Below are positions 1 through 64,000 of a stretch of DNA of 64,000 nucleotides, in pieces. The stretch is from the sequence record NC_025447.1; one strand, given 5' to 3'. The notes below the pieces were generated by a model. That model was not told the DNA's origin, ran no database searches, and saw only the letters and a list, made by a program, of their open reading frames with translations. The stretch's first letter is position 1, and every line of letters begins with the position of its first letter. This stretch comes from Escherichia phage 121Q. A program made the translations under genes and the position numbers.

Positions 1-815
1 GTCATAAACAATGGAGAACTATTAGGCAAAGTACTTACAGGAACTGCACGGAATGTAGTCGTACCTGAACTAAGAAAGTTTGGAGTTTGACCACATACGA
101 AATATGATGTACCATTATAGTAATTGAATGCATTACCACCAATGGCTGCATCGATTACACCAGAACTACGCAATCCCCAAGTGTTAATTTGTGTTTGGTT
201 CCCCGTACCATGCTGTCCACTACTATTCCATCCAGAACTATATAGCTTATTATCTAATGTAAGATACATACTATCATTCGCATTGGTCATTACTTTACGA
301 ACGTTCGTAGCACATTGAGTTAATGTGTAAATTGATGAGGAACCAATACCCAAAGAACCACGATATCCATTATCTCCTGCACCATAGAGTACTGAATTAG
401 TGCTAAGTACAAATATTAAACCATTTGTACATACAATATTAGCAATTTCACTTACTGGTATAGCATTGGTAAACCAATTAGTCCTTTCAACTAATACAGT
501 ACTGTAAGAAGTAGTTGTAGAAGATGAGAACCAGTACGTTTGACCTGATGTCCATATCGTATTATCATTTTTAATAATAACAAGTGTACGATCACCCACG
601 AAAAAATTAGAAACATCTGCACTTACTAATATCCATGAAGATACCGTGTTGGTATTACCATTTCCAGATTCACCACCTTGATTTCTACCTATGTAATATA
701 AATCATGTGAATCAGTCAATAAGAATTGACCTTGTGTAGAAGCACCAACTTTAATTATATTTTTAGGACCAGGTACAATATTTCCGTACTTAACCATTCT
801 TGCAAAAGGTAACAT
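1..815 (-). CDS. RCC1-like repeat (beta-propeller) protein, paralog A; 3' end lies beyond window edge
   Basis: Reverse ORF with no stop inside window; start codon rc at 813-815; N-terminus MLPFARMVKYGN shared with the two paralogs; repeated [YW]xxGxNxxGQxGxG blades; SD GGAGGG (rc of 821-826). Confidence 0.65.
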   Translation of the reverse strand, partial: MLPFARMVKYGNIVPGPKNIIKVGASTQGQFLLTDSHDLYYIGRNQGGESGNGNTNTVSSWILVSADVSNFFVGDRTLVIIKNDNTIWTSGQTYWFSSSTTTSYSTVLVERTNWFTNAIPVSEIANIVCTNGLIFVLSTNSVLYGAGDNGYRGSLGIGSSSIYTLTQCATNVRKVMTNANDSMYLTLDNKLYSSGWNSSGQHGTGNQTQINTWGLRSSGVIDAAIGGNAFNYYNGTSYFVCGQTPNFLSSGTTTFRAVPVSTLPNSSPLFM

Positions 816-889
816 AATTCCCTCCTTTATTCATTATACTATATTTAATACAAAAAAGAAAAGCCAGTATCAAGTACTGGCATATTACA
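816..889. repeat. 74-bp intergenic repeat, copy 1 (identical to 2033-2106)
   Basis: Same sequence aattccctcctttattcattatactatatttaatacaaaaaagaaaagccagtatcaagtactggcatat at both loci; carries SD, -10-like TATAAT (minus strand) and terminator hairpin. Confidence 0.85.
852..881 (-). terminator. Rho-independent terminator (minus strand) after gene 890-2032
   Basis: Hairpin GCCAGTA-TCAAG-TACTGGC followed on the minus strand by a U-rich run (plus-strand caaaaaagaaaa). Confidence 0.6.
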
Positions 890-2032
890 TTATTTCCACG
901 GTAGAAGGGAATCGGGGACTCTGGTTGGAACTCTCACGGCTGGAACATTTCCAAGTTCAGCCAAACCACTCATATACAAATTGTTATTTTCATCAATTAT
1001 CATTGAATAGAAATTATCAATTACGAAGCCTGAAATTCGTCTTCCTTCTAATGCATCAAGAACCATTTCGGTGAAAGTTAATATATTTTCGGATGTTTGA
1101 TTAACACCACATGCACCATAGGTATTTCGACCACAAGTATATAACTTATTATTATTTTTAACAACACATCCATTCCCTTCGTTGTTGGATAAACCACCCA
1201 CCAACTCTATTTCACCTTGGAATGATAAATTGGGAATTAATGTACTCATTGGTACTGCTGATACTCTACCTACACCAGCTTGACCATATGCATTTGGTGA
1301 AGCAACCTTCACTGAACCATCATTAAGAAATATATATGAAGTACGGTATGTATTTACAGCTTGTATAGCATTGGTGATCGTATTGTCTTTTGTAAAACTT
1401 AATATATTTGATGTTGTTGTACTACCAGGAGCAACAGTATTTCCTGCATACCAATAGGAACCATCATCAAGAACTAACCCAGTACTGAGCAAAGAACAGC
1501 CATAACTTTTAACATTTTCTATAGTGCTGTATCTGAACGATGTGACATTAGCTGTTGACGCGTTACCAAATACACCACCCTCGCCAGCACCACAGTAGAA
1601 CCATTTTCCATTTTTCAAAAATACACGCAAATTCTGTCCAACAGCAATACCATCAATATCATCAGCACTGACACCAAAATCAGTGAAGTACTGGGTTACA
1701 TCAATCCAAACCCCATTTGTATTTGTTCCGATTTGTGGCATTACTATACTAGCACCTGTGAACCAAATAGTTCCATCATTCTTAATGGCAATGGAACCAA
1801 GAACACCACCCCAGTAACGTTCAATATTATTATTCACACGGGTCCATACGGTGGATGATTGTAATGAACCATTACCACCTTGTCCAAATGAAGATGAACC
1901 ATACCAGTACAAGTCACCATTAACATGCAAATAAAAACGAGTATTATAATTTGCTTGTAATCTATTTTTAAATAGAGGTTTTGGTTCTGGTGCTTCATTT
2001 CCGTACTTAACCATTCTTGCAAAAGGTAACAT
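890..2032 (-). CDS. RCC1-like repeat (beta-propeller) protein, paralog B; possible virion fibre or host-interaction protein
   Basis: 380-aa ORF; N-terminus MLPFARMVKYGN; Gly/Asn/Ser/Thr-rich blades such as YxxGxNxxGQxG; SD upstream. Confidence 0.75.
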   Translation of the reverse strand: MLPFARMVKYGNEAPEPKPLFKNRLQANYNTRFYLHVNGDLYWYGSSSFGQGGNGSLQSSTVWTRVNNNIERYWGGVLGSIAIKNDGTIWFTGASIVMPQIGTNTNGVWIDVTQYFTDFGVSADDIDGIAVGQNLRVFLKNGKWFYCGAGEGGVFGNASTANVTSFRYSTIENVKSYGCSLLSTGLVLDDGSYWYAGNTVAPGSTTTSNILSFTKDNTITNAIQAVNTYRTSYIFLNDGSVKVASPNAYGQAGVGRVSAVPMSTLIPNLSFQGEIELVGGLSNNEGNGCVVKNNNKLYTCGRNTYGACGVNQTSENILTFTEMVLDALEGRRISGFVIDNFYSMIIDENNNLYMSGLAELGNVPAVRVPTRVPDSLLPWK

Positions 2033-2106
2033 AATTCCCTCCTTTATTCATTATACTATATTTAATACAAAAAAGAAAAGCCAGTATCAAGTACTGGCAT
2101 ATCAAA
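2033..2106. repeat. 74-bp intergenic repeat, copy 2
   Basis: Identical to 816-889. Confidence 0.85.
2064..2098 (-). terminator. Rho-independent terminator (minus strand) after gene 2107-3255
   Basis: Same hairpin plus U-run as 852-881. Confidence 0.6.
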
Positions 2107-3255
2107 TCACTGCAAAAATGACATATCGACTTCGGTATAATTAAGAACGTTCTGTCCAGCAATACCTCCCATTACTACAATTGAAGCCCCACAATAATAT
2201 AACTTCGAAGTGTCAGTAAGTATAAGTGAACCAGATGGGGTGCGTACCAAATTACACGAAGTATTAAACGAAGTATATGAAGGGGTATAAGAGTACTGAT
2301 TAATATTATTACCAACACCTAATTGACCAGACGAGTTGCTTCCAGATGCATAAAGTACTTCATCACCTTTAACTATATGTGACGCCATGTTACCAACACA
2401 AGTATATAAACTATAAACTCCTGAACTCAATAATGTTGGAGTTTTGTATTGTATATCTGTAGATGAAGAAGTACCACCTGTGCCAAATTCGTTCCCGTAT
2501 TGTGCACCGAACTGTTTACCACAAGCGTACAAATTATTATCCGATTTAATAAAAAATGTACTCTGATAACTGACATTACAATCTATAACATCCGAAGAAA
2601 TCATCGTCACCCCAGTAATAGAAGTTTGATTGCCTGTACCTAACTGATAGTAATAGTTAAAACCACAACCCCATAAAGTATTATCTTCTTTTAGGTATAT
2701 GTTACCAACTGCCTTTTTAACCGAAGTTATAGTATCTACCCTTTTGAATGTGTTAAAAGAATTAATGTTTGTACCATCACCAAATGATGATAGGTTAGAG
2801 TTATTGTTAGCTCCACAACAATACAATGTACCATCGTTTGTTATCAAATTTACCTTCATATCATTAAAACTACTCATGTATTTTATATCAGAAACATTAA
2901 TACCACCTGATGTTATCCATGTAGTACAGTCCGTCCACAAAGTTTTTCTATCAGTTACACCAGTGAATGCCTTCGTGTTGCCAGTGATAAAAACTTTTCC
3001 CGTACCTTTCTCTTCGTACAATTGACAATCACTACTGTTATCTTCCAATAGAACTCGTTTAACATTCTCCGCACAAAGAATAAATTTACTCGATGCTACA
3101 CCTGTTCCAGTACCCCAATTCGTCGCAGAAGATGCATACAACTTATCAGTATAAGTATCATGAAGATACATGGAATCACTGGAATATATTTTAAAACGTC
3201 CATCATCACCAGGGGCAATATTCCCGTACTTAACCATTCTTGCAAAAGGTAACAT
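2107..3255 (-). CDS. RCC1-like repeat (beta-propeller) protein, paralog C
   Basis: ORF track gives 2107-3291; start trimmed to the Met of MLPFARMVKYGN (rc ATG 3253-3255), which has the same SD context as the paralogs; blades such as YASGSNSSGQLGVGN and WGCGFNYYYQLGTGN. Confidence 0.7.
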   Translation of the reverse strand: MLPFARMVKYGNIAPGDDGRFKIYSSDSMYLHDTYTDKLYASSATNWGTGTGVASSKFILCAENVKRVLLEDNSSDCQLYEEKGTGKVFITGNTKAFTGVTDRKTLWTDCTTWITSGGINVSDIKYMSSFNDMKVNLITNDGTLYCCGANNNSNLSSFGDGTNINSFNTFKRVDTITSVKKAVGNIYLKEDNTLWGCGFNYYYQLGTGNQTSITGVTMISSDVIDCNVSYQSTFFIKSDNNLYACGKQFGAQYGNEFGTGGTSSSTDIQYKTPTLLSSGVYSLYTCVGNMASHIVKGDEVLYASGSNSSGQLGVGNNINQYSYTPSYTSFNTSCNLVRTPSGSLILTDTSKLYYCGASIVVMGGIAGQNVLNYTEVDMSFLQ

Positions 3256-3303
3256 AATTCCCTCCTTATTCATTATATCATATTTACCCAATAAAGAAAA
3301 CCC

Positions 3304-3332
3304 TTGACATCCTTTCAGTACTGTTGTACTAT
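3304..3332 (+). promoter_or_regulatory. sigma70-like promoter for small-gene array 1
   Basis: TTGACA, 17-nt spacer containing CAGTACTG, TACTAT; divergent from the RCC1 genes. Confidence 0.55.
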
Positions 3333-3357
3333 AGAAGGAATATAAGGAGAACTACAC

Positions 3358-3585
3358 ATGACAAATACTCTTAAGTACTACCTCAATACTCTAAATGAAC
3401 TAGAGTACGGGGAGTTTCTCTCGGATAGTTCGTGGCTAATTGAGCTAAAAAATTATAATAGTCCAGGATGCACCCTTATGATGAACAATGCAATTGATAC
3501 CCTCATTGTGAGTATTTTACACAGCAACATCTGCGGGGATAGCAATAAACAATTATCAAAAATCTTAGTACTGCTATCTATATGA
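3358..3585 (+). CDS. family-1 small protein (~60-75 aa tandem paralog)
   Basis: SD AAGGAG; first gene of array. Confidence 0.6.
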   Translation: MTNTLKYYLNTLNELEYGEFLSDSSWLIELKNYNSPGCTLMMNNAIDTLIVSILHSNICGDSNKQLSKILVLLSI

Positions 3586-3785
3586 ATATCGAACAGTACT
3601 ACATCGATGCACTACCAACAAAAGGTCTACGAGAAAGCCTACTGTATACACAAAATACTATTATACACTACAAACGTTGTCCTAAACTCCTGAACTCGTA
3701 CAGGAATAATATCATAAGAAATGCTTTACAAGGGGCAGAAAGTATGCAATACTATTATATCCTTGCCCTTTTAATCGAGTACTAA
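3582..3785 (+). CDS. family-1 small protein
   Basis: ATGA stop/start overlap; C-terminus ...LALLIEY. Confidence 0.6.
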   Translation: MNIEQYYIDALPTKGLRESLLYTQNTIIHYKRCPKLLNSYRNNIIRNALQGAESMQYYYILALLIEY

Positions 3786-3786
3786 T

Positions 3787-3996
3787 ATGAATACTGAACA
3801 TAAAGAATTCTACACCAAATACCTTAGCAACGAAGAACAATTGTTTCTAAGGAGTGTATCACCTTTAAGTATAGATACACCACACGCCAGAGATTGCTTT
3901 AATAATTGTATACGTAGTACTCTAGAAGCAATCGAATGTAATAACAAAAATATTATGTACTCTGGTTTAATAGGACTAATATATTTCTATGAATAA
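3787..3996 (+). CDS. family-1 small protein
   Basis: N-terminus MNTEHKEFY; abuts previous stop. Confidence 0.6.
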   Translation: MNTEHKEFYTKYLSNEEQLFLRSVSPLSIDTPHARDCFNNCIRSTLEAIECNNKNIMYSGLIGLIYFYE

Positions 3997-4183
3997 TCAT
4001 AAAGATTTCTATTGTAGTAAACTACCCAAACAAGAACAGCTATCATTCTCTTTAGCACCACCTATGAGAAAGGATAATCTGTATTATAATTACGATTTCA
4101 GGATGGTGACACGTTATGCAATAGAACATACGTTCCCTGCAACTAAGTACCGCTCTATCCTGAACCTCATCTTTAAGTTCTAA
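3989..4183 (+). CDS. family-1 small protein
   Basis: N-terminus MNNHKDFY; overlaps previous gene end. Confidence 0.6.
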   Translation: MNNHKDFYCSKLPKQEQLSFSLAPPMRKDNLYYNYDFRMVTRYAIEHTFPATKYRSILNLIFKF

Positions 4184-4235
4184 AAGGTACACCAGGGACC
4201 GAGTACTTTAATATAGTAAGGCTAATTACATTATA

Positions 4236-4421
4236 ATGAATCATATAAGCTACTACTACCAACAACTATCCGACAGAGACAAGTACAGTCACAACTCCCA
4301 TGTGTGGTACTACAAACGCGGCAGTATAAGAGACAAACAACATTACTTCTGTATTTCTATTAAAGAAGCACTAACAACTAAGTACACGTACCGAGCAGTA
4401 CTTAAACTTATTGAAATGTAA
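4236..4421 (+). CDS. family-1 small protein
   Basis: Array member; C-terminus KLIEM. Confidence 0.55.
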   Translation: MNHISYYYQQLSDRDKYSHNSHVWYYKRGSIRDKQHYFCISIKEALTTKYTYRAVLKLIEM

Positions 4422-4429
4422 GGAAGAAA

Positions 4430-4612
4430 ATGAATATAGAATTCTATTTAACTAAACTACAACACGCCGAAAGATTCAACTTCAATAAGTTCAATATTTT
4501 CTACAATTGCGGGAACAAAAAAGATAAACACACCTTCCTATATGTCGTCACAAGAGATGCACAAAACGAAAAGTACACATACAGAGAAGTAATGAAACTA
4601 ATCGCTATTTAA
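4430..4612 (+). CDS. family-1 small protein
   Basis: Array member; C-terminus MKLIAI. Confidence 0.55.
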   Translation: MNIEFYLTKLQHAERFNFNKFNIFYNCGNKKDKHTFLYVVTRDAQNEKYTYREVMKLIAI

Positions 4613-4620
4613 GGAATACT

Positions 4621-4800
4621 ATGCAACAATTCTATATAGAACGTATAACCATAAAAGACCGTTTCATGTACGACACCTTCGTTGATTACTACAACCTAGG
4701 AACAAAAAGTACTAAAAATATTAATCTCAATAGCTGCATTTATGCTGTACTAACACAAGATAATCCCTACAGGGAAATCCTCGCACTGGCATCTATATAA
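4621..4800 (+). CDS. family-1 small protein (59 aa, below ORF-track cutoff)
   Basis: ATG 4621 after SD AAGGAA; translated by hand MQQFYIERITIKD...ILALASI; fills a gap in the array. Confidence 0.5.
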   Translation: MQQFYIERITIKDRFMYDTFVDYYNLGTKSTKNINLNSCIYAVLTQDNPYREILALASI

Positions 4801-4810
4801 AGGAAACCAA

Positions 4811-5482
4811 ATGAAACTTAATGCACACAGCAAACAATACCTTAAGCACTTTAAGTACCTCAATAGTATTCAGGCAGAATCCGTTACATCTGCATATACG
4901 TATCACCCGAATGTACTAAAGAAACGAAATAAAAAGGAAAAATCCAGTACAAATGGAGTTAACGTATCAAAGAACCTTGAATTGTACATGAAGAAAAATA
5001 ATATAGCTGTTCATTATATGAATATCTATAATACTGATTTAAAAGTATTGAGTACTAATACGAGCACGAAGGTACTAAAGAACGCATCCTTCATCATCAA
5101 TATGCAGTTGGATAATACCCCGTGCACTTTAATGCTATACTTCGGGAATACATACTTCTTCGGGAATTGTAACACCTCCCACGATGTCAATACAGCACAA
5201 TTCCAAATGGGTGGCATATACTCTACTGATGCAGAAAAAGTACACGAGAATATGCACTTCTGGCAAGCACAACGTACAGAAGAAACTAAATCAATTGTAG
5301 ATTTCCTCAAAGAACTAGAACACAAAGAACTACAGGAAGAAGAACTATTCATGTACAGTACTGTAATCGATAATCCAGTACTCTATAAAAACGCGTACAA
5401 TCTGACAAAACATGTACAGGAAATTATCAGTACTAATAAGAAAATGCATCACCTCATTACGTATATTACAAACTATGTATAA
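4811..5482 (+). CDS. hypothetical protein (223 aa) embedded in array 1
   Basis: Long ORF; SD AAGGAAACC; no family motif recognised. Confidence 0.55.
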   Translation: MKLNAHSKQYLKHFKYLNSIQAESVTSAYTYHPNVLKKRNKKEKSSTNGVNVSKNLELYMKKNNIAVHYMNIYNTDLKVLSTNTSTKVLKNASFIINMQLDNTPCTLMLYFGNTYFFGNCNTSHDVNTAQFQMGGIYSTDAEKVHENMHFWQAQRTEETKSIVDFLKELEHKELQEEELFMYSTVIDNPVLYKNAYNLTKHVQEIISTNKKMHHLITYITNYV

Positions 5483-5657
5483 AGAATACTATATCTCTAA
5501 ACTACCCGTGCAGCAAAAATACTTTGCTGCATACAAAGTTCTTCTCATAACTCGTGCCGCTCGATCTAACTACATGAATAGCGTAAAACGTGCTATAGAA
5601 AATGATGACGCAATGAACCAGTACTATAACATTTTACTACTAATATATAAGTACTAA
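5475..5657 (+). CDS. family-1 small protein
   Basis: Start trimmed from 5412 to MYKEYYISKLP, overlapping the stop of the previous gene. Confidence 0.55.
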   Translation: MYKEYYISKLPVQQKYFAAYKVLLITRAARSNYMNSVKRAIENDDAMNQYYNILLLIYKY

Positions 5658-5667
5658 AGAGAACAAC

Positions 5668-5850
5668 ATGCACAAAGAATACTACAGGGATAAAATACCT
5701 ATGCATCTCCAGCACCATATACCAACAGAACCAATAGGAATAAAAGATCACGCAAAGATAATGTTCCAACAATGTACTAAGTACACGCTCATATACGATG
5801 ATAATCCATATATGCTGTACTACGTAGTAATGCTAACATTCAGGTACTAA
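5668..5850 (+). CDS. family-1 small protein
   Basis: MHKEYY...MLTFRY. Confidence 0.6.
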   Translation: MHKEYYRDKIPMHLQHHIPTEPIGIKDHAKIMFQQCTKYTLIYDDNPYMLYYVVMLTFRY

Positions 5851-5851
5851 T

Positions 5852-6043
5852 ATGAATAACCACAAAGAATACTACATAGAGAAACTCCCAATGTATCTCC
5901 AACACCTTGTACCAACAGAACCATTGGGTATAGAAAAAAACTACGAAAAAGACTACTTCATTCAGTGCACTAAATCCTCGATATATATTGAAGACTATAA
6001 TCGAGTACTGTATCACATCCTTTTACTAATATATAAGTACTAA
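5852..6043 (+). CDS. family-1 small protein
   Basis: MNNHKEYY...LLLIYKY. Confidence 0.6.
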   Translation: MNNHKEYYIEKLPMYLQHLVPTEPLGIEKNYEKDYFIQCTKSSIYIEDYNRVLYHILLLIYKY

Positions 6044-6044
6044 T

Positions 6045-6227
6045 ATGCACAAAGAATACTACACACAATTTCTCCCCAGCATTTTTGAACACTACGCCAG
6101 ATATAAAGTCCCTCTGGATAACGATTTGGCAGTACTGGGATTCAATAACTGCATAGAACGAAGTATAGAAAATAGTAGTAGTTATGACCAGCTATATAAC
6201 ACTATCCTACTTATATTCAGGTACTAA
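6045..6227 (+). CDS. family-1 small protein
   Basis: MHKEYY...ILLIFRY. Confidence 0.6.
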   Translation: MHKEYYTQFLPSIFEHYARYKVPLDNDLAVLGFNNCIERSIENSSSYDQLYNTILLIFRY

Positions 6228-6228
6228 C

Positions 6229-6417
6229 ATGCATAAAGAATACTACACAAAATATTTCCCAATGTACCTCAGAACTAATCTATTAGATAAACCTCGCGGT
6301 ATCAATGCACAAAATGATAAAGTGTATTTTACTATGTGCACTAAAGCATGTATACTAGATTTTGACAGCTACCATCGAGTACTGTATCATACCCTGTACC
6401 TAGCTTTCGTATTCTAA
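6229..6417 (+). CDS. family-1 small protein
   Basis: Start trimmed from 6184 to MHKEYYTKYFP, immediately after previous stop. Confidence 0.6.
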   Translation: MHKEYYTKYFPMYLRTNLLDKPRGINAQNDKVYFTMCTKACILDFDSYHRVLYHTLYLAFVF

Positions 6418-6426
6418 GAGAACAAT

Positions 6427-6612
6427 ATGCATAAAGAATTCTACTTAAGCCATCTGGATCTAAACTCCCAAATGCTTATACCACTAATCCCAATAGATAT
6501 CAAGGATAAGAAAAATACCGAACAATTCATTTACCATACACAGTGTGCGATCACCCCAAATTACATTCCATATGAATTGTACTACATTCTCGCCCTAATA
6601 TATAGGTACTAA
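6427..6612 (+). CDS. family-1 small protein
   Basis: MHKEFY...LALIYRY. Confidence 0.6.
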   Translation: MHKEFYLSHLDLNSQMLIPLIPIDIKDKKNTEQFIYHTQCAITPNYIPYELYYILALIYRY

Positions 6613-6613
6613 T

Positions 6614-6799
6614 ATGCATAGAGAATACTACACACAATTTGTTAAAGGGAACTACAAACATGCCGTACCCAGAACCCCTTTAAATTCTCATGACCCAAGT
6701 ACTATATTCTTGTTTAATGACGCAATACGTACAGTACTCAATACTAAAGATGAAGATGTGCAGTACGTATTCTTACTATTACTTATATACAGACACTAA
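6614..6799 (+). CDS. family-1 small protein
   Basis: MHREYY...LLLIYRH. Confidence 0.6.
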   Translation: MHREYYTQFVKGNYKHAVPRTPLNSHDPSTIFLFNDAIRTVLNTKDEDVQYVFLLLLIYRH

Positions 6800-6804
6800 C
6801 TAAT

Positions 6805-6987
6805 ATGAATAAAGAACATAAAGAATTCTATATAAGAAAACTAACATTCGTCCCCGTAAGAATATATAAAGAATGCGACCCAAGATTATACCTATGGCAC
6901 TTCAATGAGTGCATAAAAGATTCTATATACCCTAAGAACTATAAAGAACAATTGTGCTCAGTACTAACACTAGTACTATCATATTAA
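6805..6987 (+). CDS. family-1 small protein
   Basis: MNKEHKEFY...TLVLSY. Confidence 0.6.
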   Translation: MNKEHKEFYIRKLTFVPVRIYKECDPRLYLWHFNECIKDSIYPKNYKEQLCSVLTLVLSY

Positions 6988-7002
6988 TTAATAGAGAATA
7001 CT

Positions 7003-7194
7003 ATGTATAAAAACTTCTATATAAGTAAACTAAAAGAAAATGAACAAGTATGGATTAGATCTATAATTCCACTGGCATTTAATAGATATGCATTTAACAG
7101 ATGTACCGAGATTGCTATAGACCCTTATAATATTAAAGAGAATGTACAGTATAATCAGTACTACTATATCTTAATGCTTATATATAGGAAGTAA
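7003..7194 (+). CDS. family-1 small protein (last of array)
   Basis: MYKNFYISKL...LMLIYRK. Confidence 0.6.
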   Translation: MYKNFYISKLKENEQVWIRSIIPLAFNRYAFNRCTEIAIDPYNIKENVQYNQYYYILMLIYRK

Positions 7195-7289
7195 TTAAAC
7201 ACAAGTAGACAGGGGAAGCTCCTAGTGAACAACCTTTATGTACAGGCGAATTGTTAAAATTCAGCCTGGACAAATGCGATCACTAGGAT

Positions 7290-7400
7290 TCTCCCCAGGC
7301 TAAACCCCGTAATCATAGGTAGTCATAAGTAATCATATATAAACATTTAAGTAATCATTTATAATCACTGTAGTGATCAGTAGTGATCAGTAGTGAGTAC
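7290..7400. repeat. Cluster of short direct repeats (GTAATCA x4; AGTAGTGA x3)
   Basis: cgtaatcatagg...agtaatcatatat...agtaatcattta...gtagtgatcagtagtgatcagtagtgagtact. Confidence 0.6.
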
Positions 7401-7821
7401 TAGAGTACAGGAATGTTCACGTTTAATCAAGAACGTAGCAGTACTGATATGCCACTAAGTAGGCAGAGGAAGTCTGCCGTACTTTGTAGTTTCCAAGCTC
7501 CTTTTCCATTTTGCAAATTACATCAAATGTAATCAAAAGTAATCACGCAATGATTAGTACTGAATTATTACTTTCACCTTAATTTCAATTACCCCTTTAC
7601 CCTTCGGGGTAAAATTCAATTACCCCTTGAGGCTCCAGCAAAAAGTTGGTTAGTACTCCATCCTAAATCTCGATCCTAAAAATTTTGGAGTACCTATGAA
7701 ATAAAAGTTGGATCTTCGAAAGTTGAAATTTACGTTGGGACATATAGGATTTGTGGGATATAATGAGTTTTGTAGCGATACAGATTATACGATTTCAGTA
7801 CTGAATAATGAAAGAAAGCTA

Positions 7822-7849
7822 TTGACATTATGATTCAGTACTGTATAAT
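7822..7849 (+). promoter_or_regulatory. sigma70-like promoter with no obvious downstream ORF (possible non-coding transcript)
   Basis: TTGACA, 16-nt spacer containing CAGTACTG, TATAAT; no SD plus ORF of useful length follows. Confidence 0.4.
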
Positions 7850-8033
7850 GTTCTACATAGAGAGATGAGTTGCTGCGAACAATTCATTTACTCTACCTCC
7901 TGTCGTGAGACAGTACAGAAAAGATAGTTCCTCCTGTGGTGGTACATCTTTTTGAACCTCATATGAAAATCGTAATAACAGTACTGATATTAACAGAATG
8001 GTGTCAGTACTGATTTTAATCTAAAGCATTATG

Positions 8034-8053
8034 CCACCAGCTTGTGCTGGTGG
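8034..8053. repeat. Perfect hairpin carrying Chi in both orientations
   Basis: CCACCAGC-TTGT-GCTGGTGG. Confidence 0.6.
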
Positions 8054-8209
8054 ATTCCCTCTAACAGTATTCAGTACTACATGATAGTCTTCATCCTCCT
8101 ACAGTAACAGTGAGGGCTATTGTGGCAGTACTGAATACTCCCTTTCAAAAGATAGATCTATGGTATAGTACTGACGGATTTTGGGCGTAGTAACCCTAGG
8201 TTGAATTTA

Positions 8210-8355
8210 GACGTAGAGATGTCTAGACCTCCAGATGGCTGGAAGTAAAGATGGCTATCCCTCTAGGCGGCTGGATGGCTAGATTTCTAGATGGCTGTAC
8301 TGCTAGACGTTTGGACGGCTAAACGGCTAGATGGTTACACGTCTGGATGTATAGA
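8210..8355. repeat. Iteron-like array of short degenerate repeats (approx. CTRGAYGGCT), followed by an A/T-rich tract
   Basis: agatggct x4, gacggct x2, ggctag x3, tctaga/gtctagac palindromes within ~140 bp; then aaatcaaaatttttattttatttttt. Confidence 0.55.
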
Positions 8356-8520
8356 CGGCTAAATCAAAATTTTTATTTTATTTTTTCCAATAGTTCCCCT
8401 ACCGCGTGGGGATGGTTTCCCCGCAGTATCTGGAGTTAGATTTTTCTGAATCTGGAATCATTATCCCCGTTTTCGCCTGGTATGTCAACCGTCTGGATGA
8501 ATAATTTTAAAAAATAATCT

Positions 8521-8580
8521 AGTACTGAATTTTGGGCGTAACTATGCACCCGGTGGGCTAGAGTCTTTCTCGACTTGATA
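8521..8580. repeat. ~60-bp direct repeat, copy 1 (partner 8739-8800)
   Basis: agtactgaattttgggcgtaactatgcacccggtgggctagagtctttctcg versus tactgaattttgggcgtaattccgcaccccctggggtatccgctttctcg; both contain a degenerate inverted CCCAC-GGGTGC box. Confidence 0.5.
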
Positions 8581-8738
8581 AAAATATTATAGCAGTACTG
8601 AATTATAAAAGCAATAGCCTGGATGTAAAAAGTTTTAATTAATTTGCTTGTCATCCTGGGGCGTACTATGGTACTATGATTCAGTACTGAGAAAGTGCTA
8701 TGACCTGCTAAGGTGCGGGAGTGTATCCTTTTTAAATT

Positions 8739-8800
8739 TACTGAATTTTGGGCGTAATTCCGCACCCCCTGGGGTATCCGCTTTCTCGCGTCTATGTAGT
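8739..8800. repeat. ~60-bp direct repeat, copy 2
   Basis: See 8521-8580. Confidence 0.5.
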
Positions 8801-8893
8801 AATTATACGCTTTTTTAGTACTGAGTCAATAGCTAAAAACAAAATAATTGAAAATAATTTAACGCGTTTAAACGGCCCGTAAAGCCCTGGTTA

Positions 8894-8901
8894 GCTGGTG
8901 G
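8894..8901 (+). other. Chi octamer GCTGGTGG
   Basis: Exact match, intergenic. Confidence 0.6.
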
Positions 8902-9076
8902 CGGTGCAAATGTATAGCTTAGGTGTATTAATGCGTTAGAATGCGATTGAGGACGTTTTACGGGGTATAGTACTGATTCAGTACTGAATAGTAGTACTGA
9001 AAGATTGTTCTCCCTGGATTGTTCCAGTACTCCTATATAGAAAGAAAACTATTTTAAAAGTATTTGTAGAAAGTAC

Positions 9077-9104
9077 TTGCAAAGTATTGGGAAAGGTGTA
9101 GAAT
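9077..9104 (+). promoter_or_regulatory. early-type sigma70 promoter with leader hairpin
   Basis: aAAGTACTTGCAA, 16-nt spacer, TAGAAT; hairpin ACGGGGG..CTCCCGT at ~9118-9137. Confidence 0.55.
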
Positions 9105-9160
9105 GTTTTACATCGAGACGGGGGAAACGCTCCCGTTGCACTTTAAAAGAGATTAAAACG

Positions 9161-9523
9161 ATGGCGACTCAAATCAATACTATCATGCTTAACCTGGTTT
9201 CTTTCCGTGAAGAGATGAAAGATCTTCCCGCTGAGACTGTACGGATTCACATTGCAGCTTATCGGGAATTGATTGCAATGCTGCCGCTTAAGCGTGAACA
9301 GTATGCCGCTACTGCTATGCTCGATGCAATGATCCATAAGATGATCCAGACTGATTTAACGATGGCTTATCAGTACATGGGCGAAATGTTTGCAGTGTAT
9401 AGCAAGCCAGTACCAGGAATGGAAAGTACAGAAGTATTGCACGGCTTAAACTTAAAACAAGATGCATGGGATAATATGCCTCGTTTCCTGGTATGGGCTG
9501 ACAGTGGCAAGATTTACGAATAA
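9161..9523 (+). CDS. hypothetical protein (120 aa)
   Basis: Start trimmed from 9077 to ATG 9161 (MATQINTIM), downstream of promoter and hairpin. Confidence 0.6.
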   Translation: MATQINTIMLNLVSFREEMKDLPAETVRIHIAAYRELIAMLPLKREQYAATAMLDAMIHKMIQTDLTMAYQYMGEMFAVYSKPVPGMESTEVLHGLNLKQDAWDNMPRFLVWADSGKIYE

Positions 9524-9537
9524 GTTTAATAAAGTAC

Positions 9538-9565
9538 TTGCAAACTAAGTTTAAAAGCGTATAAT
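9538..9565 (+). promoter_or_regulatory. early-type promoter with leader hairpin
   Basis: TTGCAA, 16-nt spacer, TATAAT; hairpin GTGGGGAA..TTCCCCAC 9578-9596. Confidence 0.6.
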
Positions 9566-9617
9566 GTTTTATATCAGGTGGGGAATAGTTCCCCACTATA
9601 ATAAAGAGGATTTAAAA

Positions 9618-9857
9618 ATGGCTAAATCAAAAATGTTCTTAGGACACAAAAACAAAACTCATTGGAATGTTTCCTTATGGATTAATAATGACGAATCATT
9701 ATACCGGTTGGCCCAGGACTTTATTGCCGCTAACACTAATCGTAATGATGCGGCCCGTCATATGATGCTATTTTTAGAACAGACTGGACAAGATAAAACT
9801 CCAGACGGCTTTAAGTATAGCACTACTGCGATCCGTGCGGCGATGGTTGGAATGTAA
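9618..9857 (+). CDS. hypothetical protein (79 aa)
   Basis: ATG 9618 after SD AAAGAGGA; MAKSKMF... Confidence 0.65.
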   Translation: MAKSKMFLGHKNKTHWNVSLWINNDESLYRLAQDFIAANTNRNDAARHMMLFLEQTGQDKTPDGFKYSTTAIRAAMVGM

Positions 9858-9875
9858 GAGAATAGATTAAAAGTA

Positions 9876-9903
9876 CTATTGCACGGTGATAGTACTTTAT
9901 AAT
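9876..9903 (+). promoter_or_regulatory. promoter-like element (deletion variant of the 21921 promoter)
   Basis: aaagtactattgcacggtgatagtactttataat; -35 degenerate. Confidence 0.35.
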
Positions 9904-9940
9904 AAAGTTCTTTTTGTACAACAACGATAGGGGTAACAGC

Positions 9941-10207
9941 ATGACTATTACATATTTTGCAACGCGTGAACTTGCTCGGATTGCCGCACGCCAGGACGGG
10001 GCGACGTTTAAAGATATGGGCGTACAATCTGAACGTGGTAAACGTTGGGCCGTAGTAAAGCAAAGTACAGCCCGATCAATTCAGTACTGGCGAGCGGCTT
10101 TAAAGCGTCCTGATAGTGTATCGCGTCGCGTGGTAGAAATAAAGCACGACCGCAAGGGCAATCGCGTTACCGTGTACCGTACTAAAAAGATTGCAGTACT
10201 TGAATAA
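9941..10207 (+). CDS. hypothetical protein; paralog of 21998-22393
   Basis: MTITYFATRELARIAAR...HDRKGNRVTVY shared with 21998 protein (MITKFFATREQARIVAR...HDRKGNRVTVY); start trimmed to ATG 9941. Confidence 0.65.
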   Translation: MTITYFATRELARIAARQDGATFKDMGVQSERGKRWAVVKQSTARSIQYWRAALKRPDSVSRRVVEIKHDRKGNRVTVYRTKKIAVLE

Positions 10208-10214
10208 AAAGTAC

Positions 10215-10242
10215 TTGCAAACTATGTTTAATGGCGTATAAT
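10215..10242 (+). promoter_or_regulatory. early-type promoter with leader hairpin
   Basis: TTGCAA, 16-nt spacer, TATAAT; hairpin GCGGGAA-CAC-TTCCCGC 10257-10273. Confidence 0.6.
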
Positions 10243-10294
10243 GTTTTACATCGAGAGCGGGAACACTTCCCGCCTATAACCTGGAGTAATAAAA

Positions 10295-10525
10295 ATGACT
10301 AATATGTATATGACTGAAGTTAAAACCGTAAAAGATACTACCACGAATAAAACTACTTACTTACAGCGGATCTGCGGTGTATGGCAACGTATCAGCAAAT
10401 CAAAGTACTTTAAATTAACATCATATGCCAATCGTTCGGATTCATTCAGTACTGAAATAAAAGGTAATAAAGTACACCAATACGGCACTTATTATTATTA
10501 TAGCCTGGACGCGATTGCAGTATAA
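10295..10525 (+). CDS. hypothetical protein (76 aa)
   Basis: SD CTGGAGT; ATG 10295. Confidence 0.65.
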   Translation: MTNMYMTEVKTVKDTTTNKTTYLQRICGVWQRISKSKYFKLTSYANRSDSFSTEIKGNKVHQYGTYYYYSLDAIAV

Positions 10526-10555
10526 GTAGTTTACAAATCTTTACAATTGCCAGTA

Positions 10556-10584
10556 TTGACTTATTTTGTCAGTACTGGCATAAT
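10556..10584 (+). promoter_or_regulatory. promoter (rightward) of convergent pair flanking box element
   Basis: TTGACT, 17-nt spacer containing CAGTACTGG, CATAAT. Confidence 0.5.
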
Positions 10585-10607
10585 GTATCTATTGAAACGA
10601 ACAATTT

Positions 10608-10683
10608 GGCCCACGGGGTGCGGGAGTGTATCTATAGAAAAAGTAGTTTATTACAGTTACAATTGTGCACCCGGTGGGTTAGC
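10608..10683. repeat. Inverted pair of the 'CCCACNGGGTGC' box (candidate small structured RNA)
   Basis: ggcccacggggtgcgggagtgtatctatag ... tgtgcacccggtgggttagc: ~12-bp imperfect arms around a ~45-nt loop. Confidence 0.45.
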
Positions 10684-10699
10684 TGTTGTCATGGGGTAT

Positions 10700-10728
10700 A
10701 TTATGCCAGTACTTGATAATGCTGTCAA
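10700..10728 (-). promoter_or_regulatory. promoter (leftward) of convergent pair
   Basis: Minus strand reads TTGACA, 17-nt spacer, CATAAT (plus strand attatg...tgtcaa). Confidence 0.5.
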
Positions 10729-10775
10729 TACTTTTTTTTTACTATTCAGTACTGAAAACTATTTTTAAAAAGTAC

Positions 10776-10803
10776 TTGCAAACTATGTTTAAAGGCGTAT
10801 AAT
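10776..10803 (+). promoter_or_regulatory. early-type promoter (first of tandem pair)
   Basis: TTGCAA, 16-nt spacer, TATAAT; followed by conserved ~85-nt leader also present at 20777-20862. Confidence 0.55.
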
Positions 10804-10893
10804 GTTTTACATCAGGACGGGGAATGAAATAAGTAACTCCCTGTTAAGTAGTCCAGGAGTAAGACATACGAAAACCTCCCCTGATAAAATAGT

Positions 10894-10921
10894 TTGACAA
10901 AGATTTATAAAAGCGTATAAT
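10894..10921 (+). promoter_or_regulatory. early-type promoter (second of tandem pair)
   Basis: TTGACA, 16-nt spacer, TATAAT. Confidence 0.55.
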
Positions 10922-10953
10922 ACTTACATCAACTACTGAATGAGGGTTACAAA

Positions 10954-11565
10954 ATGAAAACTATCACTACTACTACTTTCGTTATGGCTTTTTCTGAACT
11001 GAACGCAGAACAACAAACGGCGGCTATCGAACTGGTTCGGGATCGGGAACGTGCAAGTGAGGATAATTTCTTTGCTGAGTCAGTACTGGAATACTATAAA
11101 GAAACAGTACTACCAGAATACGGCATAGATGAAGCTGAATTGCAATACAGTGGTTTTTGGTCGCAAGGTGACGGTGCATCAATCAGTACTGACCACGTTG
11201 ACGCTGAGAAGTTTTTACGCAAGGTTAAGGCGTTAACGAAATATCGTTCCATCCGTCACCTGTTGAACGAAGATGATTTGGAAATGAGTGTAGAACGTTC
11301 CCAATCGCGTTATGCACACGAAAACACGGTAGGCGGTTGCGTTGATACTCGCTACACTGATTTAACTGTAAAACAGGCGGCGTTAGCTGAGGAACTGGAA
11401 AATTTACTGACTGACACGATCCGAGAATTATCTTGTAAGCTGTACCGTGATTTAGAAAATGCTTATGAAGACCAGTTTACTACTGAAAACATTGTAGGAC
11501 TGATTGAGGGTAACGAATATCAATTTAATGTTATCGATGGTGTAGTAGAATCTATCGCATATTAA
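10954..11565 (+). CDS. hypothetical acidic protein (203 aa)
   Basis: SD GAGGGT; long ORF with even codon structure; acidic composition. Confidence 0.7.
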   Translation: MKTITTTTFVMAFSELNAEQQTAAIELVRDRERASEDNFFAESVLEYYKETVLPEYGIDEAELQYSGFWSQGDGASISTDHVDAEKFLRKVKALTKYRSIRHLLNEDDLEMSVERSQSRYAHENTVGGCVDTRYTDLTVKQAALAEELENLLTDTIRELSCKLYRDLENAYEDQFTTENIVGLIEGNEYQFNVIDGVVESIAY

Positions 11566-11623
11566 TTCAGTACTGAATCACTGGCGGGGAATGGTTCCCG
11601 CCTATATCCCAGGAGTAAGAGAA

Positions 11624-11860
11624 ATGATCGAACAAATCAAAACTACAACGCCAAACGTAACGGGTACAGTATCACACTTCATTGGTGACGATTCGCGGGG
11701 CGTTCCTTATTGTGCAGTACATGTAAACAAAAATGGCGACTACTGGCTAACGGTTTACGGTTCTTATTCTTTCGGGCGTAGTGCACACCAAAAGATCCTG
11801 GATAAAGTACAACCAACGGGTAAAAATATCACCGCTGAGATGTTTTATAAAAAGCACTAA
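11624..11860 (+). CDS. hypothetical protein (78 aa)
   Basis: Start trimmed to ATG 11624 after SD CCAGGAGTAAGAG; preceded by hairpin GGCGGGGAATGGTTCCCGCC. Confidence 0.6.
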   Translation: MIEQIKTTTPNVTGTVSHFIGDDSRGVPYCAVHVNKNGDYWLTVYGSYSFGRSAHQKILDKVQPTGKNITAEMFYKKH

Positions 11861-11867
11861 AAAGTAC

Positions 11868-11895
11868 TTGCAAAGTAATTAGATTAACGTATAAT
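11868..11895 (+). promoter_or_regulatory. early-type promoter with leader hairpin
   Basis: TTGCAA, 16-nt spacer, TATAAT; hairpin 11910-11926. Confidence 0.6.
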
Positions 11896-11945
11896 ACTTT
11901 ATATCGAGAGCGGGAATAGTTCCCGCCTTTACTGAGGATTATCTA

Positions 11946-12230
11946 ATGGGTAAAGTAATTAACTATACAGTACTAAGCAAGTCATTATCTATTAGCCAGT
12001 GCACCGATGGTTTTTGGCTGTACGATGAAACGCGTGGCATGAATTTAGCTATGCAGGAGAAAACTACTGATGCGGCATATCTTAAAGCACTGGAATACTA
12101 CCAGAAGCGTTTAAAGGAAGTAGAAAACGATTATAATAACCTGAAAGCGAAAGTAGATCATTTCGTCGGTCAATTCATTGACGATGACGAGGACGGGCAC
12201 TACTGCGACCGTTGCGGATCTTACAATTGA
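11946..12230 (+). CDS. hypothetical protein (94 aa)
   Basis: SD CTGAGGAT; ATG 11946. Confidence 0.65.
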   Translation: MGKVINYTVLSKSLSISQCTDGFWLYDETRGMNLAMQEKTTDAAYLKALEYYQKRLKEVENDYNNLKAKVDHFVGQFIDDDEDGHYCDRCGSYN

Positions 12231-12247
12231 GTACTGAGGATTATCTA

Positions 12248-12451
12248 ATGAGTGATTTAATTAAACGTATCAAAGAGCTTGAAGAAAAAGAATTGCAGTT
12301 GATCGGGTTACGGAATAAAGTATTCCATGATTTAGGTGGCTTCATTAATGCCTGGGATAGTGGCGATCCTGATGCGTTACCTGCTAACCGCCAGGCGATG
12401 ATCAATGATGTGCGTGGTGTCTTTGATTATGTTTTAAAGCAATTAAATTAA
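12248..12451 (+). CDS. hypothetical protein (67 aa)
   Basis: Start trimmed to ATG 12248; duplicated SD context actgaggattatctaatg as at 11946. Confidence 0.6.
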   Translation: MSDLIKRIKELEEKELQLIGLRNKVFHDLGGFINAWDSGDPDALPANRQAMINDVRGVFDYVLKQLN

Positions 12452-12459
12452 AAAAGTAC

Positions 12460-12487
12460 TTGCAATTAGTTTTCAGTACTGTATAAT
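12460..12487 (+). promoter_or_regulatory. early-type promoter with leader hairpin
   Basis: TTGCAA, 16-nt spacer (ttagttttcagtactg), TATAAT; hairpin ~12500-12518. Confidence 0.6.
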
Positions 12488-12537
12488 AGTTTACATCAAG
12501 GGGGAAATGGTTCTCCCCACTAATAAGGAGTTTTACA

Positions 12538-12759
12538 ATGGCTAATATCACTACTCTTTCCCAGCTTGAAGCACTGGTTAAATCTATGCGGGAACATGCC
12601 GACAATATCGGCGTAGAAGATCCGGCTGTATGTTTTTGCGACGAAATAAATGATGATACGCTCGTCATTGCAGAAGTACAAGACGTTTCTAACTATTCAT
12701 CGCGTTACACTGGCGGCGTAGCAAAGAAAGGTGATTTTTGTTTATATCTTACTAAGTAA
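12538..12759 (+). CDS. hypothetical protein (73 aa)
   Basis: SD TAAGGAG; MANITTL... Confidence 0.65.
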   Translation: MANITTLSQLEALVKSMREHADNIGVEDPAVCFCDEINDDTLVIAEVQDVSNYSSRYTGGVAKKGDFCLYLTK

Positions 12760-12766
12760 TAACCAG

Positions 12767-12792
12767 GGGGATCAAACGATCCCCTTTATTTT
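12767..12792 (+). terminator. Rho-independent terminator
   Basis: GGGGATC-AAAC-GATCCCC followed by TTTATTTT. Confidence 0.6.
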
Positions 12793-12818
12793 GCAGTACT
12801 GAATCATTTAATAGACGG

Positions 12819-12850
12819 ATCTATGCACCCTGTGGGTTAGTGACTATCTC
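12819..12850 (-). repeat. 'CCCACAGGGTGCA' box element, minus orientation, downstream of minus-strand promoter
   Basis: Plus strand atctatgcaccctgtgggttagtgactatctc is the reverse complement of the box seen at 16977. Confidence 0.5.
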
Positions 12851-12864
12851 GTCTTTATGTAGGT

Positions 12865-12893
12865 ATTATGCCAGTACTGGATGCAGTTGTCAA
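12865..12893 (-). promoter_or_regulatory. minus-strand promoter driving the box element
   Basis: Minus strand TTGACA, 17-nt spacer, CATAAT; transcript would end at the 12767-12792 hairpin. Confidence 0.5.
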
Positions 12894-12927
12894 GACTTTT
12901 TTTTCAAATACTTTTATATTAAAGTAC

Positions 12928-12955
12928 TTGATAATAGTTTTTAAACGCGTATAAT
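12928..12955 (+). promoter_or_regulatory. early-type promoter
   Basis: TTGATA, 16-nt spacer, TATAAT. Confidence 0.5.
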
Positions 12956-13005
12956 GTTTTACATCTAATCGGGAATACTCCCTAGTACTAACAAAGGATA
13001 TACAA

Positions 13006-13305
13006 ATGAAAACTGCAATCATCGCCCTGGCTTTATCTGTTTCCTCTTTCGCTGTTAACGCTTCCGTTGATGTACAGAAAGAAAAATTCATTCAGTGCAC
13101 TGTTGCAATGACTAACGAGGAAACGGCTGAGATCGTTACCAAATCCCTGGAACTGGCCCCTGCAATGTTTGCTAATGGCCCGTACCATGAAGAAGATGAT
13201 CAGGGTAGCACGACCATCTATTACGATGCAAAAAGTAAACGCGGTTCTGTCACTGTAATGGATACAGAGAAAGTTACATTCACTGGCGTAATTAATTGTT
13301 TATAA
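13006..13305 (+). CDS. small secreted/periplasmic protein (99 aa)
   Basis: N-terminus MKTAIIALALSVSSFAVNA-S resembles a Sec signal peptide; SD AAAGGA. Confidence 0.6.
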   Translation: MKTAIIALALSVSSFAVNASVDVQKEKFIQCTVAMTNEETAEIVTKSLELAPAMFANGPYHEEDDQGSTTIYYDAKSKRGSVTVMDTEKVTFTGVINCL

Positions 13306-13323
13306 TATAGTACTGAATCACTA

Positions 13324-13352
13324 GCCCACTATAAGGAGTGGGCTTTTTTTAT
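13324..13352 (+). terminator. Rho-independent terminator
   Basis: AGCCCACT..AGTGGGCT followed by TTTTTTT. Confidence 0.7.
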
Positions 13353-13401
13353 TGTAGGATTGTAGTACTGGTATACTTTGAAAATAGTTTTAAAAAAGTA
13401 G

Positions 13402-13429
13402 TTGACATTACCAGGGAAAAGCGTAGAAT
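13402..13429 (+). promoter_or_regulatory. early-type promoter
   Basis: TTGACA, 16-nt spacer, TAGAAT. Confidence 0.55.
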
Positions 13430-13543
13430 GTATTACATCAAGACGGGGAACATTAAGTAGACCGCCAGTAAGTCGAATGAAAAACTGGACACGTCAAACA
13501 AACTTTGATAAACTAACTTAAACTTTAATTGAGGATTTATAAA

Positions 13544-14026
13544 ATGGCTAATGTAAAATCATTTCTGAAAGCACTGATTTCTAACGATACTGTCATTGCT
13601 GCTGAATTGCTGGCTGACCTGGATAATGATACCATGAAAGCAGTACGCAACAATTTTAACATTGCTTACAGTGAAGCGAAAGAACTACAAGCCAAAAAGG
13701 TAGCAGAACTGGAAGAACAGAAAAAAGCCCGTGAAGCAGAACTGCAAGCAACAATAGAAAGTATTCAGGCGGCGGTGTCTGGTTTAGATCTGGAAGTGGT
13801 TATTGAAATGGCACATAAAGCCCTGGCGGTTAAGTACGGTGAAGATAAGCCGGAATCTAAGCCTAAAAAATGGATTCAAGAACGTGTTACGGTTGTCCTT
13901 GATAACGGGGAAGAACATTTGATTCCTGTACGCGGTAACTGCATTGCGGTAGTACTGGATGCTATCAAAGAAAGCGGTATGACTCGCGAGGAATGGATCG
14001 AATCTCACCGCAAAATTGAAGCATAA
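13544..14026 (+). CDS. hypothetical protein (160 aa), coiled-coil-rich
   Basis: Start trimmed to ATG 13544 (MANVKSF) after SD GAGGAT. Confidence 0.65.
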   Translation: MANVKSFLKALISNDTVIAAELLADLDNDTMKAVRNNFNIAYSEAKELQAKKVAELEEQKKAREAELQATIESIQAAVSGLDLEVVIEMAHKALAVKYGEDKPESKPKKWIQERVTVVLDNGEEHLIPVRGNCIAVVLDAIKESGMTREEWIESHRKIEA

Positions 14027-14047
14027 CATTTAAAGTACTGAATCACT

Positions 14048-14074
14048 AGCCCACTTATACAGTGGGCTTTTTTG
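14048..14074 (+). terminator. Rho-independent terminator
   Basis: AGCCCACT-TATAC-AGTGGGCT followed by TTTTTTG. Confidence 0.7.
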
Positions 14075-14154
14075 TGTCTATAGTATTCCATGCCGTCAGC
14101 ACCTCATAGAATCGATTCTAACGCATTAAACTGATTATCTGATGCATCGCCCTA

Positions 14155-14162
14155 GCTGGTGG
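14155..14162 (+). other. Chi octamer GCTGGTGG
   Basis: Exact match, intergenic, next to repeated cgttagaatgcgattgag element. Confidence 0.6.
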
Positions 14163-14227
14163 AGTTAAGGCCGTTAGAATGCGATTGAGAGCGTTTAAAG
14201 TATTTTGCAAAAAGTAATAAAAAGTAC

Positions 14228-14255
14228 TTGCACGATTCAGAGATTAGCGTATAAT
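14228..14255 (+). promoter_or_regulatory. early-type promoter
   Basis: TTGCAC, 16-nt spacer, TATAAT. Confidence 0.55.
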
Positions 14256-14300
14256 GTTTTACATCAAGGCGAAACACCTTAACTAACTGAGGATATAAAG

Positions 14301-14453
14301 ATGAATACTTATGAACTGGATTGTTTCACGTTACAAGTAATGTCAGTATGCAGCAAGAAAGATTGGTCATCAAAGGAATTTAAAGCAGTTATTGCGTGTG
14401 CAAAACACGGCAAGACTATCAATGAAACGGCATCAATCATTGATAAACTTTAA
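14301..14453 (+). CDS. hypothetical small protein (50 aa; below ORF-track cutoff)
   Basis: SD CTGAGGAT then ATG 14301; MNTYELDCFTLQVMSV... Confidence 0.5.
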   Translation: MNTYELDCFTLQVMSVCSKKDWSSKEFKAVIACAKHGKTINETASIIDKL

Positions 14454-14461
14454 AAAATAGT

Positions 14462-14489
14462 TTGACAATAGTTTTAAGTACTGTATAAT
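14462..14489 (+). promoter_or_regulatory. early-type promoter
   Basis: TTGACA, 16-nt spacer (atagttttaagtactg), TATAAT. Confidence 0.6.
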
Positions 14490-14522
14490 ATTTTACATCA
14501 ACTACTGAGAAGGATTTAAAAA

Positions 14523-14750
14523 ATGGCTATCATCATCACTTACGTATCTGGCACTACTGGCACTTCTAGCACTGTTGCAGTACTGACCAACAAGAAAGGT
14601 GCGGAACTTCATTCTGCAATGAATACCTGGGCGGTGAATGAGTTCGGTCAGTGGGCTAGTGTAGAATACATTGAAACCTATCAAGTGCCGTCTATTAGCT
14701 TAACTGATTTAGGTGTAGATCGTATCCTTTGCCTGGATGAATTAAACTAA
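14523..14750 (+). CDS. hypothetical protein (75 aa)
   Basis: SD GAGAAGGA; MAIIITYVSG... Confidence 0.65.
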   Translation: MAIIITYVSGTTGTSSTVAVLTNKKGAELHSAMNTWAVNEFGQWASVEYIETYQVPSISLTDLGVDRILCLDELN

Positions 14751-14766
14751 AAAGTACTTGCAAAGT

Positions 14767-14794
14767 AAATCGGATAAAGTATAATACATTACAT
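14767..14794 (+). promoter_or_regulatory. early-type promoter with leader hairpin
   Basis: TTGCAA, 16-nt spacer, TATAAT; hairpin GGGGAGAA-ATGA-TTCTCCCC 14807-14826. Confidence 0.6.
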
Positions 14795-14835
14795 CAAGGG
14801 GAGAAATGATTCTCCCCACTAAGAGGAAACTAAAA

Positions 14836-14979
14836 ATGAAAACTTGTCAATGTGGTAAAAAATCTATCACTGGTTTGAAACGGGGCGTTGCTCTTTGTCA
14901 GTATCACTATAACGCTCAAGTATGGGGTAAAGAGTGGGCAGACCAGGTGGAAGCTGTAAAGAAAGCAAAAAGTAAGTAA
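14836..14979 (+). CDS. small Cys-containing protein (47 aa; possible zinc ribbon)
   Basis: SD AAGAGGAAA then ATG 14836; MKTCQCGKKSITGLKRGVALCQYHY; the ORF-track minus-strand ORF 14830-15039 is judged antisense noise. Confidence 0.5.
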   Translation: MKTCQCGKKSITGLKRGVALCQYHYNAQVWGKEWADQVEAVKKAKSK

Positions 14980-14998
14980 AATTATTATCACAGTACTA

Positions 14999-15027
14999 TT
15001 GACATAGTTTGATAGTACTGGCATAAT
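14999..15027 (+). promoter_or_regulatory. early-type promoter (variant 2)
   Basis: TTGACA, 17-nt spacer (tagtttgatagtactgg), CATAAT. Confidence 0.55.
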
Positions 15028-15060
15028 AGATTTTATCAAGACAACTAAGAGGAAACAATA

Positions 15061-15273
15061 ATGGCTATCATTACTAAAATCAAAGTTAACAAATCACTGG
15101 TTAAACTTGAACAAGTGAAAGCAGGTTATAAAGTATCGTGGTGCGGTATGTATCGGATGTTCACCGATATAGACAATGCAATCAAGTACTACACTGACAC
15201 CGTTGCCTCATTCGTTCGTTCTGATGTAGTACTGGCAGTACATGCACATAAAGCAGCGAAAGAAAGTAAGTAA
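15061..15273 (+). CDS. hypothetical protein (70 aa)
   Basis: SD TAAGAGGAAA; MAIITKIKVN. Confidence 0.65.
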   Translation: MAIITKIKVNKSLVKLEQVKAGYKVSWCGMYRMFTDIDNAIKYYTDTVASFVRSDVVLAVHAHKAAKESK

Positions 15274-15292
15274 AAATATTATCACAGTACTA

Positions 15293-15321
15293 TTGATATA
15301 GTTTGATAGTACTGGCATAAT
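15293..15321 (+). promoter_or_regulatory. early-type promoter (variant 2)
   Basis: TTGATA, 17-nt spacer, CATAAT. Confidence 0.5.
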
Positions 15322-15364
15322 AGATTTTATCAAGACAACACATATTAATTTAAGGAATACTAAA

Positions 15365-15688
15365 ATGGCTAAAACTATCATCAACACCGTTTCCCTGGCT
15401 GCAATCCGTGCAATCAATGTTGACGGTAAACGTTGGACTGATTCATATGGCAATACTTATCATTCTTGTCATGTAAGCGTCGAACTGGATAACGGTTTGA
15501 ATGATCTGGCGGTTGAATCATTTACTTATGGCTATGAAGATGCATATCAACAAACGGCGTTATCTCTCTTAAAGGAATCAGTAGACGGGCTTAATACTGA
15601 TGAAACCTCCCTTACTCGTTTGTGCAATGATCTTAATATCCCGTTGCATTGTACTGTACAGAATGTTAAACGCAAAAAAGATCTTTAA
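15365..15688 (+). CDS. hypothetical protein; paralog of 21575-21898
   Basis: Shared core RWTDSYGNTYHSCHVS...FTYGY...VKRKKD with the 21575 protein. Confidence 0.7.
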   Translation: MAKTIINTVSLAAIRAINVDGKRWTDSYGNTYHSCHVSVELDNGLNDLAVESFTYGYEDAYQQTALSLLKESVDGLNTDETSLTRLCNDLNIPLHCTVQNVKRKKDL

Positions 15689-15768
15689 TTAGCTTTACTT
15701 TATGCAGATACTTTTATATAGTGTCTGCATAGGGGAAAGAAATTAAATTAACTTAAGAGGATCGTATA

Positions 15769-16038
15769 ATGAAAAATATCAGTACTTTAATCGATGCAGG
15801 TACACATGTTCGTCGGTCAATGGTTGCAACCAGTACTACAAAACAAGTAGCAAGCGGTTATCTTGTATTTGTACACGAAGGAAAGCTATTGGAACGTTCA
15901 ATCAATTTTGATGTTAAAAACAATTGCCGTTTTATTATTTTTAAGCGTGAACAATATAAAATTGATTTGCCAGCAAAGCCCATAAGCGGGGCGTACAACG
16001 TGCAATCATTGTTTGAGCGTCAACCATACACCTATTAA
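15769..16038 (+). CDS. hypothetical protein (89 aa)
   Basis: SD AAGAGGAT; ATG 15769. Confidence 0.6.
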   Translation: MKNISTLIDAGTHVRRSMVATSTTKQVASGYLVFVHEGKLLERSINFDVKNNCRFIIFKREQYKIDLPAKPISGAYNVQSLFERQPYTY

Positions 16039-16089
16039 TCAAAACATCGTTAGCGGTCGATTTAGGCCGCTTATATTGGGGATTATACC

Positions 16090-16260
16090 ATGAACGTTAA
16101 TCAAGTACTGAATGAAGTTGAAAGCATCATTAAACCAATGAAACGTATTGATGCTGTTCCTACACCGGAAGAATGCCGCCTTTATGAGCGTTACAGTGTG
16201 GAACAAGCCCAGGAAATGGCCCGTATCCGTCCGGTTGCCAGTACTGATAAGGCGGCGTAA
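16090..16260 (+). CDS. hypothetical small protein (56 aa)
   Basis: ATG 16090 after GGGGATTA; stop abuts next start. Confidence 0.45.
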   Translation: MNVNQVLNEVESIIKPMKRIDAVPTPEECRLYERYSVEQAQEMARIRPVASTDKAA

Positions 16261-16261
16261 T

Positions 16262-16471
16262 ATGCTTACTGTACAGGATAAGATCGACATCTTAAAGGTT
16301 AATATGTATGTGATTGATGCAGATCCTGAAAAAGTATTTGCATACGATGATTCTAATCGTAGTCCTTTTTATTGTAGTCATGTAGTTGGATACGTGCCGT
16401 TAGGGTATGTTATCGAAAGAGTGGTTGATGAAGCATACAAACATTTTTTAGAAAATAATACTTGCAATTAG
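16262..16471 (+). CDS. hypothetical protein (69 aa)
   Basis: Start trimmed from 16148 to ATG 16262 (MLTVQDKIDIL), directly after the stop of the upstream ORF. Confidence 0.5.
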   Translation: MLTVQDKIDILKVNMYVIDADPEKVFAYDDSNRSPFYCSHVVGYVPLGYVIERVVDEAYKHFLENNTCN

Positions 16472-16489
16472 TTTTCAGTACTGTATAAT
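16462..16489 (+). promoter_or_regulatory. early-type promoter with leader hairpin
   Basis: TTGCAA, 16-nt spacer, TATAAT; hairpin GGGGGGAATGGTTCTCCCC 16502-16520. Confidence 0.6.
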
Positions 16490-16538
16490 TGTTTACATAG
16501 AGGGGGGAATGGTTCTCCCCGATACTAGGAGAATCAAA

Positions 16539-16691
16539 ATGAAACAATACAACGCTCGGTTTGATGTTACTATCGGCAACGGCAAAGGTCAATTTTCTTT
16601 CAGTACTCGTAGGAGTTATACAGAAAACTTCCTGCGTAATTGTGCACTGACCGCCGCACAAATTAAACATTACTTTCAGGCTAAAAAATGA
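16539..16691 (+). CDS. hypothetical small protein (50 aa)
   Basis: Start trimmed to ATG 16539 after SD TAGGAGAA. Confidence 0.6.
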   Translation: MKQYNARFDVTIGNGKGQFSFSTRRSYTENFLRNCALTAAQIKHYFQAKK

Positions 16692-16777
16692 AATCATTGG
16701 CTTATTACAGTTCGGCCCTGGTCGGTGCATTGATCGCGGCATTGTTAGTAACTTATCTATTCTTTATGGTGATTTAA
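16688..16777 (+). CDS. 29-aa hydrophobic peptide (single predicted TM helix)
   Basis: ATGA overlap with upstream stop; MKSLAYYSSALVGALIAALLVTYLFFMVI. Confidence 0.4.
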   Translation: MKSLAYYSSALVGALIAALLVTYLFFMVI

Positions 16778-16915
16778 ATGAATCCTAACGGTTTAATTTA
16801 CAGTACTCCTAAAACGAAAGCAGATAAAGCGAAAGCACGTAAAGCGAAAGTAAAGCAGTACATCAAGCAAGGCATGACACGCAAAGCGGCATTGCTTAAA
16901 GCTAAAAATAAATGA
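16778..16915 (+). CDS. 45-aa lysine-rich basic peptide
   Basis: TAAATG junction with upstream peptide; MNPNGLIYSTPKTKADKAKARKAKVKQYIKQG... Confidence 0.4.
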   Translation: MNPNGLIYSTPKTKADKAKARKAKVKQYIKQGMTRKAALLKAKNK

Positions 16916-16924
16916 AAAAAGTGG

Positions 16925-16953
16925 TTGACTTCGGTCAGCCATTTTGCTATTAT
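16925..16953 (+). promoter_or_regulatory. promoter with embedded inverted repeat, driving the box element
   Basis: TTGACT, 17-nt spacer (tcggtcagccattttgc), TATTAT. Confidence 0.5.
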
Positions 16954-16976
16954 ATATTCATTGAGAGATAGCTCAC

Positions 16977-17007
16977 TAGCCCACAGGGTGCAGGAGTGTA
17001 TCTATTG
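16977..17007 (+). repeat. 'CCCACAGGGTGCA...GTATCTAT' box element
   Basis: tagcccacagggtgcaggagtgtatctattg; family also at 10608, 12819(-), 18658, 20666, 23969, 25888. Confidence 0.55.
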
Positions 17008-17057
17008 TATAATGATTGAGTACTGAAAACTATTTTAAAGTATTTGATAAAAAGTAC

Positions 17058-17085
17058 TTGCAAACTATCTCAATGAGCGTATAAT
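17058..17085 (+). promoter_or_regulatory. early-type promoter with leader hairpin
   Basis: TTGCAA, 16-nt spacer, TATAAT; hairpin GGAAACGGTTTCC ~17102-17114. Confidence 0.6.
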
Positions 17086-17138
17086 GTTTTATATCGCAAG
17101 GGGAAACGGTTTCCTCTCCAAATAAAAGGAATACCAAA

Positions 17139-17477
17139 ATGATCTCTATCGCTCAATCTAACTTTGAAAACGAAATCATCGCTCAGGCACTGCGTTTAAA
17201 TGATGGTCGGGCCGAAATCAATTACGGTTTCAATAGTGGTGGATGTGAAAAATATCAGTACTTTGTAACGGCTGATGGCTGTGTCCTGGGTATCAATACA
17301 GTTATTGTAAACATTCAGAAAATTAATTTCAATGATCCAGACGATAGCCAGTTTTACATCACGGGCGTAGACGTGAACTATGAGGATGACTCACTAACTG
17401 ATGATCACACTGGCGAGAAGTTAGAAAGTGCATACGGTGAAGATGATTATCAGTCAGTACCAGAAGATTTTGAATAA
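17139..17477 (+). CDS. hypothetical acidic protein (112 aa)
   Basis: SD AAAAGGAAT; ATG 17139. Confidence 0.65.
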   Translation: MISIAQSNFENEIIAQALRLNDGRAEINYGFNSGGCEKYQYFVTADGCVLGINTVIVNIQKINFNDPDDSQFYITGVDVNYEDDSLTDDHTGEKLESAYGEDDYQSVPEDFE

Positions 17478-17491
17478 TATTAAAAAATAGT

Positions 17492-17519
17492 TTGACAATA
17501 GTTTTTAGTACTGTATAAT
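17492..17519 (+). promoter_or_regulatory. early-type promoter with leader hairpin
   Basis: TTGACA, 16-nt spacer, TATAAT; hairpin GGGGAGAATAGTTCTCCCC 17532-17550. Confidence 0.65.
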
Positions 17520-17572
17520 TAATTACATCAAGGGGAGAATAGTTCTCCCCACTAACAGAGAGAGAAAACAAA

Positions 17573-17785
17573 ATGGCTAATATCCGCACTGTACTGAAAA
17601 ATGCAAAACAAGTTTTATTTTCTGATCATGAAAATTTCAACAAGGATATCACTGGCGTTCGGAATATCAAAGATGTAAAAAATGTTATGGGTATCTATTG
17701 CAATATGAAACGTGTTGGCACGTTCGGCGATAAAGTACTATACCAGGCAGGGGATTACAATTTTACACTGACTATCATTAACTAA
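17573..17785 (+). CDS. hypothetical protein (70 aa)
   Basis: SD AGAGAGAGAAAA; MANIRTVLKN. Confidence 0.65.
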   Translation: MANIRTVLKNAKQVLFSDHENFNKDITGVRNIKDVKNVMGIYCNMKRVGTFGDKVLYQAGDYNFTLTIIN

Positions 17786-17804
17786 AAATATTATCACAGT
17801 ACTA

Positions 17805-17833
17805 TTGACAACGTTTGATAGTACTGGCATAAT
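17805..17833 (+). promoter_or_regulatory. early-type promoter (variant 2)
   Basis: TTGACA, 17-nt spacer, CATAAT. Confidence 0.55.
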
Positions 17834-17876
17834 AACTTTTATCAAGACAACGCATATTAATTTAAGGAATACTAAA

Positions 17877-18056
17877 ATGGCTATTATCGCAAAAACTGAA
17901 ATCATCGGCCTGGATTCTATCATCATGACGTTTGAAGATCAAAAAGGGATGTATGTAGTTTCCTATGGTGATTATGTTCGGGAGTATGAAACAGTAGACG
18001 AAGCCTTTGAAAGTTACATTCGCCAGGTTAATAAAGCATACGACGATTACCGCTAA
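17877..18056 (+). CDS. hypothetical protein (59 aa)
   Basis: Start trimmed from 17805 (which lies in the promoter) to ATG 17877 after SD TAAGGAAT; MAIIAKTEII. Confidence 0.6.
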   Translation: MAIIAKTEIIGLDSIIMTFEDQKGMYVVSYGDYVREYETVDEAFESYIRQVNKAYDDYR

Positions 18057-18083
18057 AATATATTACCAGTACTATTAAATCTA

Positions 18084-18111
18084 TTGACAATGTTTGATAG
18101 TACTGTATAAT
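18084..18111 (+). promoter_or_regulatory. early-type promoter
   Basis: TTGACA, 16-nt spacer, TATAAT. Confidence 0.55.
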
Positions 18112-18155
18112 AAGTTTTATAAACAGTAGTTAACTTAACCTAAGAGAGAAAAATC

Positions 18156-18299
18156 ATGACAGCATTAGATTCATTCATCGACGCAGTACTGGCAAAAACT
18201 GGCGAGGATCTGACCGCAGAACAATACGCGATGATCGAACAATGTCAGCAAGACGGTAAATCGGTGAAAGATACTGTTAAGATTATCCGCAAGATGTAA
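18156..18299 (+). CDS. hypothetical small protein (47 aa)
   Basis: SD TAAGAGAGAAAAA then ATG 18156; MTALDSFIDAVLAKTGEDL...; followed by terminator. Confidence 0.5.
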   Translation: MTALDSFIDAVLAKTGEDLTAEQYAMIEQCQQDGKSVKDTVKIIRKM

Positions 18300-18305
18300 G
18301 ATTAT

Positions 18306-18337
18306 AGCCCACTGGTTAACGCTGGTGGGCTTTAATC
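18306..18337 (+). terminator. terminator-like hairpin containing a Chi octamer
   Basis: AGCCCAC..GTGGGCT stem, then TTTAATC (weak U-tract). Confidence 0.45.
18321..18328 (+). other. Chi octamer GCTGGTGG
   Basis: Exact match inside hairpin loop/arm. Confidence 0.6.
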
Positions 18338-18404
18338 ATTTACCCTATACAATGCCAGTACTAAACCGTTTAACTCGTTAGAATGCGTTACAGGACGTTT
18401 AACA

Positions 18405-18602
18405 ATGATTAGCATGAAATCAGTACAAAAACAAATAGAAACATTATCAAAAATTAAACGTAAACAGTACTCATTAGAATATACAATCAATGGTAACTAT
18501 CATCTAATGAAAGAAAATAATTTTATAGTCATTGATGAATCATTGCAGATCATTAGTATAGTACTGAAAGCATTAATCAATGACAGAAAAAAGTTAAAAT
18601 AA
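18405..18602 (+). CDS. hypothetical protein (65 aa), uncertain
   Basis: ORF without convincing SD; preceded by repeated cgttagaatgcg element. Confidence 0.3.
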   Translation: MISMKSVQKQIETLSKIKRKQYSLEYTINGNYHLMKENNFIVIDESLQIISIVLKALINDRKKLK

Positions 18603-18606
18603 TCTA

Positions 18607-18635
18607 TTGACAATATTATCCAGTACTGGCATAAT
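18607..18635 (+). promoter_or_regulatory. early-type promoter (variant 2) in front of a ~290-nt leader
   Basis: TTGACA, 17-nt spacer, CATAAT; leader holds box element and GATC cluster. Confidence 0.5.
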
Positions 18636-18657
18636 ACTTACATCAAGACGAGAACGT

Positions 18658-18691
18658 CACTAACCCATAGGGTGCACAAATGTAACTATAT
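18658..18691 (+). repeat. 'CCCATAGGGTGCA' box element
   Basis: cactaacccatagggtgcacaaatgtaactatat. Confidence 0.5.
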
Positions 18692-18697
18692 AATATC

Positions 18698-18768
18698 GAT
18701 CAATAAATGATCAAAAAAGTACTGGATCAATTTAGCATAAGGCGTATAATTCTGATCAAATCTTGATC
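18698..18768. repeat. Cluster of five GATCAA repeats (Dam-type GATC sites)
   Basis: cgatcaat, tgatcaaa, ggatcaat, tgatcaaa, tgatcaaa within ~70 bp. Confidence 0.5.
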
Positions 18769-18931
18769 AAAGGCAATAAACGTAGTTGAAATTATATAGA
18801 AAGTACAAAGGCGTTACCATTCGTGGTAATGCTGGGGAATATGTAGTATCATACGGTTTGAATAAAATCAGTACTAGTAGTATTATTGTAGCATTACAGT
18901 ACTATAGTATTTTTATAATGAGGTTAAAATA

Positions 18932-19189
18932 ATGGCTGTTGGATTCGCGAAGGACGGGGCCGAGCAAGACGAGATTAACGCAGTGATTCAGGCCGCTGTA
19001 AACCACGCTAGAACGCAAATTAACGCACAAATAGAATCACTGATACATTGCCTCGACTGCGGCGATAAAATCCCTGAGAATCGCCGCCTGGCCGTTAAGG
19101 GGTGTAAGTACTGCATCACTTGCCAGGCTGATCATGATAGCATATTCAAACGCAATCCCCGTAATTGTTGGCATAGATCTATGAGATAA
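18932..19189 (+). CDS. TraR/DksA-family C4 zinc-finger protein (candidate RNA-polymerase-binding modulator)
   Basis: CLDCGDKIPENRRLAVKGCKYCITCQ matches the C-x2-C-x17-C-x2-C spacing and the CxxCGxxIPExRR...C..CQ pattern of TraR/DksA zinc fingers; SD TGAGGT. Confidence 0.55.
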   Translation: MAVGFAKDGAEQDEINAVIQAAVNHARTQINAQIESLIHCLDCGDKIPENRRLAVKGCKYCITCQADHDSIFKRNPRNCWHRSMR

Positions 19190-19195
19190 AAAGTA

Positions 19196-19223
19196 TTGAC
19201 AGTACTGTTAGTTAGTGTATAAT
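19196..19223 (+). promoter_or_regulatory. early-type promoter
   Basis: TTGACA, 16-nt spacer, TATAAT. Confidence 0.55.
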
Positions 19224-19252
19224 ATTTTATATCTTAACTGAGGATTGAAATC

Positions 19253-19609
19253 ATGGGTATACAACATATCACGCGTACTACAGACAATGGTGAGATCACT
19301 GGCTATCAAGTACAAGGCAAAGTAGCACAATTGCAGTACTGGTTTGTTAAACGTGGCATTGTTGCACCGGATCTTGATTATGATCGTGTAGCGTTTATTG
19401 ATTCTCTTTATGTTGATCCCGATAATCGCGGTAACGGTGAAGGTACTGAGTTAATGAATGCCTTTATTGATGCCGCCGATGATTCAGATTGTATCATCTT
19501 AGAATGCGATACTGGAGAAGATAACGAGTTTAATCTTAAAGAATGGTATGAAGGTTTTGGATTTGAAGTACTGATTAACTGCGAATATCCTATAATGATT
19601 TTATCCTAG
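19253..19609 (+). CDS. possible GNAT-family N-acetyltransferase (118 aa)
   Basis: LYVDPDNRGNGEGTELMNAF resembles GNAT motif A (R-G-x-G-x-G); SD CTGAGGAT. Confidence 0.4.
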   Translation: MGIQHITRTTDNGEITGYQVQGKVAQLQYWFVKRGIVAPDLDYDRVAFIDSLYVDPDNRGNGEGTELMNAFIDAADDSDCIILECDTGEDNEFNLKEWYEGFGFEVLINCEYPIMILS

Positions 19610-19611
19610 TA

Positions 19612-19639
19612 CTTGCAATTAGTTTTAAGTACTGTATAA
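19612..19639 (+). promoter_or_regulatory. early-type promoter with leader hairpin
   Basis: TTGCAA, 16-nt spacer, TATAAT; hairpin 19652-19670. Confidence 0.65.
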
Positions 19640-19688
19640 TAGTTTACATGAAGGGGAGAATAGTTCTCCCCACTACAAGGAAAGACAA

Positions 19689-19877
19689 ATGCAAAACTTA
19701 TCAAGTATTTTAGTACAAGATGATTTCGGTAATCCTGGAAGTGCTATCATCGTTCGGGGCAATAAGGCAACGTTTGTTATTGCTGGTGGACCTGTACAGC
19801 GTAGCATTAAAAACAATGCAGTTACAATCAATAATGTTCGCTATCGCTTAGATAAAGAATTGATTCATAAACTTTAA
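19689..19877 (+). CDS. hypothetical protein (62 aa)
   Basis: SD AAGGAAAGA; ATG 19689. Confidence 0.6.
   Translation: MQNLSSILVQDDFGNPGSAIIVRGNKATFVIAGGPVQRSIKNNAVTINNVRYRLDKELIHKL
19782..19789 (+). other. Chi octamer GCTGGTGG (inside CDS)
   Basis: Exact match, codes IAGG. Confidence 0.55.
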
Positions 19878-19885
19878 AAAAGTAT

Positions 19886-19913
19886 TTGACAAAGCATTGT
19901 AGTACTGTATAAT
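19886..19913 (+). promoter_or_regulatory. early-type promoter with leader hairpin
   Basis: TTGACA, 16-nt spacer, TATAAT; hairpin 19926-19945. Confidence 0.65.
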
Positions 19914-19962
19914 AGTTTACATGAAGGGGAGAAATGATTCTCCCCACTAAGAGGAAAGAAAC

Positions 19963-20175
19963 ATGCAAGGTCAACTAATCGTTCGTAAATGGTCTGATAC
20001 TAACGAAAAACCGTGGGATGTTCAATATATCGGACCGGACGGTGTTTCACGTTATCAACCTGGCGTAACGCATAGTACTGAGCAATATGCCGCCGCTCAC
20101 CGCGAACGCCTGTTAGAATCTATGAAACAGGGATTCTGTGAAAAATTCATTCAAGATCATTGGCTGAAAGATTAA
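19963..20175 (+). CDS. hypothetical protein (70 aa)
   Basis: SD AAGAGGAAAGAA; ATG 19963. Confidence 0.65.
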   Translation: MQGQLIVRKWSDTNEKPWDVQYIGPDGVSRYQPGVTHSTEQYAAAHRERLLESMKQGFCEKFIQDHWLKD

Positions 20176-20194
20176 TATATAAGGAGTACAGCTT

Positions 20195-20287
20195 ATGCAA
20201 ATGAATCCGATGATTGTTGTGTTAGCTGTACTTATGATCATTCATGCCATCGTAGAAGTACTAACACAATCAGGAGTAATACAATGA
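20195..20287 (+). CDS. 30-aa hydrophobic peptide
   Basis: SD AAGGAG then ATG 20195; MQMNPMIVVLAVLMIIHAIVEVL...; ATGA overlap with next ORF. Confidence 0.4.
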   Translation: MQMNPMIVVLAVLMIIHAIVEVLTQSGVIQ

Positions 20288-20454
20288 TCCAAGTAGAATT
20301 ATCAGTACTGAAAGATCTGTTTTATCGGTTAGGCACTACTGGCGAATACCCTAAAGGGGATACTGCTAAACTATACATTGCATTGGATGTATGGCAACGT
20401 AATGAACTGGCTAACGCCTGGCGTAAAGGTAAATCAGAGGGGATTGCAGCATGA
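20284..20454 (+). CDS. hypothetical small protein (56 aa)
   Basis: Coupled start; MIQVELSVLKDLFYRLG... Confidence 0.4.
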   Translation: MIQVELSVLKDLFYRLGTTGEYPKGDTAKLYIALDVWQRNELANAWRKGKSEGIAA

Positions 20455-20600
20455 AAGAATTTTTATTCGAAGTAGTGTTCCAGGGCGTAGGAAGTAACCA
20501 ACTGATTCGATCAAGTGGTTACAATGTTAACCAGGCATGGAATAACATTAAACAAATGTACCCGAACGCTATCACATATCGCAACCCAAAACAAGTTTAA
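20451..20600 (+). CDS. hypothetical small protein (49 aa)
   Basis: ATGA coupling; MKEFLFEVVFQGVGSNQLIRS... Confidence 0.4.
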   Translation: MKEFLFEVVFQGVGSNQLIRSSGYNVNQAWNNIKQMYPNAITYRNPKQV

Positions 20601-20618
20601 AAAGAATAAAAAAAGGGA

Positions 20619-20647
20619 TTGACTCCGGTCAGTCCCTTTGCTATTAT
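20619..20647 (+). promoter_or_regulatory. promoter with embedded inverted repeat, driving box element
   Basis: TTGACT, 17-nt spacer (ccggtcagtccctttgc), TATTAT. Confidence 0.5.
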
Positions 20648-20665
20648 ATACGCATAGACAAAAAC

Positions 20666-20696
20666 TAGCCCACAGGGTGCATAAATGTATCTATTA
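20666..20696 (+). repeat. 'CCCACAGGGTGCA' box element
   Basis: tagcccacagggtgcataaatgtatctattat. Confidence 0.55.
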
Positions 20697-20699
20697 TAT

Positions 20700-20707
20700 G
20701 CTGGTGG
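20700..20707 (+). other. Chi octamer GCTGGTGG
   Basis: Exact match, intergenic, directly 3' of box element. Confidence 0.6.
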
Positions 20708-20747
20708 CTAGTACTATCAAGTACTGAAAACTATTTTTAAAAAGTAC

Positions 20748-20775
20748 TTGCATTGTACTTAGAATCAAGTATAAT
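20748..20775 (+). promoter_or_regulatory. early-type promoter (first of tandem pair)
   Basis: TTGCAT, 16-nt spacer, TATAAT; followed by conserved ~85-nt leader. Confidence 0.55.
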
Positions 20776-20862
20776 GTTTTACATCAGGACGGGGAACGAA
20801 ACAAGTAACCCCGTTAAGTAGTCCAGGAGTAAGACATACGAAAACCTCCCCTGATAAAATAG

Positions 20863-20890
20863 TTTGACAATAGAAATTAAACAAGTATAA
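20863..20890 (+). promoter_or_regulatory. early-type promoter (second of tandem pair)
   Basis: TTGACA, 16-nt spacer, TATAAT. Confidence 0.55.
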
Positions 20891-20921
20891 TACTTACATC
20901 AACCACAAAGAGGAATACAAA

Positions 20922-21122
20922 ATGAAACATTTTACTTTCGGTGTAGTAGGCTTTACAGTATCCAGCGGCGTTTATAAATCAGAACGCGGTGCTAAAAATG
21001 CAGCAAGTCGGGCGTATGGTTCACAGCGTGACTTACAGGTCGGTTATATTAGTAACATTAATAACATGTTTATTCCTGTTTCACAGCGTAAAGCGGGTAA
21101 CATGAAATGGGAAACAATTTGA
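20922..21122 (+). CDS. hypothetical protein (66 aa)
   Basis: SD AAGAGGAAT; ATG 20922. Confidence 0.65.
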   Translation: MKHFTFGVVGFTVSSGVYKSERGAKNAASRAYGSQRDLQVGYISNINNMFIPVSQRKAGNMKWETI

Positions 21123-21131
21123 TAAAATAGT

Positions 21132-21159
21132 TTGACAATAGTTTTTAGTACTGTATAAT
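21132..21159 (+). promoter_or_regulatory. early-type promoter with leader hairpin
   Basis: TTGACA, 16-nt spacer, TATAAT; hairpin GTGGGGAATAGTTCCCCAC 21173-21190. Confidence 0.65.
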
Positions 21160-21211
21160 ATTTTACATCAAGTGGGGAATAGTTCCCCACCTAACAAAGA
21201 GAGAAATTAAA

Positions 21212-21487
21212 ATGCGGATTCTACTGACAGCTAACGAAATCGAGCAAGTACTGACTACTAACCTGGAAGACTGGAAACGTGATGCAGATATCCAGGCGGT
21301 GCAATGGCTCAATGATAAGTTAACGCCGGATGATTTAAGTAAGATTGTAGATCCACAATTCTATGAAGATATTCACGACACGGCTTTAAGCGTCGAGGAT
21401 GTACTTGATAAGCACTACATTGATATTGATTTGCAGGTTTACGGTCGTAAAAACTTTATCACTATTCACGACATTTATAATAATTAA
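21212..21487 (+). CDS. hypothetical protein (91 aa)
   Basis: SD AAAGAGAGAAA; ATG 21212. Confidence 0.65.
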   Translation: MRILLTANEIEQVLTTNLEDWKRDADIQAVQWLNDKLTPDDLSKIVDPQFYEDIHDTALSVEDVLDKHYIDIDLQVYGRKNFITIHDIYNN

Positions 21488-21489
21488 GT

Positions 21490-21517
21490 ATTGACAAAGT
21501 ATCTTAGTACTGTATAA
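21490..21517 (+). promoter_or_regulatory. early-type promoter with leader hairpin
   Basis: TTGACA, 16-nt spacer, TATAAT; hairpin AGGGGAATGGTTCCCCT 21534-21550. Confidence 0.65.
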
Positions 21518-21574
21518 TAGTTTACATCAAGGCAGGGGAATGGTTCCCCTCCTAACTAAAAGAGAGAAATTAAA

Positions 21575-21898
21575 ATGACTATGATCCTTACCCAGAAAGT
21601 AGAAATGAAAATTGTAACTTCCTTTGACATTAAAGTCAATCGGTGGACTGATAGCCACGGCAATACTTACCACTCATGCTACGTGTCTGCATTGATTGGT
21701 GACCGCTGGGAAGACCTGGGACATGAAACCTTTACTTACGGTTACGGTACACAAGGCGAATACACGGGCTTGGAGATCATTAAAGAAACTGTAATAGGTT
21801 TCAACCCGAAAGAGAAAGTACTACACAGAATTGAGGATGAGATCAACAAAGAAATTACAGTTCGTTACTACGATGTAAAACGTAAGAAAGATATGTAA
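21575..21898 (+). CDS. hypothetical protein; paralog of 15365-15688
   Basis: Shared core NRWTDSHGNTYHSCYVS...FTYGY...VKRKKD. Confidence 0.7.
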   Translation: MTMILTQKVEMKIVTSFDIKVNRWTDSHGNTYHSCYVSALIGDRWEDLGHETFTYGYGTQGEYTGLEIIKETVIGFNPKEKVLHRIEDEINKEITVRYYDVKRKKDM

Positions 21899-21920
21899 TA
21901 GAATCCATTTAAAGTACTAT

Positions 21921-21949
21921 TTGACATTGCCCAGATAGTACTTTATAAT
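21921..21949 (+). promoter_or_regulatory. early-type promoter
   Basis: TTGACA, 17-nt spacer, TATAAT. Confidence 0.55.
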
Positions 21950-21997
21950 AGACTCTAACTTGTAGTACTAATTAACTTAACTAATAGGATGTACACC

Positions 21998-22393
21998 ATG
22001 ATTACTAAATTCTTCGCTACCCGTGAACAAGCTCGCATCGTTGCCCGTGAAGAAGGTGAAACATTTAAAGACATGGGCAAAGATGCACCGAAAGGACAAC
22101 GCTGGGCGGTACAGTTCAAAGAGATCTCTGATATTGTGAATTCACCTGAGCCTGTACTTACAGCAGCAGAACTAAAGCAAGCTCAAGAACTGGCTGAAGT
22201 ACTGAACGCTCAAGATGACTTTTTGAAAGGTTCTGATATTGAAGTTACAGTTAACGCAAATGCATGGACTCACGCGGATCACCTGGCAAACCTTAAGCGT
22301 CCAAGTGAACTGATTCGTAACCAGAAAGAGATCCGTCATGACCGTAAAGGAAACCGTGTAACAGTATACAGTAAACGCCGCCAGGTTATCTAA
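21998..22393 (+). CDS. hypothetical protein; paralog of 9941-10207
   Basis: Start set to second ATG (21998), which has SD AGGA 9 nt upstream; N- and C-terminal similarity to the 9941 protein. Confidence 0.65.
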   Translation: MITKFFATREQARIVAREEGETFKDMGKDAPKGQRWAVQFKEISDIVNSPEPVLTAAELKQAQELAEVLNAQDDFLKGSDIEVTVNANAWTHADHLANLKRPSELIRNQKEIRHDRKGNRVTVYSKRRQVI

Positions 22394-22416
22394 TAACTTT
22401 GCAGTACTAACAACAC

Positions 22417-22442
22417 GGCGGGAATATTTCCCGCCTTTTTTA
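22417..22442 (+). terminator. Rho-independent terminator
   Basis: GGCGGGAA-TAT-TTCCCGCC followed by TTTTTTAT. Confidence 0.7.
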
Positions 22443-22455
22443 TAGGATAAACAAA

Positions 22456-22710
22456 ATGATTAAGGTTCAACTATCAAACGATAATGTATTACGGGTACAC
22501 TATAAAGCTCCACAGAGAATCATCACAAAGGCCGTACAGCTTGCTAATGAGTTTATTAATGGTAGTCTATTGCCTAGGAAGTTAAGCAACGGGAAACTAC
22601 GTGTAATCGACGTAGACACTAACAATAGAATAGTGATCGAGAGTACTGGAAAAATTAATCTATATGAACACCAACAATACAATAAAAAAATAAAACTAAT
22701 ATCACGTTGA
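22456..22710 (+). CDS. hypothetical protein (84 aa)
   Basis: SD TAGGAT; ATG 22456. Confidence 0.6.
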   Translation: MIKVQLSNDNVLRVHYKAPQRIITKAVQLANEFINGSLLPRKLSNGKLRVIDVDTNNRIVIESTGKINLYEHQQYNKKIKLISR

Positions 22711-22735
22711 CAGTACTCAAATGTTTTAGTATTAT
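22707..22735 (+). promoter_or_regulatory. promoter (duplicated module, copy 1)
   Basis: TTGACA, 17-nt spacer (gtactcaaatgttttag), TATTAT; near-identical module at 22983. Confidence 0.55.
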
Positions 22736-22763
22736 GTATCTATACCAACACAGGAGAAACAAA

Positions 22764-22982
22764 ATGAAATTATCTAAAATCGAAAAGAAAACTATTGATG
22801 AAGCAGTGAAGCACGGTTATACCTTTCGTAATGATTCACACTTCACCAGTTTTCAACAGGGAAACCGTACCATCAAAAAACTCATTGATAAAGGTTTACT
22901 CACTAAGGTTGATAACGGGAACGGTGTAGAATATCAACCGACAGAAGACGCATTATCACTAAAGAAATATTCTATTATCTAA
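22764..22982 (+). CDS. hypothetical protein (72 aa)
   Basis: Start trimmed from 22707 (in the promoter) to ATG 22764 after SD CAGGAGAAACAAA. Confidence 0.6.
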   Translation: MKLSKIEKKTIDEAVKHGYTFRNDSHFTSFQQGNRTIKKLIDKGLLTKVDNGNGVEYQPTEDALSLKKYSII

Positions 22983-23011
22983 TTGACAGTACTCAAATGT
23001 TTTAGTACTAT
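22983..23011 (+). promoter_or_regulatory. promoter (duplicated module, copy 2)
   Basis: TTGACA, 17-nt spacer, TACTAT. Confidence 0.55.
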
Positions 23012-23039
23012 GTACGCATACCAACACGGGGAAAACAAA

Positions 23040-23282
23040 ATGATTACTTTAGAAAAACGTATCAAAGAGACTACAACGCTGGTGGAACTGTTAACCGTTC
23101 TTAAATGCCGGGTAACTCCATTCAGTACACCGGACTTTATCAACATGGTGGACGTTAACGGTCGCTATCGTATTGCGGTCGAACAAGGTACGGCAAAAGT
23201 ATTCAGTACTAAAAATACGCGTGAAGTATTCCACGCAGTTCAAGTAAAAAAAGTAGTTGCCATTGATAGTAAAGTACTGTAA
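23040..23282 (+). CDS. hypothetical protein (80 aa)
   Basis: Start trimmed to ATG 23040 after SD CGGGGAAAACAAA; shares promoter/leader but not protein sequence with 22764. Confidence 0.6.
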   Translation: MITLEKRIKETTTLVELLTVLKCRVTPFSTPDFINMVDVNGRYRIAVEQGTAKVFSTKNTREVFHAVQVKKVVAIDSKVL

Positions 23283-23313
23283 TATAGTTTCATTAACTCA
23301 AGGAGTCAACACA

Positions 23314-23898
23314 ATGCGTAACTATACTAAATTCATCCGTTCACTTCATGCAATGGAAACCAACAAAGAGATCCTTTCAGCTTGTCGGTTAGCTGGACTG
23401 GAGATCGTCGGTGCGGGTTCTTCCCGTATTGTATTCGCTTTAAATGATCGGTTAGTGATTAAGGTCGCGAATTGTGATGCGGGTGTAGAACAAAATGAAA
23501 CTGAATGTAAGGTATGGAATTTTTTAGATTATGACCGTCCGCACCTTAAACAGTTCTTTGCCAAGGTGCATATGCATTTATGCGATCCTGATAATCTGCT
23601 TATTGTTATGGATCGTTTGAGTACTGCAAGCAAAGGCAGTGTAAAGCACGTAACCGCATGTAATGAGTTAAAGTACAATATTAAACGTAACACTATTGAA
23701 CGCCATCACCATTTCGCTGATGCTCTCAATCACGTTGATGATACATTATCCACACTAACGATAAGAGATATCAGAAAACAGAATATCGGCCAGGATCGCA
23801 ACGGCTTGATTAAAGTACTTGATTACGGTTTAACCCGCAATATCTGGAATCAGTACTATAAAAAACGTGATGTTAACGCGATAACTATAACACGATAA
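23314..23898 (+). CDS. putative protein-kinase-like protein (194 aa)
   Basis: Motif order resembles a kinase core: Gly-rich loop GAGSSRIVF, lysine in LVIKVAN, catalytic-loop-like RDIRKQNIG, DFG-like DYG; start trimmed to ATG 23314 after SD CAAGGAGT. Confidence 0.4.
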   Translation: MRNYTKFIRSLHAMETNKEILSACRLAGLEIVGAGSSRIVFALNDRLVIKVANCDAGVEQNETECKVWNFLDYDRPHLKQFFAKVHMHLCDPDNLLIVMDRLSTASKGSVKHVTACNELKYNIKRNTIERHHHFADALNHVDDTLSTLTIRDIRKQNIGQDRNGLIKVLDYGLTRNIWNQYYKKRDVNAITITR

Positions 23899-23916
23899 AA
23901 AAGATTAAAAAAGGGA

Positions 23917-23945
23917 TTGACTCCAGTCAGTCCCTTTGCTATTAT
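23917..23945 (+). promoter_or_regulatory. promoter with embedded inverted repeat, driving box element
   Basis: TTGACT, 17-nt spacer, TATTAT. Confidence 0.5.
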
Positions 23946-23968
23946 ATATTCATTGAGAGATAACTCAC

Positions 23969-24000
23969 TGACCCATAGGGTGCGGAAGTGTATCTATTAT
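23969..24000 (+). repeat. 'CCCATAGGGTGCG' box element
   Basis: tgacccatagggtgcggaagtgtatctattat. Confidence 0.55.
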
Positions 24001-24039
24001 ATAAGTATTCAGTACTGAAAACTATTTTATAAAAAGTAC

Positions 24040-24067
24040 TTGCAAACTATCTCAATGAGCGTATAAT
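24040..24067 (+). promoter_or_regulatory. early-type promoter with leader hairpin
   Basis: TTGCAA, 16-nt spacer, TATAAT; hairpin ~24078-24098; the 23917-24067 cassette is near-identical to 16925-17085. Confidence 0.6.
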
Positions 24068-24122
24068 GTTTTATATCGAGAGGGGGAAATGGTTCTCCCT
24101 GGTACTAAAAGGAATCAAGACG

Positions 24123-24344
24123 ATGGCTACTATGACCTGCGTTCACGCTTCAAATCTTCTGAATGATGCAGCATTTAAAGCAGGTGAAGAATATCAATGC
24201 TATCGGGATGAAAATAAAAAAGTTTTCGTCGTTGATGCTAACGGTTTCCATATTGAATTGCAATCCGGTTTCACTGGCATTGATGGTAAATCTGTATGGG
24301 GCGTCCAGGACGATAACGGCACATATCATTTTAAACGTAATTAA
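24123..24344 (+). CDS. hypothetical protein (73 aa)
   Basis: Start trimmed to ATG 24123 after SD AAAAGGAAT. Confidence 0.6.
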   Translation: MATMTCVHASNLLNDAAFKAGEEYQCYRDENKKVFVVDANGFHIELQSGFTGIDGKSVWGVQDDNGTYHFKRN

Positions 24345-24345
24345 G

Positions 24346-24373
24346 TATTGACAAAGTATATCAGTACTGTATA
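24346..24373 (+). promoter_or_regulatory. early-type promoter with leader hairpin
   Basis: TTGACA, 16-nt spacer, TATAAT; hairpin 24387-24405. Confidence 0.65.
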
Positions 24374-24428
24374 ATAGTTTACATCAAGGGGAGAATAGTT
24401 CTCCCCACCAATAAAAGGAAACAAAATT

Positions 24429-24701
24429 ATGTCCAGCTACTCCGCTACTATGATTATTAAAGATATGAACGGTAATCCTACTTCTGCTGGTGGATCATTT
24501 GGTAACATTAATTTAGATGGGCGGTTATCAATTGAATCAGCCATCAATGCAGCGAAAGAAGTTTTTAAGAATGAATGTACTGTAAGCAAGCTGGATTATA
24601 TGGGCTTCGCTATCGAGAAAACTAATCGTTTTGTGGACTACAAAAAACCACTGATGATTGATACTAACCTGAAAGCAAACGAAGTGGAATACTTATTATG
24701 A
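24429..24701 (+). CDS. hypothetical protein (90 aa)
   Basis: SD AAAAGGAAA; ATG 24429. Confidence 0.65.
   Translation: MSSYSATMIIKDMNGNPTSAGGSFGNINLDGRLSIESAINAAKEVFKNECTVSKLDYMGFAIEKTNRFVDYKKPLMIDTNLKANEVEYLL
24485..24492 (+). other. Chi octamer GCTGGTGG (inside CDS)
   Basis: Exact match, codes SAGG. Confidence 0.55.
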
Positions 24702-24889
24702 CAGTAGAAGAAGTTAAAAAAGTACTGGCAGTACTACGCTATCATAATCATTGTAAGGTGAAGAATGATCCTGATTATCTTGATTCATCGCTGGAAGAGG
24801 ATACACTACAAGCAATAAGCCATATGCAAAAAATGCTTAAGCGTATGACCGAAAAGAACAGGCCGGACTATATCGGAAATAAAATTTAA
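24698..24889 (+). CDS. hypothetical protein (63 aa)
   Basis: ATGA coupling to upstream gene. Confidence 0.55.
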   Translation: MTVEEVKKVLAVLRYHNHCKVKNDPDYLDSSLEEDTLQAISHMQKMLKRMTEKNRPDYIGNKI

Positions 24890-24895
24890 AAAGTA

Positions 24896-24923
24896 CTTGC
24901 ATTGTAAGTAAAACAAAGTATAA
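24896..24923 (+). promoter_or_regulatory. early-type promoter with leader hairpin
   Basis: TTGCAT, 16-nt spacer, TATAAT; hairpin GGGGGAGATATCCTCCCCC 24934-24952. Confidence 0.6.
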
Positions 24924-24972
24924 TGTTTTACATAGGGGGAGATATCCTCCCCCACTAATAAGGAGTACTAAA

Positions 24973-25197
24973 ATGGCTAACTTTGATGAACTGATGCGGG
25001 AAGTAGCTACCCTGGCAGAAGAGAAGAAATCATTTGATTCTATCTATAACACCGCTTACAGTGATTCAGTACTGGCATGTACTCAGGATCAAAAAGATGA
25101 ACTGATCGCCACCTATCATGAAGCATGGAAGTATTACCGCCAATGGGAGAAAGAAGAAAGCGAGTCTACCATCAACGGCATCAATAATCTAATCTAA
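24973..25197 (+). CDS. hypothetical protein (74 aa)
   Basis: SD TAAGGAGT; MANFDELMREV. Confidence 0.65.
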   Translation: MANFDELMREVATLAEEKKSFDSIYNTAYSDSVLACTQDQKDELIATYHEAWKYYRQWEKEESESTINGINNLI

Positions 25198-25215
25198 AGT
25201 TTTATTTCAGTACTA

Positions 25216-25244
25216 TTGACAATGCGTGATAGTACTGATGTGAT
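25216..25244 (+). promoter_or_regulatory. promoter-like element (weak -10)
   Basis: TTGACA, ~17-nt spacer, TGTGAT. Confidence 0.35.
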
Positions 25245-25271
25245 AACTTTACTAACTAAAGGGGAAACATA

Positions 25272-25529
25272 ATGGAACAGTTCACACAATATCGGGTAAA
25301 TCCTCAAGCTATGGCCTACGTAGAAGACCATAAAACGTTACCAGTACTAACACCAATTAAAGGCCATATCTATCGTGCTATGCAGTGGAATAACGCCTAT
25401 AATGGCTATAAAGCGGTATCCGCTGCAATGTACTTAGGGGATGGCGAATGGTTTGATCCAAATAATCCTGGTGCACTCGATAGTACTGAAAAAATGACAT
25501 GGGCCGACTATATCGAAGATATCTCATAA
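25272..25529 (+). CDS. hypothetical protein (85 aa)
   Basis: SD AAAGGGGAAA; ATG 25272. Confidence 0.6.
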   Translation: MEQFTQYRVNPQAMAYVEDHKTLPVLTPIKGHIYRAMQWNNAYNGYKAVSAAMYLGDGEWFDPNNPGALDSTEKMTWADYIEDIS

Positions 25530-25536
25530 AAACTAT

Positions 25537-25564
25537 TTGACAGTACTACAAGATAATGTATAAT
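25537..25564 (+). promoter_or_regulatory. early-type promoter with leader hairpin
   Basis: TTGACA, 16-nt spacer, TATAAT; hairpin GCGGGGGAATAGTTCTCCCGC 25577-25597. Confidence 0.6.
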
Positions 25565-25617
25565 GTTTTACATAGAGCGGGGGAATAGTTCTCCCGCACC
25601 TTTAGGAGTAAAACATT

Positions 25618-25818
25618 ATGTCAATCGCTAACGAATTGGTTGCAGTACTGAATGAAGCAAAAGCCAACTGCATCGATGTACAGATCAAAGAGCTTGGCAA
25701 TGGCTTGATCGGCTGTACTTGTACAGTGCAAACGGCTACCGATTATCGGGAAGTGGAATCACTCGAATCACTGGTACGGTATATTAAAATCCTGGTAGAA
25801 GATTGGAGAATCATCTAA
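25618..25818 (+). CDS. hypothetical protein (66 aa)
   Basis: SD TTAGGAGT; ATG 25618. Confidence 0.65.
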   Translation: MSIANELVAVLNEAKANCIDVQIKELGNGLIGCTCTVQTATDYREVESLESLVRYIKILVEDWRII

Positions 25819-25840
25819 CAAAAAAGAATAAAAAAAGGGA

Positions 25841-25869
25841 TTGACTCCGGTCAGTCCCTTTGCTATTAT
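25841..25869 (+). promoter_or_regulatory. promoter with embedded inverted repeat, driving box element
   Basis: TTGACT, 17-nt spacer, TATTAT. Confidence 0.5.
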
Positions 25870-25887
25870 ATACGCATAGACAAAAAC

Positions 25888-25918
25888 TAGCCCACTGGGT
25901 GCAGAGAAGTATCTGTAA
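25888..25918 (+). repeat. 'CCCACTGGGTGCA' box element
   Basis: tagcccactgggtgcagagaagtatctgtaag. Confidence 0.5.
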
Positions 25919-25946
25919 GATAGTTAATAACGGTGAGTAACTATCT

Positions 25947-25954
25947 GCTGGTGG
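25947..25954 (+). other. Chi octamer GCTGGTGG
   Basis: Exact match, intergenic. Confidence 0.6.
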
Positions 25955-25991
25955 ATGTAATTCCAGTACTCAAAACTATTTCAAAAAAGTA

Positions 25992-26020
25992 TTGACAAAG
26001 TATAGCAGTACTGAGATAAT
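25992..26020 (+). promoter_or_regulatory. promoter-like element
   Basis: TTGACA, 16-nt spacer (aagtatagcagtactg), AGATAA/GATAAT. Confidence 0.45.
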
Positions 26021-26074
26021 GTATCTCGTAGGGCGGCAATAGTGCAGCCCACCTCCAAAAGAGCGAGATATAAA

Positions 26075-26290
26075 ATGGCGTTAACCAAACAAGAAATTAT
26101 CGACCGTATCAAAGAGTCAACTGGCTGGTATGTTGGGGACCGTTTAATTGTTAAAGTTCTCGATTATTCAAATAATCCTCTTGCACCGGAACCAGTGGCA
26201 TACAAATTATCCTGGATATCTGCGTTTAGCGGTAAGCGTGAAAGATGTGTGTACTATCCGAACACCGTCGGGCTACAGTTCTGTAAATAA
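26075..26290 (+). CDS. hypothetical protein (71 aa)
   Basis: Start trimmed to ATG 26075 after SD AAAAGAGCGAGA. Confidence 0.6.
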   Translation: MALTKQEIIDRIKESTGWYVGDRLIVKVLDYSNNPLAPEPVAYKLSWISAFSGKRERCVYYPNTVGLQFCK

Positions 26291-26308
26291 ATTTTAATAG
26301 AAAAAGTA

Positions 26309-26337
26309 TTGACAAAGTATATCAGTACTGCAATAAT
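26309..26337 (+). promoter_or_regulatory. promoter-like element
   Basis: TTGACA, 16-nt spacer, CAATAA; same architecture as 25992. Confidence 0.45.
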
Positions 26338-26390
26338 GTATCTCGTAGGGCGGCAATGGTGCGACGGCCCACAAAGTTAGGAGATTCAAA

Positions 26391-26717
26391 ATGAGTACTT
26401 CAATCGCTATCGTTAAAGCTTTCATCCGTACCAATTTCGACCGCATTACTGTTGATGGTAATGATCGGGAAGTAGAATACTCTTTCATTGTTGCACAAAC
26501 CGCAAACGGTGCACGCTATATCTTAAATGACAGTGAAGCTAACCACTACTTCTATAATAAAGGATTACACTACATCCCTAGCGAAGTAGTCTACACTAAG
26601 ATGAATAAGCTGGTAGACAAGATTAACGCTAAAGGTACTATCGATTTACAGTACTGGAGCGAAACCGAACCAGAATACGGATCACATCGTTACCTGAATC
26701 CAGGAATTAAAATGTAA
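26391..26717 (+). CDS. hypothetical protein (108 aa)
   Basis: SD TTAGGAGAT; ATG 26391. Confidence 0.65.
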   Translation: MSTSIAIVKAFIRTNFDRITVDGNDREVEYSFIVAQTANGARYILNDSEANHYFYNKGLHYIPSEVVYTKMNKLVDKINAKGTIDLQYWSETEPEYGSHRYLNPGIKM

Positions 26718-26724
26718 AAAGTAC

Positions 26725-26752
26725 TTGCATTGTACTTAGAATCAAGTATAAT
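26725..26752 (+). promoter_or_regulatory. early-type promoter with leader hairpin
   Basis: TTGCAT, 16-nt spacer, TATAAT; hairpin 26766-26786. Confidence 0.6.
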
Positions 26753-26806
26753 GTTTTACATAGAGAGGGGGAAATGGTTCTCCCTCCTAAATTAAGGAGT
26801 TTTATC

Positions 26807-27208
26807 ATGACCTTCTCAATCACTTCCTTCGCTGACGTTTTAGTACTGGCTCGGACTTTTGGTAAAGATGCACTGGAGTACGCTGTAAGTAATGGCACTC
26901 TCCAACCGGAACAATGCCGCATCATTGGAAACTGTAAACGTTGGGCGGTATCCAATACTATTGCACTAGAAAACTTCAACGATGGTAACAATGAGTATTC
27001 AGTTGATGCAGTATTCGAAGCCGTTGATCTTGGCGGTATCTATAACACTAACCTAAATGATGTGCGTATCGTTCGCACGGGGTTCGGTGCTTATGATGTA
27101 TCTATCCGTGAAGCTATGAACACCGGATACATTAGTAAGGACTTACTTGCTCACATCATGCAGCTATGGACGGAACGTAACGAAGCACGCACTATCTTAG
27201 GACTATAA
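26807..27208 (+). CDS. hypothetical protein (133 aa)
   Basis: Start trimmed to ATG 26807 after SD TTAAGGAGT. Confidence 0.65.
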   Translation: MTFSITSFADVLVLARTFGKDALEYAVSNGTLQPEQCRIIGNCKRWAVSNTIALENFNDGNNEYSVDAVFEAVDLGGIYNTNLNDVRIVRTGFGAYDVSIREAMNTGYISKDLLAHIMQLWTERNEARTILGL

Positions 27209-27276
27209 GCATTACACATCACCAAACATCATAGGCCGCTCTCTAGCGGCCTTAACTATATCAGGAGTACATACAT

Positions 27277-27486
27277 ATGTTCTATACAGTATACAGCGTT
27301 CTAGGTACTATTGCTGGCGTACATGATAACGTCGCTGATGCTATGCGTACAGTACTAACACAAGTCCCCCTCAAGCCTAAGACTGTTAAGCAGATGACAG
27401 CTAGACTTACCAGGGCTGGCGATGGCGTGGAAGTATGGCAGGACTACGGGGATACACAGATAATCGTTAGCGTAACGAAGGATTAA
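27277..27486 (+). CDS. hypothetical protein (69 aa)
   Basis: SD CAGGAGTA; preceded by hairpin GGCCGCTCTCTAGCGGCC. Confidence 0.6.
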   Translation: MFYTVYSVLGTIAGVHDNVADAMRTVLTQVPLKPKTVKQMTARLTRAGDGVEVWQDYGDTQIIVSVTKD

Positions 27487-27514
27487 TGCGTAAAGGGATC
27501 TAGTACTGATTCAG

Positions 27515-27580
27515 AAAAAAGTCAAGGCGTTTTTAAAATTATGCGTTAAAAAAATGCATAGGTAATCCCTTGACTTTTTT
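27515..27580. repeat. Long inverted repeat at the boundary between early region and array 2 (possible bidirectional terminator)
   Basis: aaaaaagtcaagg ...~40 nt... ccttgactttttt. Confidence 0.5.
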
Positions 27581-27677
27581 GAAATAAAAGGGATTGGACT
27601 ATGGCAAAATGCGTGGGGGGCTAAAGTGCGGGTAACCTTAGCGACTTCGATAAAGGGGTATTACGAATAAAATGTTA

Positions 27678-27707
27678 TTGACTTTTTATACAATTCATAT
27701 ATTATAT
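27678..27707 (+). promoter_or_regulatory. promoter-like element upstream of array 2
   Basis: TTGACT, 17-nt spacer, ATTATA. Confidence 0.4.
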
Positions 27708-27735
27708 GATTGATATTATTTTCAAGGGAGTCCCT

Positions 27736-27933
27736 ATGCGTATTTTAACTCAAGCAGAACACCACGAAAGACTTATCAATAACATGGCTATGATAATGTA
27801 TAAGTCACATGAACGTGGTATTGCCTATAAGCGTGAATTAATTATGGCACTATTCATTGGAACTAACTTTCAGGAAAGGTATGTCAAGGATTGGATTTGG
27901 TATTTAATTGAAGATGTAACGAGTAAACTATGA
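27736..27933 (+). CDS. family-2 small protein (~70 aa)
   Basis: Start trimmed to ATG 27736 after SD AGGGAG; core FIGTNFQERYV. Confidence 0.6.
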   Translation: MRILTQAEHHERLINNMAMIMYKSHERGIAYKRELIMALFIGTNFQERYVKDWIWYLIEDVTSKL

Positions 27934-28130
27934 AAATGCGTAAATTAACCGAAAAAGAATATCAAGCACTGTTACGTAAAAACTTCACAAAGATTTATAA
28001 TACAGACTCACACGTAGAACGAATGGAGTTATACCTTTTGATTACATTGGGAACTAACTATCAGGATGCATGGGTAACGAAATATGTGGATACATTGAAA
28101 AATGAAATTTTGTCCACGAGGAAACAATGA
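27930..28130 (+). CDS. family-2 small protein
   Basis: ATGA coupling; core LGTNYQDAWV. Confidence 0.65.
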   Translation: MKMRKLTEKEYQALLRKNFTKIYNTDSHVERMELYLLITLGTNYQDAWVTKYVDTLKNEILSTRKQ

Positions 28131-28336
28131 AAACTATAACACGAACCCAATCATTCGGACTTATCTTGTAATACATGGACTTAATGGTGGATATCAGCAA
28201 AGACCTGCCTAAAACTGCAATTGAAGTTGCAAGAGCAGAGATCCGCATGTTGGCTGTACTGAACACAAACCATCAGGAAGAGTATGTTGACGATTGGATT
28301 CGATTTTTAATAGAAGATATTAAGAGTAAACTATGA
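28127..28336 (+). pseudogene. family-2 member interrupted by in-frame TAA
   Basis: Family-like frame starts at ATG 28127 (MKTITRTQSFGLIL), hits TAA at 28169-28171, then continues in the same frame to a family C-terminus (...MLAVLNTNHQEEYVDDWIRFLIEDIKSKL). Confidence 0.45.
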
Positions 28337-28545
28337 TTATATTAACACCTGAAGAATATAAGAAACGTTTTAAATCTGTCCAGGCTGAAATATTACTTAT
28401 ATACCTTTCAAATGCAGATCTTAACTTATCAAGGGTAATGGAGAAGGATTTACTTATGGGTGCATTTTTGGATACAGACTTTCAGGAGTATTATGTAGGG
28501 GAATACTTTATTGCACTTCAGAACCACATTAAGAGTAAACTATGA
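28333..28545 (+). CDS. family-2 small protein
   Basis: ATGA coupling; core FLDTDFQEYYV. Confidence 0.65.
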   Translation: MIILTPEEYKKRFKSVQAEILLIYLSNADLNLSRVMEKDLLMGAFLDTDFQEYYVGEYFIALQNHIKSKL

Positions 28546-28757
28546 TTATTCTAGAAAAATCATATCAATATACTGAACGCATCGCTGCCAGACAACTTGA
28601 AATCCTCATAATATACGAAGATACTTCTGATTTAAACTTAGCTGAGGTATTGGAAAATGAAATACTTTTGGGTGCATTCTTGGGAACAGACTATCAGGAG
28701 TATTATGAGGAAAAGTATTTGTCATCTCTTGAGAAATACATCAGGAGCAAATTATGA
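28542..28757 (+). CDS. family-2 small protein
   Basis: Coupled; core FLGTDYQEYY. Confidence 0.65.
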   Translation: MIILEKSYQYTERIAARQLEILIIYEDTSDLNLAEVLENEILLGAFLGTDYQEYYEEKYLSSLEKYIRSKL

Positions 28758-28990
28758 AAGTCATTACTGACTTTGAATATAAGGCTCGCTCAGTGAGTGC
28801 AGCGAAGAAAGAGAACACCATCTACCTCACGATGCAAGACATAGAATGGGATAAAATTGAAGAGATGGTTGCTGAAGTATGGCTTGACGCGTTCATGGAT
28901 ACACAGTATCAAAATACGTTCATAGGTAAGTATCTAAATGTTATTATGAAGCACATAGAAAGGAAATCAGCAAATGCGTCACTTAAATGA
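28754..28990 (+). CDS. family-2 small protein
   Basis: Coupled; core FMDTQYQNTF. Confidence 0.6.
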   Translation: MKVITDFEYKARSVSAAKKENTIYLTMQDIEWDKIEEMVAEVWLDAFMDTQYQNTFIGKYLNVIMKHIERKSANASLK

Positions 28991-29231
28991 TGATGAATAT
29001 TCAAAAAGAGTCAAAAAACTTACTCCGAATGCAAGACTAATCTACGATGACGGTGAACTTTCATGGAACGAGATGAAAGTGAAAGTTCATGAGCTATGGT
29101 TGCTGTACTTTATTGGGACTCAATATCAAGAGAAATATTGCACAGACTTCATAGAACAACTAATGGAACTTATACAGGAAAAAGTAAATGAAAGCATCAT
29201 CGCAAAATATAAAAACTTTATCAAGCACTGA
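28974..29231 (+). CDS. family-2 small protein
   Basis: Core FIGTQYQEKY. Confidence 0.6.
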   Translation: MRHLNDDEYSKRVKKLTPNARLIYDDGELSWNEMKVKVHELWLLYFIGTQYQEKYCTDFIEQLMELIQEKVNESIIAKYKNFIKH

Positions 29232-29460
29232 GTATCAAACTGCCCTCTTCTCCCTTCTAAACACTCTCCGCACGAACAATAAACTTTATAATTCCCGTGA
29301 AGCTGATATCGTCAACGGTGATGTGTTTCTTATGAAATTTATAGGAACGAACTATCAAGAAATGTTTGTTCTACGATACATCTCTGCACTGAGAAATCAA
29401 GTTCAAGAAAAAACCCGCCAAGCCCAAAGAGAATGGAAGAGACAATGCAACAAAGACTAA
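29188..29460 (+). CDS. family-2 small protein (start uncertain)
   Basis: Core FIGTNYQEMFV; the 44-nt overlap with the upstream gene suggests a later start. Confidence 0.5.
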   Translation: MKASSQNIKTLSSTEYQTALFSLLNTLRTNNKLYNSREADIVNGDVFLMKFIGTNYQEMFVLRYISALRNQVQEKTRQAQREWKRQCNKD

Positions 29461-29696
29461 ATCACAAAATGTATTTTAAACTATTACAGAATCTGGGACA
29501 AAAACACTATGATACAGTATCTGAAATATTACCCTATGATATCATGCGTTTAATTCATAGTGAGGCAGAGATGCTTGTACTGATGACAGGCACTGATAAA
29601 ACAGCAATTACCAAATCTATAGATATGTTCATCGATGCACACTGCCAACACATTAGAACCGAGATATGGAGACGTGAGAATGAAAATCCTGACTGA
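29433..29696 (+). CDS. family-2 small protein (divergent)
   Basis: Core MTGTDKTAITK; array position. Confidence 0.5.
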   Translation: MEETMQQRLNHKMYFKLLQNLGQKHYDTVSEILPYDIMRLIHSEAEMLVLMTGTDKTAITKSIDMFIDAHCQHIRTEIWRRENENPD

Positions 29697-29895
29697 GCAT
29701 GAGTATTACAATAGGTTAAGAACTATACAAGGAAAAGTCTCGTGGACTTTTTTAGATAATTCTATTGCAGAAGCGGACCGATGTGTTATAATAGCTGAAA
29801 TGAAGCTATTACTCTTCATTGGGACAAACTATCAAAGTATCTACATAGACGCATGGTTAAGCAGCTTACGTCTGAAGTCGGTGAGTTTAAAATGA
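29680..29895 (+). CDS. family-2 small protein
   Basis: Start trimmed to ATG 29680 (MKILTEHEY); core FIGTNYQSIY. Confidence 0.6.
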   Translation: MKILTEHEYYNRLRTIQGKVSWTFLDNSIAEADRCVIIAEMKLLLFIGTNYQSIYIDAWLSSLRLKSVSLK

Positions 29896-30110
29896 GAAAA
29901 TTAATAGGTTTCGAATATGTTAAGCTTCTACAAACCTGTGGAATCAGAAGGAGAATGATTCAAAAGGATAAAAGAATTGCCGAAGAACGAAAGTATATAA
30001 TGATAACTGAACTTTATGTCTTAACACTCTTAGGCACAAACTATCAACACACTTATGTAGACCTATGGATCGATGCACTACAGAAAGAGGTTAAAAGTAA
30101 ATGCAAATGA
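29892..30110 (+). CDS. family-2 small protein
   Basis: Start trimmed to ATG 29892 (MRKLIGFEY); core LLGTNYQHTYV. Confidence 0.6.
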   Translation: MRKLIGFEYVKLLQTCGIRRRMIQKDKRIAEERKYIMITELYVLTLLGTNYQHTYVDLWIDALQKEVKSKCK

Positions 30111-30331
30111 TTATTTTAACTTACATTGAATATCAAAAACGTTTAAATGCATCCAGAGACATAAGGATTCAAATATTCAATAACAAAAGATTGAAGCCTG
30201 ATATCAGGAAAATCAAAATCATAGAAGCAGAGTTGTGCAACTTTCTAGGGACGAACTATCAGGCAGGTAAGGTAGAAAACTATCTTATAGAACTCATGAA
30301 TAGTATTGAAAATAAATGTAAGGGTAATTAA
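30101..30331 (+). CDS. family-2 small protein
   Basis: Core FLGTNYQAGKV. Confidence 0.6.
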   Translation: MQMIILTYIEYQKRLNASRDIRIQIFNNKRLKPDIRKIKIIEAELCNFLGTNYQAGKVENYLIELMNSIENKCKGN

Positions 30332-30332
30332 C

Positions 30333-30599
30333 ATGAAAATGATCAATTTAAGTAAAGATGAATATAACGAGCGACGTGCAAAAATCTCAACTAAACGCAC
30401 CGAAATCTATTACAGCGAAGAAATCAAACACGACAAGAAGATGATTATGATACGTGAGTTGATAATGGGTGCTATGCTAGGAACTAACTATCAAGAACAA
30501 GAGGTACAACTCGTATTAAATGAATTACTAATGGAAATCAGAGGTAAGCTGTACTTTCATCAAATGACCCGCCCACTAAGGTGTACTAGGAATGATTAA
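30333..30599 (+). CDS. family-2 small protein
   Basis: Start trimmed to ATG 30333; core MLGTNYQEQEV. Confidence 0.6.
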   Translation: MKMINLSKDEYNERRAKISTKRTEIYYSEEIKHDKKMIMIRELIMGAMLGTNYQEQEVQLVLNELLMEIRGKLYFHQMTRPLRCTRND

Positions 30600-30807
30600 C
30601 ATCACATTACAAGAAAGGTTCATACGCATCAACTATGCAATTTCCAAATTAGATGCTACAATAGGATTTCAAAGTCTACCATTCAAAACAAGAATGATAT
30701 TAGAGTGTGAAGCCAAGTTAGGTGTACTGTTAGGGACGCAACACCAACAACGATATGTGGAAATCTGGATTGACCTTTTAACCCAAAATATATATGAGAG
30801 AATGTAA
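30592..30807 (+). CDS. family-2 small protein
   Basis: Core LLGTQHQQRYV. Confidence 0.6.
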   Translation: MINITLQERFIRINYAISKLDATIGFQSLPFKTRMILECEAKLGVLLGTQHQQRYVEIWIDLLTQNIYERM

Positions 30808-31044
30808 ATGCAAAATGAAATGATATACTTAACACCTGCTGAGTTAACAGAAAGACTAGTTAAATCCAGAAGATATACAAATCAACTTCCTCACAACCCA
30901 AACCAGACCCCAGCCGAAAGGAGTGCAGAAGTTTTATTCCAATCACTACCATACCTTCTTGGAACTAATAGACAAGAGTATCATATCGAACGTATAATTA
31001 AATATCTTAAAATTACTATTAAGGAAAAAGTAAATGCAAAATGA
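30808..31044 (+). CDS. family-2 small protein (recent duplicate of 31034-31279)
   Basis: MQNEMIYLT...LPYLLGTNRQEYHIERIIKYLKITIKEK, near-identical to next gene. Confidence 0.65.
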   Translation: MQNEMIYLTPAELTERLVKSRRYTNQLPHNPNQTPAERSAEVLFQSLPYLLGTNRQEYHIERIIKYLKITIKEKVNAK

Positions 31045-31279
31045 AATGATATACTTAACATATAATGAATACGTCGAGAGATTAGTTAGTGCCAAGAGAT
31101 ATGCCAATCAACTTCCTAATGATCCAAACCAAACCCCAGAGGAAAAGAATGCGGAAGCTCTATTCCAAGCACTACCATACCTTCTTGGAACTGATAGGCA
31201 GGAGTATCACGTTGAACGTATAATTAAATCTCTTAAAATCACTATTAAGGAAAAGATACATGAAACACTTGACAGATGA
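31034..31279 (+). CDS. family-2 small protein (recent duplicate of 30808-31044)
   Basis: MQNEMIYLT...LPYLLGTDRQEYHVERIIKSLKITIKEK. Confidence 0.65.
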   Translation: MQNEMIYLTYNEYVERLVSAKRYANQLPNDPNQTPEEKNAEALFQALPYLLGTDRQEYHVERIIKSLKITIKEKIHETLDR

Positions 31280-31490
31280 TGAACATGGGCTTATAGTAAT
31301 GGATGTAATCAACATCGAATACAAAAAGTTGATACGCTACCGTTGTTATGAAGATAAGCAACTAGTTCTAGCAGAACAGAAGTTGTTTCGACTCTTAAAC
31401 ACAAACTACCAAGCACAATACGAAGAATCGTATATGTACCTTTTGGCGAGGAAAGCAAAAAGAGATTATGAAAATTTTAAGCAAAGGTGA
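31260..31490 (+). CDS. family-2 small protein
   Basis: Core LLNTNYQAQY. Confidence 0.6.
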   Translation: MKHLTDDEHGLIVMDVINIEYKKLIRYRCYEDKQLVLAEQKLFRLLNTNYQAQYEESYMYLLARKAKRDYENFKQR

Positions 31491-31689
31491 TTCAGTAATA
31501 TTACTTATAGAGAGTTCAAGTAAATTCTTAAACATAACACTGTCTGATATAGATGAAGATGATAAAGAAGTACTGAGAGCAGATTTAAGAGTACTGTTAC
31601 ATCTCGGAACAAACCTACAAGAAGAATATGTAGAGTGCTACATCAATGAACTTAAAGAATCAGTACTGAGAAGATGCAAATGCAAATGA
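31468..31689 (+). CDS. family-2 small protein
   Basis: Core HLGTNLQEEYV. Confidence 0.6.
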   Translation: MKILSKGDSVILLIESSSKFLNITLSDIDEDDKEVLRADLRVLLHLGTNLQEEYVECYINELKESVLRRCKCK

Positions 31690-31907
31690 AAATGATTACC
31701 GACGAAGAATACCTAACAATTATAAATGGATTGTTTTTGAAGTTGTTTGTTATTAACACATCAGATATACCAGATATGGATAAAATTATTAAGAGAAATG
31801 AAATCTATGTTCTAGCTACCCTGGGAACTAACTATCAAGAATACGATATTAATGATTATATTAATACACTTAAACGAGCGATTGAACTAAAATGCCAAAA
31901 CCACTAG
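31674..31907 (+). CDS. family-2 small protein
   Basis: Core TLGTNYQEYDI. Confidence 0.6.
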   Translation: MQMQMKMITDEEYLTIINGLFLKLFVINTSDIPDMDKIIKRNEIYVLATLGTNYQEYDINDYINTLKRAIELKCQNH

Positions 31908-32107
31908 GAACAGCAGAATACATTGAACTCATGGGATTACACTTCTCATCCTTTCAGAAACTTATGCGAGAATCAAAGAATGATTTAGAATATACCATCA
32001 GAGGTTCAGATTTAAGAATGCTTCTCACCCTAGACACAGATTCCCAAGAGCGTTTTGTCAATGAGCACATTAGAGCACTTTTAATGGAAATTCAAAGTAA
32101 ACTATGA
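31892..32107 (+). CDS. family-2 small protein
   Basis: Core TLDTDSQERFV. Confidence 0.6.
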   Translation: MPKPLGTAEYIELMGLHFSSFQKLMRESKNDLEYTIRGSDLRMLLTLDTDSQERFVNEHIRALLMEIQSKL

Positions 32108-32319
32108 AGGTAATATCAAACCAAGAGTACTTGGCACTATTCAGGAAGAATAATCACAAATATATGGCACTTGATTCAAGAACTGATATAAGTGAACTTG
32201 AAAAAAATCTTTTGCGTTCAGAGATGATAGTACTGACACTCTTAGGAACACAGCATCAAGAAAGAACTGTTAATTCACACATAGAAATACTTAAGAAGCT
32301 TATACAGGAAAAGTTATGA
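32104..32319 (+). CDS. family-2 small protein
   Basis: Core LLGTQHQERTV. Confidence 0.6.
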   Translation: MKVISNQEYLALFRKNNHKYMALDSRTDISELEKNLLRSEMIVLTLLGTQHQERTVNSHIEILKKLIQEKL

Positions 32320-32537
32320 GAATCATAACACAACAAGATATTCTTAAGTTCACAAGGGTTCATGCATCTGAATTTGATGCTATATTATCAAAAAGTTACA
32401 ACAACCCTTATACAGAAGATGTACACTACAATGAATTATGGGTGTATATACTTTTAGGTACAGATCATCAAGAGCAAGCCGTACAGAGGTATTTGAGTGC
32501 TTTAAGTACTGCTACTGCTAATGGAGTATGTGTTTAA
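32316..32537 (+). CDS. family-2 small protein
   Basis: Core LLGTDHQEQAV. Confidence 0.6.
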   Translation: MRIITQQDILKFTRVHASEFDAILSKSYNNPYTEDVHYNELWVYILLGTDHQEQAVQRYLSALSTATANGVCV

Positions 32538-32538
32538 T

Positions 32539-32781
32539 ATGAAAGTACTATCTGAATTAGAAATGCATAATAGATTATACAAGTACTACCATTTACTTAA
32601 ACCTATACAGAGGATTAAGTGTCCCTTTGAAGTGAAACAGGTTTTAATTTATGAGCATAAGTTCTTTGTATCATTAGGTACGAACCATCAAGAGTACTTT
32701 TTGAAGTTGTACTTGATTACATTAATAGATTTAATTCACTATAAAACCAAACAAGCTAATAAAGAGAAATATGAAAACTAA
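32539..32781 (+). CDS. family-2 small protein
   Basis: Start trimmed to ATG 32539; core SLGTNHQEYFL. Confidence 0.6.
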   Translation: MKVLSELEMHNRLYKYYHLLKPIQRIKCPFEVKQVLIYEHKFFVSLGTNHQEYFLKLYLITLIDLIHYKTKQANKEKYEN

Positions 32782-33112
32782 AATTCAACTCAGGGTATAC
32801 ATATCGTATGAAAATATATACGTTAAAAGTAGTCTATGTAAAGATGTAATGGACTACAAAGGTAAACCATTCACAGTTACTTACAGTTTAACAGGAGGTT
32901 TATATATCTCTTTTGCTAATTACGAAAATAATATGTACGAACACATTGACATTGAAGATTTAAGTACTTTATCACCAGAGGAATACTTTCAGGAATCATT
33001 AGTATGGGATTTAGAGTTTCCTATGCCATTAGTACATAAGATGATAGTACTAATGAAAGAATCTAAACAGGAGCCTAATGGTGATTATGAAGAACACATT
33101 ATTGAGTATTAA
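32771..33112 (+). CDS. family-3 protein (EExYFQxS core)
   Basis: Core LSPEEYFQESLVWD. Confidence 0.6.
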   Translation: MKTKIQLRVYISYENIYVKSSLCKDVMDYKGKPFTVTYSLTGGLYISFANYENNMYEHIDIEDLSTLSPEEYFQESLVWDLEFPMPLVHKMIVLMKESKQEPNGDYEEHIIEY

Positions 33113-33144
33113 GAGTTCTGATAGTACTGATAGTACAAATGTTC

Positions 33145-33173
33145 TTGACAGTACTTTTCATTACTGATATAGT
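33145..33173 (+). promoter_or_regulatory. sigma70-like promoter inside array 3
   Basis: TTGACA, 17-nt spacer, TATAGT. Confidence 0.5.
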
Positions 33174-33202
33174 GCACCAACGTTAATCATAGGGTACAGA
33201 TT

Positions 33203-33448
33203 ATGTTAAAATTTTTAAATTTCCTTATCGTCTTGTGTATTGTTCTTGGAATTGCACCGTTTGTATTAGCGTATCTGGATTCAGATGAAATGCAGAAGAT
33301 GAATTGCACAAAGACAGGACAGAGTAGAGAAGAGACGGTTATGATGCCTGTAACGGTTATTGTGAATAACATACCAATTACGAACATGATTCCTACCCTA
33401 ACGACAACGTACCAGTACTCTTGTACAGATGGAGAGAGGTGGAGATGA
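33203..33448 (+). CDS. small membrane protein (81 aa)
   Basis: SD AGGGTACAGATT; hydrophobic N-terminus MLKFLNFLIVLCIVLGIAPFVLAYL. Confidence 0.5.
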   Translation: MLKFLNFLIVLCIVLGIAPFVLAYLDSDEMQKMNCTKTGQSREETVMMPVTVIVNNIPITNMIPTLTTTYQYSCTDGERWR

Positions 33449-33765
33449 AATTTAATATAGCAAAAACATCGAATGTATGTATATTTGGTTATGCAGATGA
33501 GTTAGGTGATATTGACATTCTTTTGTACAAAAAGGATGGTGTTATGCATTTCAAGTACCAGGATGAAGAGGCAGACAATTATCCTTTACCTAATTTAGTA
33601 CAAATGCAGGAAGAGGAATTATTCCAGTACAGCTTAGTATATGACATTGATATTTGCACGATGCCAGTACTAATTAATATTCAAAAAGTGATGCTCGATG
33701 TGTTTGATAGGCTAATACAAGGCACACAAGGAAGAACCATATATGTCAATGTACAAGACAATTAA
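33445..33765 (+). CDS. family-3 protein
   Basis: Start trimmed to ATG 33445 after SD GGAGAGGTGGAG; core QEEELFQYSLVYD. Confidence 0.6.
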   Translation: MKFNIAKTSNVCIFGYADELGDIDILLYKKDGVMHFKYQDEEADNYPLPNLVQMQEEELFQYSLVYDIDICTMPVLINIQKVMLDVFDRLIQGTQGRTIYVNVQDN

Positions 33766-33958
33766 TCAAGAATGGAAGACCCAAAAGTACAGGGAATTCA
33801 GTACTAGTTTAACAAAAGATGCATTGAATTTAAAAAGAACAGAGTTTGATATGTTTATTTTTCTTGGAACACGTTCACAGGAACAATACATTCATTATTA
33901 TATAAGTTCATTGCGAACGGAGATCGTATGCAAAACACAGGGTATTATAAAAAAGTAA
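33743..33958 (+). CDS. family-2-like small protein (outlier copy inside array 3)
   Basis: Core FLGTRSQEQYI. Confidence 0.55.
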   Translation: MSMYKTINQEWKTQKYREFSTSLTKDALNLKRTEFDMFIFLGTRSQEQYIHYYISSLRTEIVCKTQGIIKK

Positions 33959-34194
33959 ACCAATATTTGTACGCTACAAAGTACAGGGATTTTTGTTTAA
34001 AGGGTGGTGATGAAGATTTTTCTTTGCGATTATCAGAATTTAATCTGTTATTTTATCTTGGTACATCGGAACAAGAAGAAATGGCACAGAAATTTATCAA
34101 GCACCTTGAACAAAAAATTCATATGCAAATTTTGATGCTTAAGGTACATAATGAGATAAACAAATATGAACCCAACAATAGTACAGGATCTTAA
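33928..34194 (+). CDS. family-2-like small protein
   Basis: Core YLGTSEQEEMA. Confidence 0.55.
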   Translation: MQNTGYYKKVNQYLYATKYRDFCLKGGDEDFSLRLSEFNLLFYLGTSEQEEMAQKFIKHLEQKIHMQILMLKVHNEINKYEPNNSTGS

Positions 34195-34552
34195 ACAAGT
34201 AATATTCCTTTTGAATACAAGAAGTGAATTGTATACAGAGTTAGAAGAGATTAATGCATTTTATCAGAATTTTGTAATTCAAGAGTTCAGTGATTTAATT
34301 ACAGATGCATTATTTGAATTCTCGGAGAAATACAAAGGAACAGAGTTCAGTGTTAAGAATGTTATTCGTCCAATTACAAGGAAAATTATATTATCACATT
34401 TTACATTTGACAATAAAGATTTATTCAGTCATAATCCAAGTACAGCTTTATATTTTATTCCTGATTCAGACAAAAATCATCCTATTCATTACGGATGGAT
34501 TTTGTCGTACATAGTACAAGGAAAGGAGTATCCTATTAAATGGAACGATTAG
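34166..34552 (+). CDS. hypothetical protein (128 aa)
   Basis: ORF in array; family motif not evident. Confidence 0.5.
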   Translation: MNPTIVQDLKQVIFLLNTRSELYTELEEINAFYQNFVIQEFSDLITDALFEFSEKYKGTEFSVKNVIRPITRKIILSHFTFDNKDLFSHNPSTALYFIPDSDKNHPIHYGWILSYIVQGKEYPIKWND

Positions 34553-34700
34553 GGCGATTAGATTATTACACAATTAATACAAATTATTTGTTGCGTAATA
34601 TAAAATCCGATTACAAAATATGGATAAAGAACAGAGATAGTATGTGTTATGAATTTTATTTAGATTATGCCATCAAACGCTTTTTAAGAGAAGAACATTA

Positions 34701-34892
34701 ATGCACACCACGCACACAGAGCACAAAAATACAAAAACGATAAATGTTTTAAATGATTCTTTATTGGTGAGTATAAATTTATATTATAAAATTCATTTAA
34801 ATGGTGGTATTGAAAATTTTAGTTATTATTTGAGTACAATATCGCAAGAGCATTTAATATACCAAGATCATTTATTGCACCCGAATCCATAA
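34701..34892 (+). CDS. hypothetical protein (63 aa), uncertain
   Basis: ORF in a 350-bp gap; no clear SD. Confidence 0.3.
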   Translation: MHTTHTEHKNTKTINVLNDSLLVSINLYYKIHLNGGIENFSYYLSTISQEHLIYQDHLLHPNP

Positions 34893-34900
34893 GGCAAATT

Positions 34901-35446
34901 ATGAATGATATAGAATTATTAGCACACAAGATTAGTACAATAATGCTTATCCTCAATAACAACCATCCTATATCGAAGATAGATGGAATCCTGAGTCAGA
35001 GGACAGGTGGTAGTTTATATTTGACATTAACAGAGGTTATCGCAAGGAATTACATTGATATTGAAATCGAGAACAGTGATGCATCAGGAAAGGTTGATGT
35101 AGGTGCATTAATCAGTTCAAATCCAGTATCAGCATCCCCATTGACCAAAGGTGTTAGTACAGGATTCGAAGGGTATTTGTGGTACAATACCAATGATGAT
35201 TATTTTATATATCAGCATTCCAATACAAATTATGATGAAGACAAATTTCAGTTCATAGACCCTTATGATGAAGCTGAAGTATTTCAAAAATCATTAATCA
35301 CAAAACCGCATGAGATGATGTATCTAATGTTATTCAGTACAATGCATTTGAATCCATTAATTAAAGGTTTAAAATTTTATATTCAATTGAATTTAGTCCA
35401 TGTAGTTTATGATTTATTAATGCAAGGATATAGTTATGAAGTATAA
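34901..35446 (+). CDS. family-3 protein
   Basis: Core EAEVFQKSLI. Confidence 0.6.
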   Translation: MNDIELLAHKISTIMLILNNNHPISKIDGILSQRTGGSLYLTLTEVIARNYIDIEIENSDASGKVDVGALISSNPVSASPLTKGVSTGFEGYLWYNTNDDYFIYQHSNTNYDEDKFQFIDPYDEAEVFQKSLITKPHEMMYLMLFSTMHLNPLIKGLKFYIQLNLVHVVYDLLMQGYSYEV

Positions 35447-35753
35447 AATGCTTAATACAGTATCAGGGGTATATGTAGAATTAGAATCCGATTATTCAGA
35501 TGGATGGAATTTTATTAAACGACACGATAGAAATACATGGTACATGGCACATTTGGATAATGACGTAATAATAGATAATTTTGTCGATTTTAATACATTA
35601 TCAGAAGAAGAATTTTTCCAAATGCAATTTGTGCTTGATACAAATGGATTTGATTTGCTATTATTAAGGAATATTCAGAAAGCGGTTAATGAATTCATAA
35701 TCCAAAATAATTCAGGTAAAATGGGGATGTTCCATGATCTGGAAGTACAATGA
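35436..35753 (+). CDS. family-3 protein
   Basis: Core SEEEFFQMQFVLD. Confidence 0.6.
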   Translation: MKYKMLNTVSGVYVELESDYSDGWNFIKRHDRNTWYMAHLDNDVIIDNFVDFNTLSEEEFFQMQFVLDTNGFDLLLLRNIQKAVNEFIIQNNSGKMGMFHDLEVQ

Positions 35754-36291
35754 AATTCAGTACACCTACGCTAATGCAATCCTTATGGGACAAAAGTTAG
35801 CTTGTATTGTTGCAGCCTTATATAATGCCCAGAAATATCACAAGCGTCATTTCCACAAATGTATTGGTATTATTCCATCGAAGTACAATACATATATTGC
35901 GTGCACGAGTCATTTTGATAAACGATTCAATACACCTGATACCCCAAATGCCAGTAGTGTTATTGGTCTTTTGGATTTCGCACCTGGTGCTGTTATTGGA
36001 AAGAATGATTTAGAGTACACATGGTATAATAAAAATGCCCCGTTAGTAATGGTAAAATATGATACAGAAACGAATAAAACAATAGAGTACAATACATATA
36101 AATCAGAGGAAGAATTTTTCCAAGGTTCATTGCTTGTGCCAGTGCGTTTGTTGTTTTATAATGTCCTTATTAGTACAGTACACAATAGTCCATTACACAA
36201 GAATCACAAAATTAATTTCAATTTTTGTGCTTATGCGATTGATGGTGTGTATGAGTGTTTAATGGAGGTATTGAGTTATGAAGCTGAATAA
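35734..36291 (+). CDS. family-3 protein
   Basis: Core SEEEFFQGSLLV. Confidence 0.6.
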   Translation: MIWKYNEIQYTYANAILMGQKLACIVAALYNAQKYHKRHFHKCIGIIPSKYNTYIACTSHFDKRFNTPDTPNASSVIGLLDFAPGAVIGKNDLEYTWYNKNAPLVMVKYDTETNKTIEYNTYKSEEEFFQGSLLVPVRLLFYNVLISTVHNSPLHKNHKINFNFCAYAIDGVYECLMEVLSYEAE

Positions 36292-36619
36292 TACATTTGA
36301 TATTAATAAGTTAAGAGAATGGTTTTATAGTATTGAAATTGAAGCCATCCCGTATCATAGATATGAACAATATAATTTAACCAGTATTGATATCAGTGAG
36401 TTGTACGCGTATTATCAAAGTGCATTAGAGATGCATAAGTTATTTTTGAGTACAGATTTTGTTCTAAATTACAATTTTGAGGAATTTAATAATTATAATT
36501 TAGTACAGAAATATGTAGTAGCAAAGTATATGTACCTTCAAGGAATTACAAGTAATTTGGAATTCAATACAGTCCTTGCTTTAGTTGAGGTAATTTTATG
36601 CAGTACATGTATGATTTAG
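36278..36619 (+). CDS. family-3-like protein (degenerate core)
   Basis: ELYAYYQSALEM. Confidence 0.5.
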   Translation: MKLNNTFDINKLREWFYSIEIEAIPYHRYEQYNLTSIDISELYAYYQSALEMHKLFLSTDFVLNYNFEEFNNYNLVQKYVVAKYMYLQGITSNLEFNTVLALVEVILCSTCMI

Positions 36620-37104
36620 AGTTCAGCTTAGATGCTGCATTTAAATATGTTCACAAGATAGAAACAATATACAGTACATTATGTGCAATACAATCAGTAT
36701 CATCTGAGTTTGATGTTGGTGAAAAATATCAGGTATGGAATAATACATTTCTAAACAAAGAACGTTGCTCTACGGGGTTTAATATTTTAACATTTAATCC
36801 CAGCAATTGTTACCCAGAGAAGCATGAACGTTATCCGAATGACGACATGTGGTTTGATTACACAAAAGATGGTGATATGTCATCCCTTGTAGTTCCTGAT
36901 GATTTTAATGCCGAAGATTTAACGGAAGAGTGGTGGTTTCAACAGAATTTAGTACACGATGATATTGATTTATTTTTTTATGTAGTATTTAAAATGCTTT
37001 ACCACAACAATATATTAAAAGATAGTGTGTTTTTTTCATGTCTATATATTGATGATTTGTACAATGAAATCCAAATCAACATTCCCAGCACGCCTGTATC
37101 GTAA
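36598..37104 (+). CDS. family-3 protein
   Basis: Core TEEWWFQQNLVHDD. Confidence 0.6.
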   Translation: MQYMYDLEFSLDAAFKYVHKIETIYSTLCAIQSVSSEFDVGEKYQVWNNTFLNKERCSTGFNILTFNPSNCYPEKHERYPNDDMWFDYTKDGDMSSLVVPDDFNAEDLTEEWWFQQNLVHDDIDLFFYVVFKMLYHNNILKDSVFFSCLYIDDLYNEIQINIPSTPVS

Positions 37105-37129
37105 GATATGGGCTTTTTTCGTTTTGGTA

Positions 37130-37158
37130 TTGACAAAGAAGTGCAAAGCTGTTATCAT
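37130..37158 (+). promoter_or_regulatory. internal sigma70-like promoter in array 3
   Basis: TTGACA, 17-nt spacer, TATCAT; followed by SD AAGGAGAACAT. Confidence 0.5.
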
Positions 37159-37186
37159 GTGTAATCATTTTAAAGGAGAACATATA

Positions 37187-37687
37187 GTGAGTTTCATAAT
37201 CCCAAGTACATACGAAGATGCATCAAGTGCAGTTCATAAGATTCATTATATTTTTAATTTAATTATTAGATCTGCAAAAATTAAAATGTATGCACCTCTT
37301 GTGACAAATAATCGAAATGAAGAAATTTTTATTAGCACAGACAAAATTATTTTTCCATATTTCAATGAAGATAGATTGTGGTTCATACATTTAGCTGCAT
37401 TACAAAAATATAAGATGTCAATTCGTAATAATTTGGTTATACCGTTATATCATCCCGATATTGGAGAGGATGAGTATTTTCAGTACAGCACAGTACACCA
37501 CCATGAAGATATCTTTGCTGCTATGCTTATTGCTAAATTGAACACCGTTGATTTGGAGCAGTACAAATACAATAATAAATCATGTAAGATCATAATCCCT
37601 GCATTCATAGCTCTTTATGATTATGTGGTGCATAACAAAAAAGATGATACATATGCTTTCAATGAAGAGTATTTGAATTTTTTTTAA
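37187..37687 (+). CDS. family-3 protein (probable GTG start)
   Basis: ORF track gives 37025; start moved to GTG 37187 after SD AAGGAG (the next gene uses the same SD with ATG); core GEDEYFQYSTVHH. Confidence 0.5.
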   Translation: MSFIIPSTYEDASSAVHKIHYIFNLIIRSAKIKMYAPLVTNNRNEEIFISTDKIIFPYFNEDRLWFIHLAALQKYKMSIRNNLVIPLYHPDIGEDEYFQYSTVHHHEDIFAAMLIAKLNTVDLEQYKYNNKSCKIIIPAFIALYDYVVHNKKDDTYAFNEEYLNFF

Positions 37688-37696
37688 GGAGAACAT

Positions 37697-38224
37697 ATGA
37701 GCAGTGACGTGCAGAAATCAATGACATTCAATGAAATTGGTGCATTTAAAGATAAGATCATTGATTGTCTTGAATACATGATTTGTAGTAATATCGAAAG
37801 TATCGAGATATTTAACAAGACAAATCGCTCTTACCATATGATGTACATTGCAAACAATAATGGTATCATTCCATTTATTTCGGATAGTACAATATGGTAC
37901 GCATGTGATACGAAAAAAACCACAATAGGTTTACATTTATTTGAGACACATTATGATCTAATTATTCCTGAACATTGTATGCAAGAAGAAGAATATTTTC
38001 AAATGCAATGTATACATTCACCATTAGTGTTGTTTAGTTTATATATTATACCTTATATCACCAAATGTGTTCATGAGAATAAAGCTCCGTGGAATCATGA
38101 ATTTGTATCGTTGAAGTTATTGTATAATGTATTAGTAGAATATTATGATTACAGGCACAATGGTACAATCAGTGATGTATGGGATTTTGAATCGCTAAGG
38201 GTGAAAACATACACAGGTGAATGA
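37697..38224 (+). CDS. family-3 protein
   Basis: SD AAGGAGAACAT; core QEEEYFQMQCIH. Confidence 0.65.
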   Translation: MSSDVQKSMTFNEIGAFKDKIIDCLEYMICSNIESIEIFNKTNRSYHMMYIANNNGIIPFISDSTIWYACDTKKTTIGLHLFETHYDLIIPEHCMQEEEYFQMQCIHSPLVLFSLYIIPYITKCVHENKAPWNHEFVSLKLLYNVLVEYYDYRHNGTISDVWDFESLRVKTYTGE

Positions 38225-38840
38225 TATGACCAGAATTAAAATGTATGATTTGATGCAGTACAGTAAAATTGCCATTCCAGTGCTTAATAAAGTGCTGGAT
38301 GCATTCATTGCCAAATACCCTGAGAATTCAGTGTTATGTATTCCATTTAGTGTTCCAGATAAAGATGATATATTCCAAGTGAATGTCAGTACACGTGGTA
38401 TTACATTGCAGCAGAAATACATGGATACGGAATATTATGGAATAAAGTTGGATTCAGTACAGGGTTCAAAATCAGCCTATGATTTTTTTGTTCCTAATAA
38501 TATAGAGTCATGGGAAACAAACATTTCAAAGAAAGATGAAAATGATGTTCCTATTAGTGGTGTGTTCAACAATAAAGTTTTTTATTATTACGAAACCGAC
38601 AAATTCCCTGAAGAGTTATATTACAATTCAGAAATGAGTGAGGATATAGATGCATTCATGTTTCAATTATCTTTAGTACATGATATCATTGATGTTCAAG
38701 AGTTAAGAGCAGAAATCAATTTAGCTAAAGAGTTATCGGACATGCTGCCACCGTTTAGTATGCTTTTTTGTGAAGGAGGTTATTTTTCAAAAGAAGTGTT
38801 TGAACATTTCGTAGATGTTGTAAAAGGGTTGGATATATAG
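38217..38840 (+). CDS. family-3 protein
   Basis: Core DIDAFMFQLSLVHD. Confidence 0.6.
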   Translation: MNDMTRIKMYDLMQYSKIAIPVLNKVLDAFIAKYPENSVLCIPFSVPDKDDIFQVNVSTRGITLQQKYMDTEYYGIKLDSVQGSKSAYDFFVPNNIESWETNISKKDENDVPISGVFNNKVFYYYETDKFPEELYYNSEMSEDIDAFMFQLSLVHDIIDVQELRAEINLAKELSDMLPPFSMLFCEGGYFSKEVFEHFVDVVKGLDI

Positions 38841-38841
38841 T

Positions 38842-39036
38842 ATGCTTATAATTGATATTAAACAAAAATACCGTAAGTTTGATTGGTTCACCGATAGTTT
38901 CCAGCTTGAATTATTACATATGAATATCAGTGAAACATTATGTGCAGAAACACAAGATGAATTTGATGATAGAGTGATGAACATAGTAATGCTTTCTTGC
39001 TTTAAACATTTTGGTTATTTTTTCGGACAGAATTGA
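38842..39036 (+). CDS. hypothetical small protein (64 aa)
   Basis: Array position; weak core. Confidence 0.45.
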   Translation: MLIIDIKQKYRKFDWFTDSFQLELLHMNISETLCAETQDEFDDRVMNIVMLSCFKHFGYFFGQN

Positions 39037-39045
39037 GGTAAAAAA

Positions 39046-39561
39046 ATGCATCAACACAAGCATCATTCATATGATTTTGCAATTAACATTATGAAGTTCA
39101 TTCGAGCGTTGGAGGATGGGAAGCTTAGTCATAAGTACAGGAAAGAGGGTAACAATTGGTTCAGAAATGATTCCGAGTTCAGTTGTCATAAAATCGTGTA
39201 TAGTAATCAGTACAGTGCCAATTACCTACAAGATGTAGTGATGTGTTTTGAATACGTGTTGCAGTTCAGGGGTTCAATCCAAGATGAGTTGATGGAGAAC
39301 ATGTACATCCGATACCTTCCAATGCTCAAAGATGAAAATGTATTATTAAATTCAATATACCAACGAGTTCGTGAAATTGAGTGCAGGGATATATTAGATA
39401 CAGAAGAATCGTATTTCCAGCATTCCCTGATTTATTCACCTGATTTATTACAGGTACATAATTTGTTTAATACATTACGTCAGAACATCAGTACAGACAT
39501 ATTTTTGTCATTATCGGATTATGATACATTTGTCAAAGATTTAGAGGAAATAGGTTTATGA
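39046..39561 (+). CDS. family-3 protein
   Basis: Core TEESYFQHSLIY. Confidence 0.6.
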   Translation: MHQHKHHSYDFAINIMKFIRALEDGKLSHKYRKEGNNWFRNDSEFSCHKIVYSNQYSANYLQDVVMCFEYVLQFRGSIQDELMENMYIRYLPMLKDENVLLNSIYQRVREIECRDILDTEESYFQHSLIYSPDLLQVHNLFNTLRQNISTDIFLSLSDYDTFVKDLEEIGL

Positions 39562-39899
39562 GTCGATTTTCGGTTTGTGTGGTAAACATAAAAAGTGATG
39601 GTAGTTTAATTGAATTAGATGTATATGATGATGATAATGCATATGGTATTAAAGTACAGGACAATGATGTGCAGTTCAGTTCAAGAACAAATTTTGAAAA
39701 TCCAGTCCAAGTTCCTAATTTCATAGAAGATGAAGCAGCACGTTTCCAATACGAAACGGCATATGACAATGTACATATGCATATTATTATGCAACAAAGT
39801 TTAGTTCAATTAGTTCCTTTGTTCAGACAAAATATATATGTACATGAATTGTCGATCAATGACGTTCGCAGTTCCGTATTGTTCGATACAAATATGTAA
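39558..39899 (+). CDS. family-3 protein
   Basis: Core DEAARFQYETAYD. Confidence 0.55.
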   Translation: MSRFSVCVVNIKSDGSLIELDVYDDDNAYGIKVQDNDVQFSSRTNFENPVQVPNFIEDEAARFQYETAYDNVHMHIIMQQSLVQLVPLFRQNIYVHELSINDVRSSVLFDTNM

Positions 39900-39909
39900 G
39901 GAAAGTACA

Positions 39910-40461
39910 ATGAGTTCAATGAGTTTATTAGATACATTAGAAAAAGACAGAAGTGCAATTAAGCGTTTAAAAGAGCAAGTACAAAAGATTGTATACAACG
40001 TTGATAAGTTTGAAGTCCCAGGAAGATTTGGTGATATTTCCCATACGGAGATCAAATCCCTTAAGTCAGATTTGTTGATTAAAAATAAAAATGGGTTGAT
40101 TTTAGTTTTGAGTTCAGATATGATGGGGGCAACACATAGTTATAATGCAGTATCGGTGCGTTCCGAGTGTGAAGGTATATATCTATCACAGGGTTTCAAT
40201 AGCGAGACACAGGTTTGTTTTTGTGATGCAGTACATGATCCTATGAAGTTCACGAGAAGTGAAGCCCAAGCGTTATTAGAGCTATCAGACGAGAGTTTGT
40301 TTCAGTACAGTACAATGTATGACAATGATAAGCTTCGTTGTATGTACGCTGTAAAGCATTATACACAGGAGTTTTCTGGATTTGCATACCTTTTAGTTAG
40401 AACCAATACCAGATATATTGATATGTTAGAAGATTACATCGATAAAGTTGTTAATGTATGA
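39910..40461 (+). CDS. family-3 protein
   Basis: Start trimmed to ATG 39910 after SD AAGGAAAG; core DESLFQYSTMYD. Confidence 0.6.
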   Translation: MSSMSLLDTLEKDRSAIKRLKEQVQKIVYNVDKFEVPGRFGDISHTEIKSLKSDLLIKNKNGLILVLSSDMMGATHSYNAVSVRSECEGIYLSQGFNSETQVCFCDAVHDPMKFTRSEAQALLELSDESLFQYSTMYDNDKLRCMYAVKHYTQEFSGFAYLLVRTNTRYIDMLEDYIDKVVNV

Positions 40462-40482
40462 TTTTGTGATGGGATGATGCTA

Positions 40483-40653
40483 ATGAAAGAGTTATTTGAA
40501 GATCAGTTCAATACATATGTGGATAATATTCTTTATTCCAGTCGTGCCAGTCAACGAGGAAATCGTGCTTACAATATTGATTACCTATTGGTGGTGCTGA
40601 GTTCACAGTACACCAATGCGGTACAAAGGGTTTATTATGAAAAGTGCAAGTAA
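40483..40653 (+). CDS. hypothetical small protein (56 aa; below ORF-track cutoff)
   Basis: Hand-translated MKELFEDQFNTYVDNILYSS...; fills gap. Confidence 0.4.
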   Translation: MKELFEDQFNTYVDNILYSSRASQRGNRAYNIDYLLVVLSSQYTNAVQRVYYEKCK

Positions 40654-40846
40654 TAGTGATATTGCAAAGGAGAAGTTTAAGTGCAGTTTAGATTACGGTT
40701 TAAATGATTTTCTTACATGCACAATGTACAGGAATGATGATTATGAGCAATCCGTAATTTCGTTGCACAGATATTTCGAAATAATTTACGCAAGATATCT
40801 TAGAAGGTTAGAGGGAATAGGGGATTGGAATTATGATTACGTTTGA
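40637..40846 (+). CDS. hypothetical protein (69 aa)
   Basis: Start trimmed to ATG 40637. Confidence 0.45.
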   Translation: MKSASNSDIAKEKFKCSLDYGLNDFLTCTMYRNDDYEQSVISLHRYFEIIYARYLRRLEGIGDWNYDYV

Positions 40847-41069
40847 AGAACCAGAAACAATGAGTCCATATACGATGAAAGGTTTTGAATTCATGATGGA
40901 TTCGATTTTGAAGAATTCGTGTTTAGTACACAATCCTGAGCGTGCAACAGTGAGGGAATATCAGGACAATGCATTACAGCGTGTAATGAATATGTACAGG
41001 AATACGAGTCGCAAGCTTTGTGCGTTGAAAAGGATTGAAGAAATCAAGGTTTCTAGGCTGAATAAATAG
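40833..41069 (+). CDS. hypothetical protein (78 aa)
   Basis: Coupled ORF. Confidence 0.5.
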   Translation: MITFEEPETMSPYTMKGFEFMMDSILKNSCLVHNPERATVREYQDNALQRVMNMYRNTSRKLCALKRIEEIKVSRLNK

Positions 41070-41268
41070 AGACGTTTCATTTTGACAGGCCGCAGGGGGG
41101 GTCAAAAAAATTTCCGCTGAAAAACATGCTAAGGTATATGTTTAATATAAAGTTTTATATTGTGTTTTTCAGAGTACAGTTCATGTTTCCTGAAACAAAA
41201 AAAATACCCCGCCACCGAACGTGCTCTTTATATTGGAGTTTACCTTATTAATTATAGTAGAGATTAAG

Positions 41269-41646
41269 ATGGAAATAAAATATAATGAATTTTGTGCAAG
41301 GACATGGATGTACACTGGTGAGTTAGTTACGCACTCTAACTTATACAAGGGTGATTTAAACTACGCCAGGGACAAGATTTTAAAGTACTGGAATGCTGAC
41401 TTTTATTTGATGGATTTTAGTACTGGGTTTAGGGGTAAAGCAACCGAGATGTTGGACTATACAGTACTTGATGATGCTGCACTGTTTCAGGAGGCATTAG
41501 TATTTGATAAGAAGTACATCTGTACATTAGAAGAGATGATTGAATTACAGCGTAGAATTAAATGTATTCACAGGGAATGTATAGATATCTGGTGCAGTAC
41601 TGGTGAAGATAATTTTTGTAATCATTTCAATCTAGGGGAAGTGTGA
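41269..41646 (+). CDS. family-3 protein
   Basis: Start trimmed to ATG 41269; core DDAALFQEALVFDKKYICT. Confidence 0.6.
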   Translation: MEIKYNEFCARTWMYTGELVTHSNLYKGDLNYARDKILKYWNADFYLMDFSTGFRGKATEMLDYTVLDDAALFQEALVFDKKYICTLEEMIELQRRIKCIHRECIDIWCSTGEDNFCNHFNLGEV

Positions 41647-41870
41647 TGGAATTTGATTTTTTAATATCAGTACATACGGTCAAGGGTGCACCTCAGTACC
41701 TTTGTAATTTAAACAAAGGTGATTTGATTATGGATACAGATACAGAGGTTGTATACAGTTCTAATGTTCTGTGCAAGGAATTTCAGAATTCGAAAATGCT
41801 TGAGTTATTGTGCATTGCTGATTGTAATATTCTGTACAAATTCAGTACTAATCTGAAGGAGATTTTATGA
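41643..41870 (+). CDS. hypothetical protein (75 aa); N-terminus paralogous to 42235
   Basis: MEFDFLISVHTVKG...CNLNKGDL as in the 42235 protein. Confidence 0.55.
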   Translation: MMEFDFLISVHTVKGAPQYLCNLNKGDLIMDTDTEVVYSSNVLCKEFQNSKMLELLCIADCNILYKFSTNLKEIL

Positions 41871-42235
41871 AAAAAGAAATTAGAATCCAATTCGGTATGA
41901 GGAAAAAAGAGGTCATCTGTACACTGAATCATGCGGACGTGGAAATGGGTGGTGCATTACAAAAATTCTCACATTTTGTTCTTGTACTATATGAAAATGG
42001 GTCTTTTAAAATCTTCACATATGATGATTCAAAAAATTACCGTAATGATTTTGTAAATCTTACAGTACTGTCAGAAGAGGAATTCTTTCAGGAAAGTACT
42101 GTCTGGAATTTACAAGGAGCACCAATTGAATACGTCCGTGCTACACAGGTAGAGATGATCAAAACAATGCAGAACTATCCAGAAGATTATATGACTAAGT
42201 TTCATGAATCTTTTAATGTAGAGGTTGAGTACTGA
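41867..42235 (+). CDS. family-3 protein
   Basis: Core SEEEFFQESTVWN. Confidence 0.6.
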   Translation: MKKEIRIQFGMRKKEVICTLNHADVEMGGALQKFSHFVLVLYENGSFKIFTYDDSKNYRNDFVNLTVLSEEEFFQESTVWNLQGAPIEYVRATQVEMIKTMQNYPEDYMTKFHESFNVEVEY

Positions 42236-42591
42236 TGGAATTTGATTTTTTAATATCAGTACATTCTTTTAAGCACAGTTTTCAGTACTTTTGTAATTTA
42301 AACAAAGGTGATTTAATGCACAGTGCGAATGAGTATATTCATTTTACTGATGGTAAATTCTCATTTATTGATTACAGTTCATTAGATTTTCCATACACTG
42401 ATATGCCGGACTATACATTGATGGATGCTGGTGAACTATTTCAAGCTGCATTAGTATTTGACAAGAAGTACATCTGTACATTTGAAGAAGTAATTACTAT
42501 ACAAAATGAAATGAAGGTGTATGCATCGTTGAATAAACCTAATGAATGTATTAATCAAGAATACAAATTCAATATAGGAATTCCAAAATGA
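42235..42591 (+). CDS. family-3 protein
   Basis: Core DAGELFQAALVFDKKYICTFEE. Confidence 0.6.
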   Translation: MEFDFLISVHSFKHSFQYFCNLNKGDLMHSANEYIHFTDGKFSFIDYSSLDFPYTDMPDYTLMDAGELFQAALVFDKKYICTFEEVITIQNEMKVYASLNKPNECINQEYKFNIGIPK

Positions 42592-42947
42592 CATATGATT
42601 ATTCTATGTACTATTATAAGTTACCTAAAGGATGGGACTTGTGCTGTAATCTTATTAAGGGAGACTCGGAACATGAGTTGAGTTTATATATGCACTACAA
42701 AGATTCTTGTTTTAAATTTATTCATGTATTACATGATGGCTATGACTATGAATCTGAGAGTCTTATAGATTATACAGTACTGGACGATGGTGAACTATTT
42801 CAGGAAGCATTAGTGTTTGATAAGAATAAGTACTCCTGTACATTTGAAGAAATGGTTTCTTTGCAAAATGAAATGAAGAGATTTGAAAAAGAAAACGTAT
42901 TTAATCCATCCCCATCAAGAACGAATAATTATTATTTCAATATATGA
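42588..42947 (+). CDS. family-3 protein
   Basis: Core DDGELFQEALVFDKNKYSCTFEE. Confidence 0.6.
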   Translation: MTYDYSMYYYKLPKGWDLCCNLIKGDSEHELSLYMHYKDSCFKFIHVLHDGYDYESESLIDYTVLDDGELFQEALVFDKNKYSCTFEEMVSLQNEMKRFEKENVFNPSPSRTNNYYFNI

Positions 42948-42956
42948 GATTATAAA

Positions 42957-43451
42957 ATGACATTACAGAGTTCATTGGAAAAAGCAAAGAAGATTCATGA
43001 GTACATGAATATGGTAAAAGAAGGTTCAGTTTACGGTGTTTTCAAAGACACAAGTACTCAATATTATGTGCCAGATAACCTCCTTTATAATGACTGCTCA
43101 GATACAGAAACGTGCGTACTGGATACAGAAACGTGTGTACTGGATACCGACCCTAATGATTATGAATGTTTCATTGATATGCATAATGAGTACATGGTCT
43201 ATATTAATGATGCAGATATTACCATATACAGTACTGACTGCGATTCCGATGACATTATAATTCCGAGTGAAGTACTAGAAGGTCAGTGGGATAGTGAAGA
43301 GTATTACTTCCAACAAAGTACTGTTTACGATGATGAAGTACTTGATGTTATTATAATTATGTGGTACTTTAAAAGTATTGGTTCTGGGAACTTCTATTTC
43401 GATTACAAATACGTAAAGAAAACTGTAGATAACGGTATTAACAGGTGTTGA
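42957..43451 (+). CDS. family-3 protein (subfamily SEEYYFQQSTVYDDEVLD)
   Basis: Core plus internal 21-bp tandem duplication (DTETCVL x2). Confidence 0.65.
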   Translation: MTLQSSLEKAKKIHEYMNMVKEGSVYGVFKDTSTQYYVPDNLLYNDCSDTETCVLDTETCVLDTDPNDYECFIDMHNEYMVYINDADITIYSTDCDSDDIIIPSEVLEGQWDSEEYYFQQSTVYDDEVLDVIIIMWYFKSIGSGNFYFDYKYVKKTVDNGINRC

Positions 43452-43452
43452 A

Positions 43453-43923
43453 ATGAGTTTAGAAAGAGCATTAGAGATTGCGAAGTTAATTGATTTATGC
43501 AGCAAAGAAATTGTATCAAATTGTCTCAATGGATATCTATTCAAGGAAGGTAAATCATATTGTCGAATGATATACGATGACAGTAGTGAATATATCCATA
43601 TGTATGAAGAAAACTTAGATTCTTCTGAAACAACACTCAATGGGTGTGATGTTAATTTGGAAGATAATTACATGTACTTCTGTCGTGATGCTGATATTTT
43701 AATACAAGATTCTGACATTCTAACTGGTGGTGAAGAGAAACATCTTCCGTATTCAGTACTGGATAATAACTGGGGTAGTGAAGATTACTATTTCCAGCAG
43801 AGTACTATATATAATGAAGATATACTTGACAAACTTGTTATTTCTTGGTACTTTCATAACACGGATTATAGTAGCTTCTACATAGACTTGGATCTACTAA
43901 GAGTACTTAAAGAGGATATATGA
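43453..43923 (+). CDS. family-3 protein (same subfamily)
   Basis: Core SEDYYFQQSTIYNEDILD. Confidence 0.65.
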   Translation: MSLERALEIAKLIDLCSKEIVSNCLNGYLFKEGKSYCRMIYDDSSEYIHMYEENLDSSETTLNGCDVNLEDNYMYFCRDADILIQDSDILTGGEEKHLPYSVLDNNWGSEDYYFQQSTIYNEDILDKLVISWYFHNTDYSSFYIDLDLLRVLKEDI

Positions 43924-44360
43924 GTTTAGAAAAAGCACTAGAACTAGCCAACAAAATACATCAGTACCATGATAAAATAAAAAGTGGGTTCTATGCTGAT
44001 AAAGTACATGCATATGGGAATGAATATTACCTCACTGGAGTAAAGAGATACTCTAATGATATTTTACTTATGGGTCATGATAAAGACAATAATATACAGT
44101 ACTCTTCATGTAGTCAATATACTAGTTTTATGGTATATATTCCTGGTACTAAGATTACTTTTGACACATCAAATACACCTGTTGACTTCGAGGTACTTGA
44201 TGGCCCGTGGGGTACTGAAGAGTATTACTTCCAACAGAGTCTCATTTTTAACCAAGAAATGCTTGATTCCTTGGTTGTGTTGTGGTACTTTAAGGAATTG
44301 AATTTTGAACCATTCTTTCTTGACTGGGGATCATGTGAGTATTTAATTTCAGGGGAATAA
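43920..44360 (+). CDS. family-3 protein (same subfamily)
   Basis: Core TEEYYFQQSLIFNQEMLD. Confidence 0.65.
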   Translation: MSLEKALELANKIHQYHDKIKSGFYADKVHAYGNEYYLTGVKRYSNDILLMGHDKDNNIQYSSCSQYTSFMVYIPGTKITFDTSNTPVDFEVLDGPWGTEEYYFQQSLIFNQEMLDSLVVLWYFKELNFEPFFLDWGSCEYLISGE

Positions 44361-44362
44361 TA

Positions 44363-44851
44363 ATGTCATTACAAAGTGCGTTGAAAGAAGCAAAGAAGAT
44401 TCATGAGTACATGATTATGGTACAGGAAGGTTCAGTACCAGGTGTATACAAAACATCAGATACGGAATTCTTCGTTAAGGATAGAGATGATTATGACGAT
44501 TCAGAGGTATGTGCAGAAACATTAGTACTGCACACTGATACTGGTGACAGTGATAACTGTGAATATCATATGTACAATCAGTACATTAGTTATTGCCGTA
44601 ATGAAGATATTACCATCTACAACACAGATAGTGATGCTGATGACACTATCATTCCTTATTCAGTTCTGGAAGGTCAGTGGGATAGTGAAGAATATTACTT
44701 CCAGAATAGTACTATCTACAATGAAGAAGAACTGGATGTTATTGTGATTATGTGGTATTTCAAAAGTATTGACTCCAGTAGTTTCTATTTTGATTATGAA
44801 TATGTAGAGAATACAGTAGGAGAAGGTAATGTCATTACAAAGTGCTCTTGA
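44363..44851 (+). CDS. family-3 protein (same subfamily)
   Basis: Core SEEYYFQNSTIYNEEELD. Confidence 0.65.
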   Translation: MSLQSALKEAKKIHEYMIMVQEGSVPGVYKTSDTEFFVKDRDDYDDSEVCAETLVLHTDTGDSDNCEYHMYNQYISYCRNEDITIYNTDSDADDTIIPYSVLEGQWDSEEYYFQNSTIYNEEELDVIVIMWYFKSIDSSSFYFDYEYVENTVGEGNVITKCS

Positions 44852-45281
44852 AAAAGCAAAAGAACTACATGGATACTTTGAAGATATAAAGGCCGGAAAG
44901 TTCAAAGAAGTGTACAAAGCCGAGAACGGTAACTACTACAAAGATGAAATGTATAATAACTCCGTTGGTGTAAGGGTTATTCTTGGGTTGAATTCCAATA
45001 GCCCAGTGTCGTATTCGGAATACAATAGAGATGCAGAATTCATTAGTTATGTTGAAAATGGTAGCATTCGTTTTATTAATAGACAAAAACCATTAACATT
45101 GAATTGTGAAGTACTGAATGGTCCGTGGAATAGTGAAGAGTATTACTTCCAAAACAGTACTGTATATGATGATGAAGTACTTGAAGCATTAGTTATTATG
45201 TGGTACTTCAAGAGTGTTAGCTGTCCTCGATTTTATTTGGATTTCGAAGATCTTCGTAAAGTACCAGAAGGTATAGAATGA
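44829..45281 (+). CDS. family-3 protein (same subfamily)
   Basis: Core SEEYYFQNSTVYDDEVLE. Confidence 0.65.
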   Translation: MSLQSALEKAKELHGYFEDIKAGKFKEVYKAENGNYYKDEMYNNSVGVRVILGLNSNSPVSYSEYNRDAEFISYVENGSIRFINRQKPLTLNCEVLNGPWNSEEYYFQNSTVYDDEVLEALVIMWYFKSVSCPRFYLDFEDLRKVPEGIE

Positions 45282-45592
45282 AAAACTTATTCAGTGTTCA
45301 GTACGTTCCTGGTGAAATTGGTTTATTGTATCTATTTGACCATGATAATTCATTATTACTAGTAGTGAAGAAATGCCAAGCTAGTTCGTTTGTTGAATAC
45401 ATTCACGATAGTGAATACATTCCTGATTTCCTAGAGTGTGATTATCACGATGAACATGAATCATTTATTTTTCAGGAATCACTCGTATGGGATAAATCGA
45501 TCAACTTCTTTACGTTAATTGAATTACAAAAGCAGGTGAAGTATTATTGGGATTACTTAATTACACAGGATTACATTGAGATTGAAACATAA
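45278..45592 (+). CDS. family-3 protein
   Basis: Core HESFIFQESLVWD. Confidence 0.6.
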   Translation: MKNLFSVQYVPGEIGLLYLFDHDNSLLLVVKKCQASSFVEYIHDSEYIPDFLECDYHDEHESFIFQESLVWDKSINFFTLIELQKQVKYYWDYLITQDYIEIET

Positions 45593-45900
45593 TGACAAAA
45601 AATGAATTTGATTCACTTTGTACGGTTTATAATTCATTGACAGAAATACCTGACTTTATTAATTACATTTCAGCTTTAAATCAAATTATGAATAGTTTTG
45701 AACAATCGTTTGAAGAGAAATATGCAGGTAGAAAAGTTCTATGTCATATGTCAATGTACTTGGGAGATGGTGAGCCTTACACTACCAGTACTACATGTGA
45801 AATAAAAAAATATAATATATTATTGGGCACAATAGAATTCACAGTATCCAATGGTGGTAGTTATATGTACTTTAGAGATGGAGTGGTTGAATTATTATGA
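45592..45900 (+). CDS. hypothetical protein (102 aa)
   Basis: Coupled ORF; no family core. Confidence 0.5.
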   Translation: MTKNEFDSLCTVYNSLTEIPDFINYISALNQIMNSFEQSFEEKYAGRKVLCHMSMYLGDGEPYTTSTTCEIKKYNILLGTIEFTVSNGGSYMYFRDGVVELL

Positions 45901-46346
45901 GTTACGAAAGTGCAATCAAGAAAGCAAATGATATTCTAAAAGTTGTTCAGTTCTTCAAAGAAAATCCTGAATACTTAGCTGATGAAAACCATGATCACGA
46001 TGAGAGATTGAGACGAAAAATTGTCGCTTTATTTGACACTAATGCGGATAATTATAGTCTAATTGAGTTAGCATACGATTATATTTCATTGAACCGAAAC
46101 GGACATTTAGTTAATATAGAAAGACATGCGAGTGAAGAATCTTTTAAAATTTCAGACATTTTATCCCTGAGTACTGAAGAAGGGTACTTCCAGGGTAGTA
46201 CTGTTTATGAACAAGGAACACTTGACAATCTATGCACATTCAGTGTAATATATCAGAAATCAGTACTGGATGTATTTTATCTTGACACTGCTGAACTGGA
46301 TACACTAATCAATTTTGTTACTACTGAAGAGGCCACATTTGAGTGA
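45897..46346 (+). CDS. family-3 protein
   Basis: Core TEEGYFQGSTVYE. Confidence 0.6.
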   Translation: MSYESAIKKANDILKVVQFFKENPEYLADENHDHDERLRRKIVALFDTNADNYSLIELAYDYISLNRNGHLVNIERHASEESFKISDILSLSTEEGYFQGSTVYEQGTLDNLCTFSVIYQKSVLDVFYLDTAELDTLINFVTTEEATFE

Positions 46347-46879
46347 TGAAAGTTAACATCAATGACTTTGATGCATTACAAGATTTATCAAAAAAGATTC
46401 GCATAATCGTACCAGTACTCAAAAAATGCAGTACTGGTTTAATTGATCCTAGTACTGTTGTTAATGAGAAGTACAATTTTCATCGTGTATTACAGGGTAC
46501 AGGTGCATTTCAGAAGTGTGATGTACGTGAGAAACACGTAATTGATACATCATTGTTTTCTATTGGTGCACCTGTGTCGAATAATTCTATTTTCCTGGAT
46601 AACGCAGGAAATATTCAACAATTAACATTTAAGAAAAGGAAAAAGAACAATAACATTGGTGTGTACGCGATGAAGTGGGGTCAACCTGATTTGAAGCGTG
46701 AAATTCACATCCCTAAGTACAATTACAATGCATTTGACGAACAGTGTTTTCAACTATCGTGTACTGACCCTGACTATGCAATCATTCAGTTCTATATGGA
46801 ATTGCAGATAGCATTTAACAGTAATTTATATATTAACTTGTTGGCAATGAACATCGATGAAGTATTCAAAAACATTTAA
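46343..46879 (+). CDS. family-3 protein
   Basis: Core DEQCFQLSCTD. Confidence 0.55.
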   Translation: MMKVNINDFDALQDLSKKIRIIVPVLKKCSTGLIDPSTVVNEKYNFHRVLQGTGAFQKCDVREKHVIDTSLFSIGAPVSNNSIFLDNAGNIQQLTFKKRKKNNNIGVYAMKWGQPDLKREIHIPKYNYNAFDEQCFQLSCTDPDYAIIQFYMELQIAFNSNLYINLLAMNIDEVFKNI

Positions 46880-47075
46880 TCGAATTGAATACATGAGAAC
46901 TGTGAGTGCAGTGTGGGACATATGGTTCACTACTAAACCAAAAATGGATTACCATGACTTTAAGCTCTTGTTCTTCGTTGGCTCTAACAAACAGGATGTT
47001 GCAATGAAGGGTTATATTCAGCACTTACAGGAACTAATACAGAAGAGGGTTAATGAAAATAATAGACCAAGATGA
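46857..47075 (+). CDS. family-2-like small protein (outlier copy)
   Basis: Core FVGSNKQDVAMKGYIQHLQ. Confidence 0.55.
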   Translation: MKYSKTFNRIEYMRTVSAVWDIWFTTKPKMDYHDFKLLFFVGSNKQDVAMKGYIQHLQELIQKRVNENNRPR

Positions 47076-47244
47076 TATTGCTAAACTATTCAATATATAT
47101 TCTACTAGAATGATGCAAACAGACTCATATAGTACTGAATTCAAAGAGTTGAAAGTACTGATGTACTTGGGAACCCAATATCAGGAACAAGTTATTTTGG
47201 AATATATTAATTCGTTGAAGAAGGATATCCGTTATGTACGATGA
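47053..47244 (+). CDS. family-2-like small protein
   Basis: Core YLGTQYQEQVI. Confidence 0.55.
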   Translation: MKIIDQDDIAKLFNIYSTRMMQTDSYSTEFKELKVLMYLGTQYQEQVILEYINSLKKDIRYVR

Positions 47245-47794
47245 TTTAGATCTTGCGTTTGAACGTATGGTAATTTTAATGCAATGTGCAGAAATGCATG
47301 AAACAATCCGTCGCACCAAAGGGATTGAATATACAAGTAAACTATTCTCATACGAAAGTCGTCGAGGGATGGATCATTTTTACTGCACTGATTGTTCAAA
47401 GTTTTCAGTACTGAAATATTATCATCCTACTGTTTCCAATAATAGTTTAATATCCACATATGACGGTGATCTGTTTAGTGTAATGTATGACACATTACAT
47501 CCATCAATTTCAATCTATAAAGATTGCGATAGTAGTTTATCGTATATAATTGAAGATTACTTATCTCCTAATACTGAAGAGAATATTTTTCAGAACAGTG
47601 TGTTGCATGATGAATTAAGTATAAAATGCATCTATATGTTCAATAAGTTAAAAGAGTACGCCGATAATAATTACTTCATTGATGATTTAGCGGTATTGTC
47701 TGTTTCCGTTTTTAATACAAATGATATTGATATGAAATACTATAATGAGATTTGTAAAGTACATCATATGTATAAGGAACTATTATGTCAATAA
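47234..47794 (+). CDS. family-3 protein
   Basis: Core TEENIFQNSVLHD. Confidence 0.6.
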   Translation: MYDDLDLAFERMVILMQCAEMHETIRRTKGIEYTSKLFSYESRRGMDHFYCTDCSKFSVLKYYHPTVSNNSLISTYDGDLFSVMYDTLHPSISIYKDCDSSLSYIIEDYLSPNTEENIFQNSVLHDELSIKCIYMFNKLKEYADNNYFIDDLAVLSVSVFNTNDIDMKYYNEICKVHHMYKELLCQ

Positions 47795-48387
47795 ATGCAA
47801 ATAAATGTTGTAGTGCAGATGTGCATTTGTTTTTTAAGAAATTAGCAAATGATATTATATATATGCAGGAAATGATTTATCACAAACGAGCGGATTTAGA
47901 AAAAGCATTAGTACAGTTCTCATTTATGCTTGATGGTGATATATTTCTAGAGAGTGATGCATTGCAAATAGTATTAGACAAAAATGCTAAAAGATTTTTA
48001 TTTCATATAGATAATAAATTATGTTCCTCCGTATGTCGTACTTTTTATAATCGTGATTCGGACTTATATCAATTCCTTTATTCTAAAGGTGCAGTAGAAG
48101 CATCATATGGTGATGGTTATGCCCTAGGAAAGAGTATTCCATTTATGAAATCATTTAAAATAGAACACATCAGTACTGATGAAGATGCAATGTTCACAAA
48201 TGATATAACTATGGGACGTGAAGATGCAATGCGATATATTACAAATTCTATGCATACATTCTTTCAACGAACAGAATTTGATAATGTATATATATCAAAT
48301 GTAAATATTTTCAATGACCTGTGTCAGTACTTGAGAAGTGTTTGTAATTTCGATGAAAGCTATTGTAAGCTATATACTGAGGTATAA
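47785..48387 (+). CDS. hypothetical protein (200 aa)
   Basis: Coupled ORF; core degenerate. Confidence 0.5.
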   Translation: MSINANKCCSADVHLFFKKLANDIIYMQEMIYHKRADLEKALVQFSFMLDGDIFLESDALQIVLDKNAKRFLFHIDNKLCSSVCRTFYNRDSDLYQFLYSKGAVEASYGDGYALGKSIPFMKSFKIEHISTDEDAMFTNDITMGREDAMRYITNSMHTFFQRTEFDNVYISNVNIFNDLCQYLRSVCNFDESYCKLYTEV

Positions 48388-48392
48388 AACAA

Positions 48393-48755
48393 ATGAACAC
48401 ATTAAGTATTACATACTATACAACTAAAAAATTAGTTACTTGTTTAATATCTTTGAAGACAAACCATGATGATATGTTTGATATGGCTGCATATGAATTA
48501 GAATTATCAGAAGATGGCTTCAAGAGCTATGAAGTATATAGCTATGTCCGTGAAGATGTAATTGACACTACACTAATGCAAGAGGATGAGTTATTCCAAG
48601 AAAGTTTAGTATGGGATAATAAGTACGATTGTAACTTTGATTTCTTATGTTTAATCCAGAAAGAAATGAAAAGAATCTTTGATAATTATCCAATCAAACG
48701 TTTCAGTACTGCACCTGAGCAATATAAAAGGATTATATTCACCTATGAAGATTGA
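48393..48755 (+). CDS. family-3 protein
   Basis: Core QEDELFQESLVWDNKYDC. Confidence 0.6.
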   Translation: MNTLSITYYTTKKLVTCLISLKTNHDDMFDMAAYELELSEDGFKSYEVYSYVREDVIDTTLMQEDELFQESLVWDNKYDCNFDFLCLIQKEMKRIFDNYPIKRFSTAPEQYKRIIFTYED

Positions 48756-49122
48756 ATTTGAAGTTATTACATATAGTATAGGTGATGGTATCCGTTGCTA
48801 TGTACAAGCAAGGCATATGGTTCCTGATGATAAACTGTCACCCAAAAGCTTCTGTATCACACAAGATCTCTTAGATATCAACGGAGAGTACAAGTACATA
48901 TATTATCTTACTAAGGGTTATTGTAGTACACGTGGTTTTAATATTGTAGCTGTTTCTAGAGATGAAATTGATGATTTAACTGAGTACGGGGAAGAAGAGA
49001 TGTTCCAGTACAGTACTGTTTTTAATGAACTGGATGTGTTTCTGTTACGAAAAATACAACACATTATGCAAGAATGTTTGCATCATAAGAGAGGTATGGT
49101 ATGCGACGTGAATCTGAATTAG
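48745..49122 (+). CDS. family-3 protein
   Basis: Start trimmed to ATG 48745; core GEEEMFQYSTVFN. Confidence 0.6.
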   Translation: MKIEFEVITYSIGDGIRCYVQARHMVPDDKLSPKSFCITQDLLDINGEYKYIYYLTKGYCSTRGFNIVAVSRDEIDDLTEYGEEEMFQYSTVFNELDVFLLRKIQHIMQECLHHKRGMVCDVNLN

Positions 49123-49442
49123 TTAAAGTAATGTACGCTACTCATATTAAACTACTACTTGTTAAATTTGATTATAATAAAAAACATAATGATTTCTATA
49201 CTTTAATTCGTGATGAAAATACATTCTCCTTGCGATGCAACAATATACCCTTGAAGATAAATGATTTTACTTCACTTGACGAGGGGGAATTATTTCAAGA
49301 ATCATTAGTTTTTAATAGTAATATAAAAATTGATATAGAAGTTATTAAAAAATACCAGATTCTATTGAACAAAATTATGAATTGTTATCCATGTGAAATA
49401 GGTGGTCATATGCAGTTCAAATCAAAAATGTATGAATTATGA
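49101..49442 (+). CDS. family-3 protein
   Basis: Core DEGELFQESLVFN. Confidence 0.6.
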   Translation: MRRESELVKVMYATHIKLLLVKFDYNKKHNDFYTLIRDENTFSLRCNNIPLKINDFTSLDEGELFQESLVFNSNIKIDIEVIKKYQILLNKIMNCYPCEIGGHMQFKSKMYEL

Positions 49443-49449
49443 GGTTTAT

Positions 49450-49986
49450 ATGTTAGATAAAAAAATGAACTCTGGAACCCAATATAATCATCTTAAGTTG
49501 GATACATTCGAATCAGCTATCAGTACAGCACAAGATATAATTGATATTATCAAGTTCATTAAAGAAGATAAGTTCAAATGTTTGAAAATACTAAATCGTT
49601 CAATGTACCGTGATAAAAATATTCATGTATCAGTACGTAGACCGAAAGATCAAGAAAGTGGGAGAGATTTCTATAACAACAGTGAGCAGTTCGAATGTGA
49701 ATATGATCCAGAATTTAGAGGTGGTTTCATGTGTTACTGTATGAAGGATACCTCACACATTGAGATACGTTCATCGAAAGGTGGCATACGTACATTAGAG
49801 TTTATTGATATAGTTTTAAATCAGGAATACTACTTTCAACTATCATTATTGTTTCCTGCATACGATTTAGGAGTTCTATTCATGTATAAGTACTTTCATG
49901 AGCACTGGAATGAAGACTTCTATCTGGACTTAGAAGATTACCAATTAGTTTGGAAAGAAATGGTAGAACTTCGCAACCCATCTTGA
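49450..49986 (+). CDS. family-3 protein
   Basis: Start trimmed to ATG 49450; core NQEYYFQLSLLF. Confidence 0.6.
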   Translation: MLDKKMNSGTQYNHLKLDTFESAISTAQDIIDIIKFIKEDKFKCLKILNRSMYRDKNIHVSVRRPKDQESGRDFYNNSEQFECEYDPEFRGGFMCYCMKDTSHIEIRSSKGGIRTLEFIDIVLNQEYYFQLSLLFPAYDLGVLFMYKYFHEHWNEDFYLDLEDYQLVWKEMVELRNPS

Positions 49987-50012
49987 CACCCTCCGATTCT
50001 TTGTGATATAAT
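49983..50012 (+). promoter_or_regulatory. internal promoter with extended -10
   Basis: TTGACA, 18-nt spacer, TGaTATAAT. Confidence 0.5.
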
Positions 50013-50045
50013 CTCTTTATATTAATTGTAAAGGGTTATATCACA

Positions 50046-50522
50046 ATGTCCAAAGACCTATCATTTAGCAATGCACAAAAAATAGCAAAAGACATTATCA
50101 GGGTTTATAAATTCCTTACAAATGTTACTGAAGATTTTTCCGTGGGCAAACATACAGTCAAAAAACGAAATGGATACCTTTCCTTTATGGATGGGTTACT
50201 CTATAGTTCAGATGAATCAACTTGTAGTATTAGAGTGCTTGATGAAGTACCAAGTGGTGATTTTATTTCATACCATTTCCCAAGTTCAGATAATTTCAAA
50301 TACTACAATCATCATCTTATAAATGAAGGATTTGATACGGCTGAAATTAACACTGAAGAAGAGTTCTTCCAGTACAGTACTGTGTATCCAGAGAGGATTG
50401 TTTTCAGTTCAGTGATTTACACTGCCCTTAAAAATGAACTAAATTCAGATAGTGATCATTTCTACTTGGACCTGAACAATCTCGATTGTATTATTGAGTA
50501 CCTGGAGAAAAATGGTTTATGA
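50046..50522 (+). CDS. family-3 protein
   Basis: Core TEEEFFQYSTVYP. Confidence 0.65.
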   Translation: MSKDLSFSNAQKIAKDIIRVYKFLTNVTEDFSVGKHTVKKRNGYLSFMDGLLYSSDESTCSIRVLDEVPSGDFISYHFPSSDNFKYYNHHLINEGFDTAEINTEEEFFQYSTVYPERIVFSSVIYTALKNELNSDSDHFYLDLNNLDCIIEYLEKNGL

Positions 50523-51013
50523 TTACTACAGAATATGATTACGATGGTGTTTTAGAATTTGCAGACAATATCTATCGCATTGCAAAGGAGTTCAGAAGTC
50601 CTGACCCATTTGGTGGTATGTTCGAATACGATGAGTTTAGTTCATCCAAAGGAAGACTTGCGTTTACTAATGAAAGAGGTAATCAAATCTATGCCGAGTA
50701 CTTTGATGACAATGACTTTCATTACAAAGCCGGATACATTTCATATTGCCCTGGGTCTGATTTGAAGATTAATATTGACAATTATAGAGAAGCAGTATTT
50801 GTTAAGTATGATGATTTAGTGTTCATGTCAGAGGAAATGTACTTTCAGGGTTCTTGTATTCATGATGTAAAAGTACTTAATGCTATGTTATTTTATGGTG
50901 CACTACTTCATCATTACAAATACAAACAACGATTCTTTTTAGATTTAGTAGTATACTATAAATGCGTGGATTATTTGAATGCAAAATACGACAACAATTC
51001 AGTACATGACTGA
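50519..51013 (+). CDS. family-3 protein
   Basis: Core SEEMYFQGSCIHD. Confidence 0.6.
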   Translation: MITTEYDYDGVLEFADNIYRIAKEFRSPDPFGGMFEYDEFSSSKGRLAFTNERGNQIYAEYFDDNDFHYKAGYISYCPGSDLKINIDNYREAVFVKYDDLVFMSEEMYFQGSCIHDVKVLNAMLFYGALLHHYKYKQRFFLDLVVYYKCVDYLNAKYDNNSVHD

Positions 51014-51341
51014 TGGTACTGAATACTTTGTTTCAAGATATGTAATCAGACACAATCATTATGTAACCTATATTCCAGAATACAATCAATTTTATATCCA
51101 GATTTATCAAGACAATGGAAAGATAAATGATATATATTCAGAAATAAAAATCCCTGATTATAGTACTTTATCAGAAGAGGAATTGTTTCAGCAGAGCACT
51201 ATCAGTACTGAAGATGTGTACAAAATAATGGAATACCAGAAGGTACTTAAATATTTTCATGAAGTACAGGATATACAAATAGATATTCTTACTGCGTGGA
51301 GTTATATCACACACGAGGTAAATTATGTTCGAAATGATTAA
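51006..51341 (+). CDS. family-3 protein
   Basis: Start trimmed from 50979; core SEEELFQQSTIS. Confidence 0.55.
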   Translation: MTDGTEYFVSRYVIRHNHYVTYIPEYNQFYIQIYQDNGKINDIYSEIKIPDYSTLSEEELFQQSTISTEDVYKIMEYQKVLKYFHEVQDIQIDILTAWSYITHEVNYVRND

Positions 51342-51738
51342 AATTATGCAACGATGTGTTGTTGACCAACACGGGATATATGGATATCGTTTAAGTGCTC
51401 CTATTGACAAAAATAAAACAACCTATGTAAGCTATAATGCTGTACAAGGATTTGATATATTCATTAGTACTAATTATCAAATCAATCAAGCTAAAGATGT
51501 GTCTATAATGACCCCTGATGAGTTATTTCAGTACAGCTTAGTCTTTCCTTCATGTATCGATTTACAACGTCTAGGAGCGATACAGAAGGTTTTACGCGAA
51601 CATAAAGTACAACCCAATAAAGTCACACACATTCCAGAAACAATCTTCAAAACCATAGAAGTAGAAACTCCTGATTATATGTTAAGTGATGATGAGTACT
51701 ACGAGAAACACTTCCCTGGTAAAGTTTGGAGAGATTGA
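51325..51738 (+). CDS. family-3 protein
   Basis: Core TPDELFQYSLVF. Confidence 0.6.
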   Translation: MFEMIKIMQRCVVDQHGIYGYRLSAPIDKNKTTYVSYNAVQGFDIFISTNYQINQAKDVSIMTPDELFQYSLVFPSCIDLQRLGAIQKVLREHKVQPNKVTHIPETIFKTIEVETPDYMLSDDEYYEKHFPGKVWRD

Positions 51739-52229
51739 TGAACCGAAAGTACAGAGAAACTATGAAGTTCGCTAGGGAGTGTTTAGAAGTGTTTGAGTTC
51801 ATCAATGCTCATAAAGATTTACTCCATAGATACATTGCAATCAGTGAGACAGATGACCATAGGTACATATGTTCTCGAATTCAAGATAAGATATATAAGA
51901 TTGTGTTCTCGGAAACATACACAGATACATCTAATTCACTATATGATTTTGCACGTACTGATTACGTTTCATACAAATCTTGGTCTGATAGTATTAAAAT
52001 TGTGCACAAGCAAAATACATTTTATTCTTTTCTTACGGACATTTCCGAAGAAAGTTACTTTCAAAACAGTTTAATTTATACAGAAAAAGAACTCAAAATG
52101 TTATATATTATGTCGTACTTTAAAAAGTACTGCAAATTTAATACATTATCTTTTGAGATTTCTGCAATGAAAGTATTCATTAAAAATGTAAAAGAACTAA
52201 AGAGGGCTTTTAATGTACATAGAAAATGA
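51726..52229 (+). CDS. family-3 protein
   Basis: Core SEESYFQNSLIY. Confidence 0.6.
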   Translation: MERLMNRKYRETMKFARECLEVFEFINAHKDLLHRYIAISETDDHRYICSRIQDKIYKIVFSETYTDTSNSLYDFARTDYVSYKSWSDSIKIVHKQNTFYSFLTDISEESYFQNSLIYTEKELKMLYIMSYFKKYCKFNTLSFEISAMKVFIKNVKELKRAFNVHRK

Positions 52230-52755
52230 GAATGTAAAATGCATTACTGAAATTTGTATAAAATTAATGAAAATTTTCATTAACCCAAAATACAAAAAAC
52301 GTTCATTACATCATAATATTGATGAGCATTGTACCATTAATATACTAGGTAGTATTCTTGATGTAAAATATGATGGTAGAATGTTATTTGGCATAAGAGA
52401 AGAGAAAATAGATGATGCATTCTTTTCCTGTAAAGATAAATTTGAACCTTCTGATTATAAAGTAATTATTCGTGATGATAGCATCTACATTAGTAGTGAT
52501 TATTCAAATTACTTCGATAAAATATACAATGAAAACGTTGACTACCATTATGAAATGATAGATTTACCAGTAACAGACATTGATATGGAGAGAATCAAAT
52601 TTTCATTATCAGATAATGAGTACTTAGGTATACAAACATATTATTCACTACAAGGAAAGATTCCACCTGCTATGTATATAAGGATTGAGATTGGTAATGT
52701 ATTCAATGATAAGGTTATATCTATTGCTGATAAAATATTGAGGGTTGAATTATGA
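52213..52755 (+). CDS. hypothetical protein (180 aa)
   Basis: Coupled ORF; core degenerate. Confidence 0.5.
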   Translation: MYIENENVKCITEICIKLMKIFINPKYKKRSLHHNIDEHCTINILGSILDVKYDGRMLFGIREEKIDDAFFSCKDKFEPSDYKVIIRDDSIYISSDYSNYFDKIYNENVDYHYEMIDLPVTDIDMERIKFSLSDNEYLGIQTYYSLQGKIPPAMYIRIEIGNVFNDKVISIADKILRVEL

Positions 52756-53315
52756 ATATCAATGATTACCAATTTCATAGGCTTGAATTTCGTCATTGTG
52801 TTGCATTTGCAAAAACATTGATGTGCATCATTGACACTCTTTCATCCAAACAATTTCGTAAGGATAATGATTTATTTCTGAAAAAAGGTCGTGTAACATC
52901 AACCGATATCGGTATTGAACTATTTGTTGATATCAGTGTTGATACCGGAGACAGTACAAGGGTTGGTTGTATAGGTCATATTGGTACACATTGCTTCACA
53001 TGGAATCCAAATACAAGTCAAGTACGAGTTGATTATAGAAATTCACGTTGGGTTGATCTTAGTACTGAATCAGATTTAGAATCAGCTATGTTCCAGCTAA
53101 GTTTAATTCACAATCCTAATGAACTTCTTTACATTATTACTTTCAGTTATCTGTTACAAAACTACGATAATCCATCAGGATTTTTCATAGAATCAGATAT
53201 AGATGAAATTATGGAAGAGATTCCCAGTTTAAAGAATATTCTCGAAGAAAAAGATTTCTATGAAGACTTCAGAGATTTATACGACATGCACTTGGAGTTA
53301 TTTAAGAATGGATAA
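52752..53315 (+). CDS. family-3 protein
   Basis: Core LESAMFQLSLIHN. Confidence 0.6.
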   Translation: MNINDYQFHRLEFRHCVAFAKTLMCIIDTLSSKQFRKDNDLFLKKGRVTSTDIGIELFVDISVDTGDSTRVGCIGHIGTHCFTWNPNTSQVRVDYRNSRWVDLSTESDLESAMFQLSLIHNPNELLYIITFSYLLQNYDNPSGFFIESDIDEIMEEIPSLKNILEEKDFYEDFRDLYDMHLELFKNG

Positions 53316-53826
53316 AGATGATATTCTAATTAGACTAATTAATAGTTTAATAAAGTTCTCAAATAATGATGTCGATACATACAAAGTGGGGGATATTGAA
53401 TTTAAATCATTTGGTATGTACGGTGAGGATAAAACATATTATGCGTCAATGAAATTTCAAGATTTTCACGAGATGTTAATATCGTTATCATATGAAGATG
53501 TTGATCCAAGATGGAGTTCCAGTATTTCACTATCGAGAATGGTAATTCGTAGTAAGCATCGTTATATTTCGTCAAAGAATACTCCTAACTTGATTAATAT
53601 TGTGTTGAATGAAAATACAAATCCCCTATCTAAACATGATATCGTACCGTTAACCGATGAAGTTCTTTTTCAATTGAGTACCATTTGTGATGAAGATGTG
53701 ATATCATGTATGAAAATTTATGAGAAGGTTGGGAGTGATATTCCCATGAACTATTACCTAACTATAGATGGAACGTACCTTCGAGATGAGGTTCTAGCGT
53801 ACATTGACAGTGTTTTACCAAAATAA
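53308..53826 (+). CDS. family-3 protein
   Basis: Start trimmed to ATG 53308; core TDEVLFQLSTICD. Confidence 0.55.
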   Translation: MDKDDILIRLINSLIKFSNNDVDTYKVGDIEFKSFGMYGEDKTYYASMKFQDFHEMLISLSYEDVDPRWSSSISLSRMVIRSKHRYISSKNTPNLINIVLNENTNPLSKHDIVPLTDEVLFQLSTICDEDVISCMKIYEKVGSDIPMNYYLTIDGTYLRDEVLAYIDSVLPK

Positions 53827-53847
53827 AGACCCGTATGGGTCTTTTTG
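53827..53847 (+). terminator. Rho-independent terminator
   Basis: AGACCC-GTAT-GGGTCT followed by TTTTTG. Confidence 0.65.
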
Positions 53848-53858
53848 TGTTTATGGCT

Positions 53859-53886
53859 TTACAAGAGCATTCAGGTGTGTTATACT
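53859..53886 (+). promoter_or_regulatory. promoter-like element
   Basis: TTACAA, 16-nt spacer, TATACT. Confidence 0.4.
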
Positions 53887-53913
53887 TGATTTTAACTAGA
53901 GTTGGAGGAATCT

Positions 53914-54480
53914 ATGAGTACTGAATTAATTAAAGAAGTCACATTACTTCTGAAGCATTGTTTTAAGTTCATTCCTGATACTGGCTCACGCCAGTACATT
54001 AAAGTTAATGAGAAATATAACATCAATATCCTTGTATCTGAAACTGCGAGCAGTTATGCTAACATTGAGTTGGATTCTGAAGAAAAATATACAGTATTAC
54101 AAATCATAGCAGATGTACAACGTAAACAAGATTATCGTTCTTCATTTTACAACGATTATCTGTGCGTTTGCTCAAACTTCAGTGAGAATAAAATTGTGTA
54201 TAAGAATTTATACACACATGAAGTGATTGATACATATAATTATAAAATTTCATCTGATGAATACAATGTTCTAATGTTCAACGCAAACCTTTTGTATGAT
54301 GCCAGTACTGTACGCTGTTTAGAGTTAGCATATAAAATTCCAAAGATCATGGAAAGAAAAGATTTGATTCACTTTAAAACAATTTTAAAATACAGTACAA
54401 AAGAATTAGAGGATTTAGTACAGGCTCTTAAGAATTTCATTAATGAACATGTACCTGTTAAATTCGAGGATGCACAATGA
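53914..54480 (+). CDS. hypothetical protein (188 aa), family-3-like
   Basis: Start trimmed to ATG 53914 after SD GGAGGAAT. Confidence 0.55.
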   Translation: MSTELIKEVTLLLKHCFKFIPDTGSRQYIKVNEKYNINILVSETASSYANIELDSEEKYTVLQIIADVQRKQDYRSSFYNDYLCVCSNFSENKIVYKNLYTHEVIDTYNYKISSDEYNVLMFNANLLYDASTVRCLELAYKIPKIMERKDLIHFKTILKYSTKELEDLVQALKNFINEHVPVKFEDAQ

Positions 54481-55061
54481 ACCATATCAGAACTAAAATT
54501 TTGAGACTCATGCATGACATTGCAGAACTTTCAGAGATTCATGACATTACGGAAATTGTTGAATTTGATAATTATCGACTGAAAATTGAAAACAAATCCA
54601 AACATCGTTTTGGTTCAGTTCAGTTGGATGTATATAAAACTTATGAATTTTCTAAAAAAATTAAAAGTTCATGGGATACGATTACTATGTACATTCGCAC
54701 ATCCAGAAATCGTGAACGTATTGGTTCTATTTCTTCTAATATGGTATTTGCGAATGCATTACATGAAAAAATGAATAAAATTGTAGAATCTGATTTCAGT
54801 GAAGATGATGGTTTTATTGGGTTGGATGTTCCACCAGAATTAGACCAAAGTGAAGATATTCGAGATGCATTCATTTTCCAGAAATCATTGTTGGACAATT
54901 ACAAAGAATTCGAGTACTTAATGCTTTGTTACGATACTGCAAAAATTCTTGATTGTGGTGAACTAGTTATGTACAATGATTTTATCAATTGCAAGACTGA
55001 TGTTCTGAATACACTACTTCAAAATATAGAATCTGTTAAGGAAAAATATGAACGCTTATAG
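54477..55061 (+). CDS. family-3 protein
   Basis: Core RDAFIFQKSLLDN. Confidence 0.6.
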   Translation: MNHIRTKILRLMHDIAELSEIHDITEIVEFDNYRLKIENKSKHRFGSVQLDVYKTYEFSKKIKSSWDTITMYIRTSRNRERIGSISSNMVFANALHEKMNKIVESDFSEDDGFIGLDVPPELDQSEDIRDAFIFQKSLLDNYKEFEYLMLCYDTAKILDCGELVMYNDFINCKTDVLNTLLQNIESVKEKYERL

Positions 55062-55629
55062 TTATATGACAGAACGCCATCAGTTATTATATGATATCAG
55101 TAAAAAAATGCTATCAATTGTTGGTAGTGCGAAAGAAATTGAAAAACAATATCTCATCCGTGATGTAGCAATTTCATCTAAATGTTGGTCAAATGAATAT
55201 TACGACCACGGTATTCTTACTATTTCTGGGGCTAGAAATATTTGTATTGTAAAAAATAAAAGTAAAAGTAATGAAGAGTGTGAGATTAGAACCGATATAC
55301 AAATTAAGGATGATGGAAGTTTTTCACACCACCCATTCCATATTAGTACTATTGGTGTTTTATATAATATTAAAGTACTATTCGGTGATGAAGAGTATGT
55401 GTTAAAAGCTATCAATCCAGATTCAAGTACAGTTGAAGAAGAACTGTTCCAGATGAGCACTGTTATACCTGAAGAGGTTCTTAGTACTGTTGTTTTTTGT
55501 AGTTTAATTTATCATACATACAAAAAGAACCAATTCGATTTCCACATTTTAGGAACGTACATCTTCAATACTTTGAATGTTGATCGTTTAAAAGCATTAA
55601 ATGCAGCAATGGATAAGGTGCTACAATGA
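55048..55629 (+). CDS. family-3 protein
   Basis: Core VEEELFQMSTVIP. Confidence 0.6.
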   Translation: MNAYSYMTERHQLLYDISKKMLSIVGSAKEIEKQYLIRDVAISSKCWSNEYYDHGILTISGARNICIVKNKSKSNEECEIRTDIQIKDDGSFSHHPFHISTIGVLYNIKVLFGDEEYVLKAINPDSSTVEEELFQMSTVIPEEVLSTVVFCSLIYHTYKKNQFDFHILGTYIFNTLNVDRLKALNAAMDKVLQ

Positions 55630-56054
55630 CAAGAGATGATTGTTTGTACATATGGGATATAATTGAAACTACACTTTCAAATCCAGAAAATTATAAAACA
55701 AAAAAAAGACAACGACACAAAATATGGATAGATTTGTTCGTTGAGGGCATACACGCAGTGACTATTTGGGATTCACCGAGGGCATCAGCATCTACTCTAT
55801 TGGACAATGAATGCATTGATTGCATTAATTCCACTTTTCATCTCTACGGTACTACATTTTTCGGTACATTTCTGGATATTGAAAGTAAAGATGATATTGA
55901 TTCACTTGCGTTACAATACCAAGTACTGTATAATACTAAATTAATTTACGATTTAGTACTAGCTTCTTATGTGTATAAATTAATGATGAAATATAATCAT
56001 ATTTCTGTTTCAGTTTATACTAAGGATATTCTTTCATTAAGAGACAAAACATGA
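55626..56054 (+). CDS. hypothetical protein (142 aa)
   Basis: Coupled ORF; core degenerate. Confidence 0.5.
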   Translation: MTRDDCLYIWDIIETTLSNPENYKTKKRQRHKIWIDLFVEGIHAVTIWDSPRASASTLLDNECIDCINSTFHLYGTTFFGTFLDIESKDDIDSLALQYQVLYNTKLIYDLVLASYVYKLMMKYNHISVSVYTKDILSLRDKT

Positions 56055-56560
56055 GTTTATTAAATGCACGCGAATTAGTTGAGATGTATGAGATTTTGTC
56101 TTCATATAAAAATTCTCATGGAGATGTGATTCTCGACAAAAAGTTCCATGTCAGTGTTGAACATATATCAAATATAGATATGATTTCTTTGGTGGAAAGT
56201 AATAAGTCAGGTCTTGAACGCGATATCATGCGTTTGATTTATATTCCCAAACCATCATATACTAATGATAGTTCAATTAGTAATGAGACATTCATGTATA
56301 GTCCTGGTACGGATTCTACTATAGTATCGCTGTCCAATAAATCAATGGGTACTTTCCAATTCATCTATACCAGTACTGATAACATTGAAGAAATTGAATT
56401 TCAAAACAATACATTAAGTCCATGTAGTAGTGTTATAACCTTTATGTCATATCTATGGTCAACTAAAACAAGTGCTGTTGTATATAGTTCAAATTATACA
56501 CAAGATAGTATTGTTGAATCATATAAAGTTCTAAAGGAATACTATGAAAATAACAAATGA
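56051..56560 (+). CDS. family-3 protein
   Basis: Core IEEIEFQNNTLS. Confidence 0.55.
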   Translation: MSLLNARELVEMYEILSSYKNSHGDVILDKKFHVSVEHISNIDMISLVESNKSGLERDIMRLIYIPKPSYTNDSSISNETFMYSPGTDSTIVSLSNKSMGTFQFIYTSTDNIEEIEFQNNTLSPCSSVITFMSYLWSTKTSAVVYSSNYTQDSIVESYKVLKEYYENNK

Positions 56561-57125
56561 TTTTATTAAAAGTGTAGTACACCCTATGCTTAGTATTATG
56601 AAAAAAATACAGAATCTACCGGAAGATAACGATTACAAGTTTAATCGTTTTGATTCAGATGTGTTTTGTATTGAAATTGAAATTAATAACAATCGCAATT
56701 TACATTTAAAATTCAAAGAATCGTCAAGTCCGTACTACAACTTTGATATGAATTTTAAAATAGATACTGACATTGAAGAAAACGTAATATCAAATCATAC
56801 TAGCAAAAATGGTTTTATGCATAGAACTACTATGTACAATAATAAAAATAGTATTATATCTAAATGGAATCATCAATTCACTAAAATTTGTGAAATTGAA
56901 TATAGTGATTTTGGTGAAGAGAATTACTTTCAGTTAAGTACAATTCATGAACTTCCACCGTATGATTATGTTAAAACATGGTTTGATATTCATAATATAA
57001 TTGATGATGCAATCAAACTTCCTTTTGGTGTGTCAATATCATATACTGCTCCTAAAACATTTGTTTTTACTGAAGATATGATTATGAAAAAGATATGGGC
57101 AATTATCCCACTTATGATGGATTAA
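56544..57125 (+). CDS. family-3 protein
   Basis: Core GEENYFQLSTIHE. Confidence 0.6.
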   Translation: MKITNDFIKSVVHPMLSIMKKIQNLPEDNDYKFNRFDSDVFCIEIEINNNRNLHLKFKESSSPYYNFDMNFKIDTDIEENVISNHTSKNGFMHRTTMYNNKNSIISKWNHQFTKICEIEYSDFGEENYFQLSTIHELPPYDYVKTWFDIHNIIDDAIKLPFGVSISYTAPKTFVFTEDMIMKKIWAIIPLMMD

Positions 57126-57130
57126 ATTCG

Positions 57131-57157
57131 TACCAGGGGTTGACTCTGGTATTTTTG
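57131..57157 (+). terminator. terminator-like hairpin
   Basis: TACCAG..CTGGTA followed by TTTTTG. Confidence 0.45.
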
Positions 57158-57186
57158 TATGATACATTGTCCTAAAGGAGAATTTT

Positions 57187-57738
57187 ATGAACTACAATCA
57201 TGATCTTTTTACATTATGTGCATCCAAATGTGTTGATGGATGGACAGATAAAATCAATACCATAATTCATCGATATCTGGTCTTTAGTTCTCGTGCACGA
57301 AGTGAGGGGGCTATGGATTTCAAATATACACTATCTATTGATGGTGTAACTATCCATGCAGACGAAGAACGTCTGAGCATTAATTTGTATGATTCATGTG
57401 TATTTGCTATTCACCAAAAGATGGGGAAAGGATGGGGTTGTAATAACATTAACTCAAAAGCTATCTTTTGGGTTGGTCACCACCAGACAGTACTTGATCC
57501 TTCAATCAAATCTAATCTTTTATCCGATAATATGGTTTATGATTTATTGTACTCCGAAGAACAACATTTTCAGTTAAGTACATTACATGATCTGGCACAG
57601 TACGAGGATTGTTACAAAACATTAGAACTATGCCATTCCCTTGAACTTAAAGATAAATTGATACAAGTTTACCCTTCATTCTTTCATGAAGAAGTACAAA
57701 GTACACTAGATCATATTTTATATGGATACGATAAATGA
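57187..57738 (+). CDS. family-3 protein
   Basis: SD AAAGGAGAAT; core SEEQHFQLSTLHD. Confidence 0.65.
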   Translation: MNYNHDLFTLCASKCVDGWTDKINTIIHRYLVFSSRARSEGAMDFKYTLSIDGVTIHADEERLSINLYDSCVFAIHQKMGKGWGCNNINSKAIFWVGHHQTVLDPSIKSNLLSDNMVYDLLYSEEQHFQLSTLHDLAQYEDCYKTLELCHSLELKDKLIQVYPSFFHEEVQSTLDHILYGYDK

Positions 57739-58337
57739 GAAAAAGTTATCAAGAAGCTATTGACTTAATTCGTGAAGTTATCAAGGTGGCTCCTGCTGCT
57801 ATTGAGTTCAAGAAGTCCATATACAAGAAGTATGGTTCAATGTCGAGTATGTGCTTTCAAAAGAAACGTAGAGCATTCACTACCCAGTACTGGAATGATT
57901 CTATCATCCTGAGCAATGAGACTCAGCGTATTTTAACACTAGAATCTGAACCTAATGAGTACGGGGAAGGGAACATTTGTGTACCTGATTATGATGAAAT
58001 TAACTTCAACTGCGGTGATTTTGAAACAACATTATTACTTCATGAGGGTTATCCAGAAGGTGATGTATTAGCTGAGTACAATCCAAAAACTAAAATTCTC
58101 AAAAGAGGAATCCAGTTCACTATTAATAACAAAGATGATGTTCAAGCAGCACTGATGCAACTGAGTACAAGTGAACCTATCACTATTAGTGTAGAAGAGT
58201 TATGGGGAATTATTTCAGTACTCAATGAGTGCTACAAAGTAAAATCATTGCGTAAACACAGCATTATATTACATACCAATATGGCAAATATAAAATGTAA
58301 GCACATTCAAGAAATGGTGGTTCCAGATGGACTTTAA
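57735..58337 (+). CDS. family-3 protein
   Basis: Core QAALMQLSTSEP. Confidence 0.55.
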   Translation: MRKSYQEAIDLIREVIKVAPAAIEFKKSIYKKYGSMSSMCFQKKRRAFTTQYWNDSIILSNETQRILTLESEPNEYGEGNICVPDYDEINFNCGDFETTLLLHEGYPEGDVLAEYNPKTKILKRGIQFTINNKDDVQAALMQLSTSEPITISVEELWGIISVLNECYKVKSLRKHSIILHTNMANIKCKHIQEMVVPDGL

Positions 58338-58911
58338 AGAAATTGAAAGTAAATTAAAGTACTTCAAAGATATCAAACTTCTTTGGAAAAAGTATAAAGT
58401 TGATTACAATTTCAGTGATGATGAGACAATAAAATACATTGAGATTAATATCAAAATCAAGTTCAAGAATAATAATTATGGTGAAGTAACCTTAAATCAT
58501 ACTGGTATATCACTCAAGGACTATGATGGTACAACACTCGCATATTTTGACTTCACACCAGAACCAGGTGAAACACTACTTAGTGAGATAAATTCCTATG
58601 ACATGGAAGTGTTCGGCGGGAATCCGTTACTGTTCCGACTTTCTGAAGAGTGGAGTGAAGAGTACTACACTTACAAAGATGGTGTAGTACTTGACATTCA
58701 TGGAGAAGTTGTGAATGACTTGGAAGAACGTTTGTTCCAAGAATTGTGTGTTTCAAATACTTCATATGCATACAATCATATCCTTGACATGTTTGATTTA
58801 TATAGTAAAATAGATGCTGAAATGAAGGCACATGGTATTCATTACCTTACAATTAACGACTATGCTCAACTCGAAACCGCTGTGAAAGCATTGACTAAAG
58901 TACTGAAATAG
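58327..58911 (+). CDS. family-3 protein
   Basis: Core LEERLFQELCVSN. Confidence 0.55.
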   Translation: MDFKEIESKLKYFKDIKLLWKKYKVDYNFSDDETIKYIEINIKIKFKNNNYGEVTLNHTGISLKDYDGTTLAYFDFTPEPGETLLSEINSYDMEVFGGNPLLFRLSEEWSEEYYTYKDGVVLDIHGEVVNDLEERLFQELCVSNTSYAYNHILDMFDLYSKIDAEMKAHGIHYLTINDYAQLETAVKALTKVLK

Positions 58912-58920
58912 GAATGAAAT

Positions 58921-59334
58921 ATGAAACTGTATCATGCGAGTACTGTAAAAATTGATAACTTTTATATCCCGTATGGTGGTCTTCATATGGGAGGTAAACA
59001 CAGTGCTTTGGAAGCTGCATTACGCAAGCTGAGAAGCCCACTGAACGTAGTAGACGCATGTACAGTATACTTGCATACCTTAGAAGTTGATGTTGATAAC
59101 GTGCTTCTGTGTGAAGATTTAGGCAGTGATGATGAGTGGCGTTCACTTATTGAGAATTGCACTGCTCAAGGTTATGATGCTGTTCAGTACAAAAATGATT
59201 ACGAGCCAGACAATGTTCCTAGCTTTATGATTTGGGATGCATCTAAAGTTCGCATCATTGAAGTTGATGCTATGCATATGGATGAAGCTGAAATGATTAT
59301 CGAAGATTTTCTTGATGAATATGAAGGTGTATAA
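58921..59334 (+). CDS. hypothetical protein (137 aa), not family 3
   Basis: SD AATAGGAATGAAAT; ATG 58921. Confidence 0.6.
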   Translation: MKLYHASTVKIDNFYIPYGGLHMGGKHSALEAALRKLRSPLNVVDACTVYLHTLEVDVDNVLLCEDLGSDDEWRSLIENCTAQGYDAVQYKNDYEPDNVPSFMIWDASKVRIIEVDAMHMDEAEMIIEDFLDEYEGV

Positions 59335-59870
59335 TGTCTGACCCGATGGTAGCACTGGCACGTACAAAATTACTATTAAAGATTGGTGAGATTTTTACGG
59401 TTCTTCTGTCCAATAATATTGATATCACTGAGCTAGATATTAAGCAACCGTGGGAAGTGACTATGTTCTCGGCGTTCCACCGATTGTCATATAAAGGTGA
59501 AAGTGTTCTTGATTTTAACCCTAAAGCAAAATTCATAGATTATGCTGCGTTGTACAGAGAGTTGCACCGAAATATTTATTCCGGTTGTATAACCAATAAC
59601 TTCAAAGAAATTAAAGTTCAAACTGCATCACATGAGTTCAATGATTTACTTTATCCAGAATTTAATCTAACGGAAGAATTACTCTTTCAGTACTCGTTAA
59701 TTCTCACAAATCTCGAAACGCTAGAGTACTACAAAGAGTTAGTAGATATTTTTATGAATACACGACTTTCAAAAGATATTGTGATATTCTGGTATACAGA
59801 GCATGTTACGGAGGAATTGCTTACTGAATTTCTTCTAAATATGACAGCTATAAAGGAGAAGTTATGTTAG
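59334..59870 (+). CDS. family-3 protein
   Basis: Core TEELLFQYSLIL. Confidence 0.6.
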   Translation: MSDPMVALARTKLLLKIGEIFTVLLSNNIDITELDIKQPWEVTMFSAFHRLSYKGESVLDFNPKAKFIDYAALYRELHRNIYSGCITNNFKEIKVQTASHEFNDLLYPEFNLTEELLFQYSLILTNLETLEYYKELVDIFMNTRLSKDIVIFWYTEHVTEELLTEFLLNMTAIKEKLC

Positions 59871-60337
59871 ATATTTTAGGAAACATCGATACTGCAAATT
59901 ATTTTATCCAGGACGCACTGTTCAATACAGTTCAACAAGGATTAGAAGTTCGTCATAACGTTTACCAAGGTGATGGTTATTTCGTTGATATTGTTGAGGC
60001 ACGAAAGAATACGTTTAATGTTAACATTACAACACTGGGTAGACAGAACATTGCACGAATTTTAGTAAGTAAAGATGAAATTGTATTGAGATACAGTGCT
60101 AAGTTTATGTTGACTTATAAGAAAAAAACTGATATGTTCAGTACTAATTTATTTGATGAACCATTTGACCTTGAAGATATTGAAGCTACTTTCTTTACTC
60201 AAAGTACTATGGTAAAATACACTGATGTTCAATTTTCTGCTGATGTAATGTCAGAAACATTACAAATGATCAAGGTATTATTTTATGCATTTGAGCAATT
60301 TAGAGAAGAAAGAAACAAGGTTAACAACCACAGATGA
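59864..60337 (+). CDS. family-3 protein
   Basis: Core EATFFTQSTMV. Confidence 0.55.
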   Translation: MLDILGNIDTANYFIQDALFNTVQQGLEVRHNVYQGDGYFVDIVEARKNTFNVNITTLGRQNIARILVSKDEIVLRYSAKFMLTYKKKTDMFSTNLFDEPFDLEDIEATFFTQSTMVKYTDVQFSADVMSETLQMIKVLFYAFEQFREERNKVNNHR

Positions 60338-60698
60338 ACTAATAGAGGCGATCACTAAGGAGTCAAAATACCACAAAGGGATTCGTCTATATTTTATAGA
60401 TATTGGTTCAATGGAAGGCATATACATTTATGGTTCACAATCTTTATCTTATGATGTAATGCCAAAAAAACATGTAAAAATCTTTTTAGGTTCAAATAAA
60501 AAAACTTTCTTGACAATTAATGATAAAAACGTTATTATGAATTCGTTGGGTCATGATAAGGTGGAAATTGATCTAAACACGCTTGAGGATATTGATTTTT
60601 TTCAATACGAGTGTTTAGGTGTTGACTTACATGGCATTAGTAGCGATAAGATAAAATCATTAATCAAATATTTCGAAGGTGTTCATAAATGTATCTAA
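60285..60698 (+). CDS. family-3 protein (start uncertain)
   Basis: Core EDIDFFQYECLGVD; the 53-nt overlap with the upstream gene suggests a later start. Confidence 0.5.
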   Translation: MHLSNLEKKETRLTTTDELIEAITKESKYHKGIRLYFIDIGSMEGIYIYGSQSLSYDVMPKKHVKIFLGSNKKTFLTINDKNVIMNSLGHDKVEIDLNTLEDIDFFQYECLGVDLHGISSDKIKSLIKYFEGVHKCI

Positions 60699-61186
60699 CT
60701 AAATCAATGAAAAATTCATTTGATAAAATCAAGAGTTGTCTTGATGGGGAAAATATTACAAGTGTTACACAAACTGCTGACCAAATTCAAAGCAGTTCAA
60801 ATGATTGTACTGTTATTTTAGGTTTACATAGTCTACGTTTATCAATAGTAAATAATATTGACAACACTGCTATTGTAATCACACCATGCCATATTCAAAA
60901 TGAGAATGGTGTATATCTTCATCACATGGGAACAGTATTTCATATTTTCAATACAAACGAAAACATTGTTAAGGAATACAAATCTCTTAATATTGATTCA
61001 GGTGAATTATTTCAAATGAGTACTTTGTACTCATGTAATTTTACAGATACTTCATGTATTTTGCCATTTTTCTTGGAAATTATTAAGAAAATGGAAAATT
61101 TAAAACGTGAATACAATAAAGAAATGGTTCCTGAAGCTATATTAAATATTACTAATGCTATAGAGAAGTATAATGCAGTGACTTAA
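60689..61186 (+). CDS. family-3 protein
   Basis: Core DSGELFQMSTLYS. Confidence 0.6.
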   Translation: MYLTKSMKNSFDKIKSCLDGENITSVTQTADQIQSSSNDCTVILGLHSLRLSIVNNIDNTAIVITPCHIQNENGVYLHHMGTVFHIFNTNENIVKEYKSLNIDSGELFQMSTLYSCNFTDTSCILPFFLEIIKKMENLKREYNKEMVPEAILNITNAIEKYNAVT

Positions 61187-61228
61187 TAAAAACGCACATG
61201 GAGTGCATTAGAAGATCAAGGATAGATC

Positions 61229-61702
61229 ATGGAGATTAAAACTGTTGAAAATGGGAAAATTGATGACATTTTAGAGTTGGACGCATTCAAAGTTCATGAT
61301 ATAATGTTTAATGTGAAGGACATTATTCAATGTCTATTTTTGTGTAGCAAGACAATGCATGATTTTTTTCACAACCCAAATACTAACGTTTTTATACTAA
61401 CAATCAGTACTGAAAACTCGTTTATCATGGGTATGCCTATGAGTACAAATGAACAATATATTGATTGTGTTATTCGTAATAACGATAGTATTACGCCACA
61501 ATCTGAAGTACGTAAAAAGAAAAACACCTACACAATCAAAGATGATAAAATTATGATGTGCTGTAGTAAAGGGTTTATATTAGATAATTTTATCGTCAAA
61601 GACAGTTATCATGACTTTAAAGTGTCTGAAAATCAATCCAATGTAGTTCTTTATGCGAGTGACATAGAAAGTCTAACAGTTAAAGACCCCAGTTTGGAGT
61701 AA
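61229..61702 (+). CDS. hypothetical protein (157 aa)
   Basis: ORF after short gap; no family core. Confidence 0.55.
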   Translation: MEIKTVENGKIDDILELDAFKVHDIMFNVKDIIQCLFLCSKTMHDFFHNPNTNVFILTISTENSFIMGMPMSTNEQYIDCVIRNNDSITPQSEVRKKKNTYTIKDDKIMMCCSKGFILDNFIVKDSYHDFKVSENQSNVVLYASDIESLTVKDPSLE

Positions 61703-61705
61703 GTA

Positions 61706-61837
61706 TGGCTAAGAAAGTAAACAATTTCGTACAGAAACACATGAATGAGTTTAACAAGCCTCAGACACATGTGGATCGTAAAAAAGAAATGAAAAATGGT
61801 AAAGTAAAACACAAGTCGAGATTTATTCTCGACTAAT
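61706..61837 (+). CDS. small basic protein (43 aa; below ORF-track cutoff)
   Basis: SD GGAGTAAGT then ATG 61706; MAKKVNNFVQKHMNEFNKPQTHVDRKKEMKNGKVKHK... Confidence 0.45.
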
Positions 61838-61859
61838 TTTTTGTCTAAATTTATGAGGA

Positions 61860-62714
61860 TTGTATATGTTAGACATTTCAGATTTTCTTAATTTTAAAAA
61901 ATATTCAGTACTTGAACATATCAACGAATTTCTGAATTCTACTACACCATTTGGTATCAGTACATCAGATGCATACGATGGATATACAATCTTCCCATAC
62001 AATGACTTTCAAATTTCCGTCAAAAAAGGTTTTACAAAAGAAGTTGCAATTCGTGATGTAGTAATGTATAGCGATTCTTCTATTTCTTACTGTCATGACG
62101 TGAACAAGTTTGAATCTCTTTCAACACCTAATTGTTCATACTACAAATCCCATGACACGATGATGTATAAAGAACAACATATTAATGGTGTTTCGTTCTA
62201 TAAAACTAGCAGTGATAAATCATATACATCTAGAGATGATTTTGGAAAATACACATGTACTATGCACACGGATAATGAAAAAACAAATTACACTCATTCA
62301 TTCGAGTCCAAATTCCAAGAGAGTGAAGTTTCAAATATCACTATACAAGAACAGGTTTCAGAAGGCATTGTATATCGTAGTACTGCATTCTTTCGCATGA
62401 AAGATATTGCCACAGGCAGACCAATGATGTACAATATTGACATATACATGAAAGGTGATATATCCGAAGTAGTGATTAGTACTGGTTATCGTGAAAAATA
62501 TACAGTTACAATGGAATCACCAGATGCATCATTAGTTCACCTCTTTAACAATTTATATACATTCCAATTCGAACTTAGTTTCGATCCAAATGAATATCAA
62601 ATATTTGATATATTAAAAAGTAATATTATTAATAAGTTAGAATATTACTACAAGTTAGGTGGTAAGATGTGCATAGTTAATACTATGTTACATAACATAA
62701 AAGAAACATTATAA
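61860..62714 (+). CDS. hypothetical protein (284 aa)
   Basis: SD TGAGGATT; long ORF. Confidence 0.65.
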   Translation: MYMLDISDFLNFKKYSVLEHINEFLNSTTPFGISTSDAYDGYTIFPYNDFQISVKKGFTKEVAIRDVVMYSDSSISYCHDVNKFESLSTPNCSYYKSHDTMMYKEQHINGVSFYKTSSDKSYTSRDDFGKYTCTMHTDNEKTNYTHSFESKFQESEVSNITIQEQVSEGIVYRSTAFFRMKDIATGRPMMYNIDIYMKGDISEVVISTGYREKYTVTMESPDASLVHLFNNLYTFQFELSFDPNEYQIFDILKSNIINKLEYYYKLGGKMCIVNTMLHNIKETL

Positions 62715-62730
62715 ATCTGGAGGATTTGGT

Positions 62731-63027
62731 ATGGATACTAAATTCAAAATTATTTTTAAAACTAAGCCGTATATTCCACATACAGCAGAACGTTTTATAC
62801 CACATGGTGCTGAGGAAATTATTCACCAAGATGGTACTAAGTTATACCTTGTTCCTTGTTCTTATGAACGTGCAGTAGAAATGTTACTAATGAATGCTAG
62901 ACTATGCAAAAACAAGTACATTAGTTACCTATACAATGAACATATTTTAGATTTCAATGATGAAAATATGTTCATTCTAGCAATTGAGGATTTTGATAAC
63001 TGGTACAATATTATTAAAATCCAATGA
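62731..63027 (+). CDS. hypothetical protein (98 aa)
   Basis: SD TGGAGGATT; ATG 62731. Confidence 0.6.
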   Translation: MDTKFKIIFKTKPYIPHTAERFIPHGAEEIIHQDGTKLYLVPCSYERAVEMLLMNARLCKNKYISYLYNEHILDFNDENMFILAIEDFDNWYNIIKIQ

Positions 63028-63034
63028 AAATAAT

Positions 63035-63063
63035 GTGAACATATTAGATTCTTGTGATATAAT
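63035..63063 (+). promoter_or_regulatory. promoter with extended -10, overlapping a hairpin
   Basis: TGaTATAAT at 63055-63063; inverted repeat TGTGAACAT..ATGTTCACA plus T8 could also act as terminator for the upstream gene. Confidence 0.45.
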
Positions 63064-63096
63064 GTTCACATCTTTTTTTTGATAACGGAGATATAG

Positions 63097-63483
63097 ATGA
63101 ATACAAGTTCAGTCCTAAAAGCAATTGGTGGTGTTTTACTCATTGAAGTAAAAGGTGAGCCAAAGCTATGCTGTTTAGAAGATATGAAGAATACAAAACA
63201 CTTCAGTACTGGTCAGATTTTCAATGCCATTCGTATTCTAAATGACAAATCCATTGCTGATTATGGAAAAGTTTGGCCTGTATATCAAAATGCTGATGGT
63301 GATATCAGTACTGATTGGAAAACAATTGAGGCGGTACGACAAAGTTGTGAGAGTGATTGGGACTTCATTGTTGAAGTTTGTGATCAACTACAAGAAGATG
63401 TTCCAGAAATTGTTGAACGAAAAGAAGTTCTAGCACGACTTGAAAAATTCCGTCACGGAACACTACAGTATGACACAATCTAA
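63097..63483 (+). CDS. hypothetical protein (128 aa)
   Basis: SD AACGGAGATATAG; ATG 63097. Confidence 0.65.
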   Translation: MNTSSVLKAIGGVLLIEVKGEPKLCCLEDMKNTKHFSTGQIFNAIRILNDKSIADYGKVWPVYQNADGDISTDWKTIEAVRQSCESDWDFIVEVCDQLQEDVPEIVERKEVLARLEKFRHGTLQYDTI

Positions 63484-63532
63484 TCTGCTTATTAAAAATA
63501 TCTAATTAACATTATATAAAAGGAATTTAAAA

Positions 63533-63838
63533 ATGGAAGACAATGGAATGAAATTTGATATGTTTGAAGGTGTACCAGAGTTCGATTTCAACAAACTTGA
63601 AGAAGGTGAGGAATCAGAACTAGTTAGTGTTACGCTTAAAGCAGATTCTAAAAAGAAATATTCATCATCAGTACGTTCACGTTCACAAGAAGAATACGAA
63701 ACATTTATTGAAAGTATTCATTATGAAACATTCCATCACGCAGATGGAACTCCATATGAAGTACGTGTAACAGTACTGAAGCCTGAAGTAAATCCAATGG
63801 AAAATCTACGTCCTGTTTACTGCTGGGCAAGTCACTAA
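63533..63838 (+). CDS. hypothetical acidic protein (101 aa)
   Basis: SD AAAGGAAT; ATG 63533. Confidence 0.65.
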   Translation: MEDNGMKFDMFEGVPEFDFNKLEEGEESELVSVTLKADSKKKYSSSVRSRSQEEYETFIESIHYETFHHADGTPYEVRVTVLKPEVNPMENLRPVYCWASH

Positions 63839-63846
63839 TAAACCAA

Positions 63847-63878
63847 AGGACGGGATTTGTTATCTCGTCCTTTTTTTG
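63847..63878 (+). terminator. Rho-independent terminator
   Basis: AGGACGGGA..TCGTCCT followed by TTTTTTTG. Confidence 0.6.
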
Positions 63879-63889
63879 TCTGGAGATGT

Positions 63890-64000
63890 ATGAAACTTTA
63901 TCTAATCGTTGACTACAATAAGGATTATGCTGGTAACTTCACCGAAGATTCGGATGGATATTGCACATCGACTAATGTCAATGTACGTAGCAGTAGTGCT
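63890..64000 (+). CDS. hypothetical protein, 5' fragment (runs off window end)
   Basis: SD GGAG then ATG 63890; open frame to position 64000 (MKLYLIVDYNKDYAGNFTEDSDGYC...). Confidence 0.5.
   Translation, partial: MKLYLIVDYNKDYAGNFTEDSDGYCTSTNVNVRSSSA

Follow-up and report, generated by a model that had tools for sequence, protein, structure and literature searches.

What does a short tandem repeat inside one gene of a phage gene array record: an error of assembly, a piece imported from a neighbouring gene, a motif favoured in the DNA itself, a protein element whose length is under selection, or a duplication that arose in place and was tolerated there? The question is raised by a 21-bp repeat in a 64,000-nucleotide stretch of phage DNA (hereafter the window), which by its sequence similarity is that of an Asteriusvirus jumbo coliphage of the PBECO4/121Q/slurp01 kind. 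The 4.5 kb around the repeat (42000-46500) are 97.9% identical to vB_Eco_slurp01 and ~94% identical to PBECO4, phAPEC6 and others. Coordinates of the features are collected in Table 1.

The initial annotation had described 43101-43147 as an in-frame tandem duplication encoding DTETCVL-DTETCVL-DTD, and direct reading, TRF and translation of the ORF all bear this out. The two copies stand head to tail and agree at 20 of 21 positions (one mismatch, 95%), and are followed at 43143-43147 by GATAC and then by CGAC. TRF gives the segment a period of 21, 2.2 copies, 96% matches and a score of 87, the highest among the short-period repeats of the 64-kb window. The unit starts at codon 49 (43101-42957 = 144) of the 164-aa ORF at 42957-43451, where the protein reads ...NDCS DTETCVL DTETCVL DTD PNDYE..., and its length of 21 nt, a multiple of three, keeps the frame and leaves the ORF intact at 164 aa. 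The longest tandem run with at most one mismatch measures 26 nt, whereas the longest in 100 second-order Markov randomisations was 16 nt, and a search for the 21-mer with up to three mismatches returns only the two repeat positions across the 64-kb window, where none would be expected. Comparison of DNA secondary structure with that of shuffled sequence gave no hairpin at the site beyond the shuffles (z -1.24). In the literature, no paper was found on this repeat or on intragenic unit-length polymorphism in these phages.

Table 1. Features of the repeat, its gene and the surrounding array (window coordinates)
Feature	Coordinates	Strand	Basis
Repeat-bearing gene, 164-aa acidic protein	42957..43451	+	ORF, phrog_9317 match
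Repeat copy 1 (GATACAGAAACGTGCGTACTG; DTETCVL, residues 49-55)	43101..43121	+	direct reading, TRF
Repeat copy 2 (GATACAGAAACGTGTGTACTG; DTETCVL, residues 56-62; one synonymous C>T)	43122..43142	+	
GATACCGA, the "partial third copy", microhomology to unit start GATACAGA	43143..43150	+	alignment, one-copy alleles
Single homologous unit (TGTGCAGAAACATTAGTACTG, 71% identical; CAETLVL) in nearest paralog 44363-44851	44510..44530	+	repeat search, protein alignment
Five adjoining phrog_9317 paralogs ('family-3' block), overlapping or tightly packed	42957..45281	+	
Array of ~38 distantly related tandem paralogs	32771..61186	+	iterative HMM search, window's predicted proteins

The gene that carries the repeat had been assigned to an array and to its family 3, and it does lie there, as one of ~38 tandem paralogs recovered by iterative HMM search. 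It matches phrog_9317 with an E-value of 1.1e-67, residues 1-163 aligning to positions 1-159 of a 160-position profile, and this full-length, significant match makes it a member of PHROG 9317, a family of the Asteriusvirus group. Four more phrog_9317 ORFs adjoin it (43453-45281), and the gene at 45897-46346 belongs to the related phrog_12674. The ~38 paralogs are acidic and lie on the same strand, and many share the motif (Y/F/L)FQxS(T/L)(V/I)(Y/F/W). An array of more than 30 similar genes has already been reported for 121Q (Hua et al. 2017, PMC5646251) and the same array is also mentioned for phAPEC6 (Wagemans et al. 2020, PMC7247149); with its more than 30 related genes on one strand of an Asteriusvirus genome, the array in the window is of the 121Q type. 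The published observation concerns duplication of whole genes, whereas the 21-bp event is a tandem duplication on a smaller scale within the same genomic feature.

Tandem duplication at the scale of whole genes, as in the 121Q array, can also be seen elsewhere in the window. A 226-bp x 2.0 tandem repeat at 30804-31254 (82% identical, TRF score 622) consists of two adjoining paralogous mini-genes, at 30808-31044 (78 aa) and 31034-31279 (81 aa), and is a recent whole-gene tandem duplication; the pair sits in a separate array of ~20 genes of 66-97 aa (27.9-32.8 kb). Furthermore, slurp01, EC22.5-2, BF17 and CRJP21 match 42000-46500 in two to three pieces that span ~290-490 bp beyond the query, and the gene content of these relatives therefore differs within the array.

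The composition of the repeat-bearing protein is strongly acidic (D+E 20%, K+R 6%), and its orthologs, PSLUR01_00272 of slurp01, gp442c of phAPEC6 and 121Q_370, are each annotated as 'hypothetical protein'. Searches of Pfam, NCBIfam, PADLOC and PDB sequences returned no match, and neither sequence nor structure linked it significantly to a characterised fold or to a defence or anti-defence family. Its structural neighbours in BFVD are only uncharacterised proteins from 121Q, SP27, RaK2 and GAP32, and a profile search of 1.84 billion representative proteins found just 39. The phAPEC6 ortholog is absent from the text of the published virion proteome, and in the relative CBB the early host-takeover region is suspected to lie in a block of short hypothetical genes (PMC5259590). 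We would guess, with low confidence, that the protein is a non-structural one acting in host interaction or early takeover, which would suit a small, acidic protein that is not part of the virion and whose gene lies in a large array of short genes on one strand. The ortholog in the Salmonella phage SD-1_S14 (OR699183.1, 98205-99253) has lost 46 bp (alignment columns 266-311) with a shift of frame, and its annotation consists of two short CDSs, a hint that this phage may be able to do without the gene. Promoter-like and terminator-like sites around the gene occur at the shuffle expectation, and the 64-kb window contains no Rfam families and no tRNAs.

If the repeat changes in length in nature, related isolates should differ at this site, as the initial annotation proposed to check. 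They do, and by exactly one 21-bp unit. A 107-nt query across the repeat resolved all 24 GenBank records with an ortholog: two units are present, matched collinearly, in 21 of them (20 distinct genomes, PBECO4 having been deposited twice), and one unit in A4, UE-S1 and JP4, whose match is shorter by exactly 21 nt. A three-copy allele was not found among the 24 records, no match being longer than two units. An alignment of 12 orthologs places a 21-column gap at the repeat in UE-S1, JP4 and A4, with no such gap nearby, and two units in the other nine, the window included. Two units are also present in three contigs from a metagenome scan, and a large protein collection adds at least five one-copy protein clusters (P0004, P0006, P0007, P0009 and P0010), among which P0009 equals the two-copy P0003 from Met19 onward minus seven residues. 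Scans of IMG/VR by protein pattern and by DNA pattern, of GTDB genome contigs and of complete E. coli genomes yielded no further alleles. The possible orthologs in vB_Ec-M-J, TH47 and fEgEco12 were left out of the count; those of vB_Ec-M-J and fEgEco12 were rejected as orthologs of the repeat-bearing gene, both being orthologous to the neighbouring paralog 44363-44851. The duplication is real, heritable, widespread and polymorphic. The two-unit form is the commoner one among related phages, and the polymorphism is very probably of the ordinary replication-slippage kind. The earlier suggestion that slippage or recombination operates locally within an array gene gains support from this unit-sized polymorphism and from the fact that its states are not partitioned by sequence relatedness.

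The one-copy alleles also reveal what the site would have looked like before the duplication. UE-S1, JP4 and A4 read GATACAGAAACGTGCGTACT, then G or A, then GATACCGAC (one-copy allele sequence CAGATACAGAAACGTGCGTACTGGATACCGAC), and their single unit is bracketed by GATACAGA and GATACCGA, 21 nt apart. The partial third copy noted in the initial annotation is present as five nucleotides, but it does not stand for a separate duplication event, since one-copy alleles already carry GATACCGA; it is pre-existing microhomology, because these alleles already have GATAC, 21 nt and GATAC again. Short direct repeats that bracket a unit are the classical substrate of slipped-strand mispairing in the Streisinger model, and judging from these alleles the duplication most likely started from the GATACAGA/GATACCGA direct repeat. 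A single unit was probably ancestral, because both A4, the most divergent ortholog and the one outgroup on which this reading is based, and the segment at 44510-44530 of the one nearest paralog are single-copy.

The subsequent history of the repeat appears to be more complicated. Copy 2 exists in three variants (...ACGTGTGTACTG, ...ACATGCATACTA and ...ACGTGCATACTA), each 1-3 nt away from copy 1 and altering its peptide by no more than one conservative Val>Ile change. Such divergence marks the duplication as old and both copies as still under coding constraint. Outside the repeat, JP4, which has one copy, is 3 nt from the two-copy SP27 and phAPEC6, whereas UE-S1 and A4, both one-copy, are 23 and 45 nt away. 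The nearness of JP4 to two-copy alleles requires at least two events, a gain and a later loss, or recombination across backgrounds, which could have taken place between co-infecting phages. In addition, the window gene itself is a mosaic: outside the repeat it is nearest to slurp01 (5 differences in ~450 nt), while its copy 2 is exactly that of the PBECO4 type, with 4 of the 21 positions unlike slurp01. This pattern indicates either a short recombination or conversion patch in the window allele, or a loss followed by re-duplication, and recombination probably does occur at this gene.

These comparisons lead us to propose the following sequence of events. In an ancestor of the PBECO4/slurp01 group of Asteriusvirus, 21 bp (seven codons) would have been duplicated in frame, by slipped-strand mispairing at replication or by a formally equivalent unequal exchange of sister genomes. 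Mispairing would have taken place between two GATAC(A/C)GA direct repeats spaced 21 nt apart in the one-copy ancestor. Once formed, the duplication would offer 26 nt of tandem homology that permits more slippage, and at least one lineage (JP4-like) would have lost a unit again. The insertion was presumably tolerated because indels are most frequent in the acidic loop where the repeat sits, the downstream unit keeping the beta-strand ETCVLD and the upstream unit adding seven residues to the preceding loop. The direction of change (gain, then loss), the slippage mechanism and near-neutrality are what we infer, and the sequence comparison fits unequal recombination, homologous or illegitimate, equally.

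Protein models agree with the structural part of this proposal. In the alignment of paralogs, the repeat position falls in the most gap-rich acidic stretch, between an N-terminal helix and a conserved C-terminal domain. The AlphaFold2 model of the two-copy window protein (pLDDT 83.2, pTM 0.79) falls below pLDDT 50 in one segment only, residues 46-56, where copy 1 lies, and forms a beta-strand at residues 58-63 (ETCVLD of copy 2). The model of the natural one-copy allele P0004 (pLDDT 90.5, pTM 0.85) has no low-confidence segment, and its ETCVLD strand lies at 51-56. Copy 1 is thus modelled as part of a disordered loop, to the extent that low model confidence stands for disorder; the models suggest that the downstream unit holds the structural role, with the upstream unit as a predicted loop extension of seven residues.

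Tandem repeats in general are open to mis-assembly, and the initial annotation had itself raised the possibility of an assembly artefact. That the duplication, or its collapse in the one-copy genomes, was produced by assembly or sequencing has a negligible probability. The entire repeat measures 47 nt, below any normal read length; the two-copy form recurs in the three metagenome contigs and in the 21 GenBank records, which come from many laboratories, and its copy 2 shows lineage-specific substitutions; the one-copy form recurs in three phages and several more protein clusters. The independent two-copy deposits effectively rule an artefact out. The array also offers many partly homologous partners from which an extra unit might have been imported by gene conversion or unequal crossing-over, and mosaic alleles do exist (P0004, and the PBECO4-type copy 2 of the window on slurp01-like flanks). 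However, the unit, even with three mismatches allowed, occurs nowhere else in the 64-kb window, and the best paralogous segment is single-copy and 71% identical, against 95% between the two copies. Because this nearest paralog has one homologous unit at such a low identity, it did not donate the duplication, and import from a neighbouring paralog is very improbable as an explanation. As for the GTACTG motif that had been remarked upon in the unit, it is there, but it has no special meaning. A duplication favoured at the DNA level for adding GTACTG, half of the palindrome CAGTACTG, would fit with the selection that AGTACT/GTACTG experiences at that level (164 genic sites against 50.5 +/- 6.2 under synonymous shuffling) and with the number of TRF units that contain GTAC (9 against 5.0 expected). 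The excess among TRF units is small, however, the unit holds GTACTG and not the full AGTACT core, and GTACTG or its complement CAGTAC occurs in ~8.5% of random 21-nt units window-wide and ~12% of those in the gene subfamily. GTACTG (Val-Leu codons) is already present at the homologous codons of the single-copy paralog, and three allele types are without it in copy 2, which is mutated to ATACTA in slurp01, CRJP21, ECO103 4-12-1 and metagenome alleles. We regard the motif as incidental because its chance of occurrence is ~12%, because the single-copy paralog has it and because copy 2 has lost it in several alleles; that it drove the duplication is highly unlikely.

An adaptive reading is likewise unlikely: the loop would serve as a functional spacer or interaction surface, and its changes in length as a slow contingency locus, for instance in matching or evading a variable host target or defence. 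In its favour, natural phages of several backgrounds retain either one or two units, most differences between the copies are synonymous, so that each preserves the peptide, and the linker is the most indel-rich part of a protein encoded in a rapidly diversifying multigene array. Against this, just one- and two-unit states were seen, with no allele of three or more, the models leave the extra unit as an unstructured loop, the frameshifting deletion in SD-1_S14 suggests a dispensable gene, and copy number does not follow the recorded host, two copies being found in phages isolated on K-12, O157, APEC and Salmonella. A phase-variable contingency locus in the usual sense was rejected, since the unit is an in-frame 21 nt in at most two copies and the protein is full length either way. 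The narrower claim, that DTETCVL is a length-tunable functional element in which host variation selects recurrent switching between one and two units, is distinctly improbable; if it were true, Asteriusvirus arrays would evolve by intragenic repeat toggling besides gene duplication. An in-place 21-bp duplication by slippage, or by equivalent unequal exchange, tolerated within a loop, is very probably the explanation.

Such an in-place duplication has close counterparts in known systems. Slipped-strand mispairing between short direct repeats is described by the Streisinger model, first worked out on phage T4. The present case resembles it in the head-to-tail duplication of the interval between short direct repeats (here GATAC, 21 nt apart) and in the unit-sized gain and loss among close relatives, in frame and hence viable; nothing essential differs, except that here the event is inferred from natural alleles. 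With coding VNTRs or minisatellites the locus shares a unit that is a multiple of three, a copy number that is polymorphic among isolates and a location in a poorly structured segment. Unlike VNTRs such as those of bacterial surface proteins, it has one or two units and is a nascent repeat at most, and it encodes a small phage protein that is probably cytoplasmic. Engineered tandem-repeat insertions in T4 lysozyme, from the Matthews laboratory, reportedly leave one copy in the native role while the other becomes an extension or loop, and the AlphaFold models predict the same split between copy 2 (native) and copy 1 (loop). However, the lysozyme cases are crystal structures of a duplicated helix segment, whereas ours are predictions and concern a beta-strand and a loop.

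Two features of nucleotide composition extend well beyond the repeat. AGTACT occurs at 265 sites in the 64 kb, ~12x the mononucleotide expectation, and the 8-bp palindrome CAGTACTG at 61 sites where less than one is expected (~94x); the hexamer is 5- to 12-fold and the palindrome 46- to 94-fold over expectation. Distant segments of PBECO4 (1-50000 and 200001-250000) show a 5.5- to 6.5-fold enrichment of AGTACT. Genic sites are divided 60/40/64 among the three reading frames and total ~3x the synonymous-shuffle expectation, and density is 8.8 per kb in intergenic against 3.1 per kb in genic sequence. A role as promoter element was rejected for most sites, the distribution of distances to gene starts being flat. 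The over-representation of (C)AGTACT(G) acts at the DNA level. The nearest analogy may be the highly iterated palindrome HIP1 of cyanobacteria, and no paper on AGTACT or CAGTACTG in these phages was found in the literature searched.

The distribution of AGTACT along the window is far from even. The 5 kb at 35001-40000 contain none, with GTAC still frequent and variants such as CAGTACA dominant; TRF units in this AGTACT-free zone are TAGTACAGTACACAA at 36171 and CAGTACACCA at 37481. The zone at 28-32 kb is likewise poor in AGTACT. The richest stretch is a 1.2-kb non-coding gap at 7195-8435 with 11 sites. This gap also holds short tandem repeats (GTAATCAT-type at 7309-7379, and GTAGTGATCA x2.7 at 7370-7396), a consensus sigma-70 promoter at 7822-7849 (TTGACA-N16-TATAAT) with CAGTACTG at the end of its spacer, and an iteron-like series of six GA(T/C)GGCT motifs at 8234-8360; from these elements it could be a candidate regulatory or origin region. 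The second feature is an absence. GCGC has no site in the window or in either PBECO4 segment, where 56, 43 and 38, respectively, would be expected from composition, and ~37 would be expected in the window genes under synonymous shuffling. It is the only missing 4-mer, GATC, CCGG, GGCC and CTAG being just moderately depleted, which suggests very strong selection in the face of a GCGC-specific nuclease, of host or phage origin. No description of this absence in these phages was found in the literature searched.

These genome-wide AGTACT and GCGC signals, both at the DNA level, are more valuable than the 21-bp repeat, which alone matters little. In practice the repeat can serve as a 21-bp length marker that sets A4, UE-S1 and JP4 apart from the other Asteriusvirus isolates. 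For the biology of these phages, it provides a natural case of a microhomology-seeded duplication, and of its probable re-loss, in a jumbo-phage multigene array, and it indicates that in the PHROG 9317 family seven residues can be inserted into the loop that joins the N-terminal helix to the conserved C-terminal domain.
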